Source: Alphaproteobacteria bacterium (lineage in GTDB: Bacteria; Pseudomonadota; Alphaproteobacteria; UBA9219; RGZA01). From it: a stretch of 48,392 nt of DNA. The DNA is taken from assembly GCA_010031785.1 (NCBI GenBank), contig RGZA01000001.1:1-48392 (forward strand), given 5' to 3'. A model generated the notes under the pieces. The model saw only the letters and a list, made by a program, of their open reading frames with translations, had not been told where the DNA came from and did no database searches. Positions 1 through 48,392 of the stretch are shown one piece after another (within the stretch, counting starts at the first letter, position 1; each line of letters starts with the position of its first letter). Both the position numbers and the translations under genes were made by a program.

Positions 1-726
1 TACGCCAGTATCACCATCCGGGCCCCCAATCACAAAGCGACCGGTTGGATTGACATAAAAATTCTTCTCATTGCACATCCAGCCTTGTGGCAAAACCTTT
101 TCAACATAGGGGCGAATGAGCTCGCGCACCGCATCGGTTTCAATTTTTTCATTATGCTGGTGCGATACAACAATCGAATGCGCACGCACGGGCATGCCAT
201 CAACATATTCAAGTGTTACCTGGCTTTTTGCATCAGGTCCCAAGGCAGGAAGTTTGCCCGAATGCCGTGCATCGGAAAGGCTGCGCAAAATATTATGCGC
301 ATACATGATGGGCGCAGGCATCAGCTCGGGCGTTTCATTGCATGCATAGCCAAACATGATGCCCTGATCGCCAGCGCCTTCATCCTTGTTATCTTTTGCA
401 TCAACGCCAACGGCGATATCTTCGGATTGCGCATGGATGAGCACATCGATATTCACCCACTGCCAGTGAAATCCTTTTTGTGCATAACCGATTTCACGAA
501 TGGCTTCGCGCGCAGCGCTTTGCATTTCAAGTGGCGTGATGCTGTCTGGTCCTCGTACTTCGCCAGCAAGCGTGACATGATTGGTGGTGGCAAGGGTTTC
601 AACCGCAATACGCGCGTATGGATCTTCTTTTAAAAGCAGATCAACAATCGTGTCGGAGATACGATCGCATACTTTATCAGGATGACCTTCGGAAACCGAT
701 TCACTGGTAAATAAATAATTTTTCAT
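1..726 (-). CDS. metK: S-adenosylmethionine synthetase, first 242 codons (3' end lies beyond the window start)
   Basis: Absent from the ORF track because it runs off the edge. My minus-strand translation from the ATG at 726-724 gives [42 protein letters not shown]..., a canonical MetK N-terminus. The frame stays open to position 1. Confidence 0.9.
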
Positions 727-801
727 AAAAGTGCGTGCTCGTGCAGAAAGGGAACAGAATGAGGTCCGAATTCTAGGAAGCTGCGCTAAAATCGCAAGTT
801 A

Positions 802-1269
802 TTAATCTTGGTCTGTCATGGCGCGGATAAGATCCAGGATCTTCTTACGCTTTTTTGGATCATCCACATTGTAATAGGCACGAACCAGATCTGCTGTTTC
901 TTTGCTGCTGAAATCGAGTTCTTTTAGTGGTGTTTCGCCTTCAAGGAGCTCCTGGCCTGCTTCGGCCATCCCTGAAAATCCAAAGCGCGATGTTGGCGCA
1001 TCTTCGAAAAAATAGGTTACAGGAACGCGCAACGCATTGCACATTTCATATAAACGGCTAGCACTTACACGGTTTGCACCATGTTCATATTTCTGGACCT
1101 GTTGAAATGTTAACCCAAGAATTTTCGCAAGCTTGTCTTGCGTCAGGCTCAATTGCATACGGCGGGTACGCAATTTTAACCCGATATGCATATCCAGGGG
1201 GTTAATTTCGTCGTCGCTATCTTCTTTGGCGTTTGGTTGCATCGTTCTCTTCAAGGCGTTTCTTCTCAT
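802..1269 (-). CDS. XRE-family helix-turn-helix transcriptional regulator
   Basis: 155-aa ORF. The HTH_3-type core is LRTRRMQLSLTQDKLAKILGLTFQQVQKYEHGANRVSASRLYEMCNAL. It sits next to lnt, a neighbourhood common in alphaproteobacteria. Confidence 0.8.
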   Translation of the reverse strand: MRRNALKRTMQPNAKEDSDDEINPLDMHIGLKLRTRRMQLSLTQDKLAKILGLTFQQVQKYEHGANRVSASRLYEMCNALRVPVTYFFEDAPTSRFGFSGMAEAGQELLEGETPLKELDFSSKETADLVRAYYNVDDPKKRKKILDLIRAMTDQD

Positions 1270-1476
1270 ACAATAGCATGGTAGTTAACAAATAAATCAA
1301 CCAGCGAATTAACTTTATTATTACTTCAATTGATTAATTAAAATAACCAAAAAGAGTATAAATTCGATTATTCGGTTTTAGGTCGCAGAATCTCAATGAT
1401 CAATCATAAAATTACTTTCATGATTTTTATGCGGCGAGAGCGTGCCAATGATGTGCAAAGAAAGGCACGTTTTTGC

Positions 1477-2970
1477 TTAAAAAGCAAAGAATTGCCGTAG
1501 TTTAACAAAGGCTGGCGCATTGTTAAGGGCATGGGGCACAGCACTATCAATCACCCCGGTGGCATTCAGCGGTAATGATTCGATCGTCCTGCCCAAGGGA
1601 TCGATGATCGCACTGACCCCTGAATTCGCCGCGCGGATCAAGGGCAAGCCTTCTTCAATCGCACGGACACGCGCCATGGCGAGATGCTGATAGGGGCCGC
1701 TGGTATTTCCAAACCATGCATCATTGGTGATTTGTATAAGCGCCTGCGGGCGATCCGTTTCATCCACTACTTGGCCGCTAAAAATAGCTTCATAGCAGAT
1801 CATGGTGCTAAAGGATGGAAAGGAAGGCGGGCGCAATGTTTTGGATCCGCTGCCCGGCGTAAAATCCGCCGTGCCAATAACATCAACTGCAACAGGCACC
1901 ATTTGCAAGATGTTGCGCAGCGGCACGAATTCACCAAACGGTACGAGATGCGATTTATCGTAACTACCAATGATGCTGCCCTTATCATTCATGATTACAA
2001 GGGAATTAAAATAATGGATCACGCCCTGATCAACTGTGCGTGATGGCGCACCCGTGATCAGCGCGCCATTTTTTGGAATAATATGTTTTAAGGTTGCACG
2101 TGATGCATCGTCCTGATTTAGAAAAAACGGCGATGCTGTTTCCGGCCAGATAATATGGGTAATCGGTTTTTCAGAGGCTTGCCGTGATAGCACAATAATT
2201 TTAGAAAGCGCCGCAATGCGTTGCTGTTCCGTGCGGCGATTGGTTTGTTCAATTGCAGGCTGCACCATGCGCAGGTTAATAGCATCGTGATAAGCAATCG
2301 GCGTTGATTGCAGGCGCTCTGCGCCCCACAGGCTAAGGCCTGAGAACACAATGCCAATCACTGCCAATGCGATCAGCGATGATTTTTGTAAGGGTTGAAA
2401 CAGAAAGCTGCATGCTGTGCCCGCGAGCAAGGTAAGCAGTGTAAGACCATGAATACCAAACAGGCTCACGCTTTGAATAAGCGGTAAAGTGTCTGACCAG
2501 ATATAGCCAAACAGGTTCCATGGAAATCCGCTTAAAAACCAGCCGCGAACTATTTCATTTAGGAATAATGTAACAGCAAGCGCGATGCAATAGATAATCG
2601 GTTTATGGCGCAGGCCATGCACAGCGCACGCAGCGCCACCAAAAATCAACGCAAGATAGGCGGGCAGGGCAAGCAGCGAAAAAGGCAACACCCACATATA
2701 GCGCGCAATATCGATAAACAGCGATGCCGAGATCCAGTAAAGTCCGGCTAGATGAAAACCAACAGCATAAAACCACGCCAGCGCGAAGCTTTGCTTATGG
2801 GAACTGGCAGATTTTAAAAGAGTAACAAACGCGCCAAATCCTAATAAAAATACAATCGGCCATGAAAGCGGGGGCAGCGCAAACGCGCTGAGAATACCCA
2901 ATAATACACAGATCAGGTTTTTGTAAAGTGGGCGTGATGACGTAATGCGTGTTACGATCGTATAAAACAC
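1477..2970 (-). CDS. lnt: apolipoprotein N-acyltransferase
   Basis: 497 aa. The N-terminal half is polytopic membrane and the C-terminal half is a CN-hydrolase domain (IIWPETA..., MICYEAIF). It follows corC in the conserved ybeY-corC-lnt order. Confidence 0.9.
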   Translation of the reverse strand: MFYTIVTRITSSRPLYKNLICVLLGILSAFALPPLSWPIVFLLGFGAFVTLLKSASSHKQSFALAWFYAVGFHLAGLYWISASLFIDIARYMWVLPFSLLALPAYLALIFGGAACAVHGLRHKPIIYCIALAVTLFLNEIVRGWFLSGFPWNLFGYIWSDTLPLIQSVSLFGIHGLTLLTLLAGTACSFLFQPLQKSSLIALAVIGIVFSGLSLWGAERLQSTPIAYHDAINLRMVQPAIEQTNRRTEQQRIAALSKIIVLSRQASEKPITHIIWPETASPFFLNQDDASRATLKHIIPKNGALITGAPSRTVDQGVIHYFNSLVIMNDKGSIIGSYDKSHLVPFGEFVPLRNILQMVPVAVDVIGTADFTPGSGSKTLRPPSFPSFSTMICYEAIFSGQVVDETDRPQALIQITNDAWFGNTSGPYQHLAMARVRAIEEGLPLIRAANSGVSAIIDPLGRTIESLPLNATGVIDSAVPHALNNAPAFVKLRQFFAF

Positions 2971-2971
2971 G

Positions 2972-4243
2972 TTACACGCTGGCCGTTAATGGCGCGGCGT
3001 TATCCACAAGGCCATCTGATTTTGGGACATTGTGCACGCGCAGGCGTTTGATGCGCCGTGTATCTGCTTCCAGTACTTCAAATGAAATACCGGATGTGTG
3101 GCGAAGATTTTCGCCTTTCAACGGCACGCGTCCCGCAAGGGTAAAGACAAGGCCACCAAGCGTATCAATCGCCTGACGTTCTTCTTCTTGCAAGATGCTG
3201 CCAATCTGTTCTTCAAAGGCATCAATCGGCATGCGTGCATCAACCACGATGCTGCCATCGGCACGGCGCTGCAATTGGATAACATTGGCGGGATCATCAT
3301 GTTCATCGTCGATATCGCCAACAATTTCTTCAACCACATCTTCAATGGTGACAAGCCCGTCAATACCGCCGAACTCATCAACGACAAGGGCCATATGTTG
3401 GCGCTTCTGGCGCATTTGCAGCAGCAAACGCGTTACAGGCATGGAGGGTGGAACATATAAAAGCTTGCGCACAATATGGGGGATGAGCACGGGCTTATCA
3501 TCGACAAGCCCGGCGGTCACATCCTTGATATGCACAAAGCCAATGACATCATCAAGCGTTTTGCGAAACACCGGCACACGGCTATGGCCGGTTTTACCCA
3601 TTAACGCTGCAAGCTTTTTGAGCGGCGTTGTTTCATCAATTGCAAAAATATCCGCGCGCGGGATCATGATGTCTGAAATGCGGCGGTCACGCGCATTGAG
3701 AAGATTGGTAAGCAGTTCTTTTTCACCAGTGCTGGAACCCTTGTTTTTTTGTTTAGGCACATCAATTACATACGGATCGCTGATCCCAAGGCCGGACAGA
3801 ATTGCTTTTTCAAGCGTTTCCATGCGTTTGGCCTTTTCAGCCTTCATGTGGTCGTATCCTAACAGATGCAGGACGCTATGCACAACCAGATGAATAAGGT
3901 GATGATTTCCCGGCTTTTTTAGGGTTAAGGCTTCTTTACGAATAACCGCATCACATAAAATAATATCGCCAAGATAAATTGTTTGCTGTTTCGTAGGCTT
4001 TAATTTTTTCAATTCCGCAGGTGTAAATTGCGGGAATGACAAAACATTGGTGGTTTTTTTCTTGCCACGAAAATCGTGATTAAGGGATTGAATGGTTTTA
4101 GCGGATACAAAAGCAATCGTCGCTTCAGCAGATTTTTTTTCAAAATCCAATGCTGTTGAAAGATGCGCACTGATTTTTTTTAAAAGAGCGGGCGGTAAAA
4201 GTTTTTTTTCTTTTGCGCCAGCATTAAGCGTGAGCGTGATCAT
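2972..4243 (-). CDS. ybeY: in-frame fusion of the YbeY endoribonuclease (N-terminal) with a CorC/TlyC-type CBS-pair plus CorC_HlyC domain protein (C-terminal)
   Basis: A single 423-aa ORF. Roughly aa 1-160 carry the YbeY metal motif HLVVHSVLHLLGYDH and the ...GISDPY end. Roughly aa 185-423 are CorC-like (ISDIMIPRADI..., VVDEFGGIDGLVTIEDVVEEIVGDIDDE, and a CorC_HlyC-type C-terminus). No stop codon separates the two parts. Confidence 0.85.
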   Translation of the reverse strand: MITLTLNAGAKEKKLLPPALLKKISAHLSTALDFEKKSAEATIAFVSAKTIQSLNHDFRGKKKTTNVLSFPQFTPAELKKLKPTKQQTIYLGDIILCDAVIRKEALTLKKPGNHHLIHLVVHSVLHLLGYDHMKAEKAKRMETLEKAILSGLGISDPYVIDVPKQKNKGSSTGEKELLTNLLNARDRRISDIMIPRADIFAIDETTPLKKLAALMGKTGHSRVPVFRKTLDDVIGFVHIKDVTAGLVDDKPVLIPHIVRKLLYVPPSMPVTRLLLQMRQKRQHMALVVDEFGGIDGLVTIEDVVEEIVGDIDDEHDDPANVIQLQRRADGSIVVDARMPIDAFEEQIGSILQEEERQAIDTLGGLVFTLAGRVPLKGENLRHTSGISFEVLEADTRRIKRLRVHNVPKSDGLVDNAAPLTASV

Positions 4244-5610
4244 TAAACGATAACCCCTTCAAGGCTATTGGTGGTGACGTGATTGATTTTTACATTGGCA
4301 ATCTGGCCGAACATGCCCTGCCCATTTCTTGTGCCATCCTGCACATAGAGCGATTGCATATGCGGTGTGCGGCCTAATAATTGTCCATCAAGCTTGCCAT
4401 GGCGGTCAAACAGCACAGGGATGGTTTTGCCAATAAATCCTTCGTTAAAGCTGCGTTGCTGGCTGAACAGCAATTCCTGTAATGCTGCAAGGCGCGCGGT
4501 CTTTACATCCTCAGGAATCTGGCCTGCCATACTTGCCGCTGGCGTACCGGGGCGCTCGCTGTATTTAAAGGAATAGGCTTGTGCAAAATTCACATCGCGA
4601 ATGAGCTGCAGCGTGTCTTCAAAATCCTTATCGCTCTCATTAGGAAAGCCCACAATAAAATCGGATGAAAAAGCGATGTGCGGCGTTGCTTTGCGTGTTG
4701 CTTCAATCACGCGCAGATAATCATCGCGCGTATGTTTGCGATTCATCGCTTCAAGCATGATGTTGCTGCCGCTTTGCACCGGTAGATGCATAAAGGGCAT
4801 CAGCTTTTCAATGTCGCGATGCGCGGCCATCAATGCATCATCCATATCTTTGGGATGCGATGTGGTATAGCGAATGCGCGTGACATCCAGTTTTGCAACT
4901 GCTTCAATCAATTGCCCAAGGCCGCATATTTGGCCGTTTTCTGCTGCGCCATGATAGGCGTTAACGTTTTGCCCAAGCAGTGTGATTTCTTTTGCACCAC
5001 TATCGATCAGGCGCTGTGCTTCGGCTAAAATTGCGCTGACTGGGCGGGAATATTCTGCGCCACGTGTATAGGGAACAACGCAAAAGGTGCAAAATTTATC
5101 GCATCCTTCCTGCACGGATAAAAACGCGCTTGGGCCTTGGCCCGCTGTTTCGGTTGGCAAAAAATCAAATTTGGATTCAATCGGAAAATCCGTGTCAATC
5201 ACGCCGCCCTTATTACGTACAGCTTTGGCAACCATTTCCGGTAAGCGGTGATAGGTCTGTGGGCCAAACACCATATCGACATAGGGCGCGCGCGCCATAA
5301 TCTGCTCGCCCTCAGCTTGCGCAACGCAGCCTGCTACGCCAATCATTTTGGGACGGTTGGCCACAGTTTCCTGCTTTTGCTGCTTATGTAACCGGCCAAG
5401 TTCAGAAAACATTTTATCCGCTGCCTTTTCGCGGATATGGCAGGTGTTCAGGATCACAAGATCCGCGCCTTGCGCTTCATCGCTCAAGCCAAAGCCAAGC
5501 GGTGCAAGCAAATCCGCCATCTTGGCGCTGTCATAGACATTCATCTGACAACCCCATGTCATGATATGGAGTTTCTTGTCTTTTTTAATATGTGGCGTAA
5601 CGGCGTTCAT
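4243..5610 (-). CDS. miaB: tRNA-i6A37 methylthiotransferase
   Basis: Carries the UPF0004 motif (MTWGCQMNVYD) and the radical-SAM CxxxCxxC motif (EGCDKFCTFCVVPYTRG). I place the start at the ATG at 5610 (MNAVTPH...), because the track's longer ORF to 5796 would overlap olsA. The stop overlaps the ybeY ATG as TAATG. Confidence 0.9.
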   Translation of the reverse strand: MNAVTPHIKKDKKLHIMTWGCQMNVYDSAKMADLLAPLGFGLSDEAQGADLVILNTCHIREKAADKMFSELGRLHKQQKQETVANRPKMIGVAGCVAQAEGEQIMARAPYVDMVFGPQTYHRLPEMVAKAVRNKGGVIDTDFPIESKFDFLPTETAGQGPSAFLSVQEGCDKFCTFCVVPYTRGAEYSRPVSAILAEAQRLIDSGAKEITLLGQNVNAYHGAAENGQICGLGQLIEAVAKLDVTRIRYTTSHPKDMDDALMAAHRDIEKLMPFMHLPVQSGSNIMLEAMNRKHTRDDYLRVIEATRKATPHIAFSSDFIVGFPNESDKDFEDTLQLIRDVNFAQAYSFKYSERPGTPAASMAGQIPEDVKTARLAALQELLFSQQRSFNEGFIGKTIPVLFDRHGKLDGQLLGRTPHMQSLYVQDGTRNGQGMFGQIANVKINHVTTNSLEGVIV

Positions 5611-5620
5611 GCGGGCAGTT

Positions 5621-6424
5621 TTAGCTGAGCGGGGCAGCAGGGGGAAGAGCCTTAATTGTTTCTTCGCTAAATATACCATAAGGCCCATTTTCGACTTGCT
5701 TGCGCGCATATTCACCCAGTTCCTTGCGGTCGTTAAAACGGCTGGCCTTAAACGCCGGGTGAAAGGTAATACGCACATGCAGGTTGCTGGTTTCAAACAC
5801 TGTCCACAGATGTGGCATTAAGGTCATATCGCCATACCATGCATACCGGTTTTGAATGCCATTTTTACCATAACATGCAATCGACACTGGCTGGATCATC
5901 ACATCCACATCACTCATATCCAGAACCGATTGCATCAAGCCGCTTTTGAAAAATTTTACTTCCGAGCCATCGGTCGATGTTCCTTCAGGGAAGAGCACGA
6001 TGTTTTTTTGCTCACGCATGACTTTGATAATTGCAGCGCCTTGTTCGGCGGTACCTTTTTTATTGCGGCGATCAATGAAGATTGTGCCCTGCAACTTGGT
6101 CAGGTAGCCAAAGAGCGGCCAGTCAGCAACCTCGGCTTTTGCAACAAAATAGGTGGGGATTACGCTGGCAATGCTAATGGTGTCCAGATACGACATGTGA
6201 TTGCACAGGAAAAGCGTTGGAACGGTTTGCGACATCTCCCCGCGTGTTTCGATCTTCATGCCTAAAATAAACTGGGTCAGCACTTTATGAAAATAGGTCG
6301 GTAAAATATTCTGAATGCGCAGTTTGAAAAACTTGACCGTAACCTGAATGGGTACGCACAAAGCTACCCAGCACAAAAACGCAATCACACGAAATGTACC
6401 AAGAAGCGGAAGCAAGAACGGCAT
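5621..6424 (-). CDS. olsA: lyso-ornithine lipid O-acyltransferase (PlsC-family acyltransferase)
   Basis: 267 aa with the HX4D motif (CNHMSYLD) and the FPEGTS motif. It lies immediately downstream of the olsB-like gene and overlaps it by 1 nt. Confidence 0.75.
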   Translation of the reverse strand: MPFLLPLLGTFRVIAFLCWVALCVPIQVTVKFFKLRIQNILPTYFHKVLTQFILGMKIETRGEMSQTVPTLFLCNHMSYLDTISIASVIPTYFVAKAEVADWPLFGYLTKLQGTIFIDRRNKKGTAEQGAAIIKVMREQKNIVLFPEGTSTDGSEVKFFKSGLMQSVLDMSDVDVMIQPVSIACYGKNGIQNRYAWYGDMTLMPHLWTVFETSNLHVRITFHPAFKASRFNDRKELGEYARKQVENGPYGIFSEETIKALPPAAPLS

Positions 6425-7260
6425 TAGATAATCGTGTCCCTGTTCTTAAGTTCGTAATGCCGCGAATATTTCTGTGCGATCAGATCGGTTTTTACAATCA
6501 CGCACACATCGGTGGTGTTGAACTCTTCATCGACCACTGCACCATCCCCTACAAAGCCACCAAGGCGTAAATAGCCTTTTAATAAGGGGGGGAGCAGGTT
6601 AAGCGGCGGCATTTGCGACAGGCCTTTTTCAGGATCAACGTCGCTTGGGTCCATTAAGCGCATATCGACATAGCGGTGCGGCAGCGCAGTGGTGCGCAAG
6701 TAAGGTGCTGCAAGATGATAATAATAAAGATAGGTGAGGGGAACTGCCAAAGCTTTAGGGTCAGTGCCTGGCAGACTTGCGCAACCAAACAAAATATCAA
6801 TGCCATAGGCACCGATATAATCGGCAATTCCGCGCCACAGCAATTGCATGGTAGGACGATTGCGGAAATCGGGCGCAACGCACGAACGACCAACTTCCAG
6901 AATTTCACCCGGATAAGCAATGAGGCGTGAGATATCATATTCGCTGCTTGAATAAAAACCACCATGACGCTGTGCTGCATCGCGGCGCACGAGGCGATAG
7001 GTGCCAATCACGGTTGGTGGCAGATCGCCCGTGCCGTGATCAATCACAATCAGATGGTCGCAATATTTATCAAGGCTGTCGAAATCAATTTTGCTAACGG
7101 CCATTTCAGGAGACGCCTTGGCGCCCATTTCTTCATAGAACACTTGATAGCGGAGTTGCTGTGCTGCCAATACTTCCTTGCTGTCTTGCGCAATGCGCAC
7201 TTCAAGGCGGCCAAGGCGAAGCCCATGCGGGCCTAGTACGGATTGTTCTTCTGCATTCAT
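6424..7260 (-). CDS. olsB: ornithine N-acyltransferase (GNAT/hemolysin-like OlsB family)
   Basis: 278 aa. The N-terminus, AAQQLRYQVFYEEMGA..., is typical of OlsB. The olsB-olsA gene order matches that described in rhizobia. Confidence 0.75.
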   Translation of the reverse strand: MNAEEQSVLGPHGLRLGRLEVRIAQDSKEVLAAQQLRYQVFYEEMGAKASPEMAVSKIDFDSLDKYCDHLIVIDHGTGDLPPTVIGTYRLVRRDAAQRHGGFYSSSEYDISRLIAYPGEILEVGRSCVAPDFRNRPTMQLLWRGIADYIGAYGIDILFGCASLPGTDPKALAVPLTYLYYYHLAAPYLRTTALPHRYVDMRLMDPSDVDPEKGLSQMPPLNLLPPLLKGYLRLGGFVGDGAVVDEEFNTTDVCVIVKTDLIAQKYSRHYELKNRDTII

Positions 7261-7312
7261 GGGTAATTCCTCTGTGAAGCGCTATCATATAGCGAAATAA
7301 TGAGGCTGCAAT

Positions 7313-7357
7313 CCTTATGATTTATGGCCTTATGATGTATGGCCTTATGATTTCTGG
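7313..7357. repeat. 3 x 15-bp perfect-phase tandem repeat (CCTTATGATTTATGG / CCTTATGATGTATGG / CCTTATGATTTCTGG)
   Basis: Read directly from the sequence. The third unit contains the mucR stop codon (7345-7347) and the other two lie in the mucR-olsB spacer. Confidence 0.9.
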
Positions 7358-7782
7358 TTTGCTTTGGTGCCAAGGCCAATATTTTTAGCCAGGGTGCTGC
7401 GTTCTTTGGCATAGCTTGGCGCAACCATGGGATAATCGGAAGGAAGATTCCAGCGTTCACGGTATTGCTGAGGCGACATATTATACGCCGTTTTCAAATG
7501 GCGTTTCAGCATTTTGAGCTTTTTGCCATCTTCCAGACACACAATATATTCCGGTGTGATTGATTTTTTAACCGGTACGGCGGGTTCGGGGCGGCCTTCG
7601 GTTGCTATGCTGGTGTTGGTTATTCCATCAAGGCGCAAAAAGCTGTGATACACCTGCTGCACAAGCGCGGGCAGTTCGTTCATATCGACTTTATTATTCG
7701 AAACATAGGATGCAACGACATCCGCAACAAGGCGTGTTAAATCGGGTTTTTGATTGGTCATGATATTTTGTAAGAGAAGCAA
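7345..7782 (-). CDS. mucR: MucR/Ros family zinc-finger transcriptional regulator
   Basis: 145 aa. The segment ITPEYIVCLEDGKKLKMLKRHLKTAYNMSPQQYRERWNLPSDYPMVAPSYAKERS is the Ros/MucR signature. Confidence 0.9.
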   Translation of the reverse strand: MLLLQNIMTNQKPDLTRLVADVVASYVSNNKVDMNELPALVQQVYHSFLRLDGITNTSIATEGRPEPAVPVKKSITPEYIVCLEDGKKLKMLKRHLKTAYNMSPQQYRERWNLPSDYPMVAPSYAKERSTLAKNIGLGTKANQKS

Positions 7783-7832
7783 CTAAATGAAATTAATAGG
7801 CCGCGTTGTTCGTAAAAGCAATCTCTATAAAT

Positions 7833-8351
7833 TTAGTTTGGTATATGAATATGTTGAGGCTCATTGAGCTTTTTTTGCATGACCAATGCGGCCATGTTTT
7901 TTTTGCCAGCTGGCATTTGATAATAGCCTTCGCGTTTTGCAATCACTTCAAATCCAAGGCTGCGATAAAGGGCGATTGCGCCATGATTATTTTCCATGAC
8001 GTCGAGAAAAAGTTTTTGTATGTGATGTTCTGGGCCATGTTTTTGCCGTGTTTCAATAAGGCTATTGACCAGAAGTGTGCCATAGCCTTTGCGGTGCTGC
8101 GTTGGATGAACCGCAAGGGTCAGGATCTCGCCCTCATCGGCAACGTGGCTAGCAAGAATAAATCCGGCGGGTTCATCCTTTGTAATCAGCACAATACCGG
8201 CGTTTGATGGTTGCAATAACAAGCTATGAAAAGATTCCGCTGTCCAGCATTGCAGCGGTGTAAAGCATTCCTTGTGCAGCAGCGCCATCCAGGCAGCATC
8301 GGCGATGTTTAGTTCACGCAGTGTGAGCAAGCGGTTTGGGAGCGGTAACAT
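7833..8351 (-). CDS. rimI: ribosomal-protein-alanine N-acetyltransferase (GNAT)
   Basis: GNAT core LAVHPTQHRKGYGTLLV...LDVMENNHGAIALYRSLGF. It follows tsaB, as is usual. I place the start at the internal ATG (MLPLPN...), since the longer track ORF (to 8423) overlaps the tsaB 3' end more heavily. Confidence 0.75.
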   Translation of the reverse strand: MLPLPNRLLTLRELNIADAAWMALLHKECFTPLQCWTAESFHSLLLQPSNAGIVLITKDEPAGFILASHVADEGEILTLAVHPTQHRKGYGTLLVNSLIETRQKHGPEHHIQKLFLDVMENNHGAIALYRSLGFEVIAKREGYYQMPAGKKNMAALVMQKKLNEPQHIHIPN

Positions 8352-8978
8352 CGGCTTCGCGCAGATAGAGAGGTTGAGGGGAGCTATGCTGCGCAGGATC
8401 AGCGCGTTGCGTGAGCTGTGCAAGGCTTTGCATAAAACGCGTATCGGAAATATCCAGCATGTGCAGCGACGGGTTTAATGCAAGCAACGGCGCAGCGCCA
8501 TTGCCGGTGATGAGGCAATCGGCAGGTAGTTTTTCAAGGATATCCTGCGCGGTGCTTAGGAAATAATTCTCAATCGTGTGATCTGCATTAAGCCATGCGC
8601 AGAATAAATCAGCACGTTTAGATTCCCGGATGATCAATACCGGTTTGGTCTGCGGGTAAAAGGTTTGGATAGCATGCGCGGTGATTTGAAAATGATCAAA
8701 CCCGAATGCAGGCTTGGCATTCGCGAGCGCAAGGCCGCGCACAAAGGCAAGACCTACACACGCAAGCCAGTAAAACTGCCGGGACCCGTAGCAATGGCAA
8801 AGCGGTCAATCGCCTGAGTGGTTAGAGTGTTAGTACTTAGAAGTTCTGCGGTAAGCGGTGCAAGAATTTTTGCCTGATCGCGTTGCGTAGGGATAATTGT
8901 TTCAGCGATTGCTTTGCCATCTGCATACAATGCAACGGCACAACTATCCCCGCCCGTATCAATCGCCAAAATACGCAT
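8314..8978 (-). pseudogene. tsaB: tRNA t6A37 threonylcarbamoyl-transfer protein TsaB, interrupted by a frameshift at 8754-8761
   Basis: The track splits it into 8754-8978 (MRILAIDTGGDSCAVAL...GPGSFTGLRV*) and 8314-8742 (..RGLALANAKP...). On the minus strand the junction reads TTGCGTGTGTAGGTCTTGCC. Removing one GT unit gives L-R-V-G-L-A-F-V-R-G-L, the canonical continuous TsaB motif. Confidence 0.8.
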
Positions 8979-9586
8979 TACATACCGAACGGAAATTCCG
9001 CATTTTCAAGCCCAGCCGCACGGATGGATTTAAACGCTTCGGTATAAGCCAGTAGCCCGCGCAAACTGAATTCGATGCGGCGGCGAATATAGCCATCGGC
9101 TTTATCGGCCTCAGTTTCACCGTTCAGTACATTCATGCAGTTTTGCACAAGCACATGATCAGGCGTGTAGACGATGCGCGTATTCTTATAGCTGCTGATG
9201 CGCAGTTCATTGATGGGGTGGGAGCCACCATGCCCTGCTGATACGCTAATAATCATTGCAGGCTTATGGCCAACTTCCTTTGCGCTTGCATGAAGGAAAA
9301 GGTTTTTAAGGCCTGCAGGCACCATACCGCTCCATTCTGGAGAAATTACCACCAACCCATCAGCCTTTTGCAAACGCGCTGCAAGCGGTTGCCATACTTT
9401 TCCGGTCGCGCTGTCAGCTTTGCCTGCTTCGCCATCCCAAAGTGGCAGTGGATTGCCAGCAAGGTCAATAATATCGGTGGTAATTGCGGCATTGAGCCGT
9501 TTGATGTTCGAAGCAGCATAGGCCGCAATTTTGCTCGACTGGGAATTTTGGCGGTGCGAACCGCTGATTAAAACAATATGGCTCAT
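8978..9586 (-). CDS. NAD(P)H-dependent FMN reductase family oxidoreductase
   Basis: 202 aa. The flavodoxin-like N-terminus is MSHIVLISGSHRQNSQSSKIA, with an FMN_red-like layout. Confidence 0.7.
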   Translation of the reverse strand: MSHIVLISGSHRQNSQSSKIAAYAASNIKRLNAAITTDIIDLAGNPLPLWDGEAGKADSATGKVWQPLAARLQKADGLVVISPEWSGMVPAGLKNLFLHASAKEVGHKPAMIISVSAGHGGSHPINELRISSYKNTRIVYTPDHVLVQNCMNVLNGETEADKADGYIRRRIEFSLRGLLAYTEAFKSIRAAGLENAEFPFGM

Positions 9587-10134
9587 AGGACTTGTCTCAC
9601 TTCCACGACTTCAGGGATATAATGTTTAAGCATATTTTCAATGCCGGATTTTAATGTTGCGGTGGAGGAGGGGCAGCCCGCGCATGAACCTTTCAGGTTC
9701 AGATACACAACGCCTTCTTCAAAACGGTTAAAGGTAATATCGCCGCCATCTTGCGCAACCGCAGGGCGTACGCGCTGCTCGATCAATTCGCGGATTTGTT
9801 TGACAACATCGCTGTCATCATCGCTGCTGGCAACAGGCGTTGGCGCATTATCGGAAAGTGCGGGAAGGCCGGATAAAAAATGGTCCATAATCGCTGCCAA
9901 TACGTGTGGTTTGATAGTTGACCATTCCTTGTCGGCTGATTTGGTAACGGTGATAAAGTCTGATCCCAGAAACACGCCTGTTACGCCATCAACCGCAAAA
10001 AGCCCTTTGGCAATCGGCGATGCACCCGCCTTATCGGCGCTGGGAAAATCGGCAGTACCCGCAGCAAGCACAGCTTGCCCTGGCAAAAATTTCAGTGTAG
10101 CGGGATTGGGGGTCTGTTCGGTCTGGATGAACAT
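9583..10134 (-). CDS. NifU/Nfu-type Fe-S cluster assembly protein
   Basis: 183 aa. It has the Nfu_N start MFIQTEQTPNPATLKFLPG and a C-terminal NifU CxxC motif (GSCAGCPSS). Confidence 0.85.
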   Translation of the reverse strand: MFIQTEQTPNPATLKFLPGQAVLAAGTADFPSADKAGASPIAKGLFAVDGVTGVFLGSDFITVTKSADKEWSTIKPHVLAAIMDHFLSGLPALSDNAPTPVASSDDDSDVVKQIRELIEQRVRPAVAQDGGDITFNRFEEGVVYLNLKGSCAGCPSSTATLKSGIENMLKHYIPEVVEVRQVL

Positions 10135-10187
10135 CGATAGCTCCTAAGAATATGATATTGTTAAACTGGTACTAACTTATGGTTTCG

Positions 10188-11321
10188 TCAAGGTGTAGTC
10201 ACATGACCATTATTGATATGCAAAAACTGGGCTTTTTGTTTAAAGGCAGTAAAGAAACTGTCATCTGTACCGCTAAGCCAAGCTTGCCCGCCTAGCGCAA
10301 GCAGTTGCTGCGCCAGCGCATCGCGGCGCATTTCATCAAGATGTGCAGTGATATCATCAAGCAGGATCAGGGGCGTTGATTGGTGAATGGCACGCAGCAA
10401 TCGTGCTTGCGCTAACACAAGGCTGATGAGTAGTGCTTTTTGCTCACCCGTTGAGCATAAATGCGCGGGCATATTTTTGCTAACATGATGCACTTCAAGA
10501 TCGCTGCGATGCGTGCCGGTGGTGGTAATACCGCTCGCGGCATCCTGCGCACGATTTTGCTTGAGCATGGTTTTAAATAGGCTTTCTGCATCCAGTGCGG
10601 CATGGCTTTCAAGGTATTTTTCCAAAAAGCCATTCATCGCCACTTGCACCGCCGGGAAAGGCGAAGGATCATCCGCAAGATGCGTGCGGATATGATGCAT
10701 CCATTCATTTCGTGCAGCAGCAATCGCAATACCATCCTGCGCCATGCTTGCTTCAAGTGCATTGAGCCATGCATCATCTGTCGTGCCATCGCGCAGCAGG
10801 CGCGCACGTGAACGCATTGCTTCCTCATAACGGTTGATGCGTGTGCCATGGCTGGAATCCAATGCAAAGGCGAGGCGATCGGCAAAACGTCGGCGTTCCC
10901 CCGCACTTTCAGCGAGCAACCGGTCCATATCGGGCGTCAGCCAGATGACATTCACATGCTCGGCCAGCGCCGTTTGTCCTTTGATTGTTTTGCCATCAAT
11001 GCGCAGTAGGCGGCGTTCTTTATCGGGCGTACTTTCCGGATCACGGCCCATGCCAATATTCACATCGCCCTGTTTGCCCACCGCTTCAAAAAAAGCCGAC
11101 CATGGTTTTTCAGGCGGAATATGCGTGTTGTGCAGCTCTGCAATCGCCGCACGGCGCAAGCCACGCCCGGGGCTTAACAAGCTCACGGCTTCCAGAATAT
11201 TAGTTTTACCTGCGCCATTTTCGCCCACCAGAATAACCGGCGTGCTATTCAATGCGAGATTGAGCGTATCGTAATTACGGAATGCTTCAAGATGGAGGCG
11301 GTGGATTACCTGCGCGGTCAT
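10188..11321 (-). CDS. recF: DNA replication and repair protein RecF
   Basis: 377 aa with a Walker A motif (GENGAGKTNILEA) and an SMC-like signature (LCSTGEQKALL...LLDDITAHLD). It lies in the dnaA-dnaN-recF order. Confidence 0.95.
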   Translation of the reverse strand: MTAQVIHRLHLEAFRNYDTLNLALNSTPVILVGENGAGKTNILEAVSLLSPGRGLRRAAIAELHNTHIPPEKPWSAFFEAVGKQGDVNIGMGRDPESTPDKERRLLRIDGKTIKGQTALAEHVNVIWLTPDMDRLLAESAGERRRFADRLAFALDSSHGTRINRYEEAMRSRARLLRDGTTDDAWLNALEASMAQDGIAIAAARNEWMHHIRTHLADDPSPFPAVQVAMNGFLEKYLESHAALDAESLFKTMLKQNRAQDAASGITTTGTHRSDLEVHHVSKNMPAHLCSTGEQKALLISLVLAQARLLRAIHQSTPLILLDDITAHLDEMRRDALAQQLLALGGQAWLSGTDDSFFTAFKQKAQFLHINNGHVTTP

Positions 11322-11340
11322 GGCGTGTTAAACACGCCCA

Positions 11341-12462
11341 TTAGACCCTCATCGGCATCAGCACATAGAGCGCGCTGGCATCCGATACATCCTGAACGAT
11401 GGTAGGCGATGCTGCATCGGCCATGCTGAAGCGTGCGCCGTCACCCTCGACTTGTGATAAAATATCAAGCAAGTAGCGGGCGTTAAAGCCAATCTCAATC
11501 GCCTCGCCTTTGTAGGATACTTCCAGCTCTTCAATCGCGCTGCCAGCTTCAGGGCTGCTTGCGGAAAGGGTGAGCAGGTTTTTGCTTAAGGCAATTTTGA
11601 TTGCGCGCGATTTTTCCGATGAAATGGTCGCAACGCGATCCACTGCATTGGCCAGCGTCTTGGCATGCACTTCAAGGATCTTGTCATTACCCGTTGGAAT
11701 AACACGTTCGTAATCAGGGAAAGTGCCATCAATCAGTTTGGATGTCATGACGACATTATCAAAGCTGATCCGTGCCTTGCTGGCCGATAGGGCAATCGTG
11801 ATATCGGCTGTGGTTTCATCAAGCAATTTGCGGATTTCTGCAACGGCTTTGCGTGGAATAATCACGCCACTCATTGCGCCTGCTTCGCGCGGGGCTGGCA
11901 TTTCAAGGCGTGCAAGACGGTGACCATCGGTTGCAACAGCGCGCAACACAGCAAGATCGCCCTTGGTCTTGGTCGTGTGAATATAAATACCGTTAAGGTA
12001 ATAACGGGTTTCTTCAACTGACATGGCAAAGCGTGTGCGATCGATCAGCGTTTTGAAATCTGCTGAGGAAAGCGTGAAGCTGTGCTGCATATCGCCTTCC
12101 GACATGGTTGGGAAATCATCAACCGGCAAGCAGCCGAGTTTAAAGTTGGAGCGGCCAGAGCTTAGCGACATTTGGTTGCCAGTGTCGGTAGCAGAAAGTT
12201 CAACCTGCGCGCCTTCAGGAAGCTTGCGCACGATATCATAAAGGGTGTGCGCGGGTGCAGTTTTGGCGCCGGGCTTGCTTACTTGCGCTGCGACTTTTTC
12301 GGTCATTTCAAGATCCATGTCGGTTGCAACAAACGACACGCCGTCTTTATCCGCGCGGATCAGAACATTGGCAAGAATAGGGATGGTATTACGCCGCTCC
12401 ACTACGCTTTGCACATGGCCCAGCGTTTTAAGAAGAACATTACGTTCCAGAACAACCTTCAT
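11341..12462 (-). CDS. dnaN: DNA polymerase III beta sliding clamp
   Basis: 373 aa with a typical N-terminus (MKVVLERNVLLKTLGHVQSVVERRNTIPILANVLI) and a typical C-terminus (LMPMRV). Confidence 0.95.
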   Translation of the reverse strand: MKVVLERNVLLKTLGHVQSVVERRNTIPILANVLIRADKDGVSFVATDMDLEMTEKVAAQVSKPGAKTAPAHTLYDIVRKLPEGAQVELSATDTGNQMSLSSGRSNFKLGCLPVDDFPTMSEGDMQHSFTLSSADFKTLIDRTRFAMSVEETRYYLNGIYIHTTKTKGDLAVLRAVATDGHRLARLEMPAPREAGAMSGVIIPRKAVAEIRKLLDETTADITIALSASKARISFDNVVMTSKLIDGTFPDYERVIPTGNDKILEVHAKTLANAVDRVATISSEKSRAIKIALSKNLLTLSASSPEAGSAIEELEVSYKGEAIEIGFNARYLLDILSQVEGDGARFSMADAASPTIVQDVSDASALYVLMPMRV

Positions 12463-12584
12463 GAGAAAACCGTAAAATTAAGGGGGACTGATTAGAAGAG
12501 AGGCAAAAAAAGACTTCTCTTTCGTAACAAGACTTTAGCGGGTTGGCAAGTGCTTCGGTTAAGCATTCTGCTTATTGTTGAAGC

Positions 12585-14015
12585 CTATTGCTGCAACAAG
12601 CGCTTTAGCAATTCCACATCTTCGGAAAGGGTGGCATCGCCGCCGCGCAGTTCCTCGATTTTACGCACCGCATGGATCACTGTCGTGTGGTCGCGGCCGC
12701 CAAATTTACGGCCAATTTCAGGAAGGGAGCGGGTAGTGAGCTGCTTGGCCAGATACATCGCCACCTGGCGTGGGCGCGCAACCGCACGGGCACGGCGCGG
12801 GGAGTGCATGTCGGCCAGCTTCACATTGTAATGTTCAGCAACTTTCTTTTGAATTTCTTCAATGGTCACGCGGCGGCTTGTGGCACGCAGTAAATCCTGC
12901 AGCAATTCCTGCGTGGTTTCCAGGGTGATGGGGCGGCCAATCAATTGGGAGTGGGCGATGATGCGGTTGAGGGCACCTTCAAGCTCACGCACGTTTGAAG
13001 TGATGCGATGGCCCAAAAATTCCAGAACTTTTTCAGGAACAGCGCATTTCATCGCTTCGGCCTTGGTATGCAAAATGCCAAGACGCAATTCATAGCTGGT
13101 GGGGTGAAGATCGGCGCACAGACCCCAGCCAAGGCGAGAGCGCAAACGTTCCTCGATCTTTTCCAGATCATGCGGGGATTTATCAGCCGATACAATCACC
13201 TGACGGTTTTGATCAACCAGCGTATTAAACGTATGGAAGAATTCTTCCTGCGTTGAATCCTTGCCGCTGATGAATTGAATATCATCAATCATCAACACAT
13301 CTATGGAGCGGAATTGTTCCTTAAACGCCATCGTATCTTTAAAGCGCAGCGCACGCACAAACTGATACATGAATTTTTCAGCCGATAGATACATGACACG
13401 GCGTGCAGGATTGCTCTTGCGGATATGCCATGCAATAGCATGCATCAAGTGGGTTTTACCAAGGCCCACGCCGCCATAAAGGAAAAGCGGGTTGAAGCTG
13501 ACCTGGCTTGCTTCCGCAACGCGGCGGGCTGCAGCATAAGCAAGCTCATTGGGTTTTCCAACCACAAAACTTTCAAACGTAAAACGTGGATCAAGCGGTG
13601 ATGAAATATCATCACGATCATTGTTCATCGAAGCCAGGCCAATGCGCGAACCTTTATCATCGGATGATGTGCGCACTGAGTGGGAAGTGTGGGGCTGAAC
13701 GATCGGAGAAGAAACCTGACGCGCAGGCTCAGAAGAAGTGAGCGCGCTTTCAACGGTGAGCTGGATGTCTTTTACGTTTTGATCGATTTCCTGAAACAGC
13801 GTTTTAAGCTTATCCGTATAATGGGTATCAACCCAGTCTTTCATAAAGCGTGTGGGAAGGGCAAGGAGCACATCTACGCCCCATTGCTTGCAAATAAGGG
13901 GTTCCAACCAGCGTTTAAAGATCGTTTCGCCGAATTGTTCGCGGATTTTTCCTTTTACCGCATCCCATGCGGGCGCGGCAGAAACAGAGCTTGGTGATAC
14001 AAAAGATGAAGACAT
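12585..14015 (-). CDS. dnaA: chromosomal replication initiator protein DnaA
   Basis: 476 aa with an AAA+ Walker A motif ([13 protein letters not shown]) and the domain IV motif ([34 protein letters not shown]). Confidence 0.97.
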
Positions 14016-14523
14016 ATTTTTTTATTCTTTCAACCAAAAGCAAATAAAGACTAGACCCAAAAATGGGTACAAGGCGAGCGTTATTATATTAACGTCTTTT
14101 TTTAAGAAGATGGAGTGTGTGACAGGCAGGCTGATGCACGGTTCTGTTCAGCGGGTCTCTTCTTGCAGGAAGATGACGAATGGGTAAGCTGAACATTTTG
14201 CATCATGGTGACCTCATCATAGAATAAAACGAAAGCTTACAATTCTACGGCATAACCTTGATAAAAGGTATCACCATGTGGGATCCTTCATGGGAAGGCC
14301 CGAAGAGAACAAATTGTAAAAACGTTTTAAAAGGTTGGTTTGATAAACATAGCGAAACACAATTTGCGAGGCGGCGGCGAAATGAAAAACAAGAGATGTT
14401 TTTTAAAAACCATTCTCACTTTTTTATAACTTAAAAAAACAATCTGCGTTTGGAAAAAACCACATTGGAAAAACCAACGGATGCACAATTATTTTTTATC
14501 GTCAATTTGCGGAAAATAATCAT

Positions 14524-14558
14524 AAAAAAACACCGCTGAAAATGTAGCGGTGTTTTTT
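14524..14558 (-). terminator. rho-independent terminator downstream of rpsT (bidirectional hairpin)
   Basis: ACACCGCT (14530-14537) pairs with AGCGGTGT (14546-14553) around an 8-nt loop. It is flanked by an A7 run on one side and a T6 run on the other, and lies 27 nt past the rpsT stop. Confidence 0.8.
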
Positions 14559-14584
14559 AGATTTTTATAGAACGCTATAAGTGC

Positions 14585-14854
14585 TTATGCTTGCTTCAGT
14601 TTTTTGATGCGTGCTGAAAGACGTGACATCTTACGTGCTGCACGTTTTTTTGGCAGCATGCCTTTGCTTGCTGCGCGCGCAATCTCTGGTTGTGCTGCGC
14701 GTAAGGCTGCAGTTGCTGCGGCGTAATCTTTTTTCGTTACCGCTTCTTCTACTTTACGGGTAGCGGTGTGAACGCGTGACTTGCGTGCGCGGTTTTTTGC
14801 TTGGAGCTTCACGGATTGGCGTGCGCGTTTTTCAGCAGATTTATGGGTGGCCAT
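14585..14854 (-). CDS. rpsT: 30S ribosomal protein S20
   Basis: 89 aa and highly basic. The start MATHKSAEKRARQS is typical of S20. Confidence 0.95.
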   Translation of the reverse strand: MATHKSAEKRARQSVKLQAKNRARKSRVHTATRKVEEAVTKKDYAAATAALRAAQPEIARAASKGMLPKKRAARKMSRLSARIKKLKQA

Positions 14855-15052
14855 GTTTTACTCTTTCATACAGTGTAGTATTGTAGGTCTTAGATCGTTC
14901 AAGATCGTTTTGTATAAAGTGACGCAAAGGGGGCGTCAACAGCAATATACCTAGGGAATGAAAGTATTTTTGATAAGTTTGGCTTGGCGGGCGGCATCTG
15001 AAATGCTACAACCAGTTTTATTAGACTTCCTTCCTATTATATAGATGGTTCC

Positions 15053-15985
15053 ATGAAGCTGATTGCAGGTAATAGTAACCGTGTTTTAGCAGAGGCAATT
15101 GCCAGCCACATGGGCATGGCCCTGACTAAGGCGGTCGTCCGTCGCTTTGCCGATATGGAAGTCTTTGTTGAAATTCTGGAAAATGTGCGCGGGGAGGATG
15201 TGTTTGTCATCCAGCCCACCTCGTTTCCAACCAACGATAACCTCATGGAATTATTGATTACCATGGATGCGCTCAAGCGCGGCTCGGCGCGACGCATCAC
15301 AGCGGTGGTTCCTTATTATGGTTATGCGCGCCAAGATCGTAAATCGGGCCCACGCACCCCGATCACGGCCAAGCTTGTTGCCAATCTTTTGACCGTTGCT
15401 GGCGCCGATCGCATGTTAACGATGGATCTGCATGCCGGGCAAATTCAGGGCTTTTTTGATATCCCGCTTGATAATCTTCATGCATCGCCTGTATTCATCA
15501 AACACATTAATCTTACGATGAAAGATCAGGATATTGTTGTGGTATCGCCCGATGTGGGTGGGGTGATGCGCGCGCGTTCACTTGCGCGGCGGATTGATGC
15601 TGGCCTTGCGATTATTGATAAACGCCGCGAGCAAGCAGGCGTTTCTGAAGTCATGAACATTATCGGTGAAGTAAAAGGCAAGGCATGCATTCTAGTCGAT
15701 GATATTGCCGATAGTGCTGGAACCTTGTGTAATGCTGCCGTTGCCCTGATGGGCGCGGGGGCAAAATCGGTAAAAGCCTATATAACTCATGGGGTTCTGT
15801 CAGGAGAGGCCGTGGAGCGCGTTAATAAATCTCCGCTGGAAAAACTTATTATTACTGATAGTATCTTGGCCATTCCGCAGGTTAAGGCGTGCGGAAAAAT
15901 TGAACAACTGAGCGTTGCTCCACTACTTGCTGAGGCGATTTTACGCATCAGCGAAGAGCGTTCCGTTTCCACGTTGTTCGAATAA
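15053..15985 (+). CDS. prs: ribose-phosphate pyrophosphokinase
   Basis: 310 aa with [27 protein letters not shown], and the PRPP-binding loop [12 protein letters not shown]. Confidence 0.95.
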
Positions 15986-16079
15986 TAAATCGGCATAGCA
16001 GTGTTGTTGTGTTGGTGCGATACGTGCACCCCTGGAGGTACGGTCGCAAAAGTAATGCGTTTTTGTTATGGAGAGTAAA

Positions 16080-16802
16080 ATGTCAACGCAAGTTCAAAAA
16101 GTAAGTGCAGAACTCCGCGAACGGGCCGGTAAGGGGAATGCTCGCGCGGTACGTTCTGAAGGTCGCATTCCTGCCGTTGTGTATGGTGGCAAAGAAGCGC
16201 CTGTTATGGTTTCCCTTGAAGAAAGAACCTTTGTTCCAATCAGCCAGAAGTCTGGGTTCTTTACCCATTTGATGGATATTGAAGCAGGGGGTAAAACATT
16301 GCGCGTTATTCCACGCGATGTGCAGTTTGATCCAATCACGGATCGCGTTGTGCATGTGGATTTCCTGCGCGTTACATCGGGTACGCAAGTGCGCGTGTTT
16401 GTTCCAGTTGTATTTATCAATCAGGATAAGTCACCGGGCCTTAAGCGCGGTGGTGCATTGAACATCGTGCAACATCAAATCCAATTGAGCTGTTCACCCG
16501 AACGCATTCCTGAAAAGATCACGGTTGATCTTGAAGGCAAGAACATCGGCGATACCATCCATTTAGAAGACATTGCGCTTCCAGAAAATGTAACGCCTAT
16601 TCTTGGTAACAAAGATACAACCATCGCTTCGGTTGCTGCACCAACAGTTGTTAAGGAAGAAACAGTGGTTGCTGCTGCAGCAGAAGCTGCTCCTGCGGCT
16701 GGCGCTGCTGCTCCTGCGGCTGGTGCAAAACCTGGTGCTGCTCCTGCAGCTGCGGCGGCTAAACCCGGCGCTGCTCCTGCGAAAGCTCCGGCGAAGAAGT
16801 AA
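16080..16802 (+). CDS. rplY: 50S ribosomal protein L25/Ctc with an Ala/Pro/Lys-rich C-terminal tail
   Basis: L25 core RAVRSEGRIPAVVYGG...HVDFLRV. I place the start at the ATG at 16080, preceded by GGAGAG; the track ORF starts 12 nt earlier. It precedes pth, as is usual. Confidence 0.9.
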   Translation: MSTQVQKVSAELRERAGKGNARAVRSEGRIPAVVYGGKEAPVMVSLEERTFVPISQKSGFFTHLMDIEAGGKTLRVIPRDVQFDPITDRVVHVDFLRVTSGTQVRVFVPVVFINQDKSPGLKRGGALNIVQHQIQLSCSPERIPEKITVDLEGKNIGDTIHLEDIALPENVTPILGNKDTTIASVAAPTVVKEETVVAAAAEAAPAAGAAAPAAGAKPGAAPAAAAAKPGAAPAKAPAKK

Positions 16803-16808
16803 CCCCTC

Positions 16809-17390
16809 ATGTGGCTTGTGGTTGGGCTGGGTAATCCCGGTTCGAAATACCAGAATAATCGTCACAATATCGGCTTCATGGCGGTGGATGAGATCCACCG
16901 CCATTTTGCTTTTTCAGTGTGGAAGAAAAAATTTCAGGCTGAATTATGTGAAGGTACGGTTACTGGCGTTGAAGAAAAAATCATTCTGCTAAAACCGCAA
17001 ACTTATATGAACCTGTCCGGTGATAGCGTTCAGGCTGCGGCACAATTTTATAAAATTCCCTTATCAAACATCGTTGTCTTTCATGACGAATTGGATGTTG
17101 CACCCGGCAAAGTAAAAATAAAGCAGGGTGGGGGCGCTGGCGGCCATAACGGCATTAAATCGATTGATGAGCATATGGGGCCAACTTACTGGCGCGTACG
17201 CCTTGGGATAGGACATCCTGATCCGCGTGCGCCGGATAAATCAGAAATTGTTTCCAATTACGTGTTGTCCGATTTTGCCAAGGCGGAACATACATGGCGC
17301 AATACCTTGCTTGAGCAAACAGCCAAGTATCTTGCGCTGTTGTTAAAGGGCCGGACAAGCGACTATATCAACATGGTCGTGAGTGATTAA
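16809..17390 (+). CDS. pth: peptidyl-tRNA hydrolase
   Basis: 193 aa. The N-terminus, MWLVVGLGNPGSKYQNNRHNIGF, is the Pth signature. Confidence 0.95.
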   Translation: MWLVVGLGNPGSKYQNNRHNIGFMAVDEIHRHFAFSVWKKKFQAELCEGTVTGVEEKIILLKPQTYMNLSGDSVQAAAQFYKIPLSNIVVFHDELDVAPGKVKIKQGGGAGGHNGIKSIDEHMGPTYWRVRLGIGHPDPRAPDKSEIVSNYVLSDFAKAEHTWRNTLLEQTAKYLALLLKGRTSDYINMVVSD

Positions 17391-17469
17391 GCTGCCTCTT
17401 GTGCTGCGCTGTGTAACTATCTAACGTGGCGGCGTTTTTACTGTTTACTTCATATATAAAGAGAACATC

Positions 17470-18576
17470 ATGGGTTTTAATTGTGGAATTGTTGGATTGC
17501 CAAATGTTGGTAAGTCCACGTTGTTTAATGCACTCACCAGCACACAGGCGGCTCAAGCCGCAAACTACCCATTTTGTACAATCGAACCCAATACGGGCCG
17601 CGTAGCGGTTCCAGATGATCGCATGGAAACGCTTGCGAAAATAGCCAACTCAATAAAAGTGGTCCCAACCCAATTAGAGTTTGTGGATATTGCAGGATTG
17701 GTGCGCGGTGCCAGCAAAGGTGAGGGGCTTGGCAATCAGTTTCTTGGAACCATCCGCGAAGTGGATGCCATTATTCACGTATTGCGCTGTTTTGAAGATG
17801 GTGACATCACGCATGTTGAGGGCTCTGTTGATCCAATCCGCGATGCAGAAACGGTTGATACCGAATTGATGATATCAGATATGGATAATCTAGAAAAACG
17901 CCTCAATGCCATTTCCAAAAAGGCAAAATCCGGCGATATGGAAGCCAAGACGCAAATGGAAGTGATGGAGGCCGCACTGAAATTGCTTCAGGCTGGCAAG
18001 CCTGCCCGCGAGATGCTCGGCACACTTACCGCCGCACAAGACCCGCATTTTCGCAATCTGCAACTGATTACTGCCAAGCCTGTATTATATGTCTGCAATG
18101 TAGAAGAAAGCGCTGCTGCCAATGGCAATGCGCATTCCGCCAAAGTATTTGAGCGCGCGCGGTCCGAAAAAACCCAGGCGGTGGTAATCTCGGCTGCGAT
18201 TGAAGCAGAGGTTTCACAACTCAGCTCGGCAGAGGAACAAAAAGAATATCTGGAAAGCATGGGATTGACGGAGCCGGGCTTAAACCGGATTATCCGTGCC
18301 GGTTATGCGCTGCTTAATCTTATTACGTTTTTTACAGTCGGGCCAAAAGAAACCCACGCATGGACGCTTCGGCGCCATTGCAAAGCCCCGCAGGCGGCAG
18401 GGGTTATTCATACCGATTTCGAAAAAGGCTTCATCAAGGCTGAAGTGATTGATTGTGACAGTTTTATAAAGTTAGGCGGGGAGGCTGCCTGCCGTGATGC
18501 TGGGAAGCTACGCATGGAAGGCAAGGATTACGTTATGAATGACGGTGATATCTGCCATTTCCGCTTTAACGTATAG
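17470..18576 (+). CDS. ychF: ribosome-binding ATPase YchF
   Basis: 368 aa with the G1 motif GIVGLPNVGKSTLFNA and the C-terminal TGS/YchF end (HTDFEKGFIKAEV...). Confidence 0.95.
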   Translation: MGFNCGIVGLPNVGKSTLFNALTSTQAAQAANYPFCTIEPNTGRVAVPDDRMETLAKIANSIKVVPTQLEFVDIAGLVRGASKGEGLGNQFLGTIREVDAIIHVLRCFEDGDITHVEGSVDPIRDAETVDTELMISDMDNLEKRLNAISKKAKSGDMEAKTQMEVMEAALKLLQAGKPAREMLGTLTAAQDPHFRNLQLITAKPVLYVCNVEESAAANGNAHSAKVFERARSEKTQAVVISAAIEAEVSQLSSAEEQKEYLESMGLTEPGLNRIIRAGYALLNLITFFTVGPKETHAWTLRRHCKAPQAAGVIHTDFEKGFIKAEVIDCDSFIKLGGEAACRDAGKLRMEGKDYVMNDGDICHFRFNV

Positions 18577-18730
18577 AAACTTTATTCCATAGCGTCTTAA
18601 TCTTGCCCCGTTCCAAACGCAATTTTTTGGTAAGGTAGCCTAGTCAAAGAGGTTTTGCCGTGCTATTCAAACTGCGCCTTCATCATTATGATTCACGTGC
18701 CGTGATTCAAGATTACCATTCAGGAGTTTG

Positions 18731-19384
18731 ATGACCATGCTTTTTCCAAAGTCATTTATGCGCTGCGCCTTGTTTTTGGTTTTGTCTGCCGGACTTATTC
18801 TCGCGGGATCAAATGGTGCCCGTGCTGGCAATACCGAAGATGCGCAGAAATTTATTCAAGGTCTTGGTGACAAGGCGATTTCCATTTTGTCGGATAAGTC
18901 CGTGACATCTGAAGCTGCCGCAAAAACATTCCATGATATGCTGGTCGATGGGTTTGACATTGATTTGCTCGGCAAATTTGCACTTGGTCCAACTAGCTGG
19001 AAAGCTGCAACGCCTGAACAACGCCAAAAATATATGCAGCTCTTTGAAAAACTGGTAGTACAAATCTATTCTGACCGTTTCAGCCTCTATCATGGTGAAA
19101 CATGGAAGGTTGTTGGCGCAAAAGCAGAAGATGAGCGCGATACCTATGTAACCGGCACTATTATCAAGCCAAATCCAAGTGCGCAGCCGGTACAGGTTGA
19201 TTGGCGCGTTCGCAACAAGGGCGGTAAGCAGGTTGTAATTGACGTGATTGTTGAAGGTGTAAGCATGACCGTGACACAGCGCTCTGAATTTGCATCCGTA
19301 CTGCAACGAAGTGGCGGGGACTTTAATGCATTCCTGCAAACACTGGGCGAGCGCACCGCAGTTCCACCCCCTGAACCAAAATAA
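18731..19384 (+). CDS. MlaC/Ttg2D-family periplasmic phospholipid-binding protein
   Basis: A signal peptide is followed by a Ttg2D-like pattern (DIDLLGKFALGPTSWKAAT..., VVIDVIVEGVSMTVTQRSEF). An AGGAG motif lies upstream. The start could instead be 18728 or 18737. Confidence 0.75.
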   Translation: MTMLFPKSFMRCALFLVLSAGLILAGSNGARAGNTEDAQKFIQGLGDKAISILSDKSVTSEAAAKTFHDMLVDGFDIDLLGKFALGPTSWKAATPEQRQKYMQLFEKLVVQIYSDRFSLYHGETWKVVGAKAEDERDTYVTGTIIKPNPSAQPVQVDWRVRNKGGKQVVIDVIVEGVSMTVTQRSEFASVLQRSGGDFNAFLQTLGERTAVPPPEPK

Positions 19385-19406
19385 GAAAACCAATTAGCAA
19401 ATATCC

Positions 19407-19444
19407 AAAGACCGCCTTGCATAAAAAACAGGCGGTCTTTTTTT
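19407..19444 (+). terminator. rho-independent terminator
   Basis: AAAGACCGCC (19407-19416) pairs with GGCGGTCTTT (19431-19440) and is followed by a T run. It lies 23 nt after the MlaC-like stop. Confidence 0.85.
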
Positions 19445-19551
19445 ATGCGTGCATTCATTTCGTATTTGACATATATCAAAAATCCTTGTTACTCTAAATG
19501 CGGGTCACATTCCCCCAACGGAATGCTTCTATTCTGGAAGGAATAGCTACA

Positions 19552-20748
19552 ATGACAAATACAATTGCGACGAATACGATTATTAAACCAACGACTAAAC
19601 CAAAAAATCCTGGTTTTTCTTCCGGGCCAACTGCAAAACGCCCCGGCTGGAGCTTTGATGCGCTTGGGGGCGCACTGATTGGCCGCTCGCATCGCTCCAA
19701 AGAAGGCAAGGCCAAACTTCAGCAGATTATTGATCTAACGCGTGAGACGCTTGGCGTTCCTGCCGATTATAAAATCGCCATTACCGCTGCTTCTGATACA
19801 GGCGCTGTGGAGCTGGCGCTGTGGAACCTGCTTGGTGCGCGCCCGGTCGATGTTTTTGCATGGGATACGTTTGGCAAGGATTGGGTTACCGATATTGTGG
19901 AAGAATTAAAGCTTCCGAATGTACGTAAATTTGTTTCCAGCACGTATGGCCAGCTGCCTGATCTGACGCAGGCTAACTTTGCGCATGATATTGTCTTTAC
20001 TTGGAATGGCACAACTTCCGGCGTAAAAATTCCCAATGCGGATTGGATTAGCAATGCGCGCGAAGGCCTTACCATTTGCGATGCAACCTCGGCGGTATAT
20101 GCCATGCCATTGCCGTGGGACAAGCTCGATGTTGTGACGTATTCTTGGCAGAAGGTACTGGGCGGGGAGGGTGCGCATGGCATGATTATCTTAAGCCCGC
20201 GCGCGATCAAGCGTCTTGAAACGCACACGCCCACATGGCCGCTGCCAAAAACATTTCGCATTGTGAAAAAAGGTAAAGTCAATGAAGCCTTCTTTAACGG
20301 GGAAGTAATCAATACCCCTTCGATGATCTGCATTGAAGATGCGCTTGATGCACTACATTGGGTAAAATCCATTGGCGGTGCCAAGGCAATGGTTGAGCGT
20401 AATCTTGCTAATTACAAAATCCTGGCTGACTGGATTGAACGCACGCCATGGATTGATTTTCTTGCAAGCGACCCTGCAACGCGCTCCACTACATCGGTGT
20501 GTTTTGTTTTCAATGACCCTGACTATCTAACGCTCAATGAAGAAGGCCGCGCGGCCTTTGCCAAACGCGTGAATGCACTTCTTGAAAAAGAAAATGCTGC
20601 GCTGGATGCCAATGCCTACCGCGATGCCCCGCCGGGTTTACGGATCTGGGCGGGCAGCACGGTTGAGTCATCAGATATTGCGGCTGTATTGCCATGGATC
20701 GAATGGGCGTTTGCAACAGCAAAATCTGAATTGCGCGCTGCAGCTTAA
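19552..20748 (+). CDS. serC: phosphoserine aminotransferase
   Basis: Alphaproteobacterial-type SerC (PKNPGFSSGPTAKRPGW..., YSWQKVLGGEGAHGM). I place the start at the ATG at 19552 after GGAAGGAA; the track ORF begins at 19498. It lies immediately upstream of serA. Confidence 0.85.
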   Translation: MTNTIATNTIIKPTTKPKNPGFSSGPTAKRPGWSFDALGGALIGRSHRSKEGKAKLQQIIDLTRETLGVPADYKIAITAASDTGAVELALWNLLGARPVDVFAWDTFGKDWVTDIVEELKLPNVRKFVSSTYGQLPDLTQANFAHDIVFTWNGTTSGVKIPNADWISNAREGLTICDATSAVYAMPLPWDKLDVVTYSWQKVLGGEGAHGMIILSPRAIKRLETHTPTWPLPKTFRIVKKGKVNEAFFNGEVINTPSMICIEDALDALHWVKSIGGAKAMVERNLANYKILADWIERTPWIDFLASDPATRSTTSVCFVFNDPDYLTLNEEGRAAFAKRVNALLEKENAALDANAYRDAPPGLRIWAGSTVESSDIAAVLPWIEWAFATAKSELRAAA

Positions 20749-20805
20749 ATCGCTGTTTTCCTGAACCACTCCCTTATCAACTATTTCCTTAAAAGGATTC
20801 CCATC

Positions 20806-22246
20806 ATGACTGTTAAGCCAAAAGTTCTTATCTCCGATGAACTCTCCCCCCGCGCGGTTGAAATTTTCAGAGAACGCGGCATCGATGTTGATGTCAAAAC
20901 AGGCTTAAAGCCCGATGAACTCAATGCCATTATTCATGAATATGATGAACTCAATCACAACCGCAGAACATGCGATTGCGATGATGTTTGCCTTGGCGCG
21001 CGAAATTCCGGCTGCGAATGTATCAACCCATGCCGGTAAGTGGGAAAAAAACCGCTTCATGGGCGTAGAGCTGTTTGGCAAAACCCTTGGCGTAATTGGT
21101 TGCGGCAATATCGGCTCCATCGTGGCTGATCGCGGCGTTGGTCTTAAGATGAAAGTGATCGCTTTTGATCCGTATCTATCGGATGAGCGCGCCCGCGATC
21201 TAGGCGTTGAAAAAGTTGATCTGGATGCGCTGTTCACGCGCGCTGATTTCATCACGTTGCATACACCACTTACGGATTCCACCAAAAACATCATTGATGC
21301 AAAATCTTTGGCTAAATGCAAAAAGGGCGTGCGCATTATTAATTGCGCGCGTGGCGGCCTTGTCAATGAAGCGGATTTAAAAGCAGCAATTGATAGCGGC
21401 CATGTTGCAGGCGCAGCCCTTGATGTATTCCCTGTGGAGCCCGCAAAAGAAAATATCTTTTTTGGCAATGAAAAAGTGATCTGCACACCGCATCTTGGTG
21501 CGTCTACAACCGAAGCGCAGGAAAATGTCGCGCTGCAGATTGCAGAACAAATGTCGGATTATCTGGTCAGCGGCGCTGTCGTCAATGCGCTAAACATGCC
21601 ATCGGTATCGGCAGAAGATGCTATTAAGCTGCGTCCCTATATACGTCTTGCCGAATTCCTTGGCAGCTATTGCGGCCAGGTGATTGATTCAGGTATCAAA
21701 GGCATTGCAATCGATTATGAAGGGCAGGCGGCTTTTATCAACAGCAAGCCGGTTACAGCCGTTGCGTTGATGGCAATCCTGCGCCCGCAAATGGATAGCG
21801 TGAATATGATCAATGCGCCGGTGATTGCGCGCGAACGCAACATCCAGATTTCGGAAACCAAGCGCGAAGTGAACCGTGATTACCCAACCTTGTTACGTCT
21901 TACCCTGACGACCGATCAGGGCGCCTACACGATTGCCGGTTCGCTGCTTGGGGCTGAGCGTCCACGCATTGTAGCCTTGGGTGACTTTAATGTAGAGGTC
22001 GAGCCATCACCCGTGATGCTCTATGTACGCAACGAAGACAAGCCGGGCTTTATTGGCCGTCTTGGAACATTGCTCGGTGAAAACAAGATCAATATCGCTA
22101 ATTTCAATCTTGGCCGCACGGGGGAGCAGGCATTGGCCCTTGTTGCAGTTGACCAGCCGGTGAGCGCCGAATTACTTGAGAAAATCAGCAAGATCCAGGG
22201 CGTATTACGGGCGCGGGTGTTGAAATTCAACATCCAACAGGGTTAA
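20806..22246 (+). pseudogene. serA: D-3-phosphoglycerate dehydrogenase with an internal deletion of about 50 codons plus a frameshift
   Basis: ORF 20806-21039 encodes MTVKPKVLISDELSPRAVEIFRERGIDVDVKTGLKPDELNAIIHEYDE, then runs into out-of-frame residues. ORF 20915-22246, in another frame, resumes at NSITTAEHAIAMMFALAREIP...GKWEKNRFMGVEL and continues through the Rossmann, catalytic and ACT domains. The usual block between EYDG and FGNSITTAEH (the RSATKV...GRAGIGVDNVD region) is absent. Confidence 0.8.
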
Positions 22247-22359
22247 GAGATGGTAATACATCGCTTTCTTCAAATGAGGCAAAGGCAACTATTTCAAATT
22301 TGTTAACAGTTTGAAAATATACTGTTTTTCATACGTTTCTCTTTTGAACAGGGTTTGTC

Positions 22360-22851
22360 ATGCGTTACGGCTCATGGTTTATGATCGCATTGTTACTGTG
22401 CTGTACAGCGATGGCGCCTGCGCATGCTGAGAGCACAGTAACTGCTCCAACGATACCGACAACGCTACCGCCAGCCGTACCAACGACACCGATAACTGCG
22501 CCAACCACACCGACTGGTACCGATCCCACATTGCCAGCGCCGACCGTGTCAACCATCACAACGCCAACTGGCGCAATCATCACGCAGTCCAATTGTGCGC
22601 TTGATGAATTTGCAACCAAGGTGAATGACCTGACGGTATGCAAGAAAATGCCTTTATGCGCAACCAATGAGACGCGAACCTATGATGCGATGACGCAATC
22701 CTTTGTGTGTATAAAGCGCGTGGTATGTGATCCTAAAAAACGCGAACAGCCTGCCTTTATCAATGGCAAACACGTATGTCTTGTAACGCCCAATTGCGAT
22801 GCACAGGGCCGCTCCTACGCCTTTGATGGCACGAAGATGTATTGCCAATAA
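22360..22851 (+). CDS. hypothetical secreted protein with a Thr/Pro-rich linker and a Cys-rich C-terminal domain
   Basis: 163 aa. The signal peptide is MRYGSWFMIALLLCCTAMAPAHA. It is followed by about 50 aa of P/T repeats and then 8 Cys in the last 85 aa. I recognise no family. Confidence 0.6.
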   Translation: MRYGSWFMIALLLCCTAMAPAHAESTVTAPTIPTTLPPAVPTTPITAPTTPTGTDPTLPAPTVSTITTPTGAIITQSNCALDEFATKVNDLTVCKKMPLCATNETRTYDAMTQSFVCIKRVVCDPKKREQPAFINGKHVCLVTPNCDAQGRSYAFDGTKMYCQ

Positions 22852-22863
22852 AATAGTGCCAAT

Positions 22864-22897
22864 AAAAAAAGCCACCTCATTATCTGAGATGGCTTTT
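22864..22897. terminator. bidirectional rho-independent terminator between convergent genes
   Basis: GCCACCTCA (22871-22879) pairs with TGAGATGGC (22885-22893) with one mismatch. An A7 run precedes it and a T4 run follows. It lies between the 22360-22851 ORF (+) and gap (-). Confidence 0.65.
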
Positions 22898-22920
22898 CTA
22901 TTCTTAAATATTAGTTTGAA

Positions 22921-23931
22921 TTAGCCAGCCTTATGCATGGCCACGGCCGTATCAGCCATGCGGTTGGAGAAGCCCCATTCATTATCATACCATGACAGAA
23001 CGCGTACCAGCGTGCCTTCAATGACCTTGGTTTCATGCAAGGCAAAGATGGAGGAGTGCGGGTCATGGTTGAAATCGGTTGAAACCAGCGGAACATCATA
23101 GGTGCCAAGAATACCTTTAAGGTCACCACTTGCAGCTGCTTTTGAAATGGCGGTGTTGACTTCTTCAACCGTCGTGCTGCGCTTGGCGATGAATTTGAAA
23201 TCCACTACCGACACGTTTGGCGTTGGCACACGGATGGAGGTACCATCCAGCTTACCCTTCAAATCCGGCAATACCTTGCCAACGGCCTTTGCTGCGCCGG
23301 TTGAGGTTGGGATCATATTCAGTGCTGCTGCACGCGCACGCGCATAATCCTTGTGCATCGTATCAACGGTGCGTTGATCGCCAGTATAGGAATGGATCGT
23401 GGTCATAAAGCCCTTATCGATACCGATCGCGTTATGCAGCACATGCGCAACAGGTGCAAGGCAGTTGGTTGTGCAGGAAGCGTTTGATACAACCGTGTGT
23501 TCAGGCTTGAGCAAGTGATGGTTCACACCATACACAACGGTCAGATCTTCTTCTTCCGCTGGCGCTGAAATCAACACCTTCTTTGCGCCAGCCGTAATAT
23601 GCTTGGCGGCATCTGCGCGCTTGGTAAAAATGCCCGAGCATTCAAGTGCAATATCAATCTTGAGATCTTTCCATGGCAATTGCGCGGGGTCTTTTACATT
23701 AAGCACCTTCACAGGCTTACCATTGACCGTCATCACATCGCCAGCAACGCTGACCTCGCCGGGGAAGCGACCATGCACAGAGTCATATTTTAAAAGATGC
23801 GCATTGGTATCGGCATCGGCCAGATCGTTGATCGCAACAACTTCAATATCCTTGCGGCCCGATTCAAAAATAGCGCGGAACACTAAGCGGCCAATGCGCC
23901 CAAATCCATTAATAGCAACTCGAACGGTCAT
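22921..23931 (-). CDS. gap: type I glyceraldehyde-3-phosphate dehydrogenase
   Basis: 336 aa with [13 protein letters not shown] and the active site [12 protein letters not shown]. Confidence 0.97.
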
Positions 23932-23971
23932 TCCTTTTTATCCTTATTATAGCGTGTTTAAATTTAAGCGG

Positions 23972-25978
23972 CTATTTAAGCAAAGATTTGGCTGTTGTGA
24001 CAATAGCCTCTGCTGTAATGCCAAAATGCTTGTAAAGCAGGGGTGCTGGTGCAGATTCCCCAAAGCTGCTCATGCCGATAAAGCGATCTTGCTCGCGTAA
24101 ATAGCGATCCCAGCTCATGCGGATGCCTGCTTCAATCGCAATGCGCGGTGGCTTGCCAAGAAGTTCTGCGCGGGTTTCATCGCTTTGCTGATTGAAAAGT
24201 TCCATACATGGCACAGAAACAACTACCGCAGAAATGCCAGCTGCCTTAAGCGTTTCATAGGCTTCAACTGCAATCGAAACTTCAGAACCCGTTGCAAGCA
24301 GCGTAACCTGACGTTTGTCAGCATCACCGCATAATATATAAGCTCCCTTGGACGATAGATTTTCATCGCCAGCTTCGCTGCGCAAGGTTGGCAGATTTTG
24401 GCGCGACAAAGCGAGAACGGATGGCGCGGCTTTATTAGCAAGCGCAAGCTCCCAGCACTCTGCCGTTTCAATGCTATCGCATGGGCGGAAGGTAAGCAGG
24501 TTTGGAATAGCGCGCAGCGATGATAAATGTTCCACAGGTTGATGCGTTGGGCCATCTTCACCAAGGCCAATGCTGTCATGTGTCATCACATGTATAACCT
24601 GCTGTTTCATCAGCGCGCCAAGACGAATGGCAGGGCGTGAATAATCAGCAAATTGCAGGAACGTGCCAGCATAAGGAATGATCCCGCCATGCAGCGCCAT
24701 GCCGTTCATTGCAGCCGCCATCCCATGTTCGCGCACACCGTAATGGATATAACGGCCTTTGAACTCCGGCGTGATGCTGCCATAGCCTTTGACAAGCGTG
24801 TTGACCGATCCCGTTAAATCGGCAGAACCGCCGATCATTTCCGGCATGTGCGGAATAAGTGCTTCAAGCGTATTGCCCGAGCAAACGCGCGTAGCAATTT
24901 TTGGCTTATCCTGTTTAGCTTTTGCCTTAAAGGCTTTGAGCGCATCGCGCGCCGCCTGTGTAAGATCACCCTTCATTGCGGCATCAAATTCAGCGCGCTT
25001 GGGGGATGCCTGATGACGCTTGGTCCATGCCTGATATTCATGTGCGCTGCGCGTACCAAAGCTGCGCCATTCAGCCAATACATCCTCTGGAATAACAAAG
25101 GGTGCGTGGCTCCAGCCAAGCTTTTCACGCGTTGCGATAATTTCATCCGCGCCAAGCGGTGATCCATGCACGCCATGTGTCCCCGCCTTGTTAGGGGAGC
25201 CTTGGCCAATCACCGTACGGCAGGAAATAATCGTCGGGCGCGCATCTTTATGCGCAGCGATAATCGCAGCTTCGATCTCCGCCATATTGTGCCCATCGCA
25301 TTTCAGTGTTTGCCAACCATAGGCATCAAAACGCTTGCTGGTATCTTCGGTAAAGGAAAGGGCCGTGGAGCCATCAATCGAAATCTGGTTGTCATCATAA
25401 AACACAATCAGTTTGCCGAGTTTCAAATGGCCAGCCATCGATGCCGCTTCGTGGCTGATGCCTTCCATCAAATCGCCATCGCCCGCCATAACGTAGGTGG
25501 TGTGGTTGACAAGTTCGCTGCCAAAGCGTGCTTCGAGTAAGCGTTCAGCCAGCGCATAGCCAACCGATGTTGCAATGCCTTGGCCAAGCGGGCCGGTGGT
25601 CATTTCAATGCCAGCGCTTGGCATGACTTCAGGATGGCCCGCAGTGATCGCATGCAACTGACGGAAATTTTTTAATTCCTCAATCGTCATTTTTTTATAA
25701 CCCGTGAGATAATTCACGGCATAAAGCAGCATCGATCCATGACCGCCCGATAAAATGAAACGGTCGCGATCTGGCCAGGTAGGATCGCTCGGATTAAATT
25801 TGAGAAACTTGCCCCACAGCACAGCGGCAACGTCGGCCATGCCCATTGGCATACCGGGGTGCCCCGATTTTGCAGCCTCCACCGCATCCATCGCGAGCAC
25901 GCGAATGGCATTAGCAAGCATGGTCAGGGAAGGGGCGGGCCCAGAGGAAGAAGAAGGAGCAGCGTTTTGTTGGGGCAT
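23972..25978 (-). CDS. tkt: transketolase
   Basis: 668 aa with the ThDP motifs (SGHPGMPMGMADV, GDGDLMEGISHEA, THDSIGLGEDGPTHQP). Confidence 0.97.
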   Translation of the reverse strand: MPQQNAAPSSSSGPAPSLTMLANAIRVLAMDAVEAAKSGHPGMPMGMADVAAVLWGKFLKFNPSDPTWPDRDRFILSGGHGSMLLYAVNYLTGYKKMTIEELKNFRQLHAITAGHPEVMPSAGIEMTTGPLGQGIATSVGYALAERLLEARFGSELVNHTTYVMAGDGDLMEGISHEAASMAGHLKLGKLIVFYDDNQISIDGSTALSFTEDTSKRFDAYGWQTLKCDGHNMAEIEAAIIAAHKDARPTIISCRTVIGQGSPNKAGTHGVHGSPLGADEIIATREKLGWSHAPFVIPEDVLAEWRSFGTRSAHEYQAWTKRHQASPKRAEFDAAMKGDLTQAARDALKAFKAKAKQDKPKIATRVCSGNTLEALIPHMPEMIGGSADLTGSVNTLVKGYGSITPEFKGRYIHYGVREHGMAAAMNGMALHGGIIPYAGTFLQFADYSRPAIRLGALMKQQVIHVMTHDSIGLGEDGPTHQPVEHLSSLRAIPNLLTFRPCDSIETAECWELALANKAAPSVLALSRQNLPTLRSEAGDENLSSKGAYILCGDADKRQVTLLATGSEVSIAVEAYETLKAAGISAVVVSVPCMELFNQQSDETRAELLGKPPRIAIEAGIRMSWDRYLREQDRFIGMSSFGESAPAPLLYKHFGITAEAIVTTAKSLLK

Positions 25979-26223
25979 AGCATTGTAGCTCGGGTTGTTT
26001 TACATGCCCCTTTTTAGCATGCGAAACCTGTTTGACAAGTGGACACAAAAACTCAGCAAAATAAAGCATTTTTCATCTATTCCATCTTTGCGCGATCTCT
26101 GCTAACAAGATGCCGCGTCATAAACAGGCTGTATGCCAGTTTGTTGTTGCGGGTACAGTCCACCTTCGCTAAAGCTTCGGTGGACAATTTATACATATCG
26201 TTTTTTGTATAATTGAATAAATT

Positions 26224-26313
26224 GGAGGGGTGGCCGAGTGGTTGAAGGCGCACGCCTGGAAAGTGTGTAAACGGGAAACTGTTTCGTGAGTTCGAATCTC
26301 ATCCCCTCCGCCA
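26224..26313 (+). tRNA. tRNA-Ser (anticodon GGA), class II with a long variable arm and an encoded CCA
   Basis: Folded by hand. The acceptor stem is GGAGGGG/CCCCTCC. The anticodon stem CACGC/GTGTG carries the loop CTGGAAA. There is a long variable arm, and the T arm is GTGAG-TTCGAAT-CTCAT. A TATAAT box sits at 26208-26213. Confidence 0.9.
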
Positions 26314-26427
26314 ATTATTTGTCTTAGGACGTTTAGAGATGTCCAGAAAAAGCAGATAACGCCGTGTAAAACGAAGGTTTTCAGTGTAGGGTAGTCTGGA
26401 GTGATTTTTCAACATCCAGAAAAAAAC

Positions 26428-26476
26428 TGGGGCATAAATTGGGGCATAACCCAAGCCTCGGTAGAAAGATGCCCCA
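26428..26476. promoter_or_regulatory. three TGGGGCAT motifs just upstream of the integrase start, possibly arm-type or operator sites
   Basis: TGGGGCATAA occurs at 26428-26437 and 26440-26449 as direct copies. ATGCCCCA at 26469-26476 is an inverted copy. A separate pair of TCCAGAAAAA repeats sits at 26342-26351 and 26415-26424. Confidence 0.4.
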
Positions 26477-26478
26477 CT

Positions 26479-27690
26479 ATGCCGCTTACCGAAGTTAAGT
26501 GCAAAAACGCCAAGCCAAAAGAAAAGACTTATAAGCTTTACGATGCGCGTGGTTTATATTTGGAAGTAACGCCAAAAGCTAAGAAATACTGGCGTTTCAA
26601 ATATCAAATTAATGACAAGGAAAAACGTCTGGCTTTAGGGATTTACGATCAAGTTTCTTTGGCAGAGGCGCGTGAAGCCCGTGATGCCGCCCGCAAGCTT
26701 TTGCGGGAGCATAAAGACCCATCACTGGAAAAGAAGGAAAACAAGCGAAAAGCTGCGTTAAACAGTGAAAATTGCTTTGAAGCTATCGCCAAAGAATGGC
26801 TTGAAAACCGTAAGTGTTCATGGACGGAAGGCTATACATCCTATGTTCTAAAGCGTTTAGAGGCTGATATTTTCCCCTTTGTAGGGGCGTATCCCATTAA
26901 TCAGGTAACGGCAGCCCAGATTTTATCCGCGTTACGCAAGGTGGAGGCGCGGGGCACGAAAGATTTGCCTCATCGTTTACTTCAAACCTGTGGGCAGATT
27001 TTCCGTTATGCGATTGTTACAGGCCGCGCCGAACAAGACCCAGCCGCCGCATTACGCGGCGCATTGAAATCTGCAAAGAAAGAACACCATGCGTATCTCA
27101 CGGCAAAAGAAATGCCTGAGTTTATGAAAAAGCTTGCTGAGTATGATGGCGATCCATTGACCAAGCTGGCTTTGCGTTTGATTATTCTCACATTTTTACG
27201 CACCACCGAATTACGCGGCGCAAAATGGGAAGAATTTGATTTTGAAAAAGCGGAATGGCGGATTCCTGCCGAACGCATGAAAATGAAGGAAACACATATT
27301 GTGCCGCTTGCGAAGCAAGCGGTTGTAATCTTGGAACAGCTTAAAAAGTTAAACGAAAAAAGCGAATTTGTGTTTCCTGCACGTAGCAATGCCTTTAAGT
27401 GCATGAGCAATAACACCATGCTTTTTGCTCTTTACCGCATGGGCTATCACTCGCAAACCACCGTGCATGGTTTTCGTTCCACCGCCTCCACCATTTTAAA
27501 CGAATTGGGCTATCGTTCTGATGTGATTGAACGGCAACTTTCACATGGCGAACGCAACAAAATCCGTGCTGCATATAATCACGCTCAATATCTGCCTGAA
27601 CGCCGCACCATGATGCAGGGTTGGGCGGATTATTTGGATGAAATTATGGGTGGTAAAGTGATTATTGGTTATTTTGGAAAAACGGCATAA
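26479..27690 (+). CDS. int: tyrosine recombinase, P4-type phage integrase
   Basis: DUF4102-type N-terminus (MPLTEVKCKNAKPKEKTYKLYDARGLYLEVTPKAKKYWRFKY) and a catalytic C-terminus (HGFRSTASTILNE..., ERQLSH, AAYNHAQYLPERRTMMQGWADYLD). I place the start at the ATG at 26479 rather than the track's 26401. Confidence 0.92.
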   Translation: MPLTEVKCKNAKPKEKTYKLYDARGLYLEVTPKAKKYWRFKYQINDKEKRLALGIYDQVSLAEAREARDAARKLLREHKDPSLEKKENKRKAALNSENCFEAIAKEWLENRKCSWTEGYTSYVLKRLEADIFPFVGAYPINQVTAAQILSALRKVEARGTKDLPHRLLQTCGQIFRYAIVTGRAEQDPAAALRGALKSAKKEHHAYLTAKEMPEFMKKLAEYDGDPLTKLALRLIILTFLRTTELRGAKWEEFDFEKAEWRIPAERMKMKETHIVPLAKQAVVILEQLKKLNEKSEFVFPARSNAFKCMSNNTMLFALYRMGYHSQTTVHGFRSTASTILNELGYRSDVIERQLSHGERNKIRAAYNHAQYLPERRTMMQGWADYLDEIMGGKVIIGYFGKTA

Positions 27691-27701
27691 GGGGTTGAAA
27701 A

Positions 27702-28304
27702 ATGAAAAAGTCACATAATATGGGCAACAAAAAACTTCCCCAAAAAAAATGCTGCACTACTCAGCTAACTATTGATGAAAAACAGGAGCTTTTTGCTTTT
27801 ATACATTTTGATGTGTTGATAGATGATCTCGATGCAAGCCCTGTTCATACACTTTATGCTATACAGCACATTATAAACATTGGATGGATGCCTAGGAAAG
27901 AGTTTCTAGAGTATTTGAAAAAAAGGCTCGCCAACTACTGTAAAAAAAGAGACTGCACATTGGATACTGCATTTGGCGTCAAAGTAAAAAGAGGAAAAAA
28001 TGGCAACCCAAAAAATCAGATGTTTCGTAAAAGGTCGGATATACTAAAGCTACCAACGGAACTACTCGTAAAAAATATTATTTTATTAATGGCTCACAAC
28101 AAATTTAATGGCAGAACATATAAATTTCAGAACATTGCAACTGAAATTGAACATTCATTTAATGATTCTGATTTTGAAGACCGTATGCCTCAACGCAATA
28201 CGCTTTATAAGCATTTCAGGAAATTTTCTGGTGTGCGCCGAGTAAATAAACTCGTCGAATTTTATGAAAAAGGATGGCTGGTTTCAAAGAAAGTCAGACT
28301 TTGA
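27702..28304 (+). CDS. hypothetical protein (island orphan)
   Basis: 200-aa AT-rich ORF between int and alpA. I recognise no motif. Confidence 0.5.
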   Translation: MKKSHNMGNKKLPQKKCCTTQLTIDEKQELFAFIHFDVLIDDLDASPVHTLYAIQHIINIGWMPRKEFLEYLKKRLANYCKKRDCTLDTAFGVKVKRGKNGNPKNQMFRKRSDILKLPTELLVKNIILLMAHNKFNGRTYKFQNIATEIEHSFNDSDFEDRMPQRNTLYKHFRKFSGVRRVNKLVEFYEKGWLVSKKVRL

Positions 28305-28423
28305 AAGTTAGACTTTAATAATTTTATTTTTTGTACCCATTAGCCGCGTTTAGGTTCAGAAAATACCTCTCAATTGTCCATTAGGATGCTCTTAGTTTCA
28401 ACAGCAACTAAGGAGATTCCAAG

Positions 28424-28642
28424 ATGTCTAAACGCTTTATCCGTCTAAAAGAAGTGATCCAAATTACCGGCCTTGCGCGGTCAACCATATACGCGGCAAT
28501 CAAAGATGGAAGCTTTCCCTCCCAGATCAAGTTAACCCAGCGTGCCATTGGGTGGTCAGAGGAGCAGGTTTTCGAATGGGTTGGAAGCCGTCTTCCCAAA
28601 AAACATGAAAACGGCTCACAGCGTACAATTACCAAGCCATAG
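28424..28642 (+). CDS. alpA: AlpA-family transcriptional regulator / excisionase-like HTH protein
   Basis: 72 aa. The segment FIRLKEVIQITGLARSTIYAAIKDGSFPSQIKLTQRAIGWSEEQVFEWV matches the AlpA/Phage_AlpA pattern. An AAGGAG RBS lies upstream. Confidence 0.88.
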   Translation: MSKRFIRLKEVIQITGLARSTIYAAIKDGSFPSQIKLTQRAIGWSEEQVFEWVGSRLPKKHENGSQRTITKP

Positions 28643-28650
28643 GTGAACTT

Positions 28651-29193
28651 GTGGCAAGTAGGGGCAAAACCACACTTCCAAATGGTCGCAGCAGGAATCC
28701 TGATGGACGATATTTTCTTCTTCATGATTACATACTGCGATCCAAAGCCTATTTAGCCTTGTCCTGTGGAGCAAGATCCCTGTTAATTGAATTTATGAAC
28801 CTTCACCGACACTATAAAAATAAAGACGGCAAACTCATAGATAACAATGGAAAGCTCTTTCTTTCAGTAAGAGATGCGAGTGCAAGACTTGACTGCTCTA
28901 ACAACTCTACGAGAAAATATATGCAGGAGTTACTGGACTGGGGATTTCTCAAAATTGTCATAAAGGGGAGCTTTTCACTAAAGACCCCACATGCATCAAC
29001 ATTCATTTTAACTTGTCATCCCTATAAAGGCTCAGCACCAACGAAAGAGTTTGCTAAGCATGGCTTTCAAGAAATAAAGAAAAAAAATCAACGGTATCAA
29101 GATTTGAATGACACGGTATCAAATAATGATCTCATGTATGGCTATGAGATGGGTACGGTATCAAAAAGTGATACTGTACCCCCCAATACTTAA
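28651..29193 (+). CDS. hypothetical protein, possibly a winged-helix DNA-binding or replication-initiator-like island protein
   Basis: 180 aa with a GTG start. The segment LSCGARSLLIEFMNLH...LFLSVRDASARLDCSNNSTRKYMQELLDWGFLKIV looks wHTH-like. The 3' end of the gene and the downstream spacer contain the iteron cluster. Confidence 0.5.
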   Translation: MASRGKTTLPNGRSRNPDGRYFLLHDYILRSKAYLALSCGARSLLIEFMNLHRHYKNKDGKLIDNNGKLFLSVRDASARLDCSNNSTRKYMQELLDWGFLKIVIKGSFSLKTPHASTFILTCHPYKGSAPTKEFAKHGFQEIKKKNQRYQDLNDTVSNNDLMYGYEMGTVSKSDTVPPNT

Positions 29194-29219
29194 GACGGAG
29201 CAGTATCAAAAAATGATAC
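29091..29219. repeat. iteron-like cluster of four copies of ACGGTATCAA, two of them extended to the palindrome GTATCA-N5/6-TGATAC
   Basis: GTATCA occurs at 29094, 29116, 29158 and 29203. The perfect palindromes are GTATCAAAAAGTGATAC (29158-29174) and GTATCAAAAAATGATAC (29203-29219). Spacings are 22, 42 and 45 bp. Confidence 0.7.
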
Positions 29220-29322
29220 ACATATATTACCATCAGTTGTTTGTGGGCATCACGGATTACCAAGAACGCGCCGCGATGATGAACGATAATAAGCTGGCAT
29301 TTATAGATATGGTGGGGTGTGT

Positions 29323-29342
29323 GGTAATCAGTGGATATTACC
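29323..29342. promoter_or_regulatory. inverted repeat GGTAAT-N8-ATTACC upstream of ORF 29389, possibly an operator
   Basis: Read directly from the sequence. An additional ATTACC sits at 29256-29261. Confidence 0.3.
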
Positions 29343-29388
29343 GAATGCGGTGATAAATTTTTCAAATTCTCAAAATTAAGGGGGCTGA

Positions 29389-29790
29389 ATGTCACGAAAA
29401 ATCAAAGAACGTCAAACACAGGCGATAGCATTGCTATCTGGCGGGGTAAGCTGCACCAGCGTTGCCGCCAGCCTGAAGGTGACAAGAGAAACTATTTCAC
29501 GCTGGAAGAACGAGCCGCATTTCAGGGCAGAATTGAACGCCGCCACCGAAGATGCGCGGGAAACACTGCGAAGCCGATTGCTTGGCATGGCTGAAAAAGC
29601 CTTGCAAGTTATTGAGGCGGATTTGAGCGCAGACCAACCAAGCGATAAACGCAGCCGCACAGCCATCAAGATTCTTGAACTAGCAGCCAATGGGAAAATT
29701 GGCTTGCCAGAAGAACCATTGATCACAGACCAATGCACCCTTCAAGCCATAAAGCGGGAAGAAAAAAGCAAACAGGGCTGGATATTTTAA
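29389..29790 (+). CDS. hypothetical HTH-domain protein
   Basis: 133 aa. The N-terminus, RQTQAIALLSGGVSCTSVAASLKVTRETISRWKNEP, resembles a resolvase or terminase-small-type HTH. A GGGGG RBS-like motif lies upstream. Confidence 0.5.
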   Translation: MSRKIKERQTQAIALLSGGVSCTSVAASLKVTRETISRWKNEPHFRAELNAATEDARETLRSRLLGMAEKALQVIEADLSADQPSDKRSRTAIKILELAANGKIGLPEEPLITDQCTLQAIKREEKSKQGWIF

Positions 29791-29996
29791 TTAACAATTG
29801 GTTTTTGGATATTGCACCAATCCCGCCAAGCATGTTGCCGCGACTGTCCCCCATACTGATTTGGCTGCAAAAATCCTTGAAATGCACGCAATTTTGAAAG
29901 GCATAAAACCATTATCGCAATAGGCCATAAATGTTGATAATAAAGAAAGTATACACCCGCCGATTCATTGTTAGCTTCTAATAAGGTTTCCTTTGC

Positions 29997-32900
29997 ATGA
30001 CTACCATCCACGATCTATTAAATCAATTTCGTGAAGCCGCAACTTCAAATCGGGATTTAGGTGATAAGTTTGAAAGGTTGATCGCTAATTATCTGGTTAC
30101 TGATCCGCTCTATAGCGACAAGTATAGTGATGTGTGGCTGTGGGGTGAATGGCCTGACCGTGGTAACAAGCCTGATACAGGAATTGATCTTGTCGCTAAG
30201 GAGCGTGGCACGGGGGACTATTGTGCTATTCAATGCAAATTTTATGACCCCAACTATAATTTACAAAAGGGCGATATAGACTCTTTCTTTACCGCATCGG
30301 GTAAAGCCCCATTCACGAGCCGGATGATTGTTTCTACCACCGATAAGTGGAGCAATCATGCAGAGGAAGCACTTAGAAATCAAAAAACACCTGTGCAGCG
30401 TTTGCGTGTGCAGGATTTGGCGGATAGCCCCATAGATTGGGGAAAATTTAGCTTAAAAAATCCAAAAGATATTAAACTAAAACCCAAGAAAAAGCTGCGT
30501 GATCATCAAAAAACTGCACTCGCCAAAGTAGCAGAAGGGCTAAAAATTGCTGATCGTGGCAAGCTAATCATGGCTTGTGGTACGGGCAAAACATTTACAG
30601 CTTTGAAGATTGCTGAGCACATGGTTCCCGCCAAAGGGTGCGTGCTGTTTCTTGTGCCTTCAATTTCACTTTTATCCCAAACTTTGCGGGAATGGACGGC
30701 AGAGGCGGATGTGAAGTTGCATCCTTTTGCCGTTTGCTCAGATGCCCAAGTAGGTAAGCGTTCAGAAAATGAAGATATTAGCACTCATGATCTTCCATTC
30801 CCCGCGACCACTGACACCAAAAAATTGGTTGCTCAGGTTGAATTGTTCACCGTCAAAAAAGAATTGGTCGTTATTTTTTCAACCTATCAATCTATTAAAG
30901 TTGTCGCGGATGCTCAAAAGAAAGGCTTGCCAGATTTTGATCTAATTATTTGTGACGAAGCCCACCGCACAACAGGCGTAACGCTTGAAGGAGAAGATGA
31001 ATCCCACTTTGTTAAAGTCCATGATCAATCCTACATTAAAGGTACAAAACGCCTTTATATGACTGCCACCCCGCGTATTTTCAGCGATGGCACAAAGACC
31101 CAAGCTAAAGATAGCGATGCAACCCTGTGCTCAATGGATGATGAAAATCTCTATGGCAAGGAATTGCACAGGCTTGGTTTTTCAGAAGCTGTAAGCAAAG
31201 GCTTATTGTCTGATTATAAAGTTATGGTACTTGCGGTTGATGAAAAATACGTCAGCAAAACATTTCAAAAACAAATTGCCGATGAAAATAACGAAATAAA
31301 ATTAGAAGATGCTGTTAAAATTATGGGTTGTTGGAATGGCCTGTCTAAACGCATGGGCAGAGATTTAAGCGGCAATCCATTGGAGGCTGATGCAAGCCCT
31401 ATGCGTAGGGCAGTAGCTTTCTCACGATCAATTAAAGATTCAAAACGGCTTACTGAGCTTTTTTCGCAAGTCGTGGATGAATATCGTAAAAAGCATCAAG
31501 AGGAAGAAAACACCCTTGTTTGTGAAGTTGACCATGTTGATGGTACTTTTAATGCACTTGTACGCAATAAAAGGCTCGATTGGCTAAAAGCTGAAACGTC
31601 ACCAAATACTTGCCGGATTTTATCAAACGCCCGTTGCTTATCCGAAGGTGTGGATGTTCCTGCGCTTGATGCGGTGATGTTCCTAAACCCGCGCAATTCG
31701 ATTGTAGATGTGGTGCAGTCGGTGGGGCGTGTGATGCGTAAAGCTGATGGGAAAAAATATGGCTATGTAATTCTTCCAATTGGCATCCCAGCAGATATGA
31801 CACCGGAAGAAGCCTTAAAGGATAATCAGAAATACAAGGTTGTCTGGCAGGTGCTTCAAGCCCTTCGTGCCCACGATGATCGGTTTAATGCCACAGTTAA
31901 TCAGATTGATTTGAATAAAGCCCGCCCTGAAAATATCCAAGTGATTGGTGTGGGCGGTGATGTTGAGGGTGAGGGCGCAAGTGAAAATGGCGCGGATAGT
32001 AAACCAAAAAACACCCAGCATGTTTTTGCCTTTCCTAACATTGAAGAATGGCGCGATGCAATTTATGCCAAAATTGTCGTTAAATGCGGGGATCGCCGTT
32101 ATTGGGAAGATTGGGCAAAAGATGTTGCCCAGATTGCCGAACGCCACATCACCCGTGTAAAAGCATTGCTGGAAAGTTCTGATCAACAACACCGCAAGGC
32201 ATTTGATGAATTTTTACAGGGTTTACGAGATAATTTAAACCCAAGCATTAGCCAAGATGATGCGATTGAAATGCTATCCCAGCATTTGATTACCAAACCA
32301 GTATTTGATGCCCTTTTTGAAGGGTATGAATTTACAAAGCAAAACCCCGTTTCCATCACCATGCAAAAAATGCTTGATGTATTGGAGGATCAGGCATTTG
32401 ATAAAGAAACCGAGAAGCTTGAAAAGTTTTATGACAGCGTAAAACAGCGTGTAAGCGGTATTGATAGCGCGGCAGGTAAGCAAAATGTTATTAAGGAGCT
32501 TTATGATAAGTTCTTCCGTACTGCTTTCCCGCGCATGGCTGAACGCCTTGGCATTGTTTATACGCCTGTGGAAGTGGTTGATTTTATAATTCGCAGTGCG
32601 GACGATGCCTTGCGCCAAGAATTTGGCGTGGGCTTAACAGATAAAGATGTTCATATCCTTGACCCATTCACGGGCACGGGTACATTCATTGTACGTTTGC
32701 TGCAAAACGGCCTAATTGATCCCGCTGATTTAGCGCGAAAATACCAAAGCGAATTACACGCCAATGAAATTCTATTGCTGGCTTATTATATTGCCGCGAT
32801 TAACATTGAGGAAACCTATCACGGGCTTTCTGGCGGTAAGTATAAACCGTTTGATGGCATCGTGCTGACCGATACTTTCCAAATGGCTGAAAGTGGCGGG

Positions 32901-34787
32901 GCGTTACATGATAAAATGTTTCCAGAAAATAATAAACGCGTGAAACGACAAAAAGAAAGCCCCATTCGTGTTATTATGGGCAATCCACCGTACTCAGTCG
33001 GGCAAACAAGTGAGAATGATGCCAACAAAAATTTAAAATATACTTTTTTGGATAGCAGAATAAGAGATACTTATGCTGTTCATTCAACAGCAACAAATAA
33101 AAACAGTCTTTATGATTCCTATATCCGCTCAATTCGTTGGGCGAGTGACCGCATAACAGATAAAGGCATCATTTGCTTTGTCAGTAACGGGTCATTTATC
33201 GATAACAATTCGATGGATGGTTTACGCAAATGTTTGGTGGATGAATTTGCATCGATTTATTGTTTTAATTTGCGCGGTAATGCTCGGACTTCTGGCGAGC
33301 AAAGGCGTATGGAAAAAGGCAATGTTTTTGGTGAGGGGTCTCGAACGCCAATTGCAATTACTTTGCTGATCAAAAACATAGAAAAGAAAGGTAAAACTAA
33401 GCTTTTCTACCATGATATTGGTGATTATTTGAGCCGTGAAGAAAAGCTAAAAATCGTTTCTGATTTTGGCAGTACAAAGAAAATTGACTGGCAAAAACTT
33501 ACACCAAACGACAGCCATGACTGGATTAATCAGCGTGACCCAGCGTTTGATAAGTTTATTGCAATCGGCGATAAAGAAAATGAACATGAAGCTGTCATTT
33601 TTGATACGTATTCTAGTGGTGTGAAAACAAACCGTGATACGTGGGCGTATAATTTCTCTGATAGAAATTTGACAGCTAACATGAAGGGTATGATCGATTT
33701 TTACAATCAACAAACTGAAAGTTTTGAGAAAGACAGAAAAGGGAAAAATTTCAAATCAACCGATGAAAGGAAGCAAATCGTTGAAAATTTTGTGGACACT
33801 GACCCCACGAAAATTAGCTGGTCTCGTGGCCTTAAGGAAGACCTGAGCCGTTTTGTAAAACACAGCTTTTCTAAAAGCTCCGTTTTTCAAAGCGTATACA
33901 GGCCTTTTTGCAAACAGTGGGCTTATTTTAATAAAGATTTTAATGATATGATTTATCAAATGCCAAGGTTTTTTCCTGAAAATGGCATAAGCAATTTAGC
34001 TATCTGTATGACAGGGGTGGGAGCGAGTAAAGAGTTCTCTGCATTGATTGCAAATGTTTTGCCCAACTTACATTTTCATGATACGGGGCAATCCTTTCCA
34101 CTTTTTAGCTATGAAAAGTCAGTGCCCACAAATCAAATTTCTATGCTGGCGGATGCCAATGATTACCGCAAAAAATCTAATATATCTGATGCAATTTTGA
34201 TAAAATTCAGGGATGCTTATGATGGTGCGATTAGTAAGGAAGATATTTTCTATTATGTTTATGGCATCTTGCACTCACCTGAATATAAAACGCGTTTTTC
34301 TTCTGACCTTAAAAAAATGTTGCCACGTATTCCGTTGGCAAAAGATTTTTGGGTATTTAGTAAAGCAGGGCGCGAGCTTGCCAAATGGCATTTAAACTAT
34401 GAAACGATTGAGCCTTATAAGCTGACTGAGCACGCGGCAAAGCTAACGCTTAATCCAAAAACAGATTACCAAGTCAGCAAAATGACATTTGGTAAGAAGG
34501 ATGGCGCGGTGGATAAAACCACCATCATTTACAACAGCCTTATTACCCTTACGGGCATCCCGCTAGAAGCCTATGAGTATGTAGTGAATGGCAAGCCTGC
34601 CCTTGAATGGATAATTGAGCGTTATCAATTCACTCGTGATAAAGACAGCCAGATTATCAATGACCCTAACGATTGGTCGGATGATCCGCGTTACATCATT
34701 GACCTTGTAAAACGCATTGTGCGCGTAAGCATTGAAACGATGAAAATTGTTGATGCCTTGCCGCCATTAAACGAACGAAAAGATTGA
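29997..34787 (+). CDS. type ISP restriction-modification enzyme (single-polypeptide nuclease-helicase-methyltransferase-TRD, LlaGI/LlaBIII-like)
   Basis: 1596 aa. It has an Mrr-like nuclease (GIDLVAKE...YCAIQCKFY), an SF2 motor (MACGTGKTFTAL, IICDEAHRTTG, LSEGVDVPALD), a gamma-class N6A methyltransferase (ILDPFTGTGTFIV, VIMGNPPYSVGQ) and a long C-terminal target-recognition region. Confidence 0.85.
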   Translation: MTTIHDLLNQFREAATSNRDLGDKFERLIANYLVTDPLYSDKYSDVWLWGEWPDRGNKPDTGIDLVAKERGTGDYCAIQCKFYDPNYNLQKGDIDSFFTASGKAPFTSRMIVSTTDKWSNHAEEALRNQKTPVQRLRVQDLADSPIDWGKFSLKNPKDIKLKPKKKLRDHQKTALAKVAEGLKIADRGKLIMACGTGKTFTALKIAEHMVPAKGCVLFLVPSISLLSQTLREWTAEADVKLHPFAVCSDAQVGKRSENEDISTHDLPFPATTDTKKLVAQVELFTVKKELVVIFSTYQSIKVVADAQKKGLPDFDLIICDEAHRTTGVTLEGEDESHFVKVHDQSYIKGTKRLYMTATPRIFSDGTKTQAKDSDATLCSMDDENLYGKELHRLGFSEAVSKGLLSDYKVMVLAVDEKYVSKTFQKQIADENNEIKLEDAVKIMGCWNGLSKRMGRDLSGNPLEADASPMRRAVAFSRSIKDSKRLTELFSQVVDEYRKKHQEEENTLVCEVDHVDGTFNALVRNKRLDWLKAETSPNTCRILSNARCLSEGVDVPALDAVMFLNPRNSIVDVVQSVGRVMRKADGKKYGYVILPIGIPADMTPEEALKDNQKYKVVWQVLQALRAHDDRFNATVNQIDLNKARPENIQVIGVGGDVEGEGASENGADSKPKNTQHVFAFPNIEEWRDAIYAKIVVKCGDRRYWEDWAKDVAQIAERHITRVKALLESSDQQHRKAFDEFLQGLRDNLNPSISQDDAIEMLSQHLITKPVFDALFEGYEFTKQNPVSITMQKMLDVLEDQAFDKETEKLEKFYDSVKQRVSGIDSAAGKQNVIKELYDKFFRTAFPRMAERLGIVYTPVEVVDFIIRSADDALRQEFGVGLTDKDVHILDPFTGTGTFIVRLLQNGLIDPADLARKYQSELHANEILLLAYYIAAINIEETYHGLSGGKYKPFDGIVLTDTFQMAESGGALHDKMFPENNKRVKRQKESPIRVIMGNPPYSVGQTSENDANKNLKYTFLDSRIRDTYAVHSTATNKNSLYDSYIRSIRWASDRITDKGIICFVSNGSFIDNNSMDGLRKCLVDEFASIYCFNLRGNARTSGEQRRMEKGNVFGEGSRTPIAITLLIKNIEKKGKTKLFYHDIGDYLSREEKLKIVSDFGSTKKIDWQKLTPNDSHDWINQRDPAFDKFIAIGDKENEHEAVIFDTYSSGVKTNRDTWAYNFSDRNLTANMKGMIDFYNQQTESFEKDRKGKNFKSTDERKQIVENFVDTDPTKISWSRGLKEDLSRFVKHSFSKSSVFQSVYRPFCKQWAYFNKDFNDMIYQMPRFFPENGISNLAICMTGVGASKEFSALIANVLPNLHFHDTGQSFPLFSYEKSVPTNQISMLADANDYRKKSNISDAILIKFRDAYDGAISKEDIFYYVYGILHSPEYKTRFSSDLKKMLPRIPLAKDFWVFSKAGRELAKWHLNYETIEPYKLTEHAAKLTLNPKTDYQVSKMTFGKKDGAVDKTTIIYNSLITLTGIPLEAYEYVVNGKPALEWIIERYQFTRDKDSQIINDPNDWSDDPRYIIDLVKRIVRVSIETMKIVDALPPLNERKD

Positions 34788-34793
34788 AAAATC

Positions 34794-36245
34794 ATGAGTA
34801 ACATATCGGATTATATGGAGGACGGTGATGAATCTGATCTTCTTCAAAATGCGATTGATTCAGTCCAATTGGGAATTGAAGATTTTAAAAATGACGATCC
34901 AAAACGTATTTTATCAGCTTTTCGTAATCTTCATGCTGGCGTGTTGCTTTTATGTAAAGAAGTATTGCTGCGCTTATGTCCTAAAGATTCAAAAGAGGTG
35001 CACATAAAAGCAAAACAACAAGCCATAAAAGATTCTGATGGCAATATAATTTTTGTTGGTGTCGGTGATAATACAGTAACTGAGCATCAAATTATTGATA
35101 GATTTAAGAGCCTTGGAATTAAAACTGATCTATCCAAATTAAATGCACTCACTAAAATTAGAAATGACATTGAGCATTATTATTCACAAAATCTATCAGA
35201 AATTCAACCAAGGCGTGGTGGCGCAAAACTATTTAAAAATCTAAAGCGGGTAATCATTGATGAAATCTCAATGGTACGTGCTGATTTGTTAGATGCCGTT
35301 GATCATGCGCTGCAAATAAACAGGAAAGATGCTCGTCCATTCGGTGGTGTGCAAATAATTTTAGTGGGGGACTTCCTACAACTGCCACCCGTTGTAAGAG
35401 GTGATGAAGAAGAAATTCTAAGTAGCATGGGATATGAAACCCCGTTTGCCTTTAGTGCAAAATGCTTACAGAAAAATAAAGTTGTTACCATTGAGCTTTC
35501 AAAAGTTCACCGTCAAGATGATCCAGAATATATACGCTTGTTAGGCAATATACGATCAGGAGATGATTTAGAAGAAACTGTAAAAGCCTTTAATAATACA
35601 TGTTTTGGACAACATAAACGGGATGCCGCCCCCGTTATTCTGACAGGAACAAACGCTATTGCTGAAAAGTATAATCAGCGTGGGCTGAAAAGCCTTCCAA
35701 GCCAAGATGTGCTGTATGAAGGCATAATAAGTGGCGAGTTTAATCTTGATAAAGATAAGCTTCCTACGCCTGAGCTTCTAAACCTTAAAGTCGGTGCTCG
35801 AATAATGATGGTAAAAAACGACAAAGGTAAAAAGTGGGTCAATGGCTCATTGGGTGAGGTGGTGCGGCTTGGGCAGGATCGTATTTGGGTAAAACTTGAT
35901 GATAAAGACGGAGAGCATGAGGTAGCCAAAGCAGCTTGGGAAAACATTCGCTATGAATGGGATGATGAAAAACAAAGCATTGAAGCCAAAGTAGTGGGCA
36001 GCTATTCACAAATTCCCGTTATTCCTGCTTGGGCACTGACTATTCACAAGGCGCAAGGCTTAACGCTTGAAAATGTTCGTGTGGATTTGGCTACAGGCGC
36101 GTTTGCTTCTGGGCAGGCCTATGTTGCTCTATCAAGGGCACGCTCACTGGAAGGGCTATCTTTTGCCACACCATTGCGTGTTACTGATGCCATTGTTGAC
36201 AGGCGTCTTATTCAAAGTGAGCATAGCTTCAAACAAATCGATTAG
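34794..36245 (+). CDS. fusion ORF: N-terminal HEPN/DUF4145-like segment joined to a Pif1/RecD-family helicase that starts at the Walker B motif (no Walker A)
   Basis: 483 aa, starting 7 nt after the type ISP stop. Roughly aa 1-140 end in KIRNDIEHYY, an Rx4H motif. From about aa 150 the ORF is Pif1-like (VIIDEISMVRADLLD, GGVQIILVGDFLQLPPV, VHRQDD, WALTIHKAQGLTLE, GQAYVALSRARSLEGL). No GxxxxGK[ST] motif occurs anywhere. Confidence 0.6.
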   Translation: MSNISDYMEDGDESDLLQNAIDSVQLGIEDFKNDDPKRILSAFRNLHAGVLLLCKEVLLRLCPKDSKEVHIKAKQQAIKDSDGNIIFVGVGDNTVTEHQIIDRFKSLGIKTDLSKLNALTKIRNDIEHYYSQNLSEIQPRRGGAKLFKNLKRVIIDEISMVRADLLDAVDHALQINRKDARPFGGVQIILVGDFLQLPPVVRGDEEEILSSMGYETPFAFSAKCLQKNKVVTIELSKVHRQDDPEYIRLLGNIRSGDDLEETVKAFNNTCFGQHKRDAAPVILTGTNAIAEKYNQRGLKSLPSQDVLYEGIISGEFNLDKDKLPTPELLNLKVGARIMMVKNDKGKKWVNGSLGEVVRLGQDRIWVKLDDKDGEHEVAKAAWENIRYEWDDEKQSIEAKVVGSYSQIPVIPAWALTIHKAQGLTLENVRVDLATGAFASGQAYVALSRARSLEGLSFATPLRVTDAIVDRRLIQSEHSFKQID

Positions 36246-36268
36246 TCCTTTGGAGTTATAAGGTGGAG

Positions 36269-36288
36269 TGGGGCACTTTTGGGGGCAT
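36269..36288. promoter_or_regulatory. TGGGGCAC / TGGGGGCAT motif pair near the right end of island 1
   Basis: TGGGGCAC at 36269-36276 and TGGGGGCAT at 36280-36288 resemble the TGGGGCAT triplet beside the integrase gene. Confidence 0.35.
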
Positions 36289-36350
36289 CATGCTTGCAAC
36301 CACTTAAAAAGACTTTTTTAAATCAAATAGTTAGGCGTTGGATGTGTTTG

Positions 36351-36370
36351 GCATCCCCCCGCCATTTATT
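36351..36370 (+). repeat. degenerate direct repeat of the tRNA-Ser 3' end (putative attR of island 1 and relic att of island 2)
   Basis: GCATCCCCCCGCCATTTATT compares with the tRNA end plus flank TCATCCCCTCCGCCAATTATT (26300-26320). By hand alignment, 17 of 21 positions match with a single 1-nt gap. Confidence 0.5.
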
Positions 36371-36715
36371 AAACATTTATCGTTATATATCAATAGTTTA
36401 TAGTATAGAATAGAGTTGCAACCCACAATATAACCCACAAAATAGGGTTGGATTAAGGTGGGGTTGTGGGGGCTATTTTGTCCTAAATGTTGGCTTTAGA
36501 GATTTAGCGCTAAGTTGAGAGCGTCAAGGCGTGCTGATAAGGCTGGATGGCAAAAAACTCTGCGATCCGCCAGAAGTTATTAGGTGCGTGCTGAATTACC
36601 TTGAGTTTATGCAGCCAGACTCATGAAAACTCACAACAAGTTAAACGCTCATTATAATTGCGTTGTTGGTGCAATCCATTAAGTTGAATAAAATCTAACT
36701 CACCAAGGCAACGCA

Positions 36716-38170
36716 ATGTTTGAGCAAGTCTTCAAAAATATCGATGATGTGCTGCACAAGGATGCAGGCTGCACCAGCGAGCTGGATTATGCTGAGCAAA
36801 CCTCATGGATTTTATTCCTGAAATATCTCGACGACTTGGAACGCGAGCGGGCGATGGAAGCCGAGCTTGTCGGCAAGCCATACGAATATATCATTGATGC
36901 GCCATACCGCTGGGAATCATGGGCAGCACCCAAAGCGACCGATGGCACATTCGATCACAACAAGGCATTGACAGGCGACGACCTGCGCGAATTTGTGGAT
37001 ACCAAGCTGTTCCCCTACCTCAAAGGCTTCAAACAAAAAGCGGATAGTCCCGATACCATCGAATATAAAATCGGTGAGATATTCGGCGAAATCCGCAACA
37101 AGGTGCAAAGCGGCTTCACCCTGCGCGATGTGCTGGAACGGGTGGACGAACTGCGCTTCCGCTCGCAGAAGGAAAAGCACGAACTCTCGCACCTGTATGA
37201 AACTCGCATAAAAAACATGGGCAATGCAGGGCGTAATGGCGGCGAGTATTACACTCCGCGCCCGCTTATTCGCGCCATGATTCAGGTGACGAAACCAAAA
37301 ATCGGTGAGCGGATTTATGATGGCGCGGTTGGCTCCGCAGGCTTCTTGTGTGAAGCCTATGAATACCTGCGCGCCAGCAAAGAACTGACCACCAGCGATC
37401 TGCAAACGCTGCAAACCAAAACCTTCTATGGTAAGGAAAAGAAAAGCCTCGCCTATGTCATCGCCATCATGAACATGATTTTGCATGGTATCGAGACGCC
37501 GAACATCCTGCACACCAACACGCTGGCCGAGAATATCAGCGATATTCAGGAAAAAGACCGCTTCGATGTCATCCTCGCCAATCCACCGTTTGGTGGGAAG
37601 GAACGCAAGGAGGTGCAGCAAAATTTCCCCATTAAAACGGGTGAAACCGCTTCCCTGTTTTTGCAACACTTCATCAAGTCACTAAAGGCGGGTGGCCGCG
37701 CGGCGATTGTTATTAAAAACACCTTCCTGAGCAATACAGACAACGCCTCCGTCGCTCTGCGTAAGGAGCTGCTGACAAGCTGTAACCTACACACGGTGTT
37801 GGATTGTCCTTCGGGAACCTTCCAAGGTGCAGGCGTTAAAACGGTGGTGCTTTTTTTTGAAAAAGGTTCGGCCACGCGCAAGGTGTGGTTTTACCAACTC
37901 AAGCCAGACCGCAACATGGGCAAAACCAACCCATTAAACGATGAGGACGTGAAGGACTTTGTAAAGCTGCAAGCCAGCTTCGCCAATTCCGATAATTCAT
38001 GGACGGTCGATGCGGCGACGATTGACCCCACCACCTATGACCTTTCGACGAAGAACCCGAATAAGGCCGAGGAAGTTGCAGCCCGCAGCCCGCAAGCCAT
38101 CATCGACGAAGTATTGTCGCTGGATAACGAAAGCGCGGTCATTATGACGCGCATCAAAGCAATGCTATAA
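36716..38170 (+). CDS. hsdM: type I restriction-modification system methyltransferase subunit
   Basis: 484 aa with an HsdM_N-type N-terminus, motif I (IYDGAVGSAGFL) and motif IV (ILANPPFGGKE). Confidence 0.95.
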   Translation: MFEQVFKNIDDVLHKDAGCTSELDYAEQTSWILFLKYLDDLERERAMEAELVGKPYEYIIDAPYRWESWAAPKATDGTFDHNKALTGDDLREFVDTKLFPYLKGFKQKADSPDTIEYKIGEIFGEIRNKVQSGFTLRDVLERVDELRFRSQKEKHELSHLYETRIKNMGNAGRNGGEYYTPRPLIRAMIQVTKPKIGERIYDGAVGSAGFLCEAYEYLRASKELTTSDLQTLQTKTFYGKEKKSLAYVIAIMNMILHGIETPNILHTNTLAENISDIQEKDRFDVILANPPFGGKERKEVQQNFPIKTGETASLFLQHFIKSLKAGGRAAIVIKNTFLSNTDNASVALRKELLTSCNLHTVLDCPSGTFQGAGVKTVVLFFEKGSATRKVWFYQLKPDRNMGKTNPLNDEDVKDFVKLQASFANSDNSWTVDAATIDPTTYDLSTKNPNKAEEVAARSPQAIIDEVLSLDNESAVIMTRIKAML

Positions 38171-38184
38171 AGGAGAGTGATCCC

Positions 38185-38601
38185 ATGCAAGATATTCGCT
38201 GGAAGCAACGTTTTAATAACTATATCAAAGCCCTACAAAATTTGACAGAAGCTGTTGCATTGTCGCAAGAACGACCACTTTCAAAATTGGAACAGCAGGG
38301 ATTGATTCAAAGTTTTGAGTTCACGCATGAACTCGCGTGGAACGTACTGAAAGACTATTTGGAACATAAAGGAGCCGAGGGCTTAATTGGCTCAAAAGAT
38401 GCATCACGCGAAGCTTTTAAGAACGACCTGATTGAAGACGGCCTAACATGGATGGACATGATAAAATCGCGAAATCTCACCACTCATACCTACAACCCCG
38501 AAGTGGCCGAAAACATTACCATTGATGTGGTGGAGCGGTTTTACCCAGCCTTTGCAAGTATGGCTAAAAAATTCACCCCCATGTACGATGCGCAGGATTA
38601 G
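38185..38601 (+). CDS. HEPN-domain protein, HI0074 / nucleotidyltransferase-substrate-binding family (toxin of a HEPN/MNT pair)
   Basis: 138 aa. The start MQDIRWKQRFNNYIKAL and the segment FEFTHELAWNVLKDYLEHKG are typical of the family. The Rx4H motif is SRNLTTHTY. Confidence 0.85.
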   Translation: MQDIRWKQRFNNYIKALQNLTEAVALSQERPLSKLEQQGLIQSFEFTHELAWNVLKDYLEHKGAEGLIGSKDASREAFKNDLIEDGLTWMDMIKSRNLTTHTYNPEVAENITIDVVERFYPAFASMAKKFTPMYDAQD

Positions 38602-38604
38602 CTG

Positions 38605-40122
38605 ATGCAATACGGCCTTAGCAGCGATACCATTCAACGAATCAGCGGCGTGTTTTCGACATTCCCTGCCGTAGAAAAGGCGGTGCTGTATGGTTCGCGT
38701 GCCAAAGGTAATTATAAAACGGGGTCTGATATTGACCTGACCCTATACGGCGAGCAGCTCACCCCTGAGCTGTTGGGAGATATATCCGAAGCATTGGATA
38801 ATTTACTGCTGCCCTATACCATCGACCTGTCGCTTTTTGATGAGCTTGAACACGCCAAACTACGTGAACATATCGAACGTGTAGGTGTATCATTTTATAT
38901 GCGTGCGGAAACGAATACTCCGCGCGGTAGAAGCTGGCGGATGAAAAGATTAGGGGATATTTGTAAAACAGGGGCTGGCGGAACGCCGCTGACCTCAAAA
39001 GAAGAGTATTACGAACAAGGCACAATACCGTGGTTGCAGAGCGGCGAGGTCAATCAGGGTGAGATTTTTGCTGCTAAAAACTTTATCACACCGCTGGGAC
39101 TCGAAAACTCATCCGCCAAACTTTTCCCGAAGAACACGGTTTTAATCGCAATGTATGGGGCGAACGCTGGCGAAGCAGGCATACTTCGCTTTGAAGCATC
39201 CACTAATCAGGCGGTCTGTGGCATATTGCCCAGTGACTATTTTGAGCCAAAGTTCCTTTATTACCTTTTTCTTTCAAAATACGATGAGTTAGCGTCGCAG
39301 GCCGTGGGCAATGCTCAGCCAAACATCTCACAGGCAAAAATTAAAGATACGCTCGTGCCACTAGTAGATATTACCGAACAGCAGCGGATTGTGGCGGTGT
39401 TGGATGATGCGTTTGCGGGTATTGCGACCGCGACCGAGAACGCCAAAAAGAACCTACAAAACGCCCGCGAGCTGTTTGAAAGCCACCTGCAATCCATCTT
39501 CACAACCAAAGGCAATGGGTGGGAGGAGAAGAAGCTAGGCGATGTCGCACACCATTCTCTCGGAAAAATGCTTGATAAGGCTAAGAACAAAGGTGTCGCT
39601 AAAAAATATCTTCGCAACATCAATGTGCGCTGGCTCAACTGTGATTTGTCTGACCTTTTGGAAATGAGATTTCTGCCGGAAGAGGAAGAAAAATATACTG
39701 CAATCAAAGGAGATGTGCTGATTTGTGAAGGTGGCTATCCTGGTCGCGCAGCGATTTGGCAAGAAGACTATGCAATTCACTTCCAGAAAGCCCTTCACAG
39801 GGTGCGGTTCCGTGAGCCAAAATATAATAAGTACTTTGTATATTACTTATACTATCTAGAAAAATCGGGTTTGTTGAAGGCTCATTGTGCAGGTGCTGGC
39901 ATTCAACATTTTACTGGTCAGGCACTGCACAAACTTCCTTTAGTTATGCCTCCTCTGGAACAAATAGATGACATTGTTGCCCGCGTGGATACTCTCTCCA
40001 CCGAAACCAAGCGCCTTGAAGCCATTTACCAGCAAAAGCTGGAGATTCTGGCGGCATTGAAACAAGCTATTCTGCAAAAAGCATTTGCGGGTGAACTGCG
40101 CATGGATAGGTTGGCAGCATGA
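38605..40122 (+). CDS. hsdS: minimal nucleotidyltransferase (MNT, HI0073-like) fused in frame to the type I R-M specificity subunit HsdS
   Basis: 505-aa ORF. Aa 1-98 are MNT (VLYGSRAKGNYKTGSDIDLTL..., EHIERVGVSFY). From M99 (ATG at 38899) it is a normal two-TRD HsdS (SWRMKRLGDICKTGAGGTPL..., with conserved helices QQRIVAVLDDAF and ...LKQAILQKAFAGEL). There is no stop codon between the two parts. Confidence 0.8.
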   Translation: MQYGLSSDTIQRISGVFSTFPAVEKAVLYGSRAKGNYKTGSDIDLTLYGEQLTPELLGDISEALDNLLLPYTIDLSLFDELEHAKLREHIERVGVSFYMRAETNTPRGRSWRMKRLGDICKTGAGGTPLTSKEEYYEQGTIPWLQSGEVNQGEIFAAKNFITPLGLENSSAKLFPKNTVLIAMYGANAGEAGILRFEASTNQAVCGILPSDYFEPKFLYYLFLSKYDELASQAVGNAQPNISQAKIKDTLVPLVDITEQQRIVAVLDDAFAGIATATENAKKNLQNARELFESHLQSIFTTKGNGWEEKKLGDVAHHSLGKMLDKAKNKGVAKKYLRNINVRWLNCDLSDLLEMRFLPEEEEKYTAIKGDVLICEGGYPGRAAIWQEDYAIHFQKALHRVRFREPKYNKYFVYYLYYLEKSGLLKAHCAGAGIQHFTGQALHKLPLVMPPLEQIDDIVARVDTLSTETKRLEAIYQQKLEILAALKQAILQKAFAGELRMDRLAA

Positions 40123-41048
40123 GTATAAAAAGTTACTACCGCATCATGCTAGGCCAGAAGAGCGTTCATGCTGATGAGTGCTTTGCGGGCAACTTTATTG
40201 GAACAGATTTTGGTATTCATCAAAATCTTGCTCATAAATTGCCAGAGGAATGGCGCGCATTTAACAAAGAGTTCATCCCCATTTACCTTGCAGGTCATCC
40301 CGACAAAACCAAGATTAGTGCTGGTCTTGCTTGCGGTGCGCTATGGACAGTTTCTAAGGGCATACAGCAAGGGGATGTTGTGTTGTGTCCCGATGGTATG
40401 GGCAAATATCGTGTCGGTGAAGTTAACGGCGGATATTATTACGAAGAGGGAAAAATTCTGCCACACCGTCGGCCTGTCACATGGCTGAATGTTGTGATTG
40501 ACCGCGCAGAAATGAGCGAGGCGTTGCGTAACTCCACAGGCTCTATCGGCACAGCAAGCAACATCACCAAGCACAGTGATGAACTTGTTAAACTTATTGG
40601 CGGCGTATCTGCGCCTACGCTTATTTCGACGGACGCAACTGTTGAAGACCCATCTTCATTCGCGCTTGAAGCACATTTGGAAGAGTTTCTTGTTAAAAAT
40701 TGGGCGCATACTGAACTCGGTAAAGATTATGATATTTACGAGGAAGACGGTGTTAAGGCGCAGCAATACCAAACCGATACGGGGCCACTCGATATTTTGG
40801 CTATTAGCAAAGACAAAAAACGTCTTTTGGTTGTGGAGTTAAAGAAAGGCCGCGCCAGTGATGCAGTCGTTGGACAGACAATGCGCTACATGAGTTTTGT
40901 ACAGGACGAATTGGCGGATGATGGGCAGACGGTGCTTGGTGCAATTATCGCACATGAAGATGATCAAAAAATCCGCCGTGCATTATCAATGACGAATAAC
41001 ATCGTCTTCTATCGGTATAAAGTCAGCTTTAATTTGGTGAAGACATAA
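40119..41048 (+). CDS. hypothetical two-domain protein: unassigned N-terminal domain plus a C-terminal PD-(D/E)xK (NucS/DUF91-like) nuclease domain
   Basis: 309 aa. Its start overlaps the hsdS stop as ATGA, and a single nucleotide separates its stop from the hsdR start. The nuclease motif is TGPLDILAISKDKKRLLVVELKKGRASDAVVGQTMRYM. Confidence 0.7.
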   Translation: MSIKSYYRIMLGQKSVHADECFAGNFIGTDFGIHQNLAHKLPEEWRAFNKEFIPIYLAGHPDKTKISAGLACGALWTVSKGIQQGDVVLCPDGMGKYRVGEVNGGYYYEEGKILPHRRPVTWLNVVIDRAEMSEALRNSTGSIGTASNITKHSDELVKLIGGVSAPTLISTDATVEDPSSFALEAHLEEFLVKNWAHTELGKDYDIYEEDGVKAQQYQTDTGPLDILAISKDKKRLLVVELKKGRASDAVVGQTMRYMSFVQDELADDGQTVLGAIIAHEDDQKIRRALSMTNNIVFYRYKVSFNLVKT

Positions 41049-41049
41049 T

Positions 41050-43377
41050 ATGAATGAAGCTGAAACCCGCGCCGAGTTGATTGACCCCGCATTGAAAGCG
41101 GCGGGGTGGGGCGTGGTCGAGGGCAGCCGCATCCAGCGGGAATACCATATTACCCAAGGGCGGCTGGAAGGTGCTGGCAAGCGCAGTAAGCCCATGATTG
41201 CGGATTATGTGCTGATGTATCGCAACACTAAGTTGGCGGTGATTGAGGCCAAGAAGCGCGACCTGCCCGTGAGCGATGGCGCAGCCCAAGCCAAAACCTA
41301 TGCCGAGAAGCTGAGCATCCGCACCGCCTATGCCACCAATGGCGCAGCGGTTTACCGCATTGACATGGAAACTGGAGAGGAGGGCGAGCTTACTTGCTAT
41401 CCCACACCTAACGAGTTATGGAACATCACCTTCGCCAAAGAGAATGCATGGCGCGACCGTTTTGCTGCTGTTCCATATGAAGATAGCGGTGGGCAAAAAC
41501 CTGCGCGGTATTATCAAGACAATGCAGTAAGCAAAACATTAGAAGCAATCGCCGATGGCAAAGACCGTGTGTTGCTGACGCTAGCAACAGGTACAGGCAA
41601 AACCTTTATTGCCTTTCAGTTGGCGTGGAAGCTATTTCAAAGCCGTTGGAATCTAAGTCGTGAGCCAGTGCGCCGTCCGCGCATTCTTTTTCTAGCCGAC
41701 CGCAACATCCTTGCCGACCAAGCCTATAACTCTTTCTCCGCCTTCTCCGAAGATGCACTTGTGCGGATTGCACCTGACGAAATTCGTAAAAAAGGTCGTG
41801 TGCCGAAGAACGGCAACATCTTCTTTACCATTTTTCAAACTTTCATGAGTGGCACGGATGCCGAGGGTAAGCCTGCGCCAAACTTTGGTGACTATCCCCC
41901 TGACTTCTTCGATTTCATTATCATTGACGAGTGCCATCGCGGTGGTGCGAATGATGAGGGAAACTGGCGTGGGATTTTGGAGTATTTTTCACCCGCTGTG
42001 CAGCTTGGCCTCACCGCCACGCCCAAGCGCAAGGGCAACGTCGATACCTATCGCTATTTCGGCGACCCAGTTTACATCTACTCCCTTAAAGAGGGCATCA
42101 ATGACGGATTCCTTACTCCATTCAAGGTCAAGCAAATCGCCACCACGCTGGATGATTACGTTTACACACGCGATGACGAAATTATCGAGGGCGACTTAGA
42201 AGAAGGCAAGCGTTATACCGAAAGTGACTTTAACCGTATCATTGAGATTAAAGAGCGCGAGCGATACCGCGTGAAACTGTTCATGGATGCCATCGATCAG
42301 CGCGAGAAGACGATTGTGTTCTGCGCCACGCAAGACCACGCCGCTGCTGTGCGTGACCTTATCAACCAAACGAAGACTAGCCCCAATCCTAACTACTGCG
42401 AGCGCGTGACTGCCCGCGATGGTGCGCTGGGCGAACAGCACCTCAAAGCGTTTCAGGATAATGAAAAGACTATCCCGACCATTCTCACCACCTCGCAAAA
42501 ACTATCGACTGGGGTGGATGCCCGCAATGTTCGCAACATCGTGTTGATGCGTCCCGTAAACTCAATGATTGAGTTCAAACAAATTATCGGGCGCGGCACG
42601 CGCTTGTTTGATGGCAAGGATTACTTCACCATCTACGATTTCGTGAGGGCTTACGAGCATTTCAGCGACCCAGAGTGGGATGGTGAGCCAGTCGAGCCAA
42701 CCCCAACCACCAAGAAGGGTAGCGAAGGCACGGAAGCGCCCAAGCCAGACGAAGGCTTAGAGGGCAGTGAAGAACCAAAGCAACGCCCAAAGAAAATAAA
42801 AATCAAATTGGCGGATGGTAAGGAGCGCACCATTCAAAGCATGATGGCCACCACCTTCTGGGGTGCAGATGGCAGACCGTTGTCAGCAGCCGAATTCTTA
42901 CAAAATCTATTCGGTGAGTTGCCTGAGCTGTTCAAGGATGAAGACGAACTGCGCGCAATATGGAGTAAACCAGATACACGCAAGGCGCTGCTCGACAAGC
43001 TATCGGAAAAAGGGTTCGGCACAGAGCAGCTTACTGAAATCAAACGGATGATTGATGCGGAGAAAAGCGACCTGTTCGATGTGTTGGCTTACGTCGCCTT
43101 TGCGCTCAGCCCCATCACACGGCAGGATAGAGTTGCCAAGCAGAAGAGCCAAATTTTTGCCCATTACGAGGACAAGCAGCGCGAGTTTCTTGATTTTGTC
43201 CTGTCGCAGTATGTGAAGGAAGGCGAGAAAGAACTCGACCAAGCCAAACTGCCGATACTGTTAGAGCTAAAATATCAGGCTGTGGGTGATGCCACCGAAC
43301 GACTAGGCAGCATTGCCTCCATCCGTGGCGTGTTCATGGGCTTCCAGCAGTATTTGTATGTGCGTGACGTCATTTAA
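41050..43377 (+). CDS. hsdR: type I restriction enzyme endonuclease/translocase subunit
   Basis: 775 aa with an HsdR N-terminus (MNEAETRAELIDPALKAAGW), an SF2 motor (LATGTGKTFIAF, IIIDECHRG, QIIGRGTRL) and an EcoEI_R_C-like tail (SDLFDVLAYVAF). Confidence 0.95.
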   Translation: MNEAETRAELIDPALKAAGWGVVEGSRIQREYHITQGRLEGAGKRSKPMIADYVLMYRNTKLAVIEAKKRDLPVSDGAAQAKTYAEKLSIRTAYATNGAAVYRIDMETGEEGELTCYPTPNELWNITFAKENAWRDRFAAVPYEDSGGQKPARYYQDNAVSKTLEAIADGKDRVLLTLATGTGKTFIAFQLAWKLFQSRWNLSREPVRRPRILFLADRNILADQAYNSFSAFSEDALVRIAPDEIRKKGRVPKNGNIFFTIFQTFMSGTDAEGKPAPNFGDYPPDFFDFIIIDECHRGGANDEGNWRGILEYFSPAVQLGLTATPKRKGNVDTYRYFGDPVYIYSLKEGINDGFLTPFKVKQIATTLDDYVYTRDDEIIEGDLEEGKRYTESDFNRIIEIKERERYRVKLFMDAIDQREKTIVFCATQDHAAAVRDLINQTKTSPNPNYCERVTARDGALGEQHLKAFQDNEKTIPTILTTSQKLSTGVDARNVRNIVLMRPVNSMIEFKQIIGRGTRLFDGKDYFTIYDFVRAYEHFSDPEWDGEPVEPTPTTKKGSEGTEAPKPDEGLEGSEEPKQRPKKIKIKLADGKERTIQSMMATTFWGADGRPLSAAEFLQNLFGELPELFKDEDELRAIWSKPDTRKALLDKLSEKGFGTEQLTEIKRMIDAEKSDLFDVLAYVAFALSPITRQDRVAKQKSQIFAHYEDKQREFLDFVLSQYVKEGEKELDQAKLPILLELKYQAVGDATERLGSIASIRGVFMGFQQYLYVRDVI

Positions 43378-43591
43378 AGGAACCCAACTCTTCCTTCTGC
43401 TGCCGCATCGCCTGATTTATATTCTTAATAAATGCTCGTATCTCGCGCCATTTGCCACCTTTGTTGGCATTACGCGCTGCACGGATTTTACCTTCATTCG
43501 TGCGTGGGCCGGTGGATCGCGTCCATGGTTGCCATCGCCGGATCGCCTCGGCCTGTTGCGCCCGTCGTTCCGATGTCCATTCCTTGCTCAT
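43370..43591 (-). CDS. small conserved mobile-element hypothetical protein
   Basis: 73 aa and basic (WTSERRAQQAEAIRRWQPWTRSTGPRTNEGKIRAARNANKGG). It overlaps the 3' end of the preceding ORF in another frame, so it may be a separate gene or a frameshifted continuation. Confidence 0.4.
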   Translation of the reverse strand: MSKEWTSERRAQQAEAIRRWQPWTRSTGPRTNEGKIRAARNANKGGKWREIRAFIKNINQAMRQQKEELGSFK

Positions 43592-44297
43592 GTTGATCCT
43601 CCAATAGTTCGTTTTGCACAGAATCTGAATTTCCCGCGCGCGCGTGCGTATTGCTATAAAAACCCCCGTCTGACTTGTTCACGGTATTGTTGACCTGTTG
43701 CGGCCCGTTGGCGATATTGGCTTGCTTTGCAAAAACCACAGGCGGGTTTTTAATCGCCGCCAATGTTTCCAGCGTCGCGCGGCATTGCCCCTGTGCTTTT
43801 AAGGCAAGGCGCATATAACGGTCTGCGGCATCAAGATATTCGCCCATATTGAGTTGTGCGCGGCGTGCCAGTGAAGCGAATATAGAGTCTAATGCAAGTG
43901 CTTGGCTGTAGCCACCATCGGCGCGGATATCGACGCCAGCAGCAACACGTCCTGCGCTGTTTTTTAATCCATCATGATGTTTAAAAAGATAATGCCAGCC
44001 GCCAGAGCGTGTGCCGTGAACCCGTGTTTTTGGAATCTTTGTACCATGTTCAGCAAGCCACTTGTCACCACCGTGACGGGGATCGATATCAAGCACATCA
44101 AGTCCTGACAGTGCGCCTGTTGGTACGCCAATTAATGACGCAGGGTATTTTGTGAAAAGCTGTTTGACGGATTTCCCATCACAAGTTGCATCCTTGAATC
44201 CATGGGGGCATGCTGGTTTTTTATCCTCACGGACGGGGAAAACTGGAAGCCCATGCGCAGCTAAGGCTAGGGCTTTGTCAAATATTCTGTCACTCAT
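43494..44297 (-). CDS. bifunctional primase-polymerase (PrimPol) N-terminal domain, truncated and joined to unrelated sequence
   Basis: The PrimPol pattern (HGLPVFPVREDKKPACPHGFKDAT..., GLDVLDIDPRHGG, THGTRSGGWHYLF, GVDIRADGGY) breaks off before the expected PPS motif. The remaining about 140 aa are unrelated. I place the start at the ATG at 44297; the track ORF extends to 44357. Confidence 0.6.
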   Translation of the reverse strand: MSDRIFDKALALAAHGLPVFPVREDKKPACPHGFKDATCDGKSVKQLFTKYPASLIGVPTGALSGLDVLDIDPRHGGDKWLAEHGTKIPKTRVHGTRSGGWHYLFKHHDGLKNSAGRVAAGVDIRADGGYSQALALDSIFASLARRAQLNMGEYLDAADRYMRLALKAQGQCRATLETLAAIKNPPVVFAKQANIANGPQQVNNTVNKSDGGFYSNTHARAGNSDSVQNELLEDQHEQGMDIGTTGATGRGDPAMATMDAIHRPTHE

Positions 44298-44493
44298 GGC
44301 TATCACCGCTTTCTTTGCGGTGGGTTTCGAGCCACTCCAAAACATCTTTCTTGGCAATCAGGCGGCGGCTGCCAACCTTAAATGATTTAAGCTCTTTGTT
44401 TTTTAGGGCTTCCCAGATAGTAGCGGCAGATAATCCCACCGCATGGGCAAGCGGCTTTACGCCATATGCCAATTTTTCATCACTTAACTGCAT
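44290..44493 (-). CDS. excisionase-family helix-turn-helix DNA-binding protein
   Basis: 67 aa. VKPLAHAVGLSAATIWEALKNKELKSFKVGSRRLIAKKDVLEWLE is an HTH_17/excisionase-like pattern. It overlaps the PrimPol start by 8 nt. Confidence 0.75.
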   Translation of the reverse strand: MQLSDEKLAYGVKPLAHAVGLSAATIWEALKNKELKSFKVGSRRLIAKKDVLEWLETHRKESGDSHE

Positions 44494-44603
44494 TCACTTC
44501 TCCATAGTGTTTGAAGGAATCCGTTTGGATTGCTTCGTGTTGCTATGGGGTATTTTGTATTAGTTCTTGAAAGCTGTCATTTTGTGTACAGCGACAAATA
44601 GCT

Positions 44604-45311
44604 TTATTTTATTTTGCGATTTGTCGTTTTTGAGAACTTAACTTTGCGCTGCACCCTTTTTAAGGCTGCGCTCGCTTTAGGTTTTTTTTGTAGTAATTCG
44701 ATATTTTCTAAATGCTCTAAGCATAAGTCTGTAAACTTACCTTTATGTTTTTTAGAAAAAAATTCAGAAGCTATCTCCCCTAGTTTGTCGCAAATATAAG
44801 TCATGCTTTTATTTTCCGACTTCTTTTTTATTGTATTGGGCGTGTTGTTTTTAATGTTTTTTACGCGTATTTTTAACAATAACACCTCATGAAGCGCATT
44901 ATTTAAATGTGATAAATTTGAGTGATATTTTTTATATTCTTCGAGTAATTCATATTTGATGTTTTGATGATTATCTTCTAGTTCCGAATCCTCTGTCCAT
45001 CCAATCGAAGAATGCAATTCATCGCAGGCATTAATAACCCTAGTTAATTTTTTTATTAATTCTTTATTCGATAGAGTGCTTCTCTCTTGCCATAATCTAT
45101 AATACTCAGTGCTATTGTTTAATTGGTGCGCTAAGGCCTCATAAAGAGTGCAGGATTTTTTAATAAGTTTATCACCGCTTTCATCAGAAACCCGATCAAC
45201 TACAATTTCATCAGGGTCTTTGCCAAAAAGTTTAATTAATCTAAGAATAAATTCTTTATCGAAATATGTGGCATTAAAAATAATGCCACATCCTGAATGA
45301 TTAGCAGTCAT
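44604..45311 (-). CDS. hypothetical protein (very AT-rich orphan)
   Basis: Open frame of about 235 aa from the ATG at 45311, preceded by GGAGGG; the track ORF starts at 45353. I recognise no motif. Confidence 0.5.
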   Translation of the reverse strand: MTANHSGCGIIFNATYFDKEFILRLIKLFGKDPDEIVVDRVSDESGDKLIKKSCTLYEALAHQLNNSTEYYRLWQERSTLSNKELIKKLTRVINACDELHSSIGWTEDSELEDNHQNIKYELLEEYKKYHSNLSHLNNALHEVLLLKIRVKNIKNNTPNTIKKKSENKSMTYICDKLGEIASEFFSKKHKGKFTDLCLEHLENIELLQKKPKASAALKRVQRKVKFSKTTNRKIK

Positions 45312-45588
45312 AAGCCCTCCGCAAGGCATCCGCATGAAAAAGAAGCGCGGCAACCTGTTGCGGGAACAAGCTTTCAGTCGGCCAACCTAGCCGCGCATAG
45401 GTATTATAGCTTAATTGAAACAATAGAGAAATATTCGAAACTGCATCCCTATGCGTCCGGCGCGGTTTGACTATCAATGCAGGGCTTGAACACGTTTAAA
45501 ATATACGCAATGCTAATATGGTTTAAGGCTGGGTGGTTTTGCTCTATTCCCCCTGCGCCTATGCACCACCAATCCCACGAGGGTTAAT

Positions 45589-46323
45589 ATGTTTCAGCAA
45601 TGCTTGAATTTTGCAAAAGGCCTTTATGGTCAAAAAACACCGCCTCAGATTAACACGCGGCACAATCAATCAGAGATTAAACATGTATTGCAGGGGGATC
45701 ATTCTCTAAAACGCATTCCGCGTTATTTACAACTGGCGCGTTCTATCCACGCGCATTTTATAAACAAAGAAGAAAAGCAAACCGCACGCTATAAAGCAGC
45801 TGAGGCATTAGCTGCACGCAAAAATGAAATCATCATGCAAGCCTTACAAGATGTGCTGAGCTTTTGTGACATGTTACGCAGCGTGCCGGAGCTGGGCGCA
45901 AGGCTGGATAAAAAAACAGAAGCTATTACGCAGCGTTTATTCAGCAATCGCAGCCAATTCCTTATGGAGCAAGGCGAATTTATTGCCGTGAGTTATGCCG
46001 TGCCCCAATACCATGTGGATTTGCGTGCGCCCGATCATATAAGTTTAAGGGGTGCAGATTATGCGTATCTGCATATAAGCTTTAATCCGGTAAAGTTTGC
46101 GGTGGTTAATGATGCTGCTGCAAAACAATCAACCATCACCAAGTATTTGGTGGTTAAACAATACCGCCTTGTTGCGGGTGATGGGTTTATGCACTTTCAA
46201 TCCAAGGAAGGCATTCCTGCTGACCCTGTCGCGGATATTCTTACCGAATTAAGGGTAATGCTTGGGCATGATTTTTTTGAGGGAAATCTTTTGCCTTATC
46301 TTGAAGAAACAATAGTGAGTTAA
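45589..46323 (+). CDS. hypothetical protein
   Basis: 244-aa ORF divergent from the previous gene. I recognise no motif. Confidence 0.5.
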   Translation: MFQQCLNFAKGLYGQKTPPQINTRHNQSEIKHVLQGDHSLKRIPRYLQLARSIHAHFINKEEKQTARYKAAEALAARKNEIIMQALQDVLSFCDMLRSVPELGARLDKKTEAITQRLFSNRSQFLMEQGEFIAVSYAVPQYHVDLRAPDHISLRGADYAYLHISFNPVKFAVVNDAAAKQSTITKYLVVKQYRLVAGDGFMHFQSKEGIPADPVADILTELRVMLGHDFFEGNLLPYLEETIVS

Positions 46324-46513
46324 GCCCATGATGCGGTAGGGGCAATCCAAGCATCTATAGCTGCAAGCCCGTCTGGATGTTAGTATCAAAACTAGTTGCT
46401 TATTAGTAAATTAGCCATTTCTGCCCCGTGGGCGTACCAAGATTTGGCGAATTACTTTCAATTTAAAATGATATGATGATTTCAGGCATTAAGAATTAGC
46501 GGCGGAAATAGAA

Positions 46514-47125
46514 ATGACGATTATAGAGAAAACAGACACACCCGTTGCATGGGCTTATGGTGAGCAACGTGAGCATACCCAACAACTTTCCCCGGGCGCT
46601 GAATGCACCAGCGTGGGTACATTCATTGGAACCTATATTGTAGATGGAACTGAGTATGTTGCAGTTACCTCTAAAGATTGCACCATTCAGACGAATGCAG
46701 CGCAATTGGGTGAACGGCCTGCAAATTTTGCTATCAAAACCGAAGCCGGGCTTAGCCAAGGATTAAAAGATGGTAGCGTTCACGAAAACACATGGGTAAT
46801 ACCGCCTGCGCTTATAGCACAAAGCATGATAGCCTTACAAAGTAAATGGCCACCACAATATAGAGAAGGCGTTCTTTATGATAACGCACCTCAAGGCTTC
46901 AGGGCACTTGCGGTAGAAACCACCACTACTTCTAATGCAAAACCAAGACTTACACAGATGCTGCTTGCAGGCTGGAAAGCATTATCACGCCAGTCTACTG
47001 AAAAGACTGTAACCGCGATCGAGCATGGCAGTGCCAAGTCAATAGTCGTACCAGAACATAAGACAGCATTGCGTCCTATTCGACTTATACCAATGCAAGC
47101 CTGGAATACAGGATACGCAAGGTGA
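46514..47125 (+). CDS. hypothetical protein
   Basis: 203-aa ORF. I recognise no motif. Confidence 0.45.
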   Translation: MTIIEKTDTPVAWAYGEQREHTQQLSPGAECTSVGTFIGTYIVDGTEYVAVTSKDCTIQTNAAQLGERPANFAIKTEAGLSQGLKDGSVHENTWVIPPALIAQSMIALQSKWPPQYREGVLYDNAPQGFRALAVETTTTSNAKPRLTQMLLAGWKALSRQSTEKTVTAIEHGSAKSIVVPEHKTALRPIRLIPMQAWNTGYAR

Positions 47126-47291
47126 GCGCGGATTGCCCAAGCGTCCATGGGGCAGGGTGATGAACAACTTTCTGAATACTGGAGCCCTTGCCACGCTCTT
47201 TCATCGACTTTTTGTTCGCAAGAATAAGCCTAGAATTGCTTTCATATTTATATGGTAGGTTTTTTCAAAATAAACTTCGTTAGATATAAAT

Positions 47292-48314
47292 ATGGTATCA
47301 CTTAATTTTCCAGTAACGACCGAAAATTTTATGAATTATTTGTCGGTTAGCGGCAAGCAGGATCCCATTTTTGGGCTCCTTTGGCAGGCGCTTATCGGCA
47401 GGACTGGAAACTATGTTGACGCAAATTATGTTCCAAAGCGATGGATCCGGGGAGAAAAATGGTCTCGTGGAGAAATTTTGACAATATGTGCGGCGGCGTA
47501 TGCTGGGCTCGTGCGAATAGATCGCCTTTCGAAGAGCGCAGGTTTATTCACACCACTAAATAGTTTCTTGGACGAGTTGAAGTCACGAGCGGGATCAGGT
47601 GATGAAGCTGACATAAAACTTACGACCATAAATCACACGCATACTGCACTTCAAAGTGCCATTAAGGCTGAATTTAGAAGTATCTCAGAAACTACAGTGA
47701 CTCCACCCTCACTCCCGATACTTCCTATCAAGGACATCATCGCGGTTGGGGCCTATCTACCCAACCCAGTTACGGGGAAATTTTGCCCACGTGATGAAAT
47801 CTGGTTAGCCGCTGCGCTTGATTTATGTAAAAAAAGCGGAATCCCAACAGACCCTCGTCTGAATGTTACCCCCGTTAATCTCATCTATGGCAATGATTTC
47901 CTGAAACATCCAGGTCTAAGAGCCGACCTTGTCGTCGTGTGTTTTGTTATCGATTCCACTTCGGAGAATGGGCGAAAAATCGCGAATGATCCTAGATCCT
48001 TTAATGATGGTTGCGTTAGTAACGCACATTCCCCAACGGCATGGCAAAATGCCGTGAGAAATACGGGCGCAAGGTTCGTCACAACATGCCGAACTATCGT
48101 GCCACATGAGCTTCAAGCCGGAATGGCCATGTCAGGTGGATGGCATGAAGCAAGCGGACAATTTATGGCCAGTGAAGTTGACATGCAATGTTTTGACGGC
48201 GATCCCGCTATTGGGATTCGAGCGATGGCAACATTTCATGCTCCGGAACGTGCAACTTTGGTAGTTGCCAAATCTCACGCCGTTGCTACGCTGTTCGAAC
48301 TTTCGCCAAGATAA
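47292..48314 (+). CDS. hypothetical protein
   Basis: 340-aa ORF. I recognise no motif. Confidence 0.5.
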   Translation: MVSLNFPVTTENFMNYLSVSGKQDPIFGLLWQALIGRTGNYVDANYVPKRWIRGEKWSRGEILTICAAAYAGLVRIDRLSKSAGLFTPLNSFLDELKSRAGSGDEADIKLTTINHTHTALQSAIKAEFRSISETTVTPPSLPILPIKDIIAVGAYLPNPVTGKFCPRDEIWLAAALDLCKKSGIPTDPRLNVTPVNLIYGNDFLKHPGLRADLVVVCFVIDSTSENGRKIANDPRSFNDGCVSNAHSPTAWQNAVRNTGARFVTTCRTIVPHELQAGMAMSGGWHEASGQFMASEVDMQCFDGDPAIGIRAMATFHAPERATLVVAKSHAVATLFELSPR

Positions 48315-48392
48315 TAATTATGTTTCTGAAGCAGATAGCAACTGCTCGCGTTTTTGAAAACAATTCAAACAAAGTTCAGATTAATAGTTTCG

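Follow-up and report, generated by a model that had tools for sequence, protein, structure and literature searches.

Type ISP restriction-modification (R-M) enzymes combine an Mrr nuclease, an SF2 ATPase, a coupler, an N6-methyltransferase, and a TRD in one polypeptide, and the portions of the literature available to us describe them as single-polypeptide R-M systems. In the SF1 helicases, ATP binding and hydrolysis depend on the P-loop and on the opening strands of RecA domain 1A. We searched the literature for connections among type ISP enzymes, Pif1-family helicases, and the PADLOC candidate PDC-S64. The searched literature contained no paper naming both type ISP and Pif1 and no mention of PDC-S64, and the combination of a Pif1-like helicase with anti-phage activity returned nothing relevant. 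In this study, we analyzed a window of 48,392 nucleotides from an Alphaproteobacteria bacterium (contig RGZA01000001.1), in which an intact type ISP gene is followed by an open reading frame (ORF) that joins a fragment of PDC-S64 to a fragment of a Pif1 helicase. The comparison with relatives revealed that this chimera is very probably a remnant derived by deletion and most likely inactive; it adds a new case to a familiar class of events, gene remnants fused by a deletion.

The genes lie in an island integrated beside a tRNA-Ser gene (26224-26313). A tyrosine integrase gene (26401-27690) comes first and is followed by an AlpA gene, an HTH gene, the type ISP gene, the chimera, a type I system, and a Prim-Pol gene on the minus strand. 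The type I system comprises hsdM, an NTase_sub_bind-type HEPN protein, an ORF joining an MNT nucleotidyltransferase to HsdS, a PD-(D/E)xK-like gene, and hsdR. The type ISP gene (29997..34787, forward strand) is the first gene of its operon and encodes an intact protein of 1596 aa. Pfam identified the domains Mrr_cat_2, ResIII, Helicase_C, ISP_coupler, N6_Mtase, and Type_ISP_C (E 1.4e-111) in that order, the PADLOC profile REase_MTase_IIG matched the gene over its full length, and the C-terminus aligned colinearly with relatives as far as the stop codon. The gene shares with the known type ISP enzymes their full architecture, from the Mrr nuclease to the TRD; the difference from those descriptions is that here, as in relatives, it heads an operon ending in Pif1, and the middle slot of this operon varies.

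The chimeric ORF (34794..36245, forward strand; 483 aa with an ATG start) fuses its two fragments in frame. A sequence-only reading of the window had placed it directly 3' of the 1596-aa type ISP gene, and it is found there, with a spacer of 6 nt (AAAATC) between the type ISP TGA (34785-34787) and the ATG. The same reading had reported Pif1 motifs from motif II onward and the loss of the Walker A motif, and both observations held. All the motifs quoted were present in the stated order, namely LTKIRNDIEHYY at aa 119, VIIDEISMV at aa 153, ILVGDFLQLPPV at aa 189, VHRQDD at aa 238, TIHKAQGLTLE at aa 416, and YVALSRARSLEGL at aa 443, and a regular-expression search of all 483 aa found neither GxxxxGK[ST] nor any GK[ST]. 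The 13 codons at the N-terminal end (MSNISDYMEDGDE; 34794..34832, forward strand) have no homologue; family matches begin at query aa 13-16, and PDC-S64 members start at approximately aa 14 of the chimera. M1 and M8 are alternative starts, the latter having been chosen by one gene caller (P0001, 476 aa). Among 5.8 billion proteins searched, the sole full-length match of the chimera was itself (P0001/P0390), and all other matches spanned approximately 71% of the query. Promoter and terminator scans around the operon gave results at chance level. Downstream of the ORF, a noncoding gap of 470 nt (36246..36715), with ORFs of at most 44 aa, precedes hsdM of the adjacent type I system; no further gene remnant was detected in this gap, and tblastn gave no hit there when queried with the next ORF after Pif1 in locus L001 (167 aa).

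The C-terminal part (aa 132-483; 35187..36245, forward strand) is a Pif1 helicase remnant matched by the Pfam families PIF1, AAA_30, Pif1_2B_dom, and UvrD_C_2. A helicase match had been recognized correctly from the letters alone, with its start set at about aa 150; our alignments moved the start to aa 132. The PIF1 family covered aa 134-257 of the chimera with a score of 65.7 bits (cut-off 25.9), but only over positions 87-216 of its 223-position profile; Pif1_2B_dom matched aa 326-359, and TIHKAQG and YVALSRAR were present. The remnant keeps motif II, the Pif1 signature, motif III, the 2B/SH3 domain, and motifs IV-VI. Bacterial Pif1-family SF1B helicases (PF05970; 8bns, 6s3e, and Bacteroides Pif1 5ftb) align to aa 132-483, and the best of the solved structures, 8bns_A, aligned its residues 82-425 to aa 132/133-483 of the chimera (E 3.8e-75). 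The chimera differs from these helicases in lacking approximately the first 98 residues, which leaves RecA domain 1A incomplete, with about half of it removed.

The closest relatives of the remnant are intact Pif1 helicases of 417-461 aa with about 63-81% identity. All aligned close relatives contain GRAGTGK[TS] (Walker A), VAPTGVAA (motif Ia), and QTIHSFF. Where they carry motif I, motif Ia, and TIHSFF, the chimera has PDC-S64 sequence, and the Pif1 homology resumes at ...NLSEIQPRRGG, that is, at aa 132-133. The chimera therefore has neither the motif I nor the motif Ia/TIHSFF that characterizes a Pif1-family SF1B helicase. Because the P-loop is absent, as are the opening strands of RecA domain 1A, the protein is presumably unable to bind or hydrolyze ATP, and this domain probably does not fold. 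In an alignment of 28 sequences, the remnant showed 0 private changes at 345 ungapped columns, no more than its intact relatives. Scans of metagenomes and viral sequences with the Pif1 part mostly recovered generic Pif1 proteins of approximately 40% identity through the IIDEISM pattern, and the only close locus that they added was L011.

The N-terminal part (aa 14-131; 34833..35186, forward strand) is a fragment of the HEPN-like N-domain of PDC-S64. The PADLOC profile PDC-S64 matched aa 12-138 of the chimera at profile positions 6-134 of 305 (E 4.8e-27). A word-indexed search with the N-terminal 136 aa returned only two relatives. The family came to light when 1.84 billion cluster representatives were searched exhaustively with HMMER, which gave 641 relatives of the fragment; among the matches listed, all end at query aa 111-135. 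A word-indexed profile search recovered 1183 more relatives, essentially all of approximately 319 aa and annotated as hypothetical. Family members are typically 310-325 aa long (about 319 aa), and the fragment is 45-66% identical to them. The sequence-only reading had described a helical segment of about 140 aa in place of motifs I and Ia; the foreign part with homologues is aa 14-131, and it is not purely helical, as the family model contains a beta-hairpin between the helices.

The fragment carries the R-x4-H motif R123-N-D-I-E-H128 (35160..35177, forward strand), and the cut falls in the loop after the helix that bears RNDIEH. Alignments A2, A3, and A4 show no variation at R123, N124, E127, or H128, and these four residues are the same in all of 40 family members; R44 is likewise invariant, and N45 is nearly so. 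Beyond R-N-x-x-E-H, the family members continue with a conserved helix, more helices, and at least four Cys-x2-Cys pairs. Pfam matches to the family comprised zinc ribbons, with weak matches to DUF3644 (7/40) and HEPN_RiboL-PSP (3/40). The chimera thus resembles PDC-S64 in keeping all the invariant residues of the N-domain and differs from it in holding only the first 40% or so of the protein: the core helix 122-143, the linker helices, and all the Cys4 zinc ribbons are missing, so that PDC-S64 is not matched over its whole length from the N-domain through the helical linker to the C-terminal zinc ribbons. PDC-S64 domains also occur fused to other R-M proteins, for example, in an HsdM fusion of 735 aa (P0129). 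The plasmid collection yielded no match. Scanning viral contigs with the N-terminus yielded three ordinary family members, and the scans of these contigs gave only ordinary members of the PDC-S64 and Pif1 families.

We further investigated whether the N-domain of PDC-S64 is a HEPN domain. An AF2 model of an intact member, P0321 (pLDDT 89.7, pTM 0.80), comprises helices 3-19 and 23-48, a beta-hairpin at 59-81, helices 84-94, 100-115 (at the end of which RNxxEH lies), and 122-143, and after residue 143 further helices followed by the zinc ribbons. The top Foldseek matches of this model in the PDB were the HEPN toxins 8xeh_D, 8xdj, and 8yuf, and HepS (9oij) was also matched; the probability was 0.82 and the target-normalized TM-score approximately 0.5, with an E value of 0.4 that is not significant. 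Foldseek against viral structures with the family model found nothing. A comparison of the PDC-S64 family profile with PDB sequences matched only zinc-ribbon proteins (e.g., eL37) and no HEPN entry. The hhalign comparison of the family with the NTase_sub_bind HEPN protein encoded in the window was insignificant, although the R-x-H motifs of both were aligned. Like the HEPN-MNT (HepT/MntA) toxins 8xeh, 8xdj, and 8yuf, the PDC-S64 N-domain has an R-x4-H motif with a polar residue after the Arg; it differs from HepT in its beta-hairpin insertion and its zinc-ribbon tail, which are not HepT features, and the fragment has no cognate MNT partner here.

From the motif and the model, a HEPN-like N-domain in PDC-S64 is plausible but not proven. 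The fragment contains the R-x4-6-H motif of the HEPN superfamily as R123-N-D-I-E-H128, and the HEPN half of the earlier HEPN/DUF4145 label is plausible. The DUF4145 half found no support: the chimera had no match to DUF4145 (Pfam PF13643) at E values up to 0.1, and when the 40 family members were compared with Pfam at E values up to 1, DUF4145 was not one of the 25 families matched most often. The chimera also lacks a complete HEPN bundle. Its PDC-S64 part ends at the equivalent of approximately residue 118 of P0321, in the loop before the core helix 122-143, and this deleted helix bears the conserved residues F133, R137, and F139. Judging from the model, a HEPN-like bundle deprived of one core helix would probably be unstable and would probably not form an active site.

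The origin of the fusion was traced by comparison with locus L258, in which a type ISP gene (1600 aa), an 8-nt spacer, a 325-aa PDC-S64 gene, a 5-nt spacer, and a Pif1 gene (451 aa) follow one another in the same order and on the same strand as in the window. The protein of 325 aa matches PDC-S64 over its full length (PADLOC E 3.8e-42, positions 9-285 of the 305 in the profile) and is 66% identical to aa 14-133 of the chimera; the Pif1 protein is 79% identical to aa 132-483 and has its Walker A motif at residue 49. At the nucleotide level, window positions 29997-35032 aligned with L258 positions 1216-6222 as one block of 71% identity spanning the type ISP gene, the spacer, and approximately 240 nt of the PDC-S64 gene, and positions 35199-36178 aligned with 7307-8286 at 70.5% identity. 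The counterpart of L258 positions 6378-7294 (917 nt) is missing in the window. This interval runs from PDC-S64 codon 121 through the end of that gene (codon 325) and the spacer to Pif1 codon 98. The sequence-only reading had offered, as one of two possibilities, the scar of a deletion that fused two adjacent defense genes, and relatives with two separate intact genes at this position had been set beforehand as the sign of a deletion pseudogene; L258, with intact PDC-S64 and Pif1 genes after a type ISP gene, is such a relative and supports the deletion.

Codon comparison with L258 placed the deletion breakpoint at codons 131-133 (TCA CAA AAT; 35184..35192, forward strand), and the nucleotide homology to the Pif1 gene of L001 begins at 35187. 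At the breakpoint, the L258 PDC-S64 gene reads ...TAT TAC ACC AGC AAC CCG, the L258 Pif1 gene reads ...CGC CTG CAC AAC CTT GAT, and the window reads ...TAT TAT TCA CAA AAT CTA TCA. Both L258 genes thus read ...C AAC (Asn) at this point, which may reflect a microhomology-mediated deletion; the shared bases are only suggestive, and the breakpoints are approximate, because L258 is a diverged cousin (its genes are 66-79% identical to those of the window) rather than the direct ancestor.

The distribution of the junction was then examined. Apart from the window, only three metagenome contigs (L004-L006) carry the chimera, in the same island and with 99.97-100% DNA identity, and its 90% cluster contains only two start-codon variants of the same protein. 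The chimera sequence showed no variation among the four copies. Among the listed matches of the exhaustive and word-indexed searches, which together recovered more than 1,800 PDC-S64 relatives, none had the junction; 0 of the 120 listed relatives from the word search had a Pif1 domain, and 0 of the 80 genome loci had a Pif1 or type ISP sequence within 10 kb of the PDC-S64 relative. Full-length homologues sharing the junction, for which a search had been proposed, are therefore confined to one near-clonal lineage represented by four assemblies. An assembly or sequencing artefact, whether a chimeric contig or a collapsed region, is scarcely credible, given that the identical junction occurs in four assemblies from different samples and assemblers and that nothing specific points to such an error apart from a local discrepancy in L006 inside the type ISP gene.

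These findings suggest the following course of events. The ancestral operon would have had three genes, encoding the type ISP enzyme, then PDC-S64 with its HEPN-like domain and zinc ribbons, and then Pif1. A single in-frame deletion of approximately 0.9 kb inside this operon, shown by the comparison with L258 and most likely recent, joined PDC-S64 codon 131 or thereabouts to the equivalent of approximately Pif1 codon 99, possibly through a few bases of microhomology. The product keeps the R-x4-H motif but no longer has the final core helix of the HEPN-like domain, the linker helices, or any zinc ribbon, and on the helicase side the parts of RecA domain 1A that bear Walker A and motif Ia, strands as well as loops, are gone. 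Such a protein would probably adopt the fold of neither parent and is probably a nonfunctional remnant, whereas the upstream type ISP gene, being intact, presumably still works alone. The absence of decay, together with the absence of variation among the four copies, indicates a recent event rather than long-term maintenance, and the frame is probably still open only because the deletion is recent.

The other possibility raised by the sequence-only reading was a new effector in which a HEPN domain and a degenerate helicase work with the type ISP enzyme. In its fullest form, the fusion would be a selected functional effector, with a HEPN-like RNase module carried on a catalytically dead Pif1 scaffold, whose domains 2A and 2B would still bind DNA, and acting together with the translocase of type ISP. 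In favor of this reading, the frame is kept across the fusion, the ATG lies 6 nt past the type ISP stop codon, R44/N45 and R123-N-x-x-E-H128 are kept, the helicase remnant is free of decay, and the HsdM fusion P0129 demonstrates that PDC-S64 domains are joined to other R-M proteins. We nevertheless consider such an effector improbable. Its junction is absent from all other sequences searched, so that it exists in one near-clonal lineage; the cut runs inside both core folds, removing helix 122-143 from one and about half of RecA domain 1A from the other; and both genes are separate and intact in L258. Since approximately one third of random deletions are in frame, the open frame is weak evidence. 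We regard as similarly improbable a variant in which the HEPN-like fragment, tethered to the DNA-binding 2A/2B domains, has been kept because it assists the type ISP enzyme as a new accessory factor or regulates it in a dominant-negative manner.

The frame remains open over 483 codons, with every surviving family-invariant residue retained, and this observation runs against a remnant. Taken alone, an open frame and kept residues are also what is expected of a selected functional fusion.

We also considered a cassette swap, in which the 5' third of Pif1 in a two-gene operon of type ISP and Pif1 was replaced by a PDC-S64 fragment through two illegitimate recombinations. This history is consistent with L001, L009, and L092, where the type ISP gene is followed directly by Pif1 with nothing between them, and with the G+C content of the PDC-S64 fragment, which is the lowest in the operon (0.33 compared with 0.36-0.47). 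It is, however, very unlikely, since it requires two precise illegitimate events instead of one deletion, the three-gene order from which one deletion is enough exists in L258, and the alignment of the window with L258 is unbroken from the type ISP gene through the spacer and on into the PDC-S64 gene.

As a deletion-derived remnant, the chimera in itself adds one more defense-island gene pair collapsed by deletion, and it cautions against reading domain fusions confined to a single lineage as new architectures. Tracing its origin was more useful, as this revealed a tight Pif1 subfamily that ends operons headed by ATP-dependent translocating restriction enzymes. Pif1 relatives lie directly 3' of type ISP genes in L001-L003 (4-nt spacer), L009 and L010 (8-nt spacer), and L011; in L092 the Pif1 start overlaps the type ISP stop (ATGA), and in L091 the Pif1 relative directly follows a type I hsdR. 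Counted by distinct lineage, Pif1 closes the operon of a translocating restriction enzyme in five cases of type ISP and one of type I, and the spacers measure -4 to 9 nt. Conservation is much stronger in the helicase than in the preceding restriction enzyme: between L009 and the window, the Pif1 proteins are 81% identical and the restriction enzymes 52%.

The undeleted operon (type ISP, a variable slot, and Pif1) may be a functional multicomponent defense module, and this is more likely than a functional chimera. The translocating restriction enzyme may work with a dedicated 5'-3' helicase. A conserved helicase partner, if real, would be a testable addition to how type ISP enzymes act in vivo, because the parts of the literature accessible to us treat them as self-sufficient single polypeptides. 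Such a partner operon would also give the PDC-S64 candidate a first genomic context. The slot between the restriction enzyme and Pif1 is empty in some operons, is occupied by PDC-S64 in L258, and holds a 214-aa gene and a GIY-YIG-like gene in L259. One further Pif1 relative (L008) lies in a defense island without an R-M system, and three more distant relatives, with 67-72% identity, were found in nondefense contexts.

Sequence comparison identified a tight subfamily of Pif1 proteins exhibiting 71-81% identity to the Pif1 remnant of the chimera, the window ORF in which a PDC-S64 fragment is joined to that remnant. In the loci listed here, the Pif1 gene of this subfamily was the final gene of an operon whose first gene encoded type ISP or HsdR (L001:5218-11353, L009:5109-11281, L092:3-5206, L258:1207-8356, L259:2091-9353, and L091:4954-9359), with spacers of -4 to 9 nt. 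The heads of these operons were type ISP in five distinct lineages and type I HsdR in one. The Pif1 protein was far more strongly conserved than the ISP enzyme preceding it; the L009 and window proteins shared 81% identity in Pif1, whereas the ISP identity was 52%. Within the library searched, "type ISP" and "Pif1" were not found together in any paper. In the L001 lineage (L001, L002, and L003), a 167-aa ORF overlapped the Pif1 stop codon (L001:11353-11856) and matched no entry in Pfam or PADLOC, and the 470-nt gap at 36246-36715 of the window contained no counterpart of it.

What lies between the ISP gene and the Pif1 gene differed among the loci. This slot was empty in L001, L009, and L092, was occupied by an intact PDC-S64 gene in L258 (6018-6995), and held two genes in L259 (6875-7992), one encoding a 214-aa protein that returned no hits and the other a 156-aa protein that weakly matched GIY-YIG. 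L091 likewise contained a small GIY-YIG gene, located 5' of hsdR. The G+C content of the PDC-S64 fragment (window 34800-35199) was 0.33, the minimum of the operon, compared with 0.36-0.47 in the ISP gene and the Pif1 remnant. This low value hints that the gene in the middle slot was acquired separately from its neighbors.

The PDC-S64 domain was found as a C-terminal fusion on type I HsdM methyltransferases or was encoded immediately 3' of hsdM (proteins P0129, P0218, and P0266, of 729-735 aa, and P0125; locus L110:3438-5090). The family is therefore recurrently tied to R-M systems; it was a stand-alone gene in most of the 80 genome loci.

Of the three near-identical metagenome contigs, L006 has an ISP gene that was called as two ORFs of 736 and 838 aa because approximately 41 nt of the window (32191-32231) were replaced by approximately 10 nt (L006:2356-2365). 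This discrepancy reflects either a scaffolding gap or a real inactivating ISP lesion in that population.

The defence genes of the window are located on an integrative island at tRNA-Ser (26224-44357). There, genes for a tyrosine integrase, AlpA, and an HTH protein are followed by the type ISP gene, the chimera, a type I R-M system that includes an additional PD-(D/E)xK gene (NucS_C/YhcG-like, 40119-41048), and a Prim-Pol gene (43494-44357, minus strand). Within the type I operon, a single 505-aa ORF (38605-40122, plus strand) encodes both an MNT-type nucleotidyltransferase domain (aa 12-102) and a two-TRD HsdS, each of them complete, and an NTase_sub_bind-type HEPN protein is encoded 5' of this ORF (38185-38601). 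This arrangement looks like a HEPN/MNT toxin-antitoxin pair inside the operon whose antitoxin forms one polypeptide with the specificity subunit, and the MNT-HsdS ORF may represent a second fusion event on the island that carries the chimera.

Follow-up and report, generated by a model that had tools for sequence, protein, structure and literature searches.

Restriction-modification (R-M) operons are known to harbor HEPN RNases as well as toxin-antitoxin pairs. To our knowledge, the communication between the HEPN/toxin layer and the R-M layer is understood in essentially one case, that of PrrC and EcoprrI. PrrC is a HEPN anticodon nuclease whose gene forms part of a type IC R-M operon (for review, Anantharaman et al. 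2013, PMC3710099). This RNase from within a type I hsd operon is curbed via the R-M proteins and freed when a phage disables restriction; it carries a regulatory ABC-ATPase domain in the same protein, lacks an MNT (minimal nucleotidyltransferase) partner and binds EcoprrI non-covalently.

The closest studied system to the locus described here is the type VII HEPN-MNT pair lpg2920/lpg2921 of Legionella pneumophila, whose MNT AMPylates the tyrosine of the HEPN RX4HXY motif (Jin et al. 2024, PMC11586414). The toxin is a Mg-dependent RNase, neutralised by poly-AMPylation of this tyrosine; restriction and HsdS are not mentioned in that paper. Canonical type VII pairs include HepT/MntA of Shewanella oneidensis (SO_3166/SO_3165) and the HEPN/MNT pair of Aphanizomenon flos-aquae. 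As predicted for our locus, a GSX10DXD-containing MNT is the partner of a HEPN RNase, which it neutralises by oligoAMPylation of the RX4HXY tyrosine; these pairs differ by the position of MntA upstream of HepT, by a HEPN of the DUF86/HepT type, by an extra alpha-4 helix in the MNT and by the lack of any fusion to an R-M subunit. A covalently attached MNT acting as a regulatory module has been described in the single-chain MNT-HEPN protein FhepTA (PMC13000451), but there its partner in the chain is its own toxin; in our locus the partner is a DNA-recognition subunit to which it is unrelated, the toxin being a protein apart.

We analyzed a DNA stretch of 48,392 nucleotides from an alphaproteobacterium (referred to as the window), in which an initial annotation had pointed to a HEPN/MNT pair inserted in a type I R-M operon, with the antitoxin frame running into hsdS. 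No published account of this MNT::HsdS architecture was found in the literature on HEPN/MNT, on HI0073/HI0074 and type I restriction, or on hsdS nucleotidyltransferase antitoxins. A paper on the Shewanella CGI48 island, similar in size, was set aside since it concerns a different type I locus.

Results

The genes of the operon are all carried by the + strand. The hsdM gene (36716-38170) encodes a type I N6-adenine methyltransferase subunit of 484 amino-acids (Pfam N6_Mtase 216.8 bits, HsdM_N 34.2 bits) and is followed by a HEPN toxin gene of the HI0074/Lpg2920 type (38185-38601, 138 amino-acids). The HEPN stop codon ends at 38601 and the next ATG lies at 38605, so that toxin and antitoxin are adjacent, co-oriented and part of one operon. 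This ATG opens a single ORF of 505 codons (38605-40122), the MNT::HsdS fusion. An accessory gene located between hsdS and hsdR (40119-41048, 309 amino-acids) starts within an ATGA overlap with the hsdS stop codon; its product contains a C-terminal PD-(D/E)XK domain resembling NucS_C/YhcG_C (Pfam) and corresponds over its full length to the PADLOC candidate family PDC-S02 (E = 1e-151). The hsdR gene (41050-43377) encodes a restriction subunit of 775 amino-acids with Pfam ResIII and EcoEI_R_C domains (100.9 bits for the latter), which scored 845.4 bits against NF046051 (EcoAI/FtnUII family, cut-off 550). HsdR thus falls into family IB (EcoAI/EcoEI), and both HsdM domains (HsdM_N and N6_Mtase) are present, as is an HsdS whose two target recognition domains (TRDs) are set apart by conserved helices. 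From these family assignments, the R-M system is a type I system of family IB, with sequence-specific methylation and ATP-dependent restriction predicted for its M2S1 and R2M2S1 complexes. No close DNA relative of the operon was recovered by megablast against complete E. coli genomes and PLSDB plasmids, and the attR repeat of the tRNA-Ser island was not found with a 12-nt seed.

The insertion of a HEPN/MNT pair between hsdM and hsdS was borne out by family scores, motifs and gene order, and the coordinates, the Rx4H and GSx10DxD motifs and the tight packing of the genes all agree with the sequence. The HEPN protein scored 144.6 bits against NTase_sub_bind (cut-off 31.8) and 87.5 bits against TIGR01987 (HI0074 family, cut-off 55.8), and matched the L. 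pneumophila HEPN toxin 8XDJ with an E-value of 1.1e-44; it had no PADLOC model match. Its RNLTTH motif (amino-acids 96 to 101) is followed by T-Y, giving the complete RX4HXY signature (RNLTTHTY, amino-acids 96 to 103), a signature kept by every relative, fused or unfused. Residues Q42, E45, R96, H101 and Y103 are all present. The MNT domain (amino-acids 1 to 98 of the fusion, 38605-38898) scored 47.3 bits against Polbeta (cut-off 26.9) and matched the L. pneumophila MNT 8XEH/8XEO with an E-value of 5e-22. The GSX10DXD motif and the third acidic residue are invariant in the alignment (GSRAKGNYKTGSDIDL at amino-acids 30 to 45, with G30, S31, D42-I-D44 and D74).

Motifs, family scores and adjacency thus place the pair, as judged from its sequence, in the Lpg2920/2921 branch of type VII HEPN/MNT systems (HI0073/HI0074, Lpg2920/2921), toxicity and AMPylation being predicted by analogy with PMC11586414. 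It shares with the Legionella pair the order HEPN then MNT, a HEPN of the NTase_sub_bind/HI0074 type, the RX4HXY motif and the Q/E metal site, and by homology the same chemistry is expected. The Legionella MNT differs in being a free protein of 108 amino-acids, whereas here the MNT continues into an HsdS of 395 amino-acids and the pair lies between hsdM and hsdS of a type IB operon. An assignment to the HepT/MntA equivalogs (DUF86 branch) was rejected, given scores of 19.5 bits for NF047751 (HepT_toxin) and 31.8 bits for NF047752 (MntA_antitoxin) against cut-offs of 60, and a reversed gene order. A PrrC/RloC-type anticodon nuclease was likewise discarded: the HEPN protein is a single domain of 138 amino-acids devoid of an N-terminal ABC-ATPase.

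No stop codon separates MNT from HsdS. The MNT ends at ERVGVSFY (nucleotide 38898) and the frame continues with MRAETNTPRGRSWRMKRLGDICK up to the TGA at 40120-40122. Pfam analysis of the 505-aa ORF recovered Polbeta/NTP_transf_2 over amino-acids 12 to 102 and Methylase_S twice from amino-acid 110, confirming that the MNT is in frame with a normal HsdS; because the 505 codons span two well-scoring domains, an open frame arising by chance is ruled out. As the initial annotation had stated, free-standing homologues of the MNT stop close to this point: in all but two of some 70 non-fused genome loci, the tail beyond ...FY is 1 to 29 amino-acids long (median 7). The junction recurs unchanged in independent assemblies. 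From 38100 to 40181 the window agrees letter for letter with a Logan contig (run X1), and from 38208 to 38924, a span taking in the FY codons plus 26 nucleotides beyond them, with a contig obtained in an independent study (X2). An assembly error at the junction is therefore unlikely. In the absence of a stop codon, each ribosome starting at 38605 makes MNT::HsdS, and the antitoxin encoded at this locus occurs only attached to HsdS, barring proteolysis.

The AF2 model of the 505-aa protein (mean pLDDT 89) consists of two confident domains separated by a disordered linker of 8 residues (pLDDT < 50 for amino-acids 102 to 109); with a pTM of 0.65, the relative position of the MNT and HsdS domains is undefined by the model. 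The MNT part superposes on the L. pneumophila MNT 8XEO (TM 0.96, rmsd 0.7 Å). HsdS proper (amino-acids 111 to 505, 38935-40122; Methylase_S 140 bits, NF007278 over amino-acids 110 to 499) matches the fold of the HsdS structures 1YF2, 5YBB and 2Y7C and is made of TRD1, a central conserved helix (about amino-acids 256 to 300), TRD2 and a C-terminal helix (about amino-acids 451 to 494), as delineated from the AF2 secondary structure. It is 64-68% identical to free-standing HsdS proteins of 392 amino-acids. PADLOC coverage by HsdS models leaves the MNT mostly out, only two specificity-subunit matches reaching into its last 10-20 residues.

The linker as delimited by alignments and by low pLDDT comprises amino-acids 99 to 110 (38899-38934, MRAETNTPRGRS) and has, in the alignments, the length of the ERANQGAAMKKG linker of relatives. 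The canonical start methionine of HsdS (MKxGW in relatives) is replaced in the window by Arg107 (RGRSW). Two in-frame ATGs flank this position, one 8 codons upstream (38899) and the other 6 codons downstream (38941). The calculated Shine-Dalgarno (SD) duplex energy is strong for HEPN (-9.1 kcal/mol) and weak for the MNT::HsdS start (-4.1 kcal/mol), the corresponding values upstream of the internal ATGs being -3.7 kcal/mol (38899) and -3.6 kcal/mol (38941). Several genuine starts of the window are as weak in SD pairing as these two ATGs.

To follow the missing stop codon in related loci had been suggested as a check of the fusion, and it proved to be conserved in a large and divergent family. 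The set assembled comprises 82 different MNT::HsdS proteins drawn from many phyla, with linkers of 5 to about 60 amino-acids falling into at least 15 length classes, in frame throughout. The catalytic residues G30, S31, D42, D44 and D74 of the MNT are kept in 81 or 82 of the 82 fused homologues. Twenty fusions were found among the best 120 homologues of a protein search (40-66% identity, differing TRDs), and fusions of 460-544 amino-acids account for 44 of the best 150 representatives in a survey of 50%-identity clusters. Scans in which loci were ascertained by their MNT alone recovered 10 fused loci in genomes, along with one in-frame deletion remnant, and 6 fused loci in metagenomes. HEPN lies directly upstream in all 20 type IB (EcoAI-family) fused loci inspected; every fused locus examined retains its residues E45, R96, H101 and Y103, and 9 of 10 retain Q42. 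In one locus (L166) the HEPN gene seemed absent or split, a reading that was rejected: a stretch masked with N had produced this impression, and the gene is intact. On the MNT tree, fused members group together (30 parsimony changes versus about 71 with shuffled labels; clades of 24, 13 and 8), although the neighbor-joining trees (HEPN+MNT and MNT alone) are short and unbootstrapped, so this is a clustering statistic only and gives no exact count of fusion events. Taken together, these comparisons indicate that dozens of distantly related bacteria have kept the fusion, which is not a one-off loss of a stop codon.

A sister clade encodes MNT and HsdS by separate genes, with an ATGA or GTGA stop/start overlap (L027, L050, L064, L067, L115, L121, L132 and L136). 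In the unfused hsdM-HEPN-MNT-hsdS operons of Limnohabitans sp. (L064/L067) and of L050, L132 and L136, the genes follow one another in the same order, HEPN and MNT belong to the same family, the R-M system is likewise of the EcoAI type, and an MNT tail of about 7-20 amino-acids is followed at once by the MKxGW of HsdS. They differ in that the MNT stop codon overlaps the HsdS start codon, giving two separate, translationally coupled proteins. A one-base frame change at this overlap would account for the fusion, and the existence of this unfused group shows that the covalent link is dispensable for a HEPN/MNT module to reside in an R-M operon. Relatives with a stop codon after ...FY, which the initial annotation had named as evidence against a meaningful fusion, thus exist in the literal sense, the Limnohabitans MNT (58% identical to that of the window) stopping about 7 amino-acids beyond ...FY. 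These loci, however, form a clade of their own in which the ATGA/GTGA overlap is conserved, and so do not represent near relatives in which the fusion was undone.

Discussion

We favor the view, with a probability of roughly 0.6, that the ORF encodes a real and maintained bifunctional protein, made of an MNT, a flexible linker and a complete type IB HsdS, whose partner would be the upstream HEPN toxin. A second route to HsdS has to be considered for the window and its subclade, in which free HsdS from an internal start would be the main working subunit and the fusion a minor species supplying the antitoxin. Most of this subclade has M, V, L or I at the canonical start (ERANQGAAMKKGW and similar) and usually keeps a potential ATG or GTG start at the HsdS boundary; in L015 and L017 the DNA sequence confirms the GTG, which in L017 is preceded by a GGGAG resembling an SD, and the ATG of L009 and L010 follows G-rich stretches (GGGGG, AAGGGG). 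The window, having lost the canonical methionine, has a new ATG as its first linker codon, and free HsdS works in this type of operon, as the unfused sister clade illustrates. Against this, the SD-like pairing of 38899 and 38941 is equalled or surpassed at about 24% of the internal ATGs sampled (215, from four large genes of the window), a methionine arises by chance in a 12-codon linker about one time in five, and the internal ATG of L003, L006 and L008 has no SD. Moreover, a Met at or near the usual HsdS start is found in 25 of 81 fusions and absent in 56, as in the six-residue linker HRDKKG of locus L087; the position is usually a hydrophobic Leu (LPxGW), suggesting a structural rather than a start-codon constraint. 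We regard this division of labor as unlikely, even if a shorter HsdS may be made from ATG 38899 or 38941 besides the fusion.

The initial annotation had also envisaged a lost stop codon of no functional meaning, with HsdS initiated internally. As a general explanation this is disfavored, most members lacking a start at the boundary, and it survives here as a possible additional route through the two ATGs. An accident of this kind, in which a one-base change at the ATGA overlap left a read-through protein with no selected role, would be mutationally easy, the frame offset at the ATGA/GTGA overlap being the sole difference between fused and unfused operons, and the junction Met is kept in part of the family. 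We nevertheless consider it improbable: neutral linker indels and nonsense mutations would soon split the frames again, whereas the frame has stayed open in proteins of numerous phyla with diverse TRDs, whose MNT identities span 45-77%, every one of the linker lengths is in frame, fused clades are deep (one with 24 cluster representatives) and the same fusion occurs in a second type I family (L032). The operons of L032, L126 and L128 also raise the question of the MNT target, since their fusions have no detectable HEPN gene in the operon and a YhcG/DUF1016 nuclease upstream instead; judging from the L032-type fusion, an MNT on HsdS may not always be a HEPN antitoxin. The conserved catalytic residues imply some enzymatic activity under selection, which might be directed at HsdM, HsdR, a phage protein or nucleic acid besides or instead of HEPN, or serve an ATP/nucleotide sensor modulating R-M. 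Such a repurposing is very improbable for the window, as the 20 type IB loci mentioned above keep an intact HEPN with its Tyr acceptor motif and HEPN is the target of the closest characterized homologue (PMC11586414). Finally, a true stop codon or frameshift lost in assembly has a negligible chance of explaining the junction, which recurs in frame in dozens of unrelated assemblies in addition to the two independent studies.

For the bifunctional protein, we propose that the MNT domain, using ATP, would AMPylate Tyr103 of HEPN and hold the RNase inactive, as in the Legionella homologue. Because the action of the MNT would be enzymatic, a scarce HsdS fusion translated from a weak SD could keep in check a HEPN whose own SD is strong. 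The weakest step of the proposal concerns the restriction complex. M2S1 and R2M2S1 are built around HsdS, so that the antitoxin dose would be fixed 1:1 with HsdS and the MNT, probably together with bound HEPN oligomers, would be placed on this complex. The toxin would then be freed upon loss of the operon or of hsdS (addiction), or through inactivation of the complex, for instance by phage anti-restriction proteins, and such a release would constitute a second-line, PrrC-like abortive response. The conserved fusion points to an intrinsic connection between restriction of DNA and a toxin that cleaves RNA. HEPN may work like PrrC, though it lies outside the PrrC family; control via the R-M system and release by phage is the model suggested by the fusion. 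The means would be different, the toxin being a bare HEPN and the R-M link a covalent antitoxin-HsdS fusion.

A stricter version, which we put forward tentatively and consider possible rather than probable, is that the restriction complex itself is the antitoxin, HEPN being AMPylated and harmless only while MNT::HsdS is part of an intact, functional M2S1 or R2M2S1. A bound anti-restriction protein (an Ocr/ArdA DNA mimic or a Stp-like peptide) or the loss of hsdS would then switch off MNT activity or HEPN binding, and newly made, unmodified HEPN would stop translation. If true, the fusion would be a hard-wired guard converting anti-restriction into abortive infection, and type I systems would gain an addictive behavior that they otherwise miss.

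At this locus the link lies in the polypeptide itself, with an enzymatic antitoxin covalently joined to the subunit around which the restriction complex assembles. Natural unfused controls are one frame shift apart, so a coupling between immunity and suicide is directly testable with simple constructs, and type VII toxin-antitoxin biology gains a concrete candidate trigger. With regard to annotation, the label 'restriction endonuclease subunit S' hides a second enzymatic domain in such proteins.

An MNT antitoxin domain in frame with HsdS

The initial annotation placed a HEPN toxin/MNT antitoxin pair between hsdM and hsdS with the MNT in frame with HsdS, and the ORFs, motifs and Pfam matches agree with this arrangement. 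On the plus strand, hsdM (HsdM by Pfam) stops at 38170 and is followed by a 138-aa HEPN gene (38185-38601; NTase_sub_bind, HI0074 family), in which RNLTTH followed by T-Y forms an RX4HXY motif. The next ORF (ATG at 38605, plus strand, 505 aa; Polbeta/NTP_transf_2 and Methylase_S by Pfam) opens with a minimal nucleotidyltransferase (MNT) of 98 residues (GSRAKGNYKTGSDIDL ... ERVGVSFY), Polbeta/NTP_transf_2 spanning aa 12-102. A complete HsdS follows from about residue 110, with Methylase_S from aa 110 in two stretches. Every ribosome initiating at 38605 certainly makes the 505-aa protein, so that, barring proteolysis, the MNT domain is present only as part of HsdS. Between hsdS and an EcoAI-family hsdR lies a 309-aa PD-(D/E)XK gene (40119-41048, plus strand), whose start overlaps the hsdS stop as ATGA and which ends one base short of hsdR. 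Its NucS_C/YhcG_C-like PD-(D/E)XK domain is C-terminal, the N-terminal 180 aa drew no domain assignment, and the gene is a full-length match to the PADLOC candidate defence family PDC-S02 (E = 1e-151).

An assembly artefact at the MNT/HsdS junction is extremely improbable. A contig from one sequencing run (X1) is identical to the window across the entire fusion ORF, and another, from an independent lake study (X2), matches it exactly over 38208-38924, spanning the FY codons that end the MNT domain and continuing past them. The absence of a stop at this junction is thus reproduced in independent data.

An AlphaFold2 model of the fusion, using a 29-sequence alignment as input (mean pLDDT 89), resolved into two confidently modelled bodies (aa 1-100 and aa 110-500), with pLDDT falling below 50 in the segment between them (aa 102-109); at a pTM of 0.65, their mutual orientation is left undefined. 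In Foldseek searches, the large body matched the HsdS structures 1YF2, 5YBB, 2Y7C and EcoR124I 7BST, and the small body the L. pneumophila MNT antitoxin 8XEO (TM 0.96, rmsd 0.7 A), as well as HI0073 (1NO5) and MntA. Janscak and Bickle reportedly observed in 1998 that the HsdS of EcoAI, a type IB enzyme (EcoAI/EcoEI family), tolerates circular permutation, which fits an exposed N-terminus able to bear an extra domain.

Conservation of the fusion

The missing stop is conserved among relatives, as indicated by three independent lines of sampling. A protein search with the 505-aa ORF returned 20 fusions (477-538 aa) among the best 120 matches, from Methylococcaceae, Legionella, Ca. Contendibacter, Rubritalea and metagenomes; they share the same three Pfam domains and 40-66% identity, and their target-recognition domains differ. 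Loci were also ascertained by the MNT domain only, blind to downstream sequence. Among 80 loci kept from a scan of one genome per species, the MNT frame continues 379-424 aa into HsdS in L001, L003, L005, L006, L008, L009, L010, L015, L017 and L032, and L013 is a remnant left by an in-frame deletion, with MNT aa 1-92 joined to the HsdS C-terminal tail. These fused or remnant loci belong to Methylococcales, Smithellaceae, Alphaproteobacteria, Syntrophus, Competibacteraceae, Planctomycetota, Legionella and Saprospiraceae. In metagenome contigs, 6 of 80 loci were fused (L082, L087, L103, L126, L128, L130). When 1.84 billion cluster representatives were searched by HMMER with the MNT plus 20 aa, 44 of the best 150 matches were fusions of 460-544 aa, and about eleven further matches were truncated fusions. 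Exact protein look-up added six contexts, all hsdM-(optional gene)-HEPN-MNT::HsdS-(optional genes)-hsdR, each hsdR carrying EcoEI_R_C. An intact HEPN lay directly upstream of the fusion in all 20 type IB fused loci inspected.

Restriction-modification operons are already known to contain HEPN toxins and toxin-antitoxin pairs, and both the chemistry of type VII HEPN-MNT pairs and single-chain fusions of MNT with HEPN are known too. Our literature search for an MNT-HsdS fusion found no paper mentioning one. Public databases label the fusions 'restriction endonuclease subunit S', one UniRef entry adding '(Modular protein)'. PADLOC gave 114 specificity-subunit matches; of the best 25, only two start before aa 105, and these extend back just to MNT aa 79-89. 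The architecture is real and widespread, and apparently undescribed; its function is hypothetical.

Linker, internal starts and selection

Free-standing MNT proteins carry a tail of 1-29 aa past FY (median 7, typically ER... or EK...), and in fusions the HsdS N-terminus (xGW..K.LGD) follows directly on this tail. The linker from FY to W, compared in 82 distinct fusions, falls into at least 15 length classes between 5 and about 60 aa, in frame throughout. Only 25 of 81 fusions have a Met among the five residues that precede the Trp, the site at which free HsdS starts (MKxGW), so that in most of the family HsdS is obtainable solely as a fusion; the boundary mostly reads LPxGW, RKGW or similar, and the linker of the metagenomic locus L087 is HRDKKG alone. 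In the window the linker has 12 residues, MRAETNTPRGRS, and every codon aligns with one of ERANQSAAMKKG in the fused locus L006. Here the canonical HsdS Met has become Arg, and new in-frame ATGs occur at 38899 (first linker codon) and 38941 (two codons past the Trp). Upstream of these, anti-Shine-Dalgarno (SD) pairing is -3.7 and -3.6 kcal/mol, values that about 24% of 215 internal ATGs from four large genes equal or beat. Genuine window starts are often equally weak (hsdM -3.0, MNT -4.1 kcal/mol), HEPN having the only strong SD of those compared (-9.1 kcal/mol).

The initial annotation had considered that the fusion might be a lost stop codon with no functional meaning. For the family as a whole this neutral reading is disfavoured by a frame kept across many indels, by the lack of an internal start in most members, by deep fused clades and by the same fusion in a second type I family; in the window's subclade, both fusion and free HsdS may be produced. 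On the MNT tree the fused state needs 30 parsimony changes, against about 71 when labels are shuffled, a strong clustering that includes clades of 24, 13 and 8 fusions. Residues G30, S31, D42, D44 and D74 are retained in 81-82 of 82 fused MNT domains, and in partner HEPNs of fused genome loci E45, R96, H101 and Y103 are kept in 10/10 and Q42 in 9/10. This retention indicates, at the sequence level, purifying selection on both enzymes.

Split relatives, other wirings and origin

About one in five of 160 MNT-ascertained loci has a type I operon context; where hsdS follows MNT, 16 are fused (plus one remnant) vs about 10 split. A split sister group consists of L027, L050, L064 and L067 from Limnohabitans/Burkholderiales, L115, L121, L132, L136 and a decayed member, L122; here the stop of MNT and the start of HsdS share bases (ATGA or GTGA). 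Shifting the frame by one base at this overlap would yield the exact fused junction with Met retained, the form found in the window's subclade (ERANQGAAMKKGW), and is the likely origin. These natural split variants imply that a covalent link is not obligatory for coexistence. A third wiring into the EcoAI-type operon places the HEPN-MNT pair between hsdS and hsdR (L028, L030, L062, L088, L143; Verrucomicrobia-type where the source organism is named), the MNT stop overlapping the hsdR start (ATGA/GTGA).

The Saprospiraceae locus L032 (522-aa MNT::HsdS, L032:1926-4635), like L126 and L128, has HsdS, HsdM and HsdR from another type I family (HsdR domains HSDR_N, T1R_D3-like and T1RH-like_C; HsdS tail LLPKLMSGEV), which argues that the fusion arose or was transferred more than once. 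No HEPN gene was detectable nearby in these three loci, so MNT::HsdS can exist without HEPN; a YhcG/DUF1016 PD-(D/E)XK nuclease gene takes its place, and HigB-like and Peptidase_M78 genes lie downstream. The L032 fusion raises the minority possibility of a repurposed MNT whose target is not HEPN.

Several further arrangements were observed. The fused hsdS-hsdR gap is a cargo site, holding three PhdYeFM/PIN pairs in Ca. Contendibacter (L165:6569-8685); at L161:4566-8518 the HEPN-MNT::HsdS unit is flanked by RhuM and RhuM-Fic genes. The Desantisbacteria remnant (L013:5735-6070) is a 111-aa ORF with MNT aa 1-92 in frame with the last ~19 HsdS residues (...ELKKSLLKKAFAGEL), followed by a Schlafen/AlbA_2 + Fic-like_C gene. 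A same-family MNT in a Nitrospira MAG (L077:6001-6760) has another fusion partner, a 155-aa C-terminal extension with a JAB/MPN-like string, HSHxHxxxxxxSxxD.

Proposed mechanism

The closest characterised system is the L. pneumophila pair Lpg2920/Lpg2921, both with solved structures: the window's HEPN matches Lpg2920 at E = 1e-44 and its MNT matches Lpg2921 at E = 5e-22. That pair shares the HEPN-first gene order, and the Lpg2921-type MNT is without the alpha-4 helix of MntA. In L. pneumophila, HEPN is a Mg-dependent RNase (Q44/E47) degrading rRNA, and MNT, a single copy of which binds a HEPN tetramer, poly-AMPylates Tyr105 in the RX4HXY motif (PMC11586414). By homology, the MNT domain of the fusion would AMPylate Tyr103 of the upstream HEPN. 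Enzymatic action would suit an antitoxin carried by low-copy HsdS (weak SD) against a toxin that is translated strongly. If PrrC-EcoprrI (PMC3710099) is taken as an analogy, the tether could place antitoxin activity under control of the restriction complex, and the outcome might be operon addiction or a reaction to anti-restriction proteins.

Genomic island

The operon, from a freshwater or lake metagenome, lies on an island adjoining tRNA-Ser (26224-26313), for which a 12-nt seed found no attR repeat. The island encodes a tyrosine integrase (26401-27690), a 1596-aa Type ISP restriction-modification enzyme (29997-34787) and, on the minus strand, a Prim-Pol (43494-44357) and an HTH_17 excisionase-like gene (44290-44493). 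Also on the island is a PIF1-like ORF (34794-36245, plus strand), which begins 7 nt past the Type ISP gene. PIF1 and AAA_30 profiles match it solely from profile positions ~82-87 on, so the Walker A part seems absent. Its first ~135 aa match PADLOC PDC-S64 and hold an Rx4H-like string, KIRNDIEHYY; the ORF may encode a truncated helicase that bears a HEPN-like domain.

Follow-up and report, generated by a model that had tools for sequence, protein, structure and literature searches.

Our analysis indicates that the open reading frame (ORF) at positions 40119–41048 of the window, the whole stretch of 48,392 nucleotides analysed here, is on sequence grounds a real gene and not a chance ORF, since it has conserved catalytic residues and belongs to a family with at least 8000 homologous clusters at 90% identity and 2923 homologue representatives at 50% identity (E ≤ 1e-3). 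The encoded protein joins a predicted reader of modified bases to a NucS-like nuclease domain. The best explanation, which we put forward tentatively, is that it is a modification-dependent (type IV-like) endonuclease complete in itself, its gene being a cassette that would be co-expressed with the type I restriction-modification (R-M) system in whose operon it lies.

The gene and its operon

The ORF lies on the forward strand between hsdS and hsdR, the slot occupied by prrC in the prr locus. Its length of 309 codons, the ATGA overlap of its start with the upstream stop codon (40119–40122) and the single base between its TAA (41046–41048) and the hsdR ATG at 41050 (a TAA-t-ATG junction at 41046–41052) had been given in a preliminary description of the window and were all confirmed on the sequence. 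Relatives from both type I families repeatedly show the same ATGA-type junction or one nearly identical to it, and a gap of 1–5 nt before the hsdR ATG is also found repeatedly in relatives. The ORF is probably translationally coupled to the hsd genes. A promoter and terminator scan inside the operon found nothing above shuffled controls.

The other genes of the operon are also on the forward strand. An hsdM gene (36716–38170; HsdM_N and N6_Mtase) is followed by a gene for a HEPN-type NTase_sub_bind protein of the HI0074 family (38185–38601), the first half of a second embedded cassette, and then by an MNT nucleotidyltransferase fused in frame to HsdS (38605–40122; 505 aa). The gene upstream of the nuclease, earlier read as hsdS, does contain HsdS (from about aa 110) but is not a plain hsdS: an MNT-type nucleotidyltransferase (aa 12–102) is read in frame into it, and the usual HsdS start (MKRLGDICK) is an ATG at 38941, inside the fused ORF. 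Downstream, hsdR (41050–43377) carries HSDR_N, ResIII, Helicase_C and EcoEI_R_C. The operon holds a HEPN-MNT cassette besides the DUF8426-NucS_C gene and is located in a tRNA-Ser/integrase island. Megablast of the operon against plasmids and tblastn against phage genomes gave no match.

A known family of defence candidates

The preliminary description left the protein unassigned, but it matches PADLOC model PDLC04799 of the candidate system PDC-S02 at E = 1.1e-151 (aa 4–308 on profile positions 2–307 of 308) and a second PDC-S02 model, PDLC04824, at E = 2e-149; models of that name are heterogeneous, some matching only the N-terminal domain and some only the nuclease domain. Two features of PDC-S02 were found, a full-length profile match and embedding in type I R-M operons (in the window and in 37 of 55 relatives). 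Pfam labels the protein PF28530 (DUF8426) at the N terminus and PF01939 (NucS_C) at the C terminus, the first being a precomputed label and the second rescored against a local Pfam copy, and RefSeq names its relatives "endonuclease NucS domain-containing protein". Across distant phyla, from Alphaproteobacteria to Nanoarchaeota, identity is 56–93%, which is unusually high for a defence gene and counts against the modification-dependent reading.

PDC-S02 was nominated through its embedding in BREX, DISARM and type I R-M operons (Payne et al. 2024, bioRxiv 10.1101/2024.01.29.577857). The same embedding argument had been made for the window's gene in the belief that such a system had not been described, and that claim of novelty does not hold. 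One PDC-S02 representative of unstated subfamily, expressed alone in E. coli B, gave no protection from T4, T5 or T7 (10.1101/2024.09.26.614923), which also counts against the modification-dependent reading. In at least one survey of defence systems, made on cold-seep genomes, PDC-S02 ranks with the most abundant candidates. Literature searches found no mention of PF28530, DUF8426 or "NucS domain-containing protein", and the searchable literature yielded no domain analysis or function for PDC-S02. The family is already known as a PADLOC defence candidate, which is a label and not a mechanism.

The N-terminal domain

The whole-protein model (pLDDT 88.4) divides into an N-terminal domain (aa 1–160; 40119–40598), a flexible linker of low confidence (aa 165–178; 40611–40652; pLDDT <50), whose region is variable and gap-rich in an alignment of 54 sequences, and a C-terminal domain (aa 179–309; 40653–41045). 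Since matches to the nuclease domain swamped the fold search run on the complete model, the N-terminal domain was modelled on its own, with high confidence (pLDDT 96, pTM 0.89). A separate Foldseek search with this model returned YTH and EVE domains: the best PDB matches were YTHDF2 (7r5w, E = 3.7e-4) and VcaM4I (6yex, E = 5.3e-4), both with probability 1.00, YTHDF1 and YTHDC1 were also among the matches, and other EVE structures matched more weakly (2ar1, E = 0.05; 2eve, E = 0.19). The likeness of the predicted model to EVE and YTH domains is moderate (TM 0.41–0.50), and its strand-helix order agrees with the beta-alpha-beta-alpha-beta4 EVE pattern from the literature. NucS was not among the top 50 fold matches. 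Conserved residues of the domain are G12, F48, D86, Y106, H116, R118 and W122.

This placement came from fold comparison alone, as sequence searches gave no link. The local Pfam copy gave no match at E ≤ 10 for the window's domain or for those of three distant homologues, and none of EVE, YTH, SRA or ASCH matched; a profile of 32 N-terminal domains found only a chance match among PDB sequences, and a PHROGs search with the domain found nothing. We consider the domain to have a predicted PUA-superfamily (EVE/YTH-like) fold, a known class of modified-base readers, so what had been taken for a new sensor domain is Pfam's DUF8426 with a predicted fold of a familiar kind. The confident model and its EVE/YTH matches support a modification-dependent reading, while the moderate TM scores and the missing sequence-level link to EVE or YTH count against it.

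DUF8426 is also found on other proteins. In one McrB homologue (DUF8426, AAA_5 and McrB_lid) it stands in place of the DNA-reading N-terminal domain, with an McrC gene next door and without type I genes nearby. Other fusions join it to GmrSD_N, in a gene that sits directly after hsdR, or to an HSDR_N nuclease, and the entire DUF8426-NucS_C protein also occurs with HARE-HTH and RAMA added. McrB and GmrSD are type IV restriction scaffolds that sense nucleic acid directly, and the shuffling of DUF8426 onto McrB, GmrSD_N, HSDR_N and HARE-HTH with RAMA supports the modification-dependent reading.

The C-terminal nuclease domain

The preliminary description had recognized a two-domain protein with a NucS-like PD-(D/E)xK nuclease at its C terminus and conserved catalytic residues, and this stands. 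The Pfam NucS_C score is 27.3 bits, just over the cut-off of 24 (YhcG_C stays under its own), and Foldseek matches the domain to NucS/EndoMS (2vld and 5gke, E about 1e-6) and also to the nuclease domains of Card1 and Can2. The peptide quoted for the nuclease, GPLDILAISKDKKRLLVVELKKGRASDAVVGQTMRYM, was found at aa 222–258, though its spacing is D225-x14-E240-x-K242, one residue shorter than the D-x15-E given for it. The core, D225...E240-x-K242 followed by G252-Q253-x3-Y257 (40791–40889), aligns with the equivalent stretch of NucS (2vld). D225, E240, K242, Q253 and Y257 are identical in 48 of 48 intact copies from different species; in the 54-sequence alignment, which extends down to 33% identity, D225, G252 and Q253 are invariant and E240, K242 and Y257 are kept in at least 90%. 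The NucS-like fold with its invariant or nearly invariant catalytic residues supports the modification-dependent reading.

Profile scores do not mark the protein as an ordinary Mrr or an ordinary NucS. No Mrr_N or Mrr_cat match was found in Pfam at E ≤ 0.01, and the NCBIfam NucS equivalogs score far under their cut-offs (NF003270, 32.2 bits against 216; NF002876, 22.5 bits against 252), aligning with the C-terminal domain alone. The JGI annotations "restriction system protein" and "Mrr-cat superfamily", among others, are generic labels.

Genomic neighbourhoods

The preliminary description would have been refuted by homologues lying mostly outside R-M loci, but in a census they proved to lie mostly within type I operons. 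The sample comprised 55 species-level relatives, scored with HsdS and HsdR profiles, first-pass HsdM matches and Pfam spot checks; an iterated HsdM profile drifted onto HsdR sequences and was therefore left out. The gene is inside a type I operon in 37 of the 55 (67%), mostly exactly between hsdS and hsdR, and another 8 adjoin a type I operon (including on the opposite strand) or hsd remnants, which brings the association to 45 of 55 (82%). It spans at least two type I families.

Three observations support autonomy of the nuclease. Copies 78–81% identical to the window's have HsdR and HsdM partners that are just 21–27% identical and differ in length and domain make-up, and the 13 copies without an intact adjacent type I operon keep all 14 residues checked, except for H116Q in one of them (L045). 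Third, relics of hsdS or hsdR lie beside several of these solo copies, and the gene thus persists after the loss of its host operon; for the same reason we rejected the idea that solo copies have been independent of type I throughout their history. Some solo copies adjoin MutS or DNA polymerase III alpha genes.

The hsdS-hsdR gap serves as a general landing site, where relatives hold up to five unrelated cassettes and an Acinetobacter plasmid has an Abi-family gene. Such unrelated occupants mark the slot as generic and support the cassette reading. Distant members of the family lie in non-type I islands with an EcoRI-type methylase, GmrSD-HNH or a KAP NTPase, and overall the DUF8426-NucS_C gene is patchily distributed, horizontally mobile and found in defence contexts.

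A proposed modification-dependent nuclease and its alternatives

From these analyses we infer ligand binding, a modified-DNA substrate, cleavage, coupled expression and a role in defence. The DUF8426 reader probably recognizes incoming nucleic acid by binding a modified base, the likeliest target being phage DNA whose modification differs from the m6A that the resident HsdM writes, and the flexible linker would position the NucS-like domain (D225/E240/K242, Q253/Y257) for cutting nearby. Because the gene is probably co-transcribed and translationally coupled with hsdM-S-R, one operon would deal with unmodified DNA through the type I enzyme and, through the nuclease, with modified DNA that gets past that enzyme. 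Fusions of PUA domains to nucleases are modification-dependent enzymes by experiment (Lutz 2019, PMC6765204), and EVE/DCD readers beside type I R-M systems have been predicted to target modified DNA that does not come from the resident HsdM (Bell 2020, PMC7641849).

The protein has a predicted reader fold and an intact fused nuclease, as do the PUA-nuclease enzymes, but departs from that class in having a methyltransferase nearby: hsdM is in its operon, as it is in 67% of relatives, whereas fewer than 6% of known PUA-nuclease enzymes have a DNA methyltransferase within 3 kb (Lutz 2019, PMC6765204). The hsdM gene is part of the type I system and is not necessarily cognate to the nuclease, but a purely autonomous enzyme would leave the rate of embedding unexplained, which is a point against the modification-dependent reading. 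A further point against it concerns m6A. YTH domains read m6A, the mark written by type I methylases, and if DUF8426 read m6A in DNA a simple model would predict self-toxicity.

Alternatively, the protein may be a type I accessory that works on DNA, its reader marking or processing DNA together with HsdMSR without a family-specific protein interface. In variants of this idea the protein might widen restriction to include modified DNA, sense the methylation state of sites or process DNA at stalled translocating complexes. The strong type I association across at least two type I families is consistent with such a role, as are the type I association of a second DUF8426 architecture (the GmrSD_N fusion), the reading of m6A, the type I mark, by YTH-like folds and the proposal that EVE domains beside HsdRMS enable restriction of modified DNA (Bell 2020, PMC7641849). 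We nevertheless regard it as unlikely: the protein has a complete nuclease of its own and would not need HsdR for cutting, solo copies are conserved, distant members occur in non-type I islands and the reader is found on McrBC scaffolds without type I nearby.

The preliminary description had suggested an abortive-infection effector guarded by the R-M complex. Like PrrC, it would be latent on the type I enzyme, freed when that enzyme is blocked by Ocr or ArdA, and would then kill the cell or destroy DNA. The location of the ORF in the hsdS-hsdR gap and its tight junctions agree with this, and embedding in 37 of 55 relatives (45 of 55 with relics and neighbours) is nearer to PrrC, which is almost solely embedded (Payne et al., 10.1101/2024.01.29.577857), than to the PUA-nuclease enzymes (<6%). 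The DUF8426-GmrSD_N fusion likewise follows hsdR directly, and the failure of the PDC-S02 representative to protect when alone would be expected if a partner were needed. We found no positive evidence for guarding, however, and consider it rather improbable. Near-identical copies beside divergent HsdR and HsdM speak against a co-evolved protein interface, and solo copies retain every catalytic residue, whereas decay or lethality would be expected of a toxin left without its guard. The predicted N-terminal fold is a base reader common to McrB and GmrSD and not a known protein-sensing module; the protein is also without an ATPase or regulatory domain like PrrC's, and the slot takes many unrelated cassettes.

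Equally improbable in our estimation, DUF8426 may be functionally tied to type I by a PrrC-like logic built from unrelated parts, either as a second-line effector upon type I failure or inhibition or by reading a conserved modified nucleic acid (possibly RNA). Such a tie would explain the embedding of 67–82%, the GmrSD fusion after hsdR and the high conservation across phyla.

An RNA-directed effector, analogous but unrelated to PrrC, seems more doubtful still. Here the PUA-like domain would read a universal modified tRNA or rRNA base and the nuclease would cut RNA. Modified RNA is often bound by YTH, EVE and PUA domains, the nuclease fold is also like those of Card1 and Can2, which cut ssRNA as well as DNA, the gene has the slot of PrrC, and the 56–93% identity from Alphaproteobacteria to Nanoarchaeota would suit a universal target. 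Against this, NucS/EndoMS, to which the nuclease is closest in both sequence and fold, are DNA enzymes, the partners of DUF8426 (McrB with McrC, GmrSD_N, HSDR_N, HARE-HTH with RAMA) are DNA-restriction modules, and nothing in the analysis points directly to RNA.

Finally, a NucS/EndoMS-type enzyme of housekeeping mismatch repair, or a passenger gene in decay without a defence role, would fit the RefSeq naming of relatives, the NucS_C score just over its cut-off and the MutS or DNA polymerase III alpha genes beside some solo copies, but is very improbable given equivalog scores (32 and 22 bits) far under the required 216 and 252, NucS models that match only the C-terminal domain, the absence of NucS from the top 50 folds of the N-terminal domain, the patchy, mobile defence contexts (in the window, a tRNA-Ser/integrase island) and, against decay, the strong conservation.

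If the modification-dependent reading is correct, DUF8426 would form a new clade among the readers of modified bases, one that serves at least three restriction scaffolds (the NucS-like nuclease, McrBC and GmrSD), and PDC-S02 would be a type IV enzyme carried by type I operons against modified phage DNA, which might also yield a new reagent with which to detect a DNA modification.

Comparison with known systems

The closest likeness in design is to the PUA-nuclease enzymes VcaM4I and TspA15I (EVE-HNH) and YenY4I (PUA-DUF3427-PD-(D/E)xK), in which, as in the ORF's product, a single chain that has no ATPase carries both an N-terminal reader of EVE/YTH-like fold (predicted for the ORF) and a C-terminal nuclease (PMC6765204; PMC7897488). 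VcaM4I also ranks, through its EVE domain, with the best structural matches of DUF8426. Unlike theirs, the reader of the ORF belongs to a separate sequence family; its nuclease is NucS-type where those of VcaM4I and TspA15I are HNH, and its relatives lie in type I operons far more often than the PUA-nuclease enzymes lie near a DNA methyltransferase (67% versus <6%). END nucleases (PMC12191111) were set aside, having a different architecture with an inactive EndoIII reader.

With PrrC (EcoprrI, hsdM-hsdS-prrC-hsdR) the ORF shares its operon position and a high rate of type I embedding but no sequence or domain kinship, being a DNA-type PD-(D/E)xK nuclease with a predicted base reader. Searches of Pfam, NCBIfam and PADLOC at E ≤ 1 found no match of the ORF to an ATPase (ABC-type NTPase), PrrC or RloC. 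NucS/EndoMS, its best nuclease matches (2vld, 5gke), have the same C-terminal PD-(D/E)xK domain with D...ExK and QxxxY but a different N-terminal domain, that of the ORF being PUA-like, and the ORF's context is a mobile defence island and not a repair locus.

The pairing of type I with type IV systems is a known arrangement, and one branch of McrBC is associated with type I R-M. In the immigration control region of E. coli K-12, hsdRMS adjoins mrr and mcrBC. DUF8426 itself heads both an McrB homologue with McrC adjacent and a GmrSD_N protein beside hsdR; compared with McrBC and GmrSD, however, the predicted reader of the ORF is joined straight to a small nuclease without an NTPase, and its gene is embedded in the type I operon instead of adjoining it.

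Operon context of the window gene

The preliminary description placed a 309-residue open reading frame between hsdS and hsdR, and its coordinates (40119-41048, + strand), the ATGA overlap of its start codon with the TGA stop of the upstream ORF, and the single base between its TAA (41046-41048) and the hsdR ATG at 41050 were all confirmed on the window sequence. The downstream flank also stood as described, being an hsdR gene (41050-43377) with HSDR_N, ResIII, Helicase_C and EcoEI_R_C domains in Pfam. The upstream flank needed revision: by Pfam, hsdM (36716-38170) is followed by a HEPN-type NTase_sub_bind protein of the HI0074 family (38185-38601) and then by a 505-residue ORF (38605-40122), with an MNT nucleotidyltransferase at aa 12-102 and HsdS from about aa 110. 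The MNT frame continues stop-free into HsdS, whose usual start (MKRLGDICK) is an internal ATG at 38941; the ORF is either a genuine MNT-HsdS fusion or contains an HsdS translated from the internal start. At one related locus (L031) the MNT is a separate ORF of 111 aa. With a HEPN-MNT pair in addition to the 309-residue ORF, the operon carries two embedded cassettes, not one.

The region upstream (26224-36245) is an integrated defence island, comprising a tRNA-Ser gene (26224-26313), a tyrosine integrase (26401-27690), a 1596-aa Type ISP restriction-modification enzyme (29997-34787; Mrr_cat_2, ResIII, ISP_coupler, N6_Mtase and Type_ISP_C) and, beginning 7 nt past it, a PIF1-like helicase (34794-36245). 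G+C content falls to 0.39-0.43 over 26-36 kb. Since no second copy of the tRNA-Ser 3' end occurs within the window, the island's other boundary is outside the window. Right after hsdR, on the opposite strand, is a bifunctional primase/polymerase (Prim-Pol) gene (43494-44357, - strand), which fits a mobile element.

A recorded but uncharacterized family

The protein is not unassigned, as was initially thought: it matches the PADLOC-DB model PDLC04799 (phage-defence candidate family PDC-S02) over aa 4-308 at E=1.1e-151, and both it and its relatives carry the precomputed Pfam labels PF28530 (DUF8426) and PF01939. Plasmid relatives are named "endonuclease NucS domain-containing protein" in RefSeq and "restriction system protein" in JGI. 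The 145 PDC candidates were chosen because their genes sit within operons for BREX, DISARM or type I R-M (Payne, Hughes, Fineran, Jackson; bioRxiv 10.1101/2024.01.29.577857), which is the same argument as that of the preliminary description. Earlier records already cover the family, its embedded position and its candidacy as a defence gene, and the claim that the layer is undescribed is not supported; our literature searches found no functional study of the family. What is new here is that DUF8426 is given a fold, that it turns up on McrB and GmrSD scaffolds, and that there is evidence of evolution independent of Hsd partners.

The family is large, with at least 8000 clusters at 90% identity matching the window protein and, in a 50%-identity library, 2923 representatives at E<=1e-3 and 226 at E<=1e-30. 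Close relatives at 55 loci (one genome per species; 38-93% identity, mostly 56-93%) come from Alphaproteobacteria, Planctomycetota, Verrucomicrobiota, Acidobacteriota, Nitrospira, Chloroflexota, Bacteroidota, Elusimicrobia, Clostridia and one Nanoarchaeota genome.

A predicted PUA-like reader joined to a NucS-like nuclease

The assignment of the C-terminal domain to the NucS/DUF91 type proved sound. Its Pfam NucS_C score is just over the cut-off (YhcG_C and PDDEXK_4 fall under theirs), and the sole PDB sequence match, NucS 2vld, aligns over D225...E240-x-K242...Q253...Y257. The nuclease peptide is present at aa 222-258, though with a D225-x14-E240-x-K242 spacing and not x15. A full-length AlphaFold model, in which aa 165-178 form a disordered linker (mean pLDDT 88.4 overall), has NucS/EndoMS structures 2vld and 5gke as top Foldseek matches (E about 1e-6); the Card1 and Can2 nuclease domains come next. 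The NucS-type catalytic residues, along with positions of the N-terminal domain, are conserved in an alignment of 54 sequences (lowest identity 33%): E184, L187, W195, D225, L227, G252, Q253 and Y300 are invariant, while E240, K242, Y257, G12, F48, D86, Y106, H116, R118 and W122 occur in at least 90%.

Sequence searches of the N-terminal domain (local Pfam copy, PDB sequences, PHROGs) placed it in no family, in agreement with the preliminary description; its DUF8426 label and predicted fold do place it. Modelled alone from 64 aligned sequences (pLDDT 96, pTM 0.89), the domain matched YTHDF2 (E=3.7e-4) and VcaM4I, an EVE-HNH modification-dependent endonuclease (E=5.3e-4), in the PDB by Foldseek, as well as YTHDF1 and YTHDC1, with weaker matches to EVE proteins (2ar1, E=0.05; 2eve, E=0.19). 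TM-scores to these YTH/EVE proteins were 0.41-0.50 throughout, with a probability of 1.00 for the top six. Strand-helix order agrees with the EVE pattern quoted in Bell et al. 2020, plus two extra helices. From this predicted structure and these moderate TM-scores, we read DUF8426 as a probable separate clade of the PUA superfamily, whose EVE, YTH, SRA and ASCH members read modified bases. The DUF8426 fold also appears in a phage-metagenome protein (BFVD A0A8S5NVT7, Myoviridae sp. ctEBR14, 336 aa; TM 0.75, E=2.9e-10), while tblastn found no match in INPHARED phage genomes.

DUF8426 is also found apart from the NucS-like domain in the 50% library. One protein (P0212) joins it to AAA_5 and McrB_lid and is followed by an McrC gene; this is an McrBC system with DUF8426 in place of the DNA-reading N-domain. 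Two loci show the same McrB homologue with N-terminal DUF8426 (L057, 3478-6649; L058, 128-3299), overlapped by the downstream McrC. Another protein (P0224) combines DUF8426 with GmrSD_N directly after a type I hsdR, a second DUF8426 architecture tied to type I R-M; at three loci (L062-L064; e.g., L062 911-6413) a 785-aa protein of this architecture lies 13 nt past hsdR and precedes a DUF6642 gene. Further partners are an HSDR_N nuclease (P0149) and, attached to the whole two-domain protein, HARE-HTH and RAMA (P0158); a CBS domain (P0185) was the sole exception seen. Both McrB and GmrSD are scaffolds of type IV restriction with direct sensing of nucleic acid, and the other partners (HSDR_N nuclease, HARE-HTH, RAMA) are restriction-associated DNA modules; these partners argue more strongly than any other evidence that DUF8426 reads nucleic acid rather than sensing a protein. 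Tandem paralogous NucS_C genes occur at L068 (735-2644), the first labelled DUF8426 and the second (P0211) unlabelled and 37% identical to the window protein over its full length.

Association with type I operons

Profiles built on the window's Hsd proteins were run over the 55 loci, and neighbours left unexplained were spot-checked by Pfam. Homologues lie mostly in R-M loci: 37 of 55 (67%) belong to a type I operon, and 45 are in or beside an operon or its remains. The gene is sandwiched exactly by hsdS and hsdR at 17 loci (one degraded), shares the hsdS-hsdR gap with additional ORFs at 12, and occupies another place in, or the edge of, a same-strand operon at 8; at 3 more it is on the opposite strand, 1-3 kb away. 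Five seemingly solo copies (L003, L007, L009, L025, L034) keep remnants at their junctions, either the hsdS 3' end on the upstream side or the hsdR 5' end on the downstream side or the two together (three detected by tblastn, two by eye), indicating that the gene outlived its original operon. Type I traces are absent at 9 loci of mixed setting (two near Schlafen-like helicase or DISARM-like genes, others near unrelated genes, such as a serine/threonine kinase, a 2-oxoacid dehydrogenase E1 or RF3 at L028, L045 and L050, respectively), and one contig was too short for a call. More distant members (36-39% identity) come after hsdR-YgjP of a type I operon, and one shares its island with an EcoRI-type methylase, GmrSD-HNH and a KAP NTPase. 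An Acinetobacter plasmid has the order hsdM-hsdS-relative-Abi family gene-hsdR. At L053 (9212-11545), one 777-aa reading frame combines a portion of HsdM, nuclease-domain aa 183-291 (85% identical to the window protein) and a portion of HsdR; it reflects either a deletion or faulty assembly of a metagenome-assembled genome.

Among type I systems of the window's own family, conservation of the protein equals and usually exceeds that of HsdR and HsdM. Copies at four other loci (L008, L011-L013) are 78-81% identical to it, while their HsdR and HsdM are 21-27% identical over part of their length only and belong to another size class (HsdM ~600-800 aa, HsdR ~1020-1060 aa). By this comparison the protein is uncoupled from its Hsd partners. 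The hsdS-hsdR gap, moreover, is a general landing or stacking site for cassettes: in Prosthecobacter-type operons (L069-L074, ~3600-7600 each) it holds PDDEXK_5, HNH, DUF8426-NucS_C, HTH + Peptidase_M78 and DUF3368 in a row, as seen on six contigs standing for at least 23 that carry the same protein. Fourteen reader and catalytic residues were identical in 48 intact copies, except F48L in one copy and H116Q in L045, and 13 of these copies lack an intact adjacent type I operon, unlike the expectation for a toxin needing an Hsd antidote.

Uncoupling, intact solo copies, a generic slot and the lack of a PrrC-like module favour a self-contained cassette, and are compatible with a generic, interface-free link with type I restriction; an accessory role in that process is nevertheless unlikely. 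The effector guarded by type I R-M that was originally proposed shares the PrrC position between hsdS and hsdR. Whereas PrrC has a regulatory NTPase module, Pfam and PADLOC detected neither an NTPase nor another PrrC-like regulatory module in the window protein, and with the protein uncoupled from its Hsd partners as well we regard guarding as quite unlikely. An RNA-directed effector seems very improbable, and a repair or passenger role hardly credible, the NCBIfam NucS equivalogs scoring far under their cut-offs with alignment confined to the C-domain.

A tentative model and its relation to known systems

Our leading, if tentative, interpretation is a modification-dependent endonuclease co-expressed with type I R-M. 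A PUA-like reader, flexible linker and NucS-like nuclease would together constitute such an enzyme, and co-expression would let the operon also attack modified DNA escaping the type I system. The same logic has been applied to EVE and DCD proteins beside HsdRMS (Bell et al., PMC7641849), from which it follows that the reader should not recognize the base made by the resident HsdM. This sits awkwardly with the predicted fold, whose top matches include readers of m6A, the type I mark. Conservation across phyla is also unusually high for this model, and the only PDC-S02 member with a published test gave a negative result: this representative (subfamily not given), expressed alone in E. coli B, was outside the four candidates protective against T4, T5 or T7 (10.1101/2024.09.26.614923).

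The close tie to type I operons is the one feature that a modification-dependent endonuclease leaves unexplained: of the known PUA-nuclease enzymes, <6% are encoded near a DNA methyltransferase (PMC6765204), in contrast to the 67% embedding of the window family, a further weak point. A parallel arrangement exists in the McrBC branch associated with type I R-M (PMC11090510), and the window protein is best filed with the reader-plus-nuclease kind of type IV system, as an uncharacterized member.
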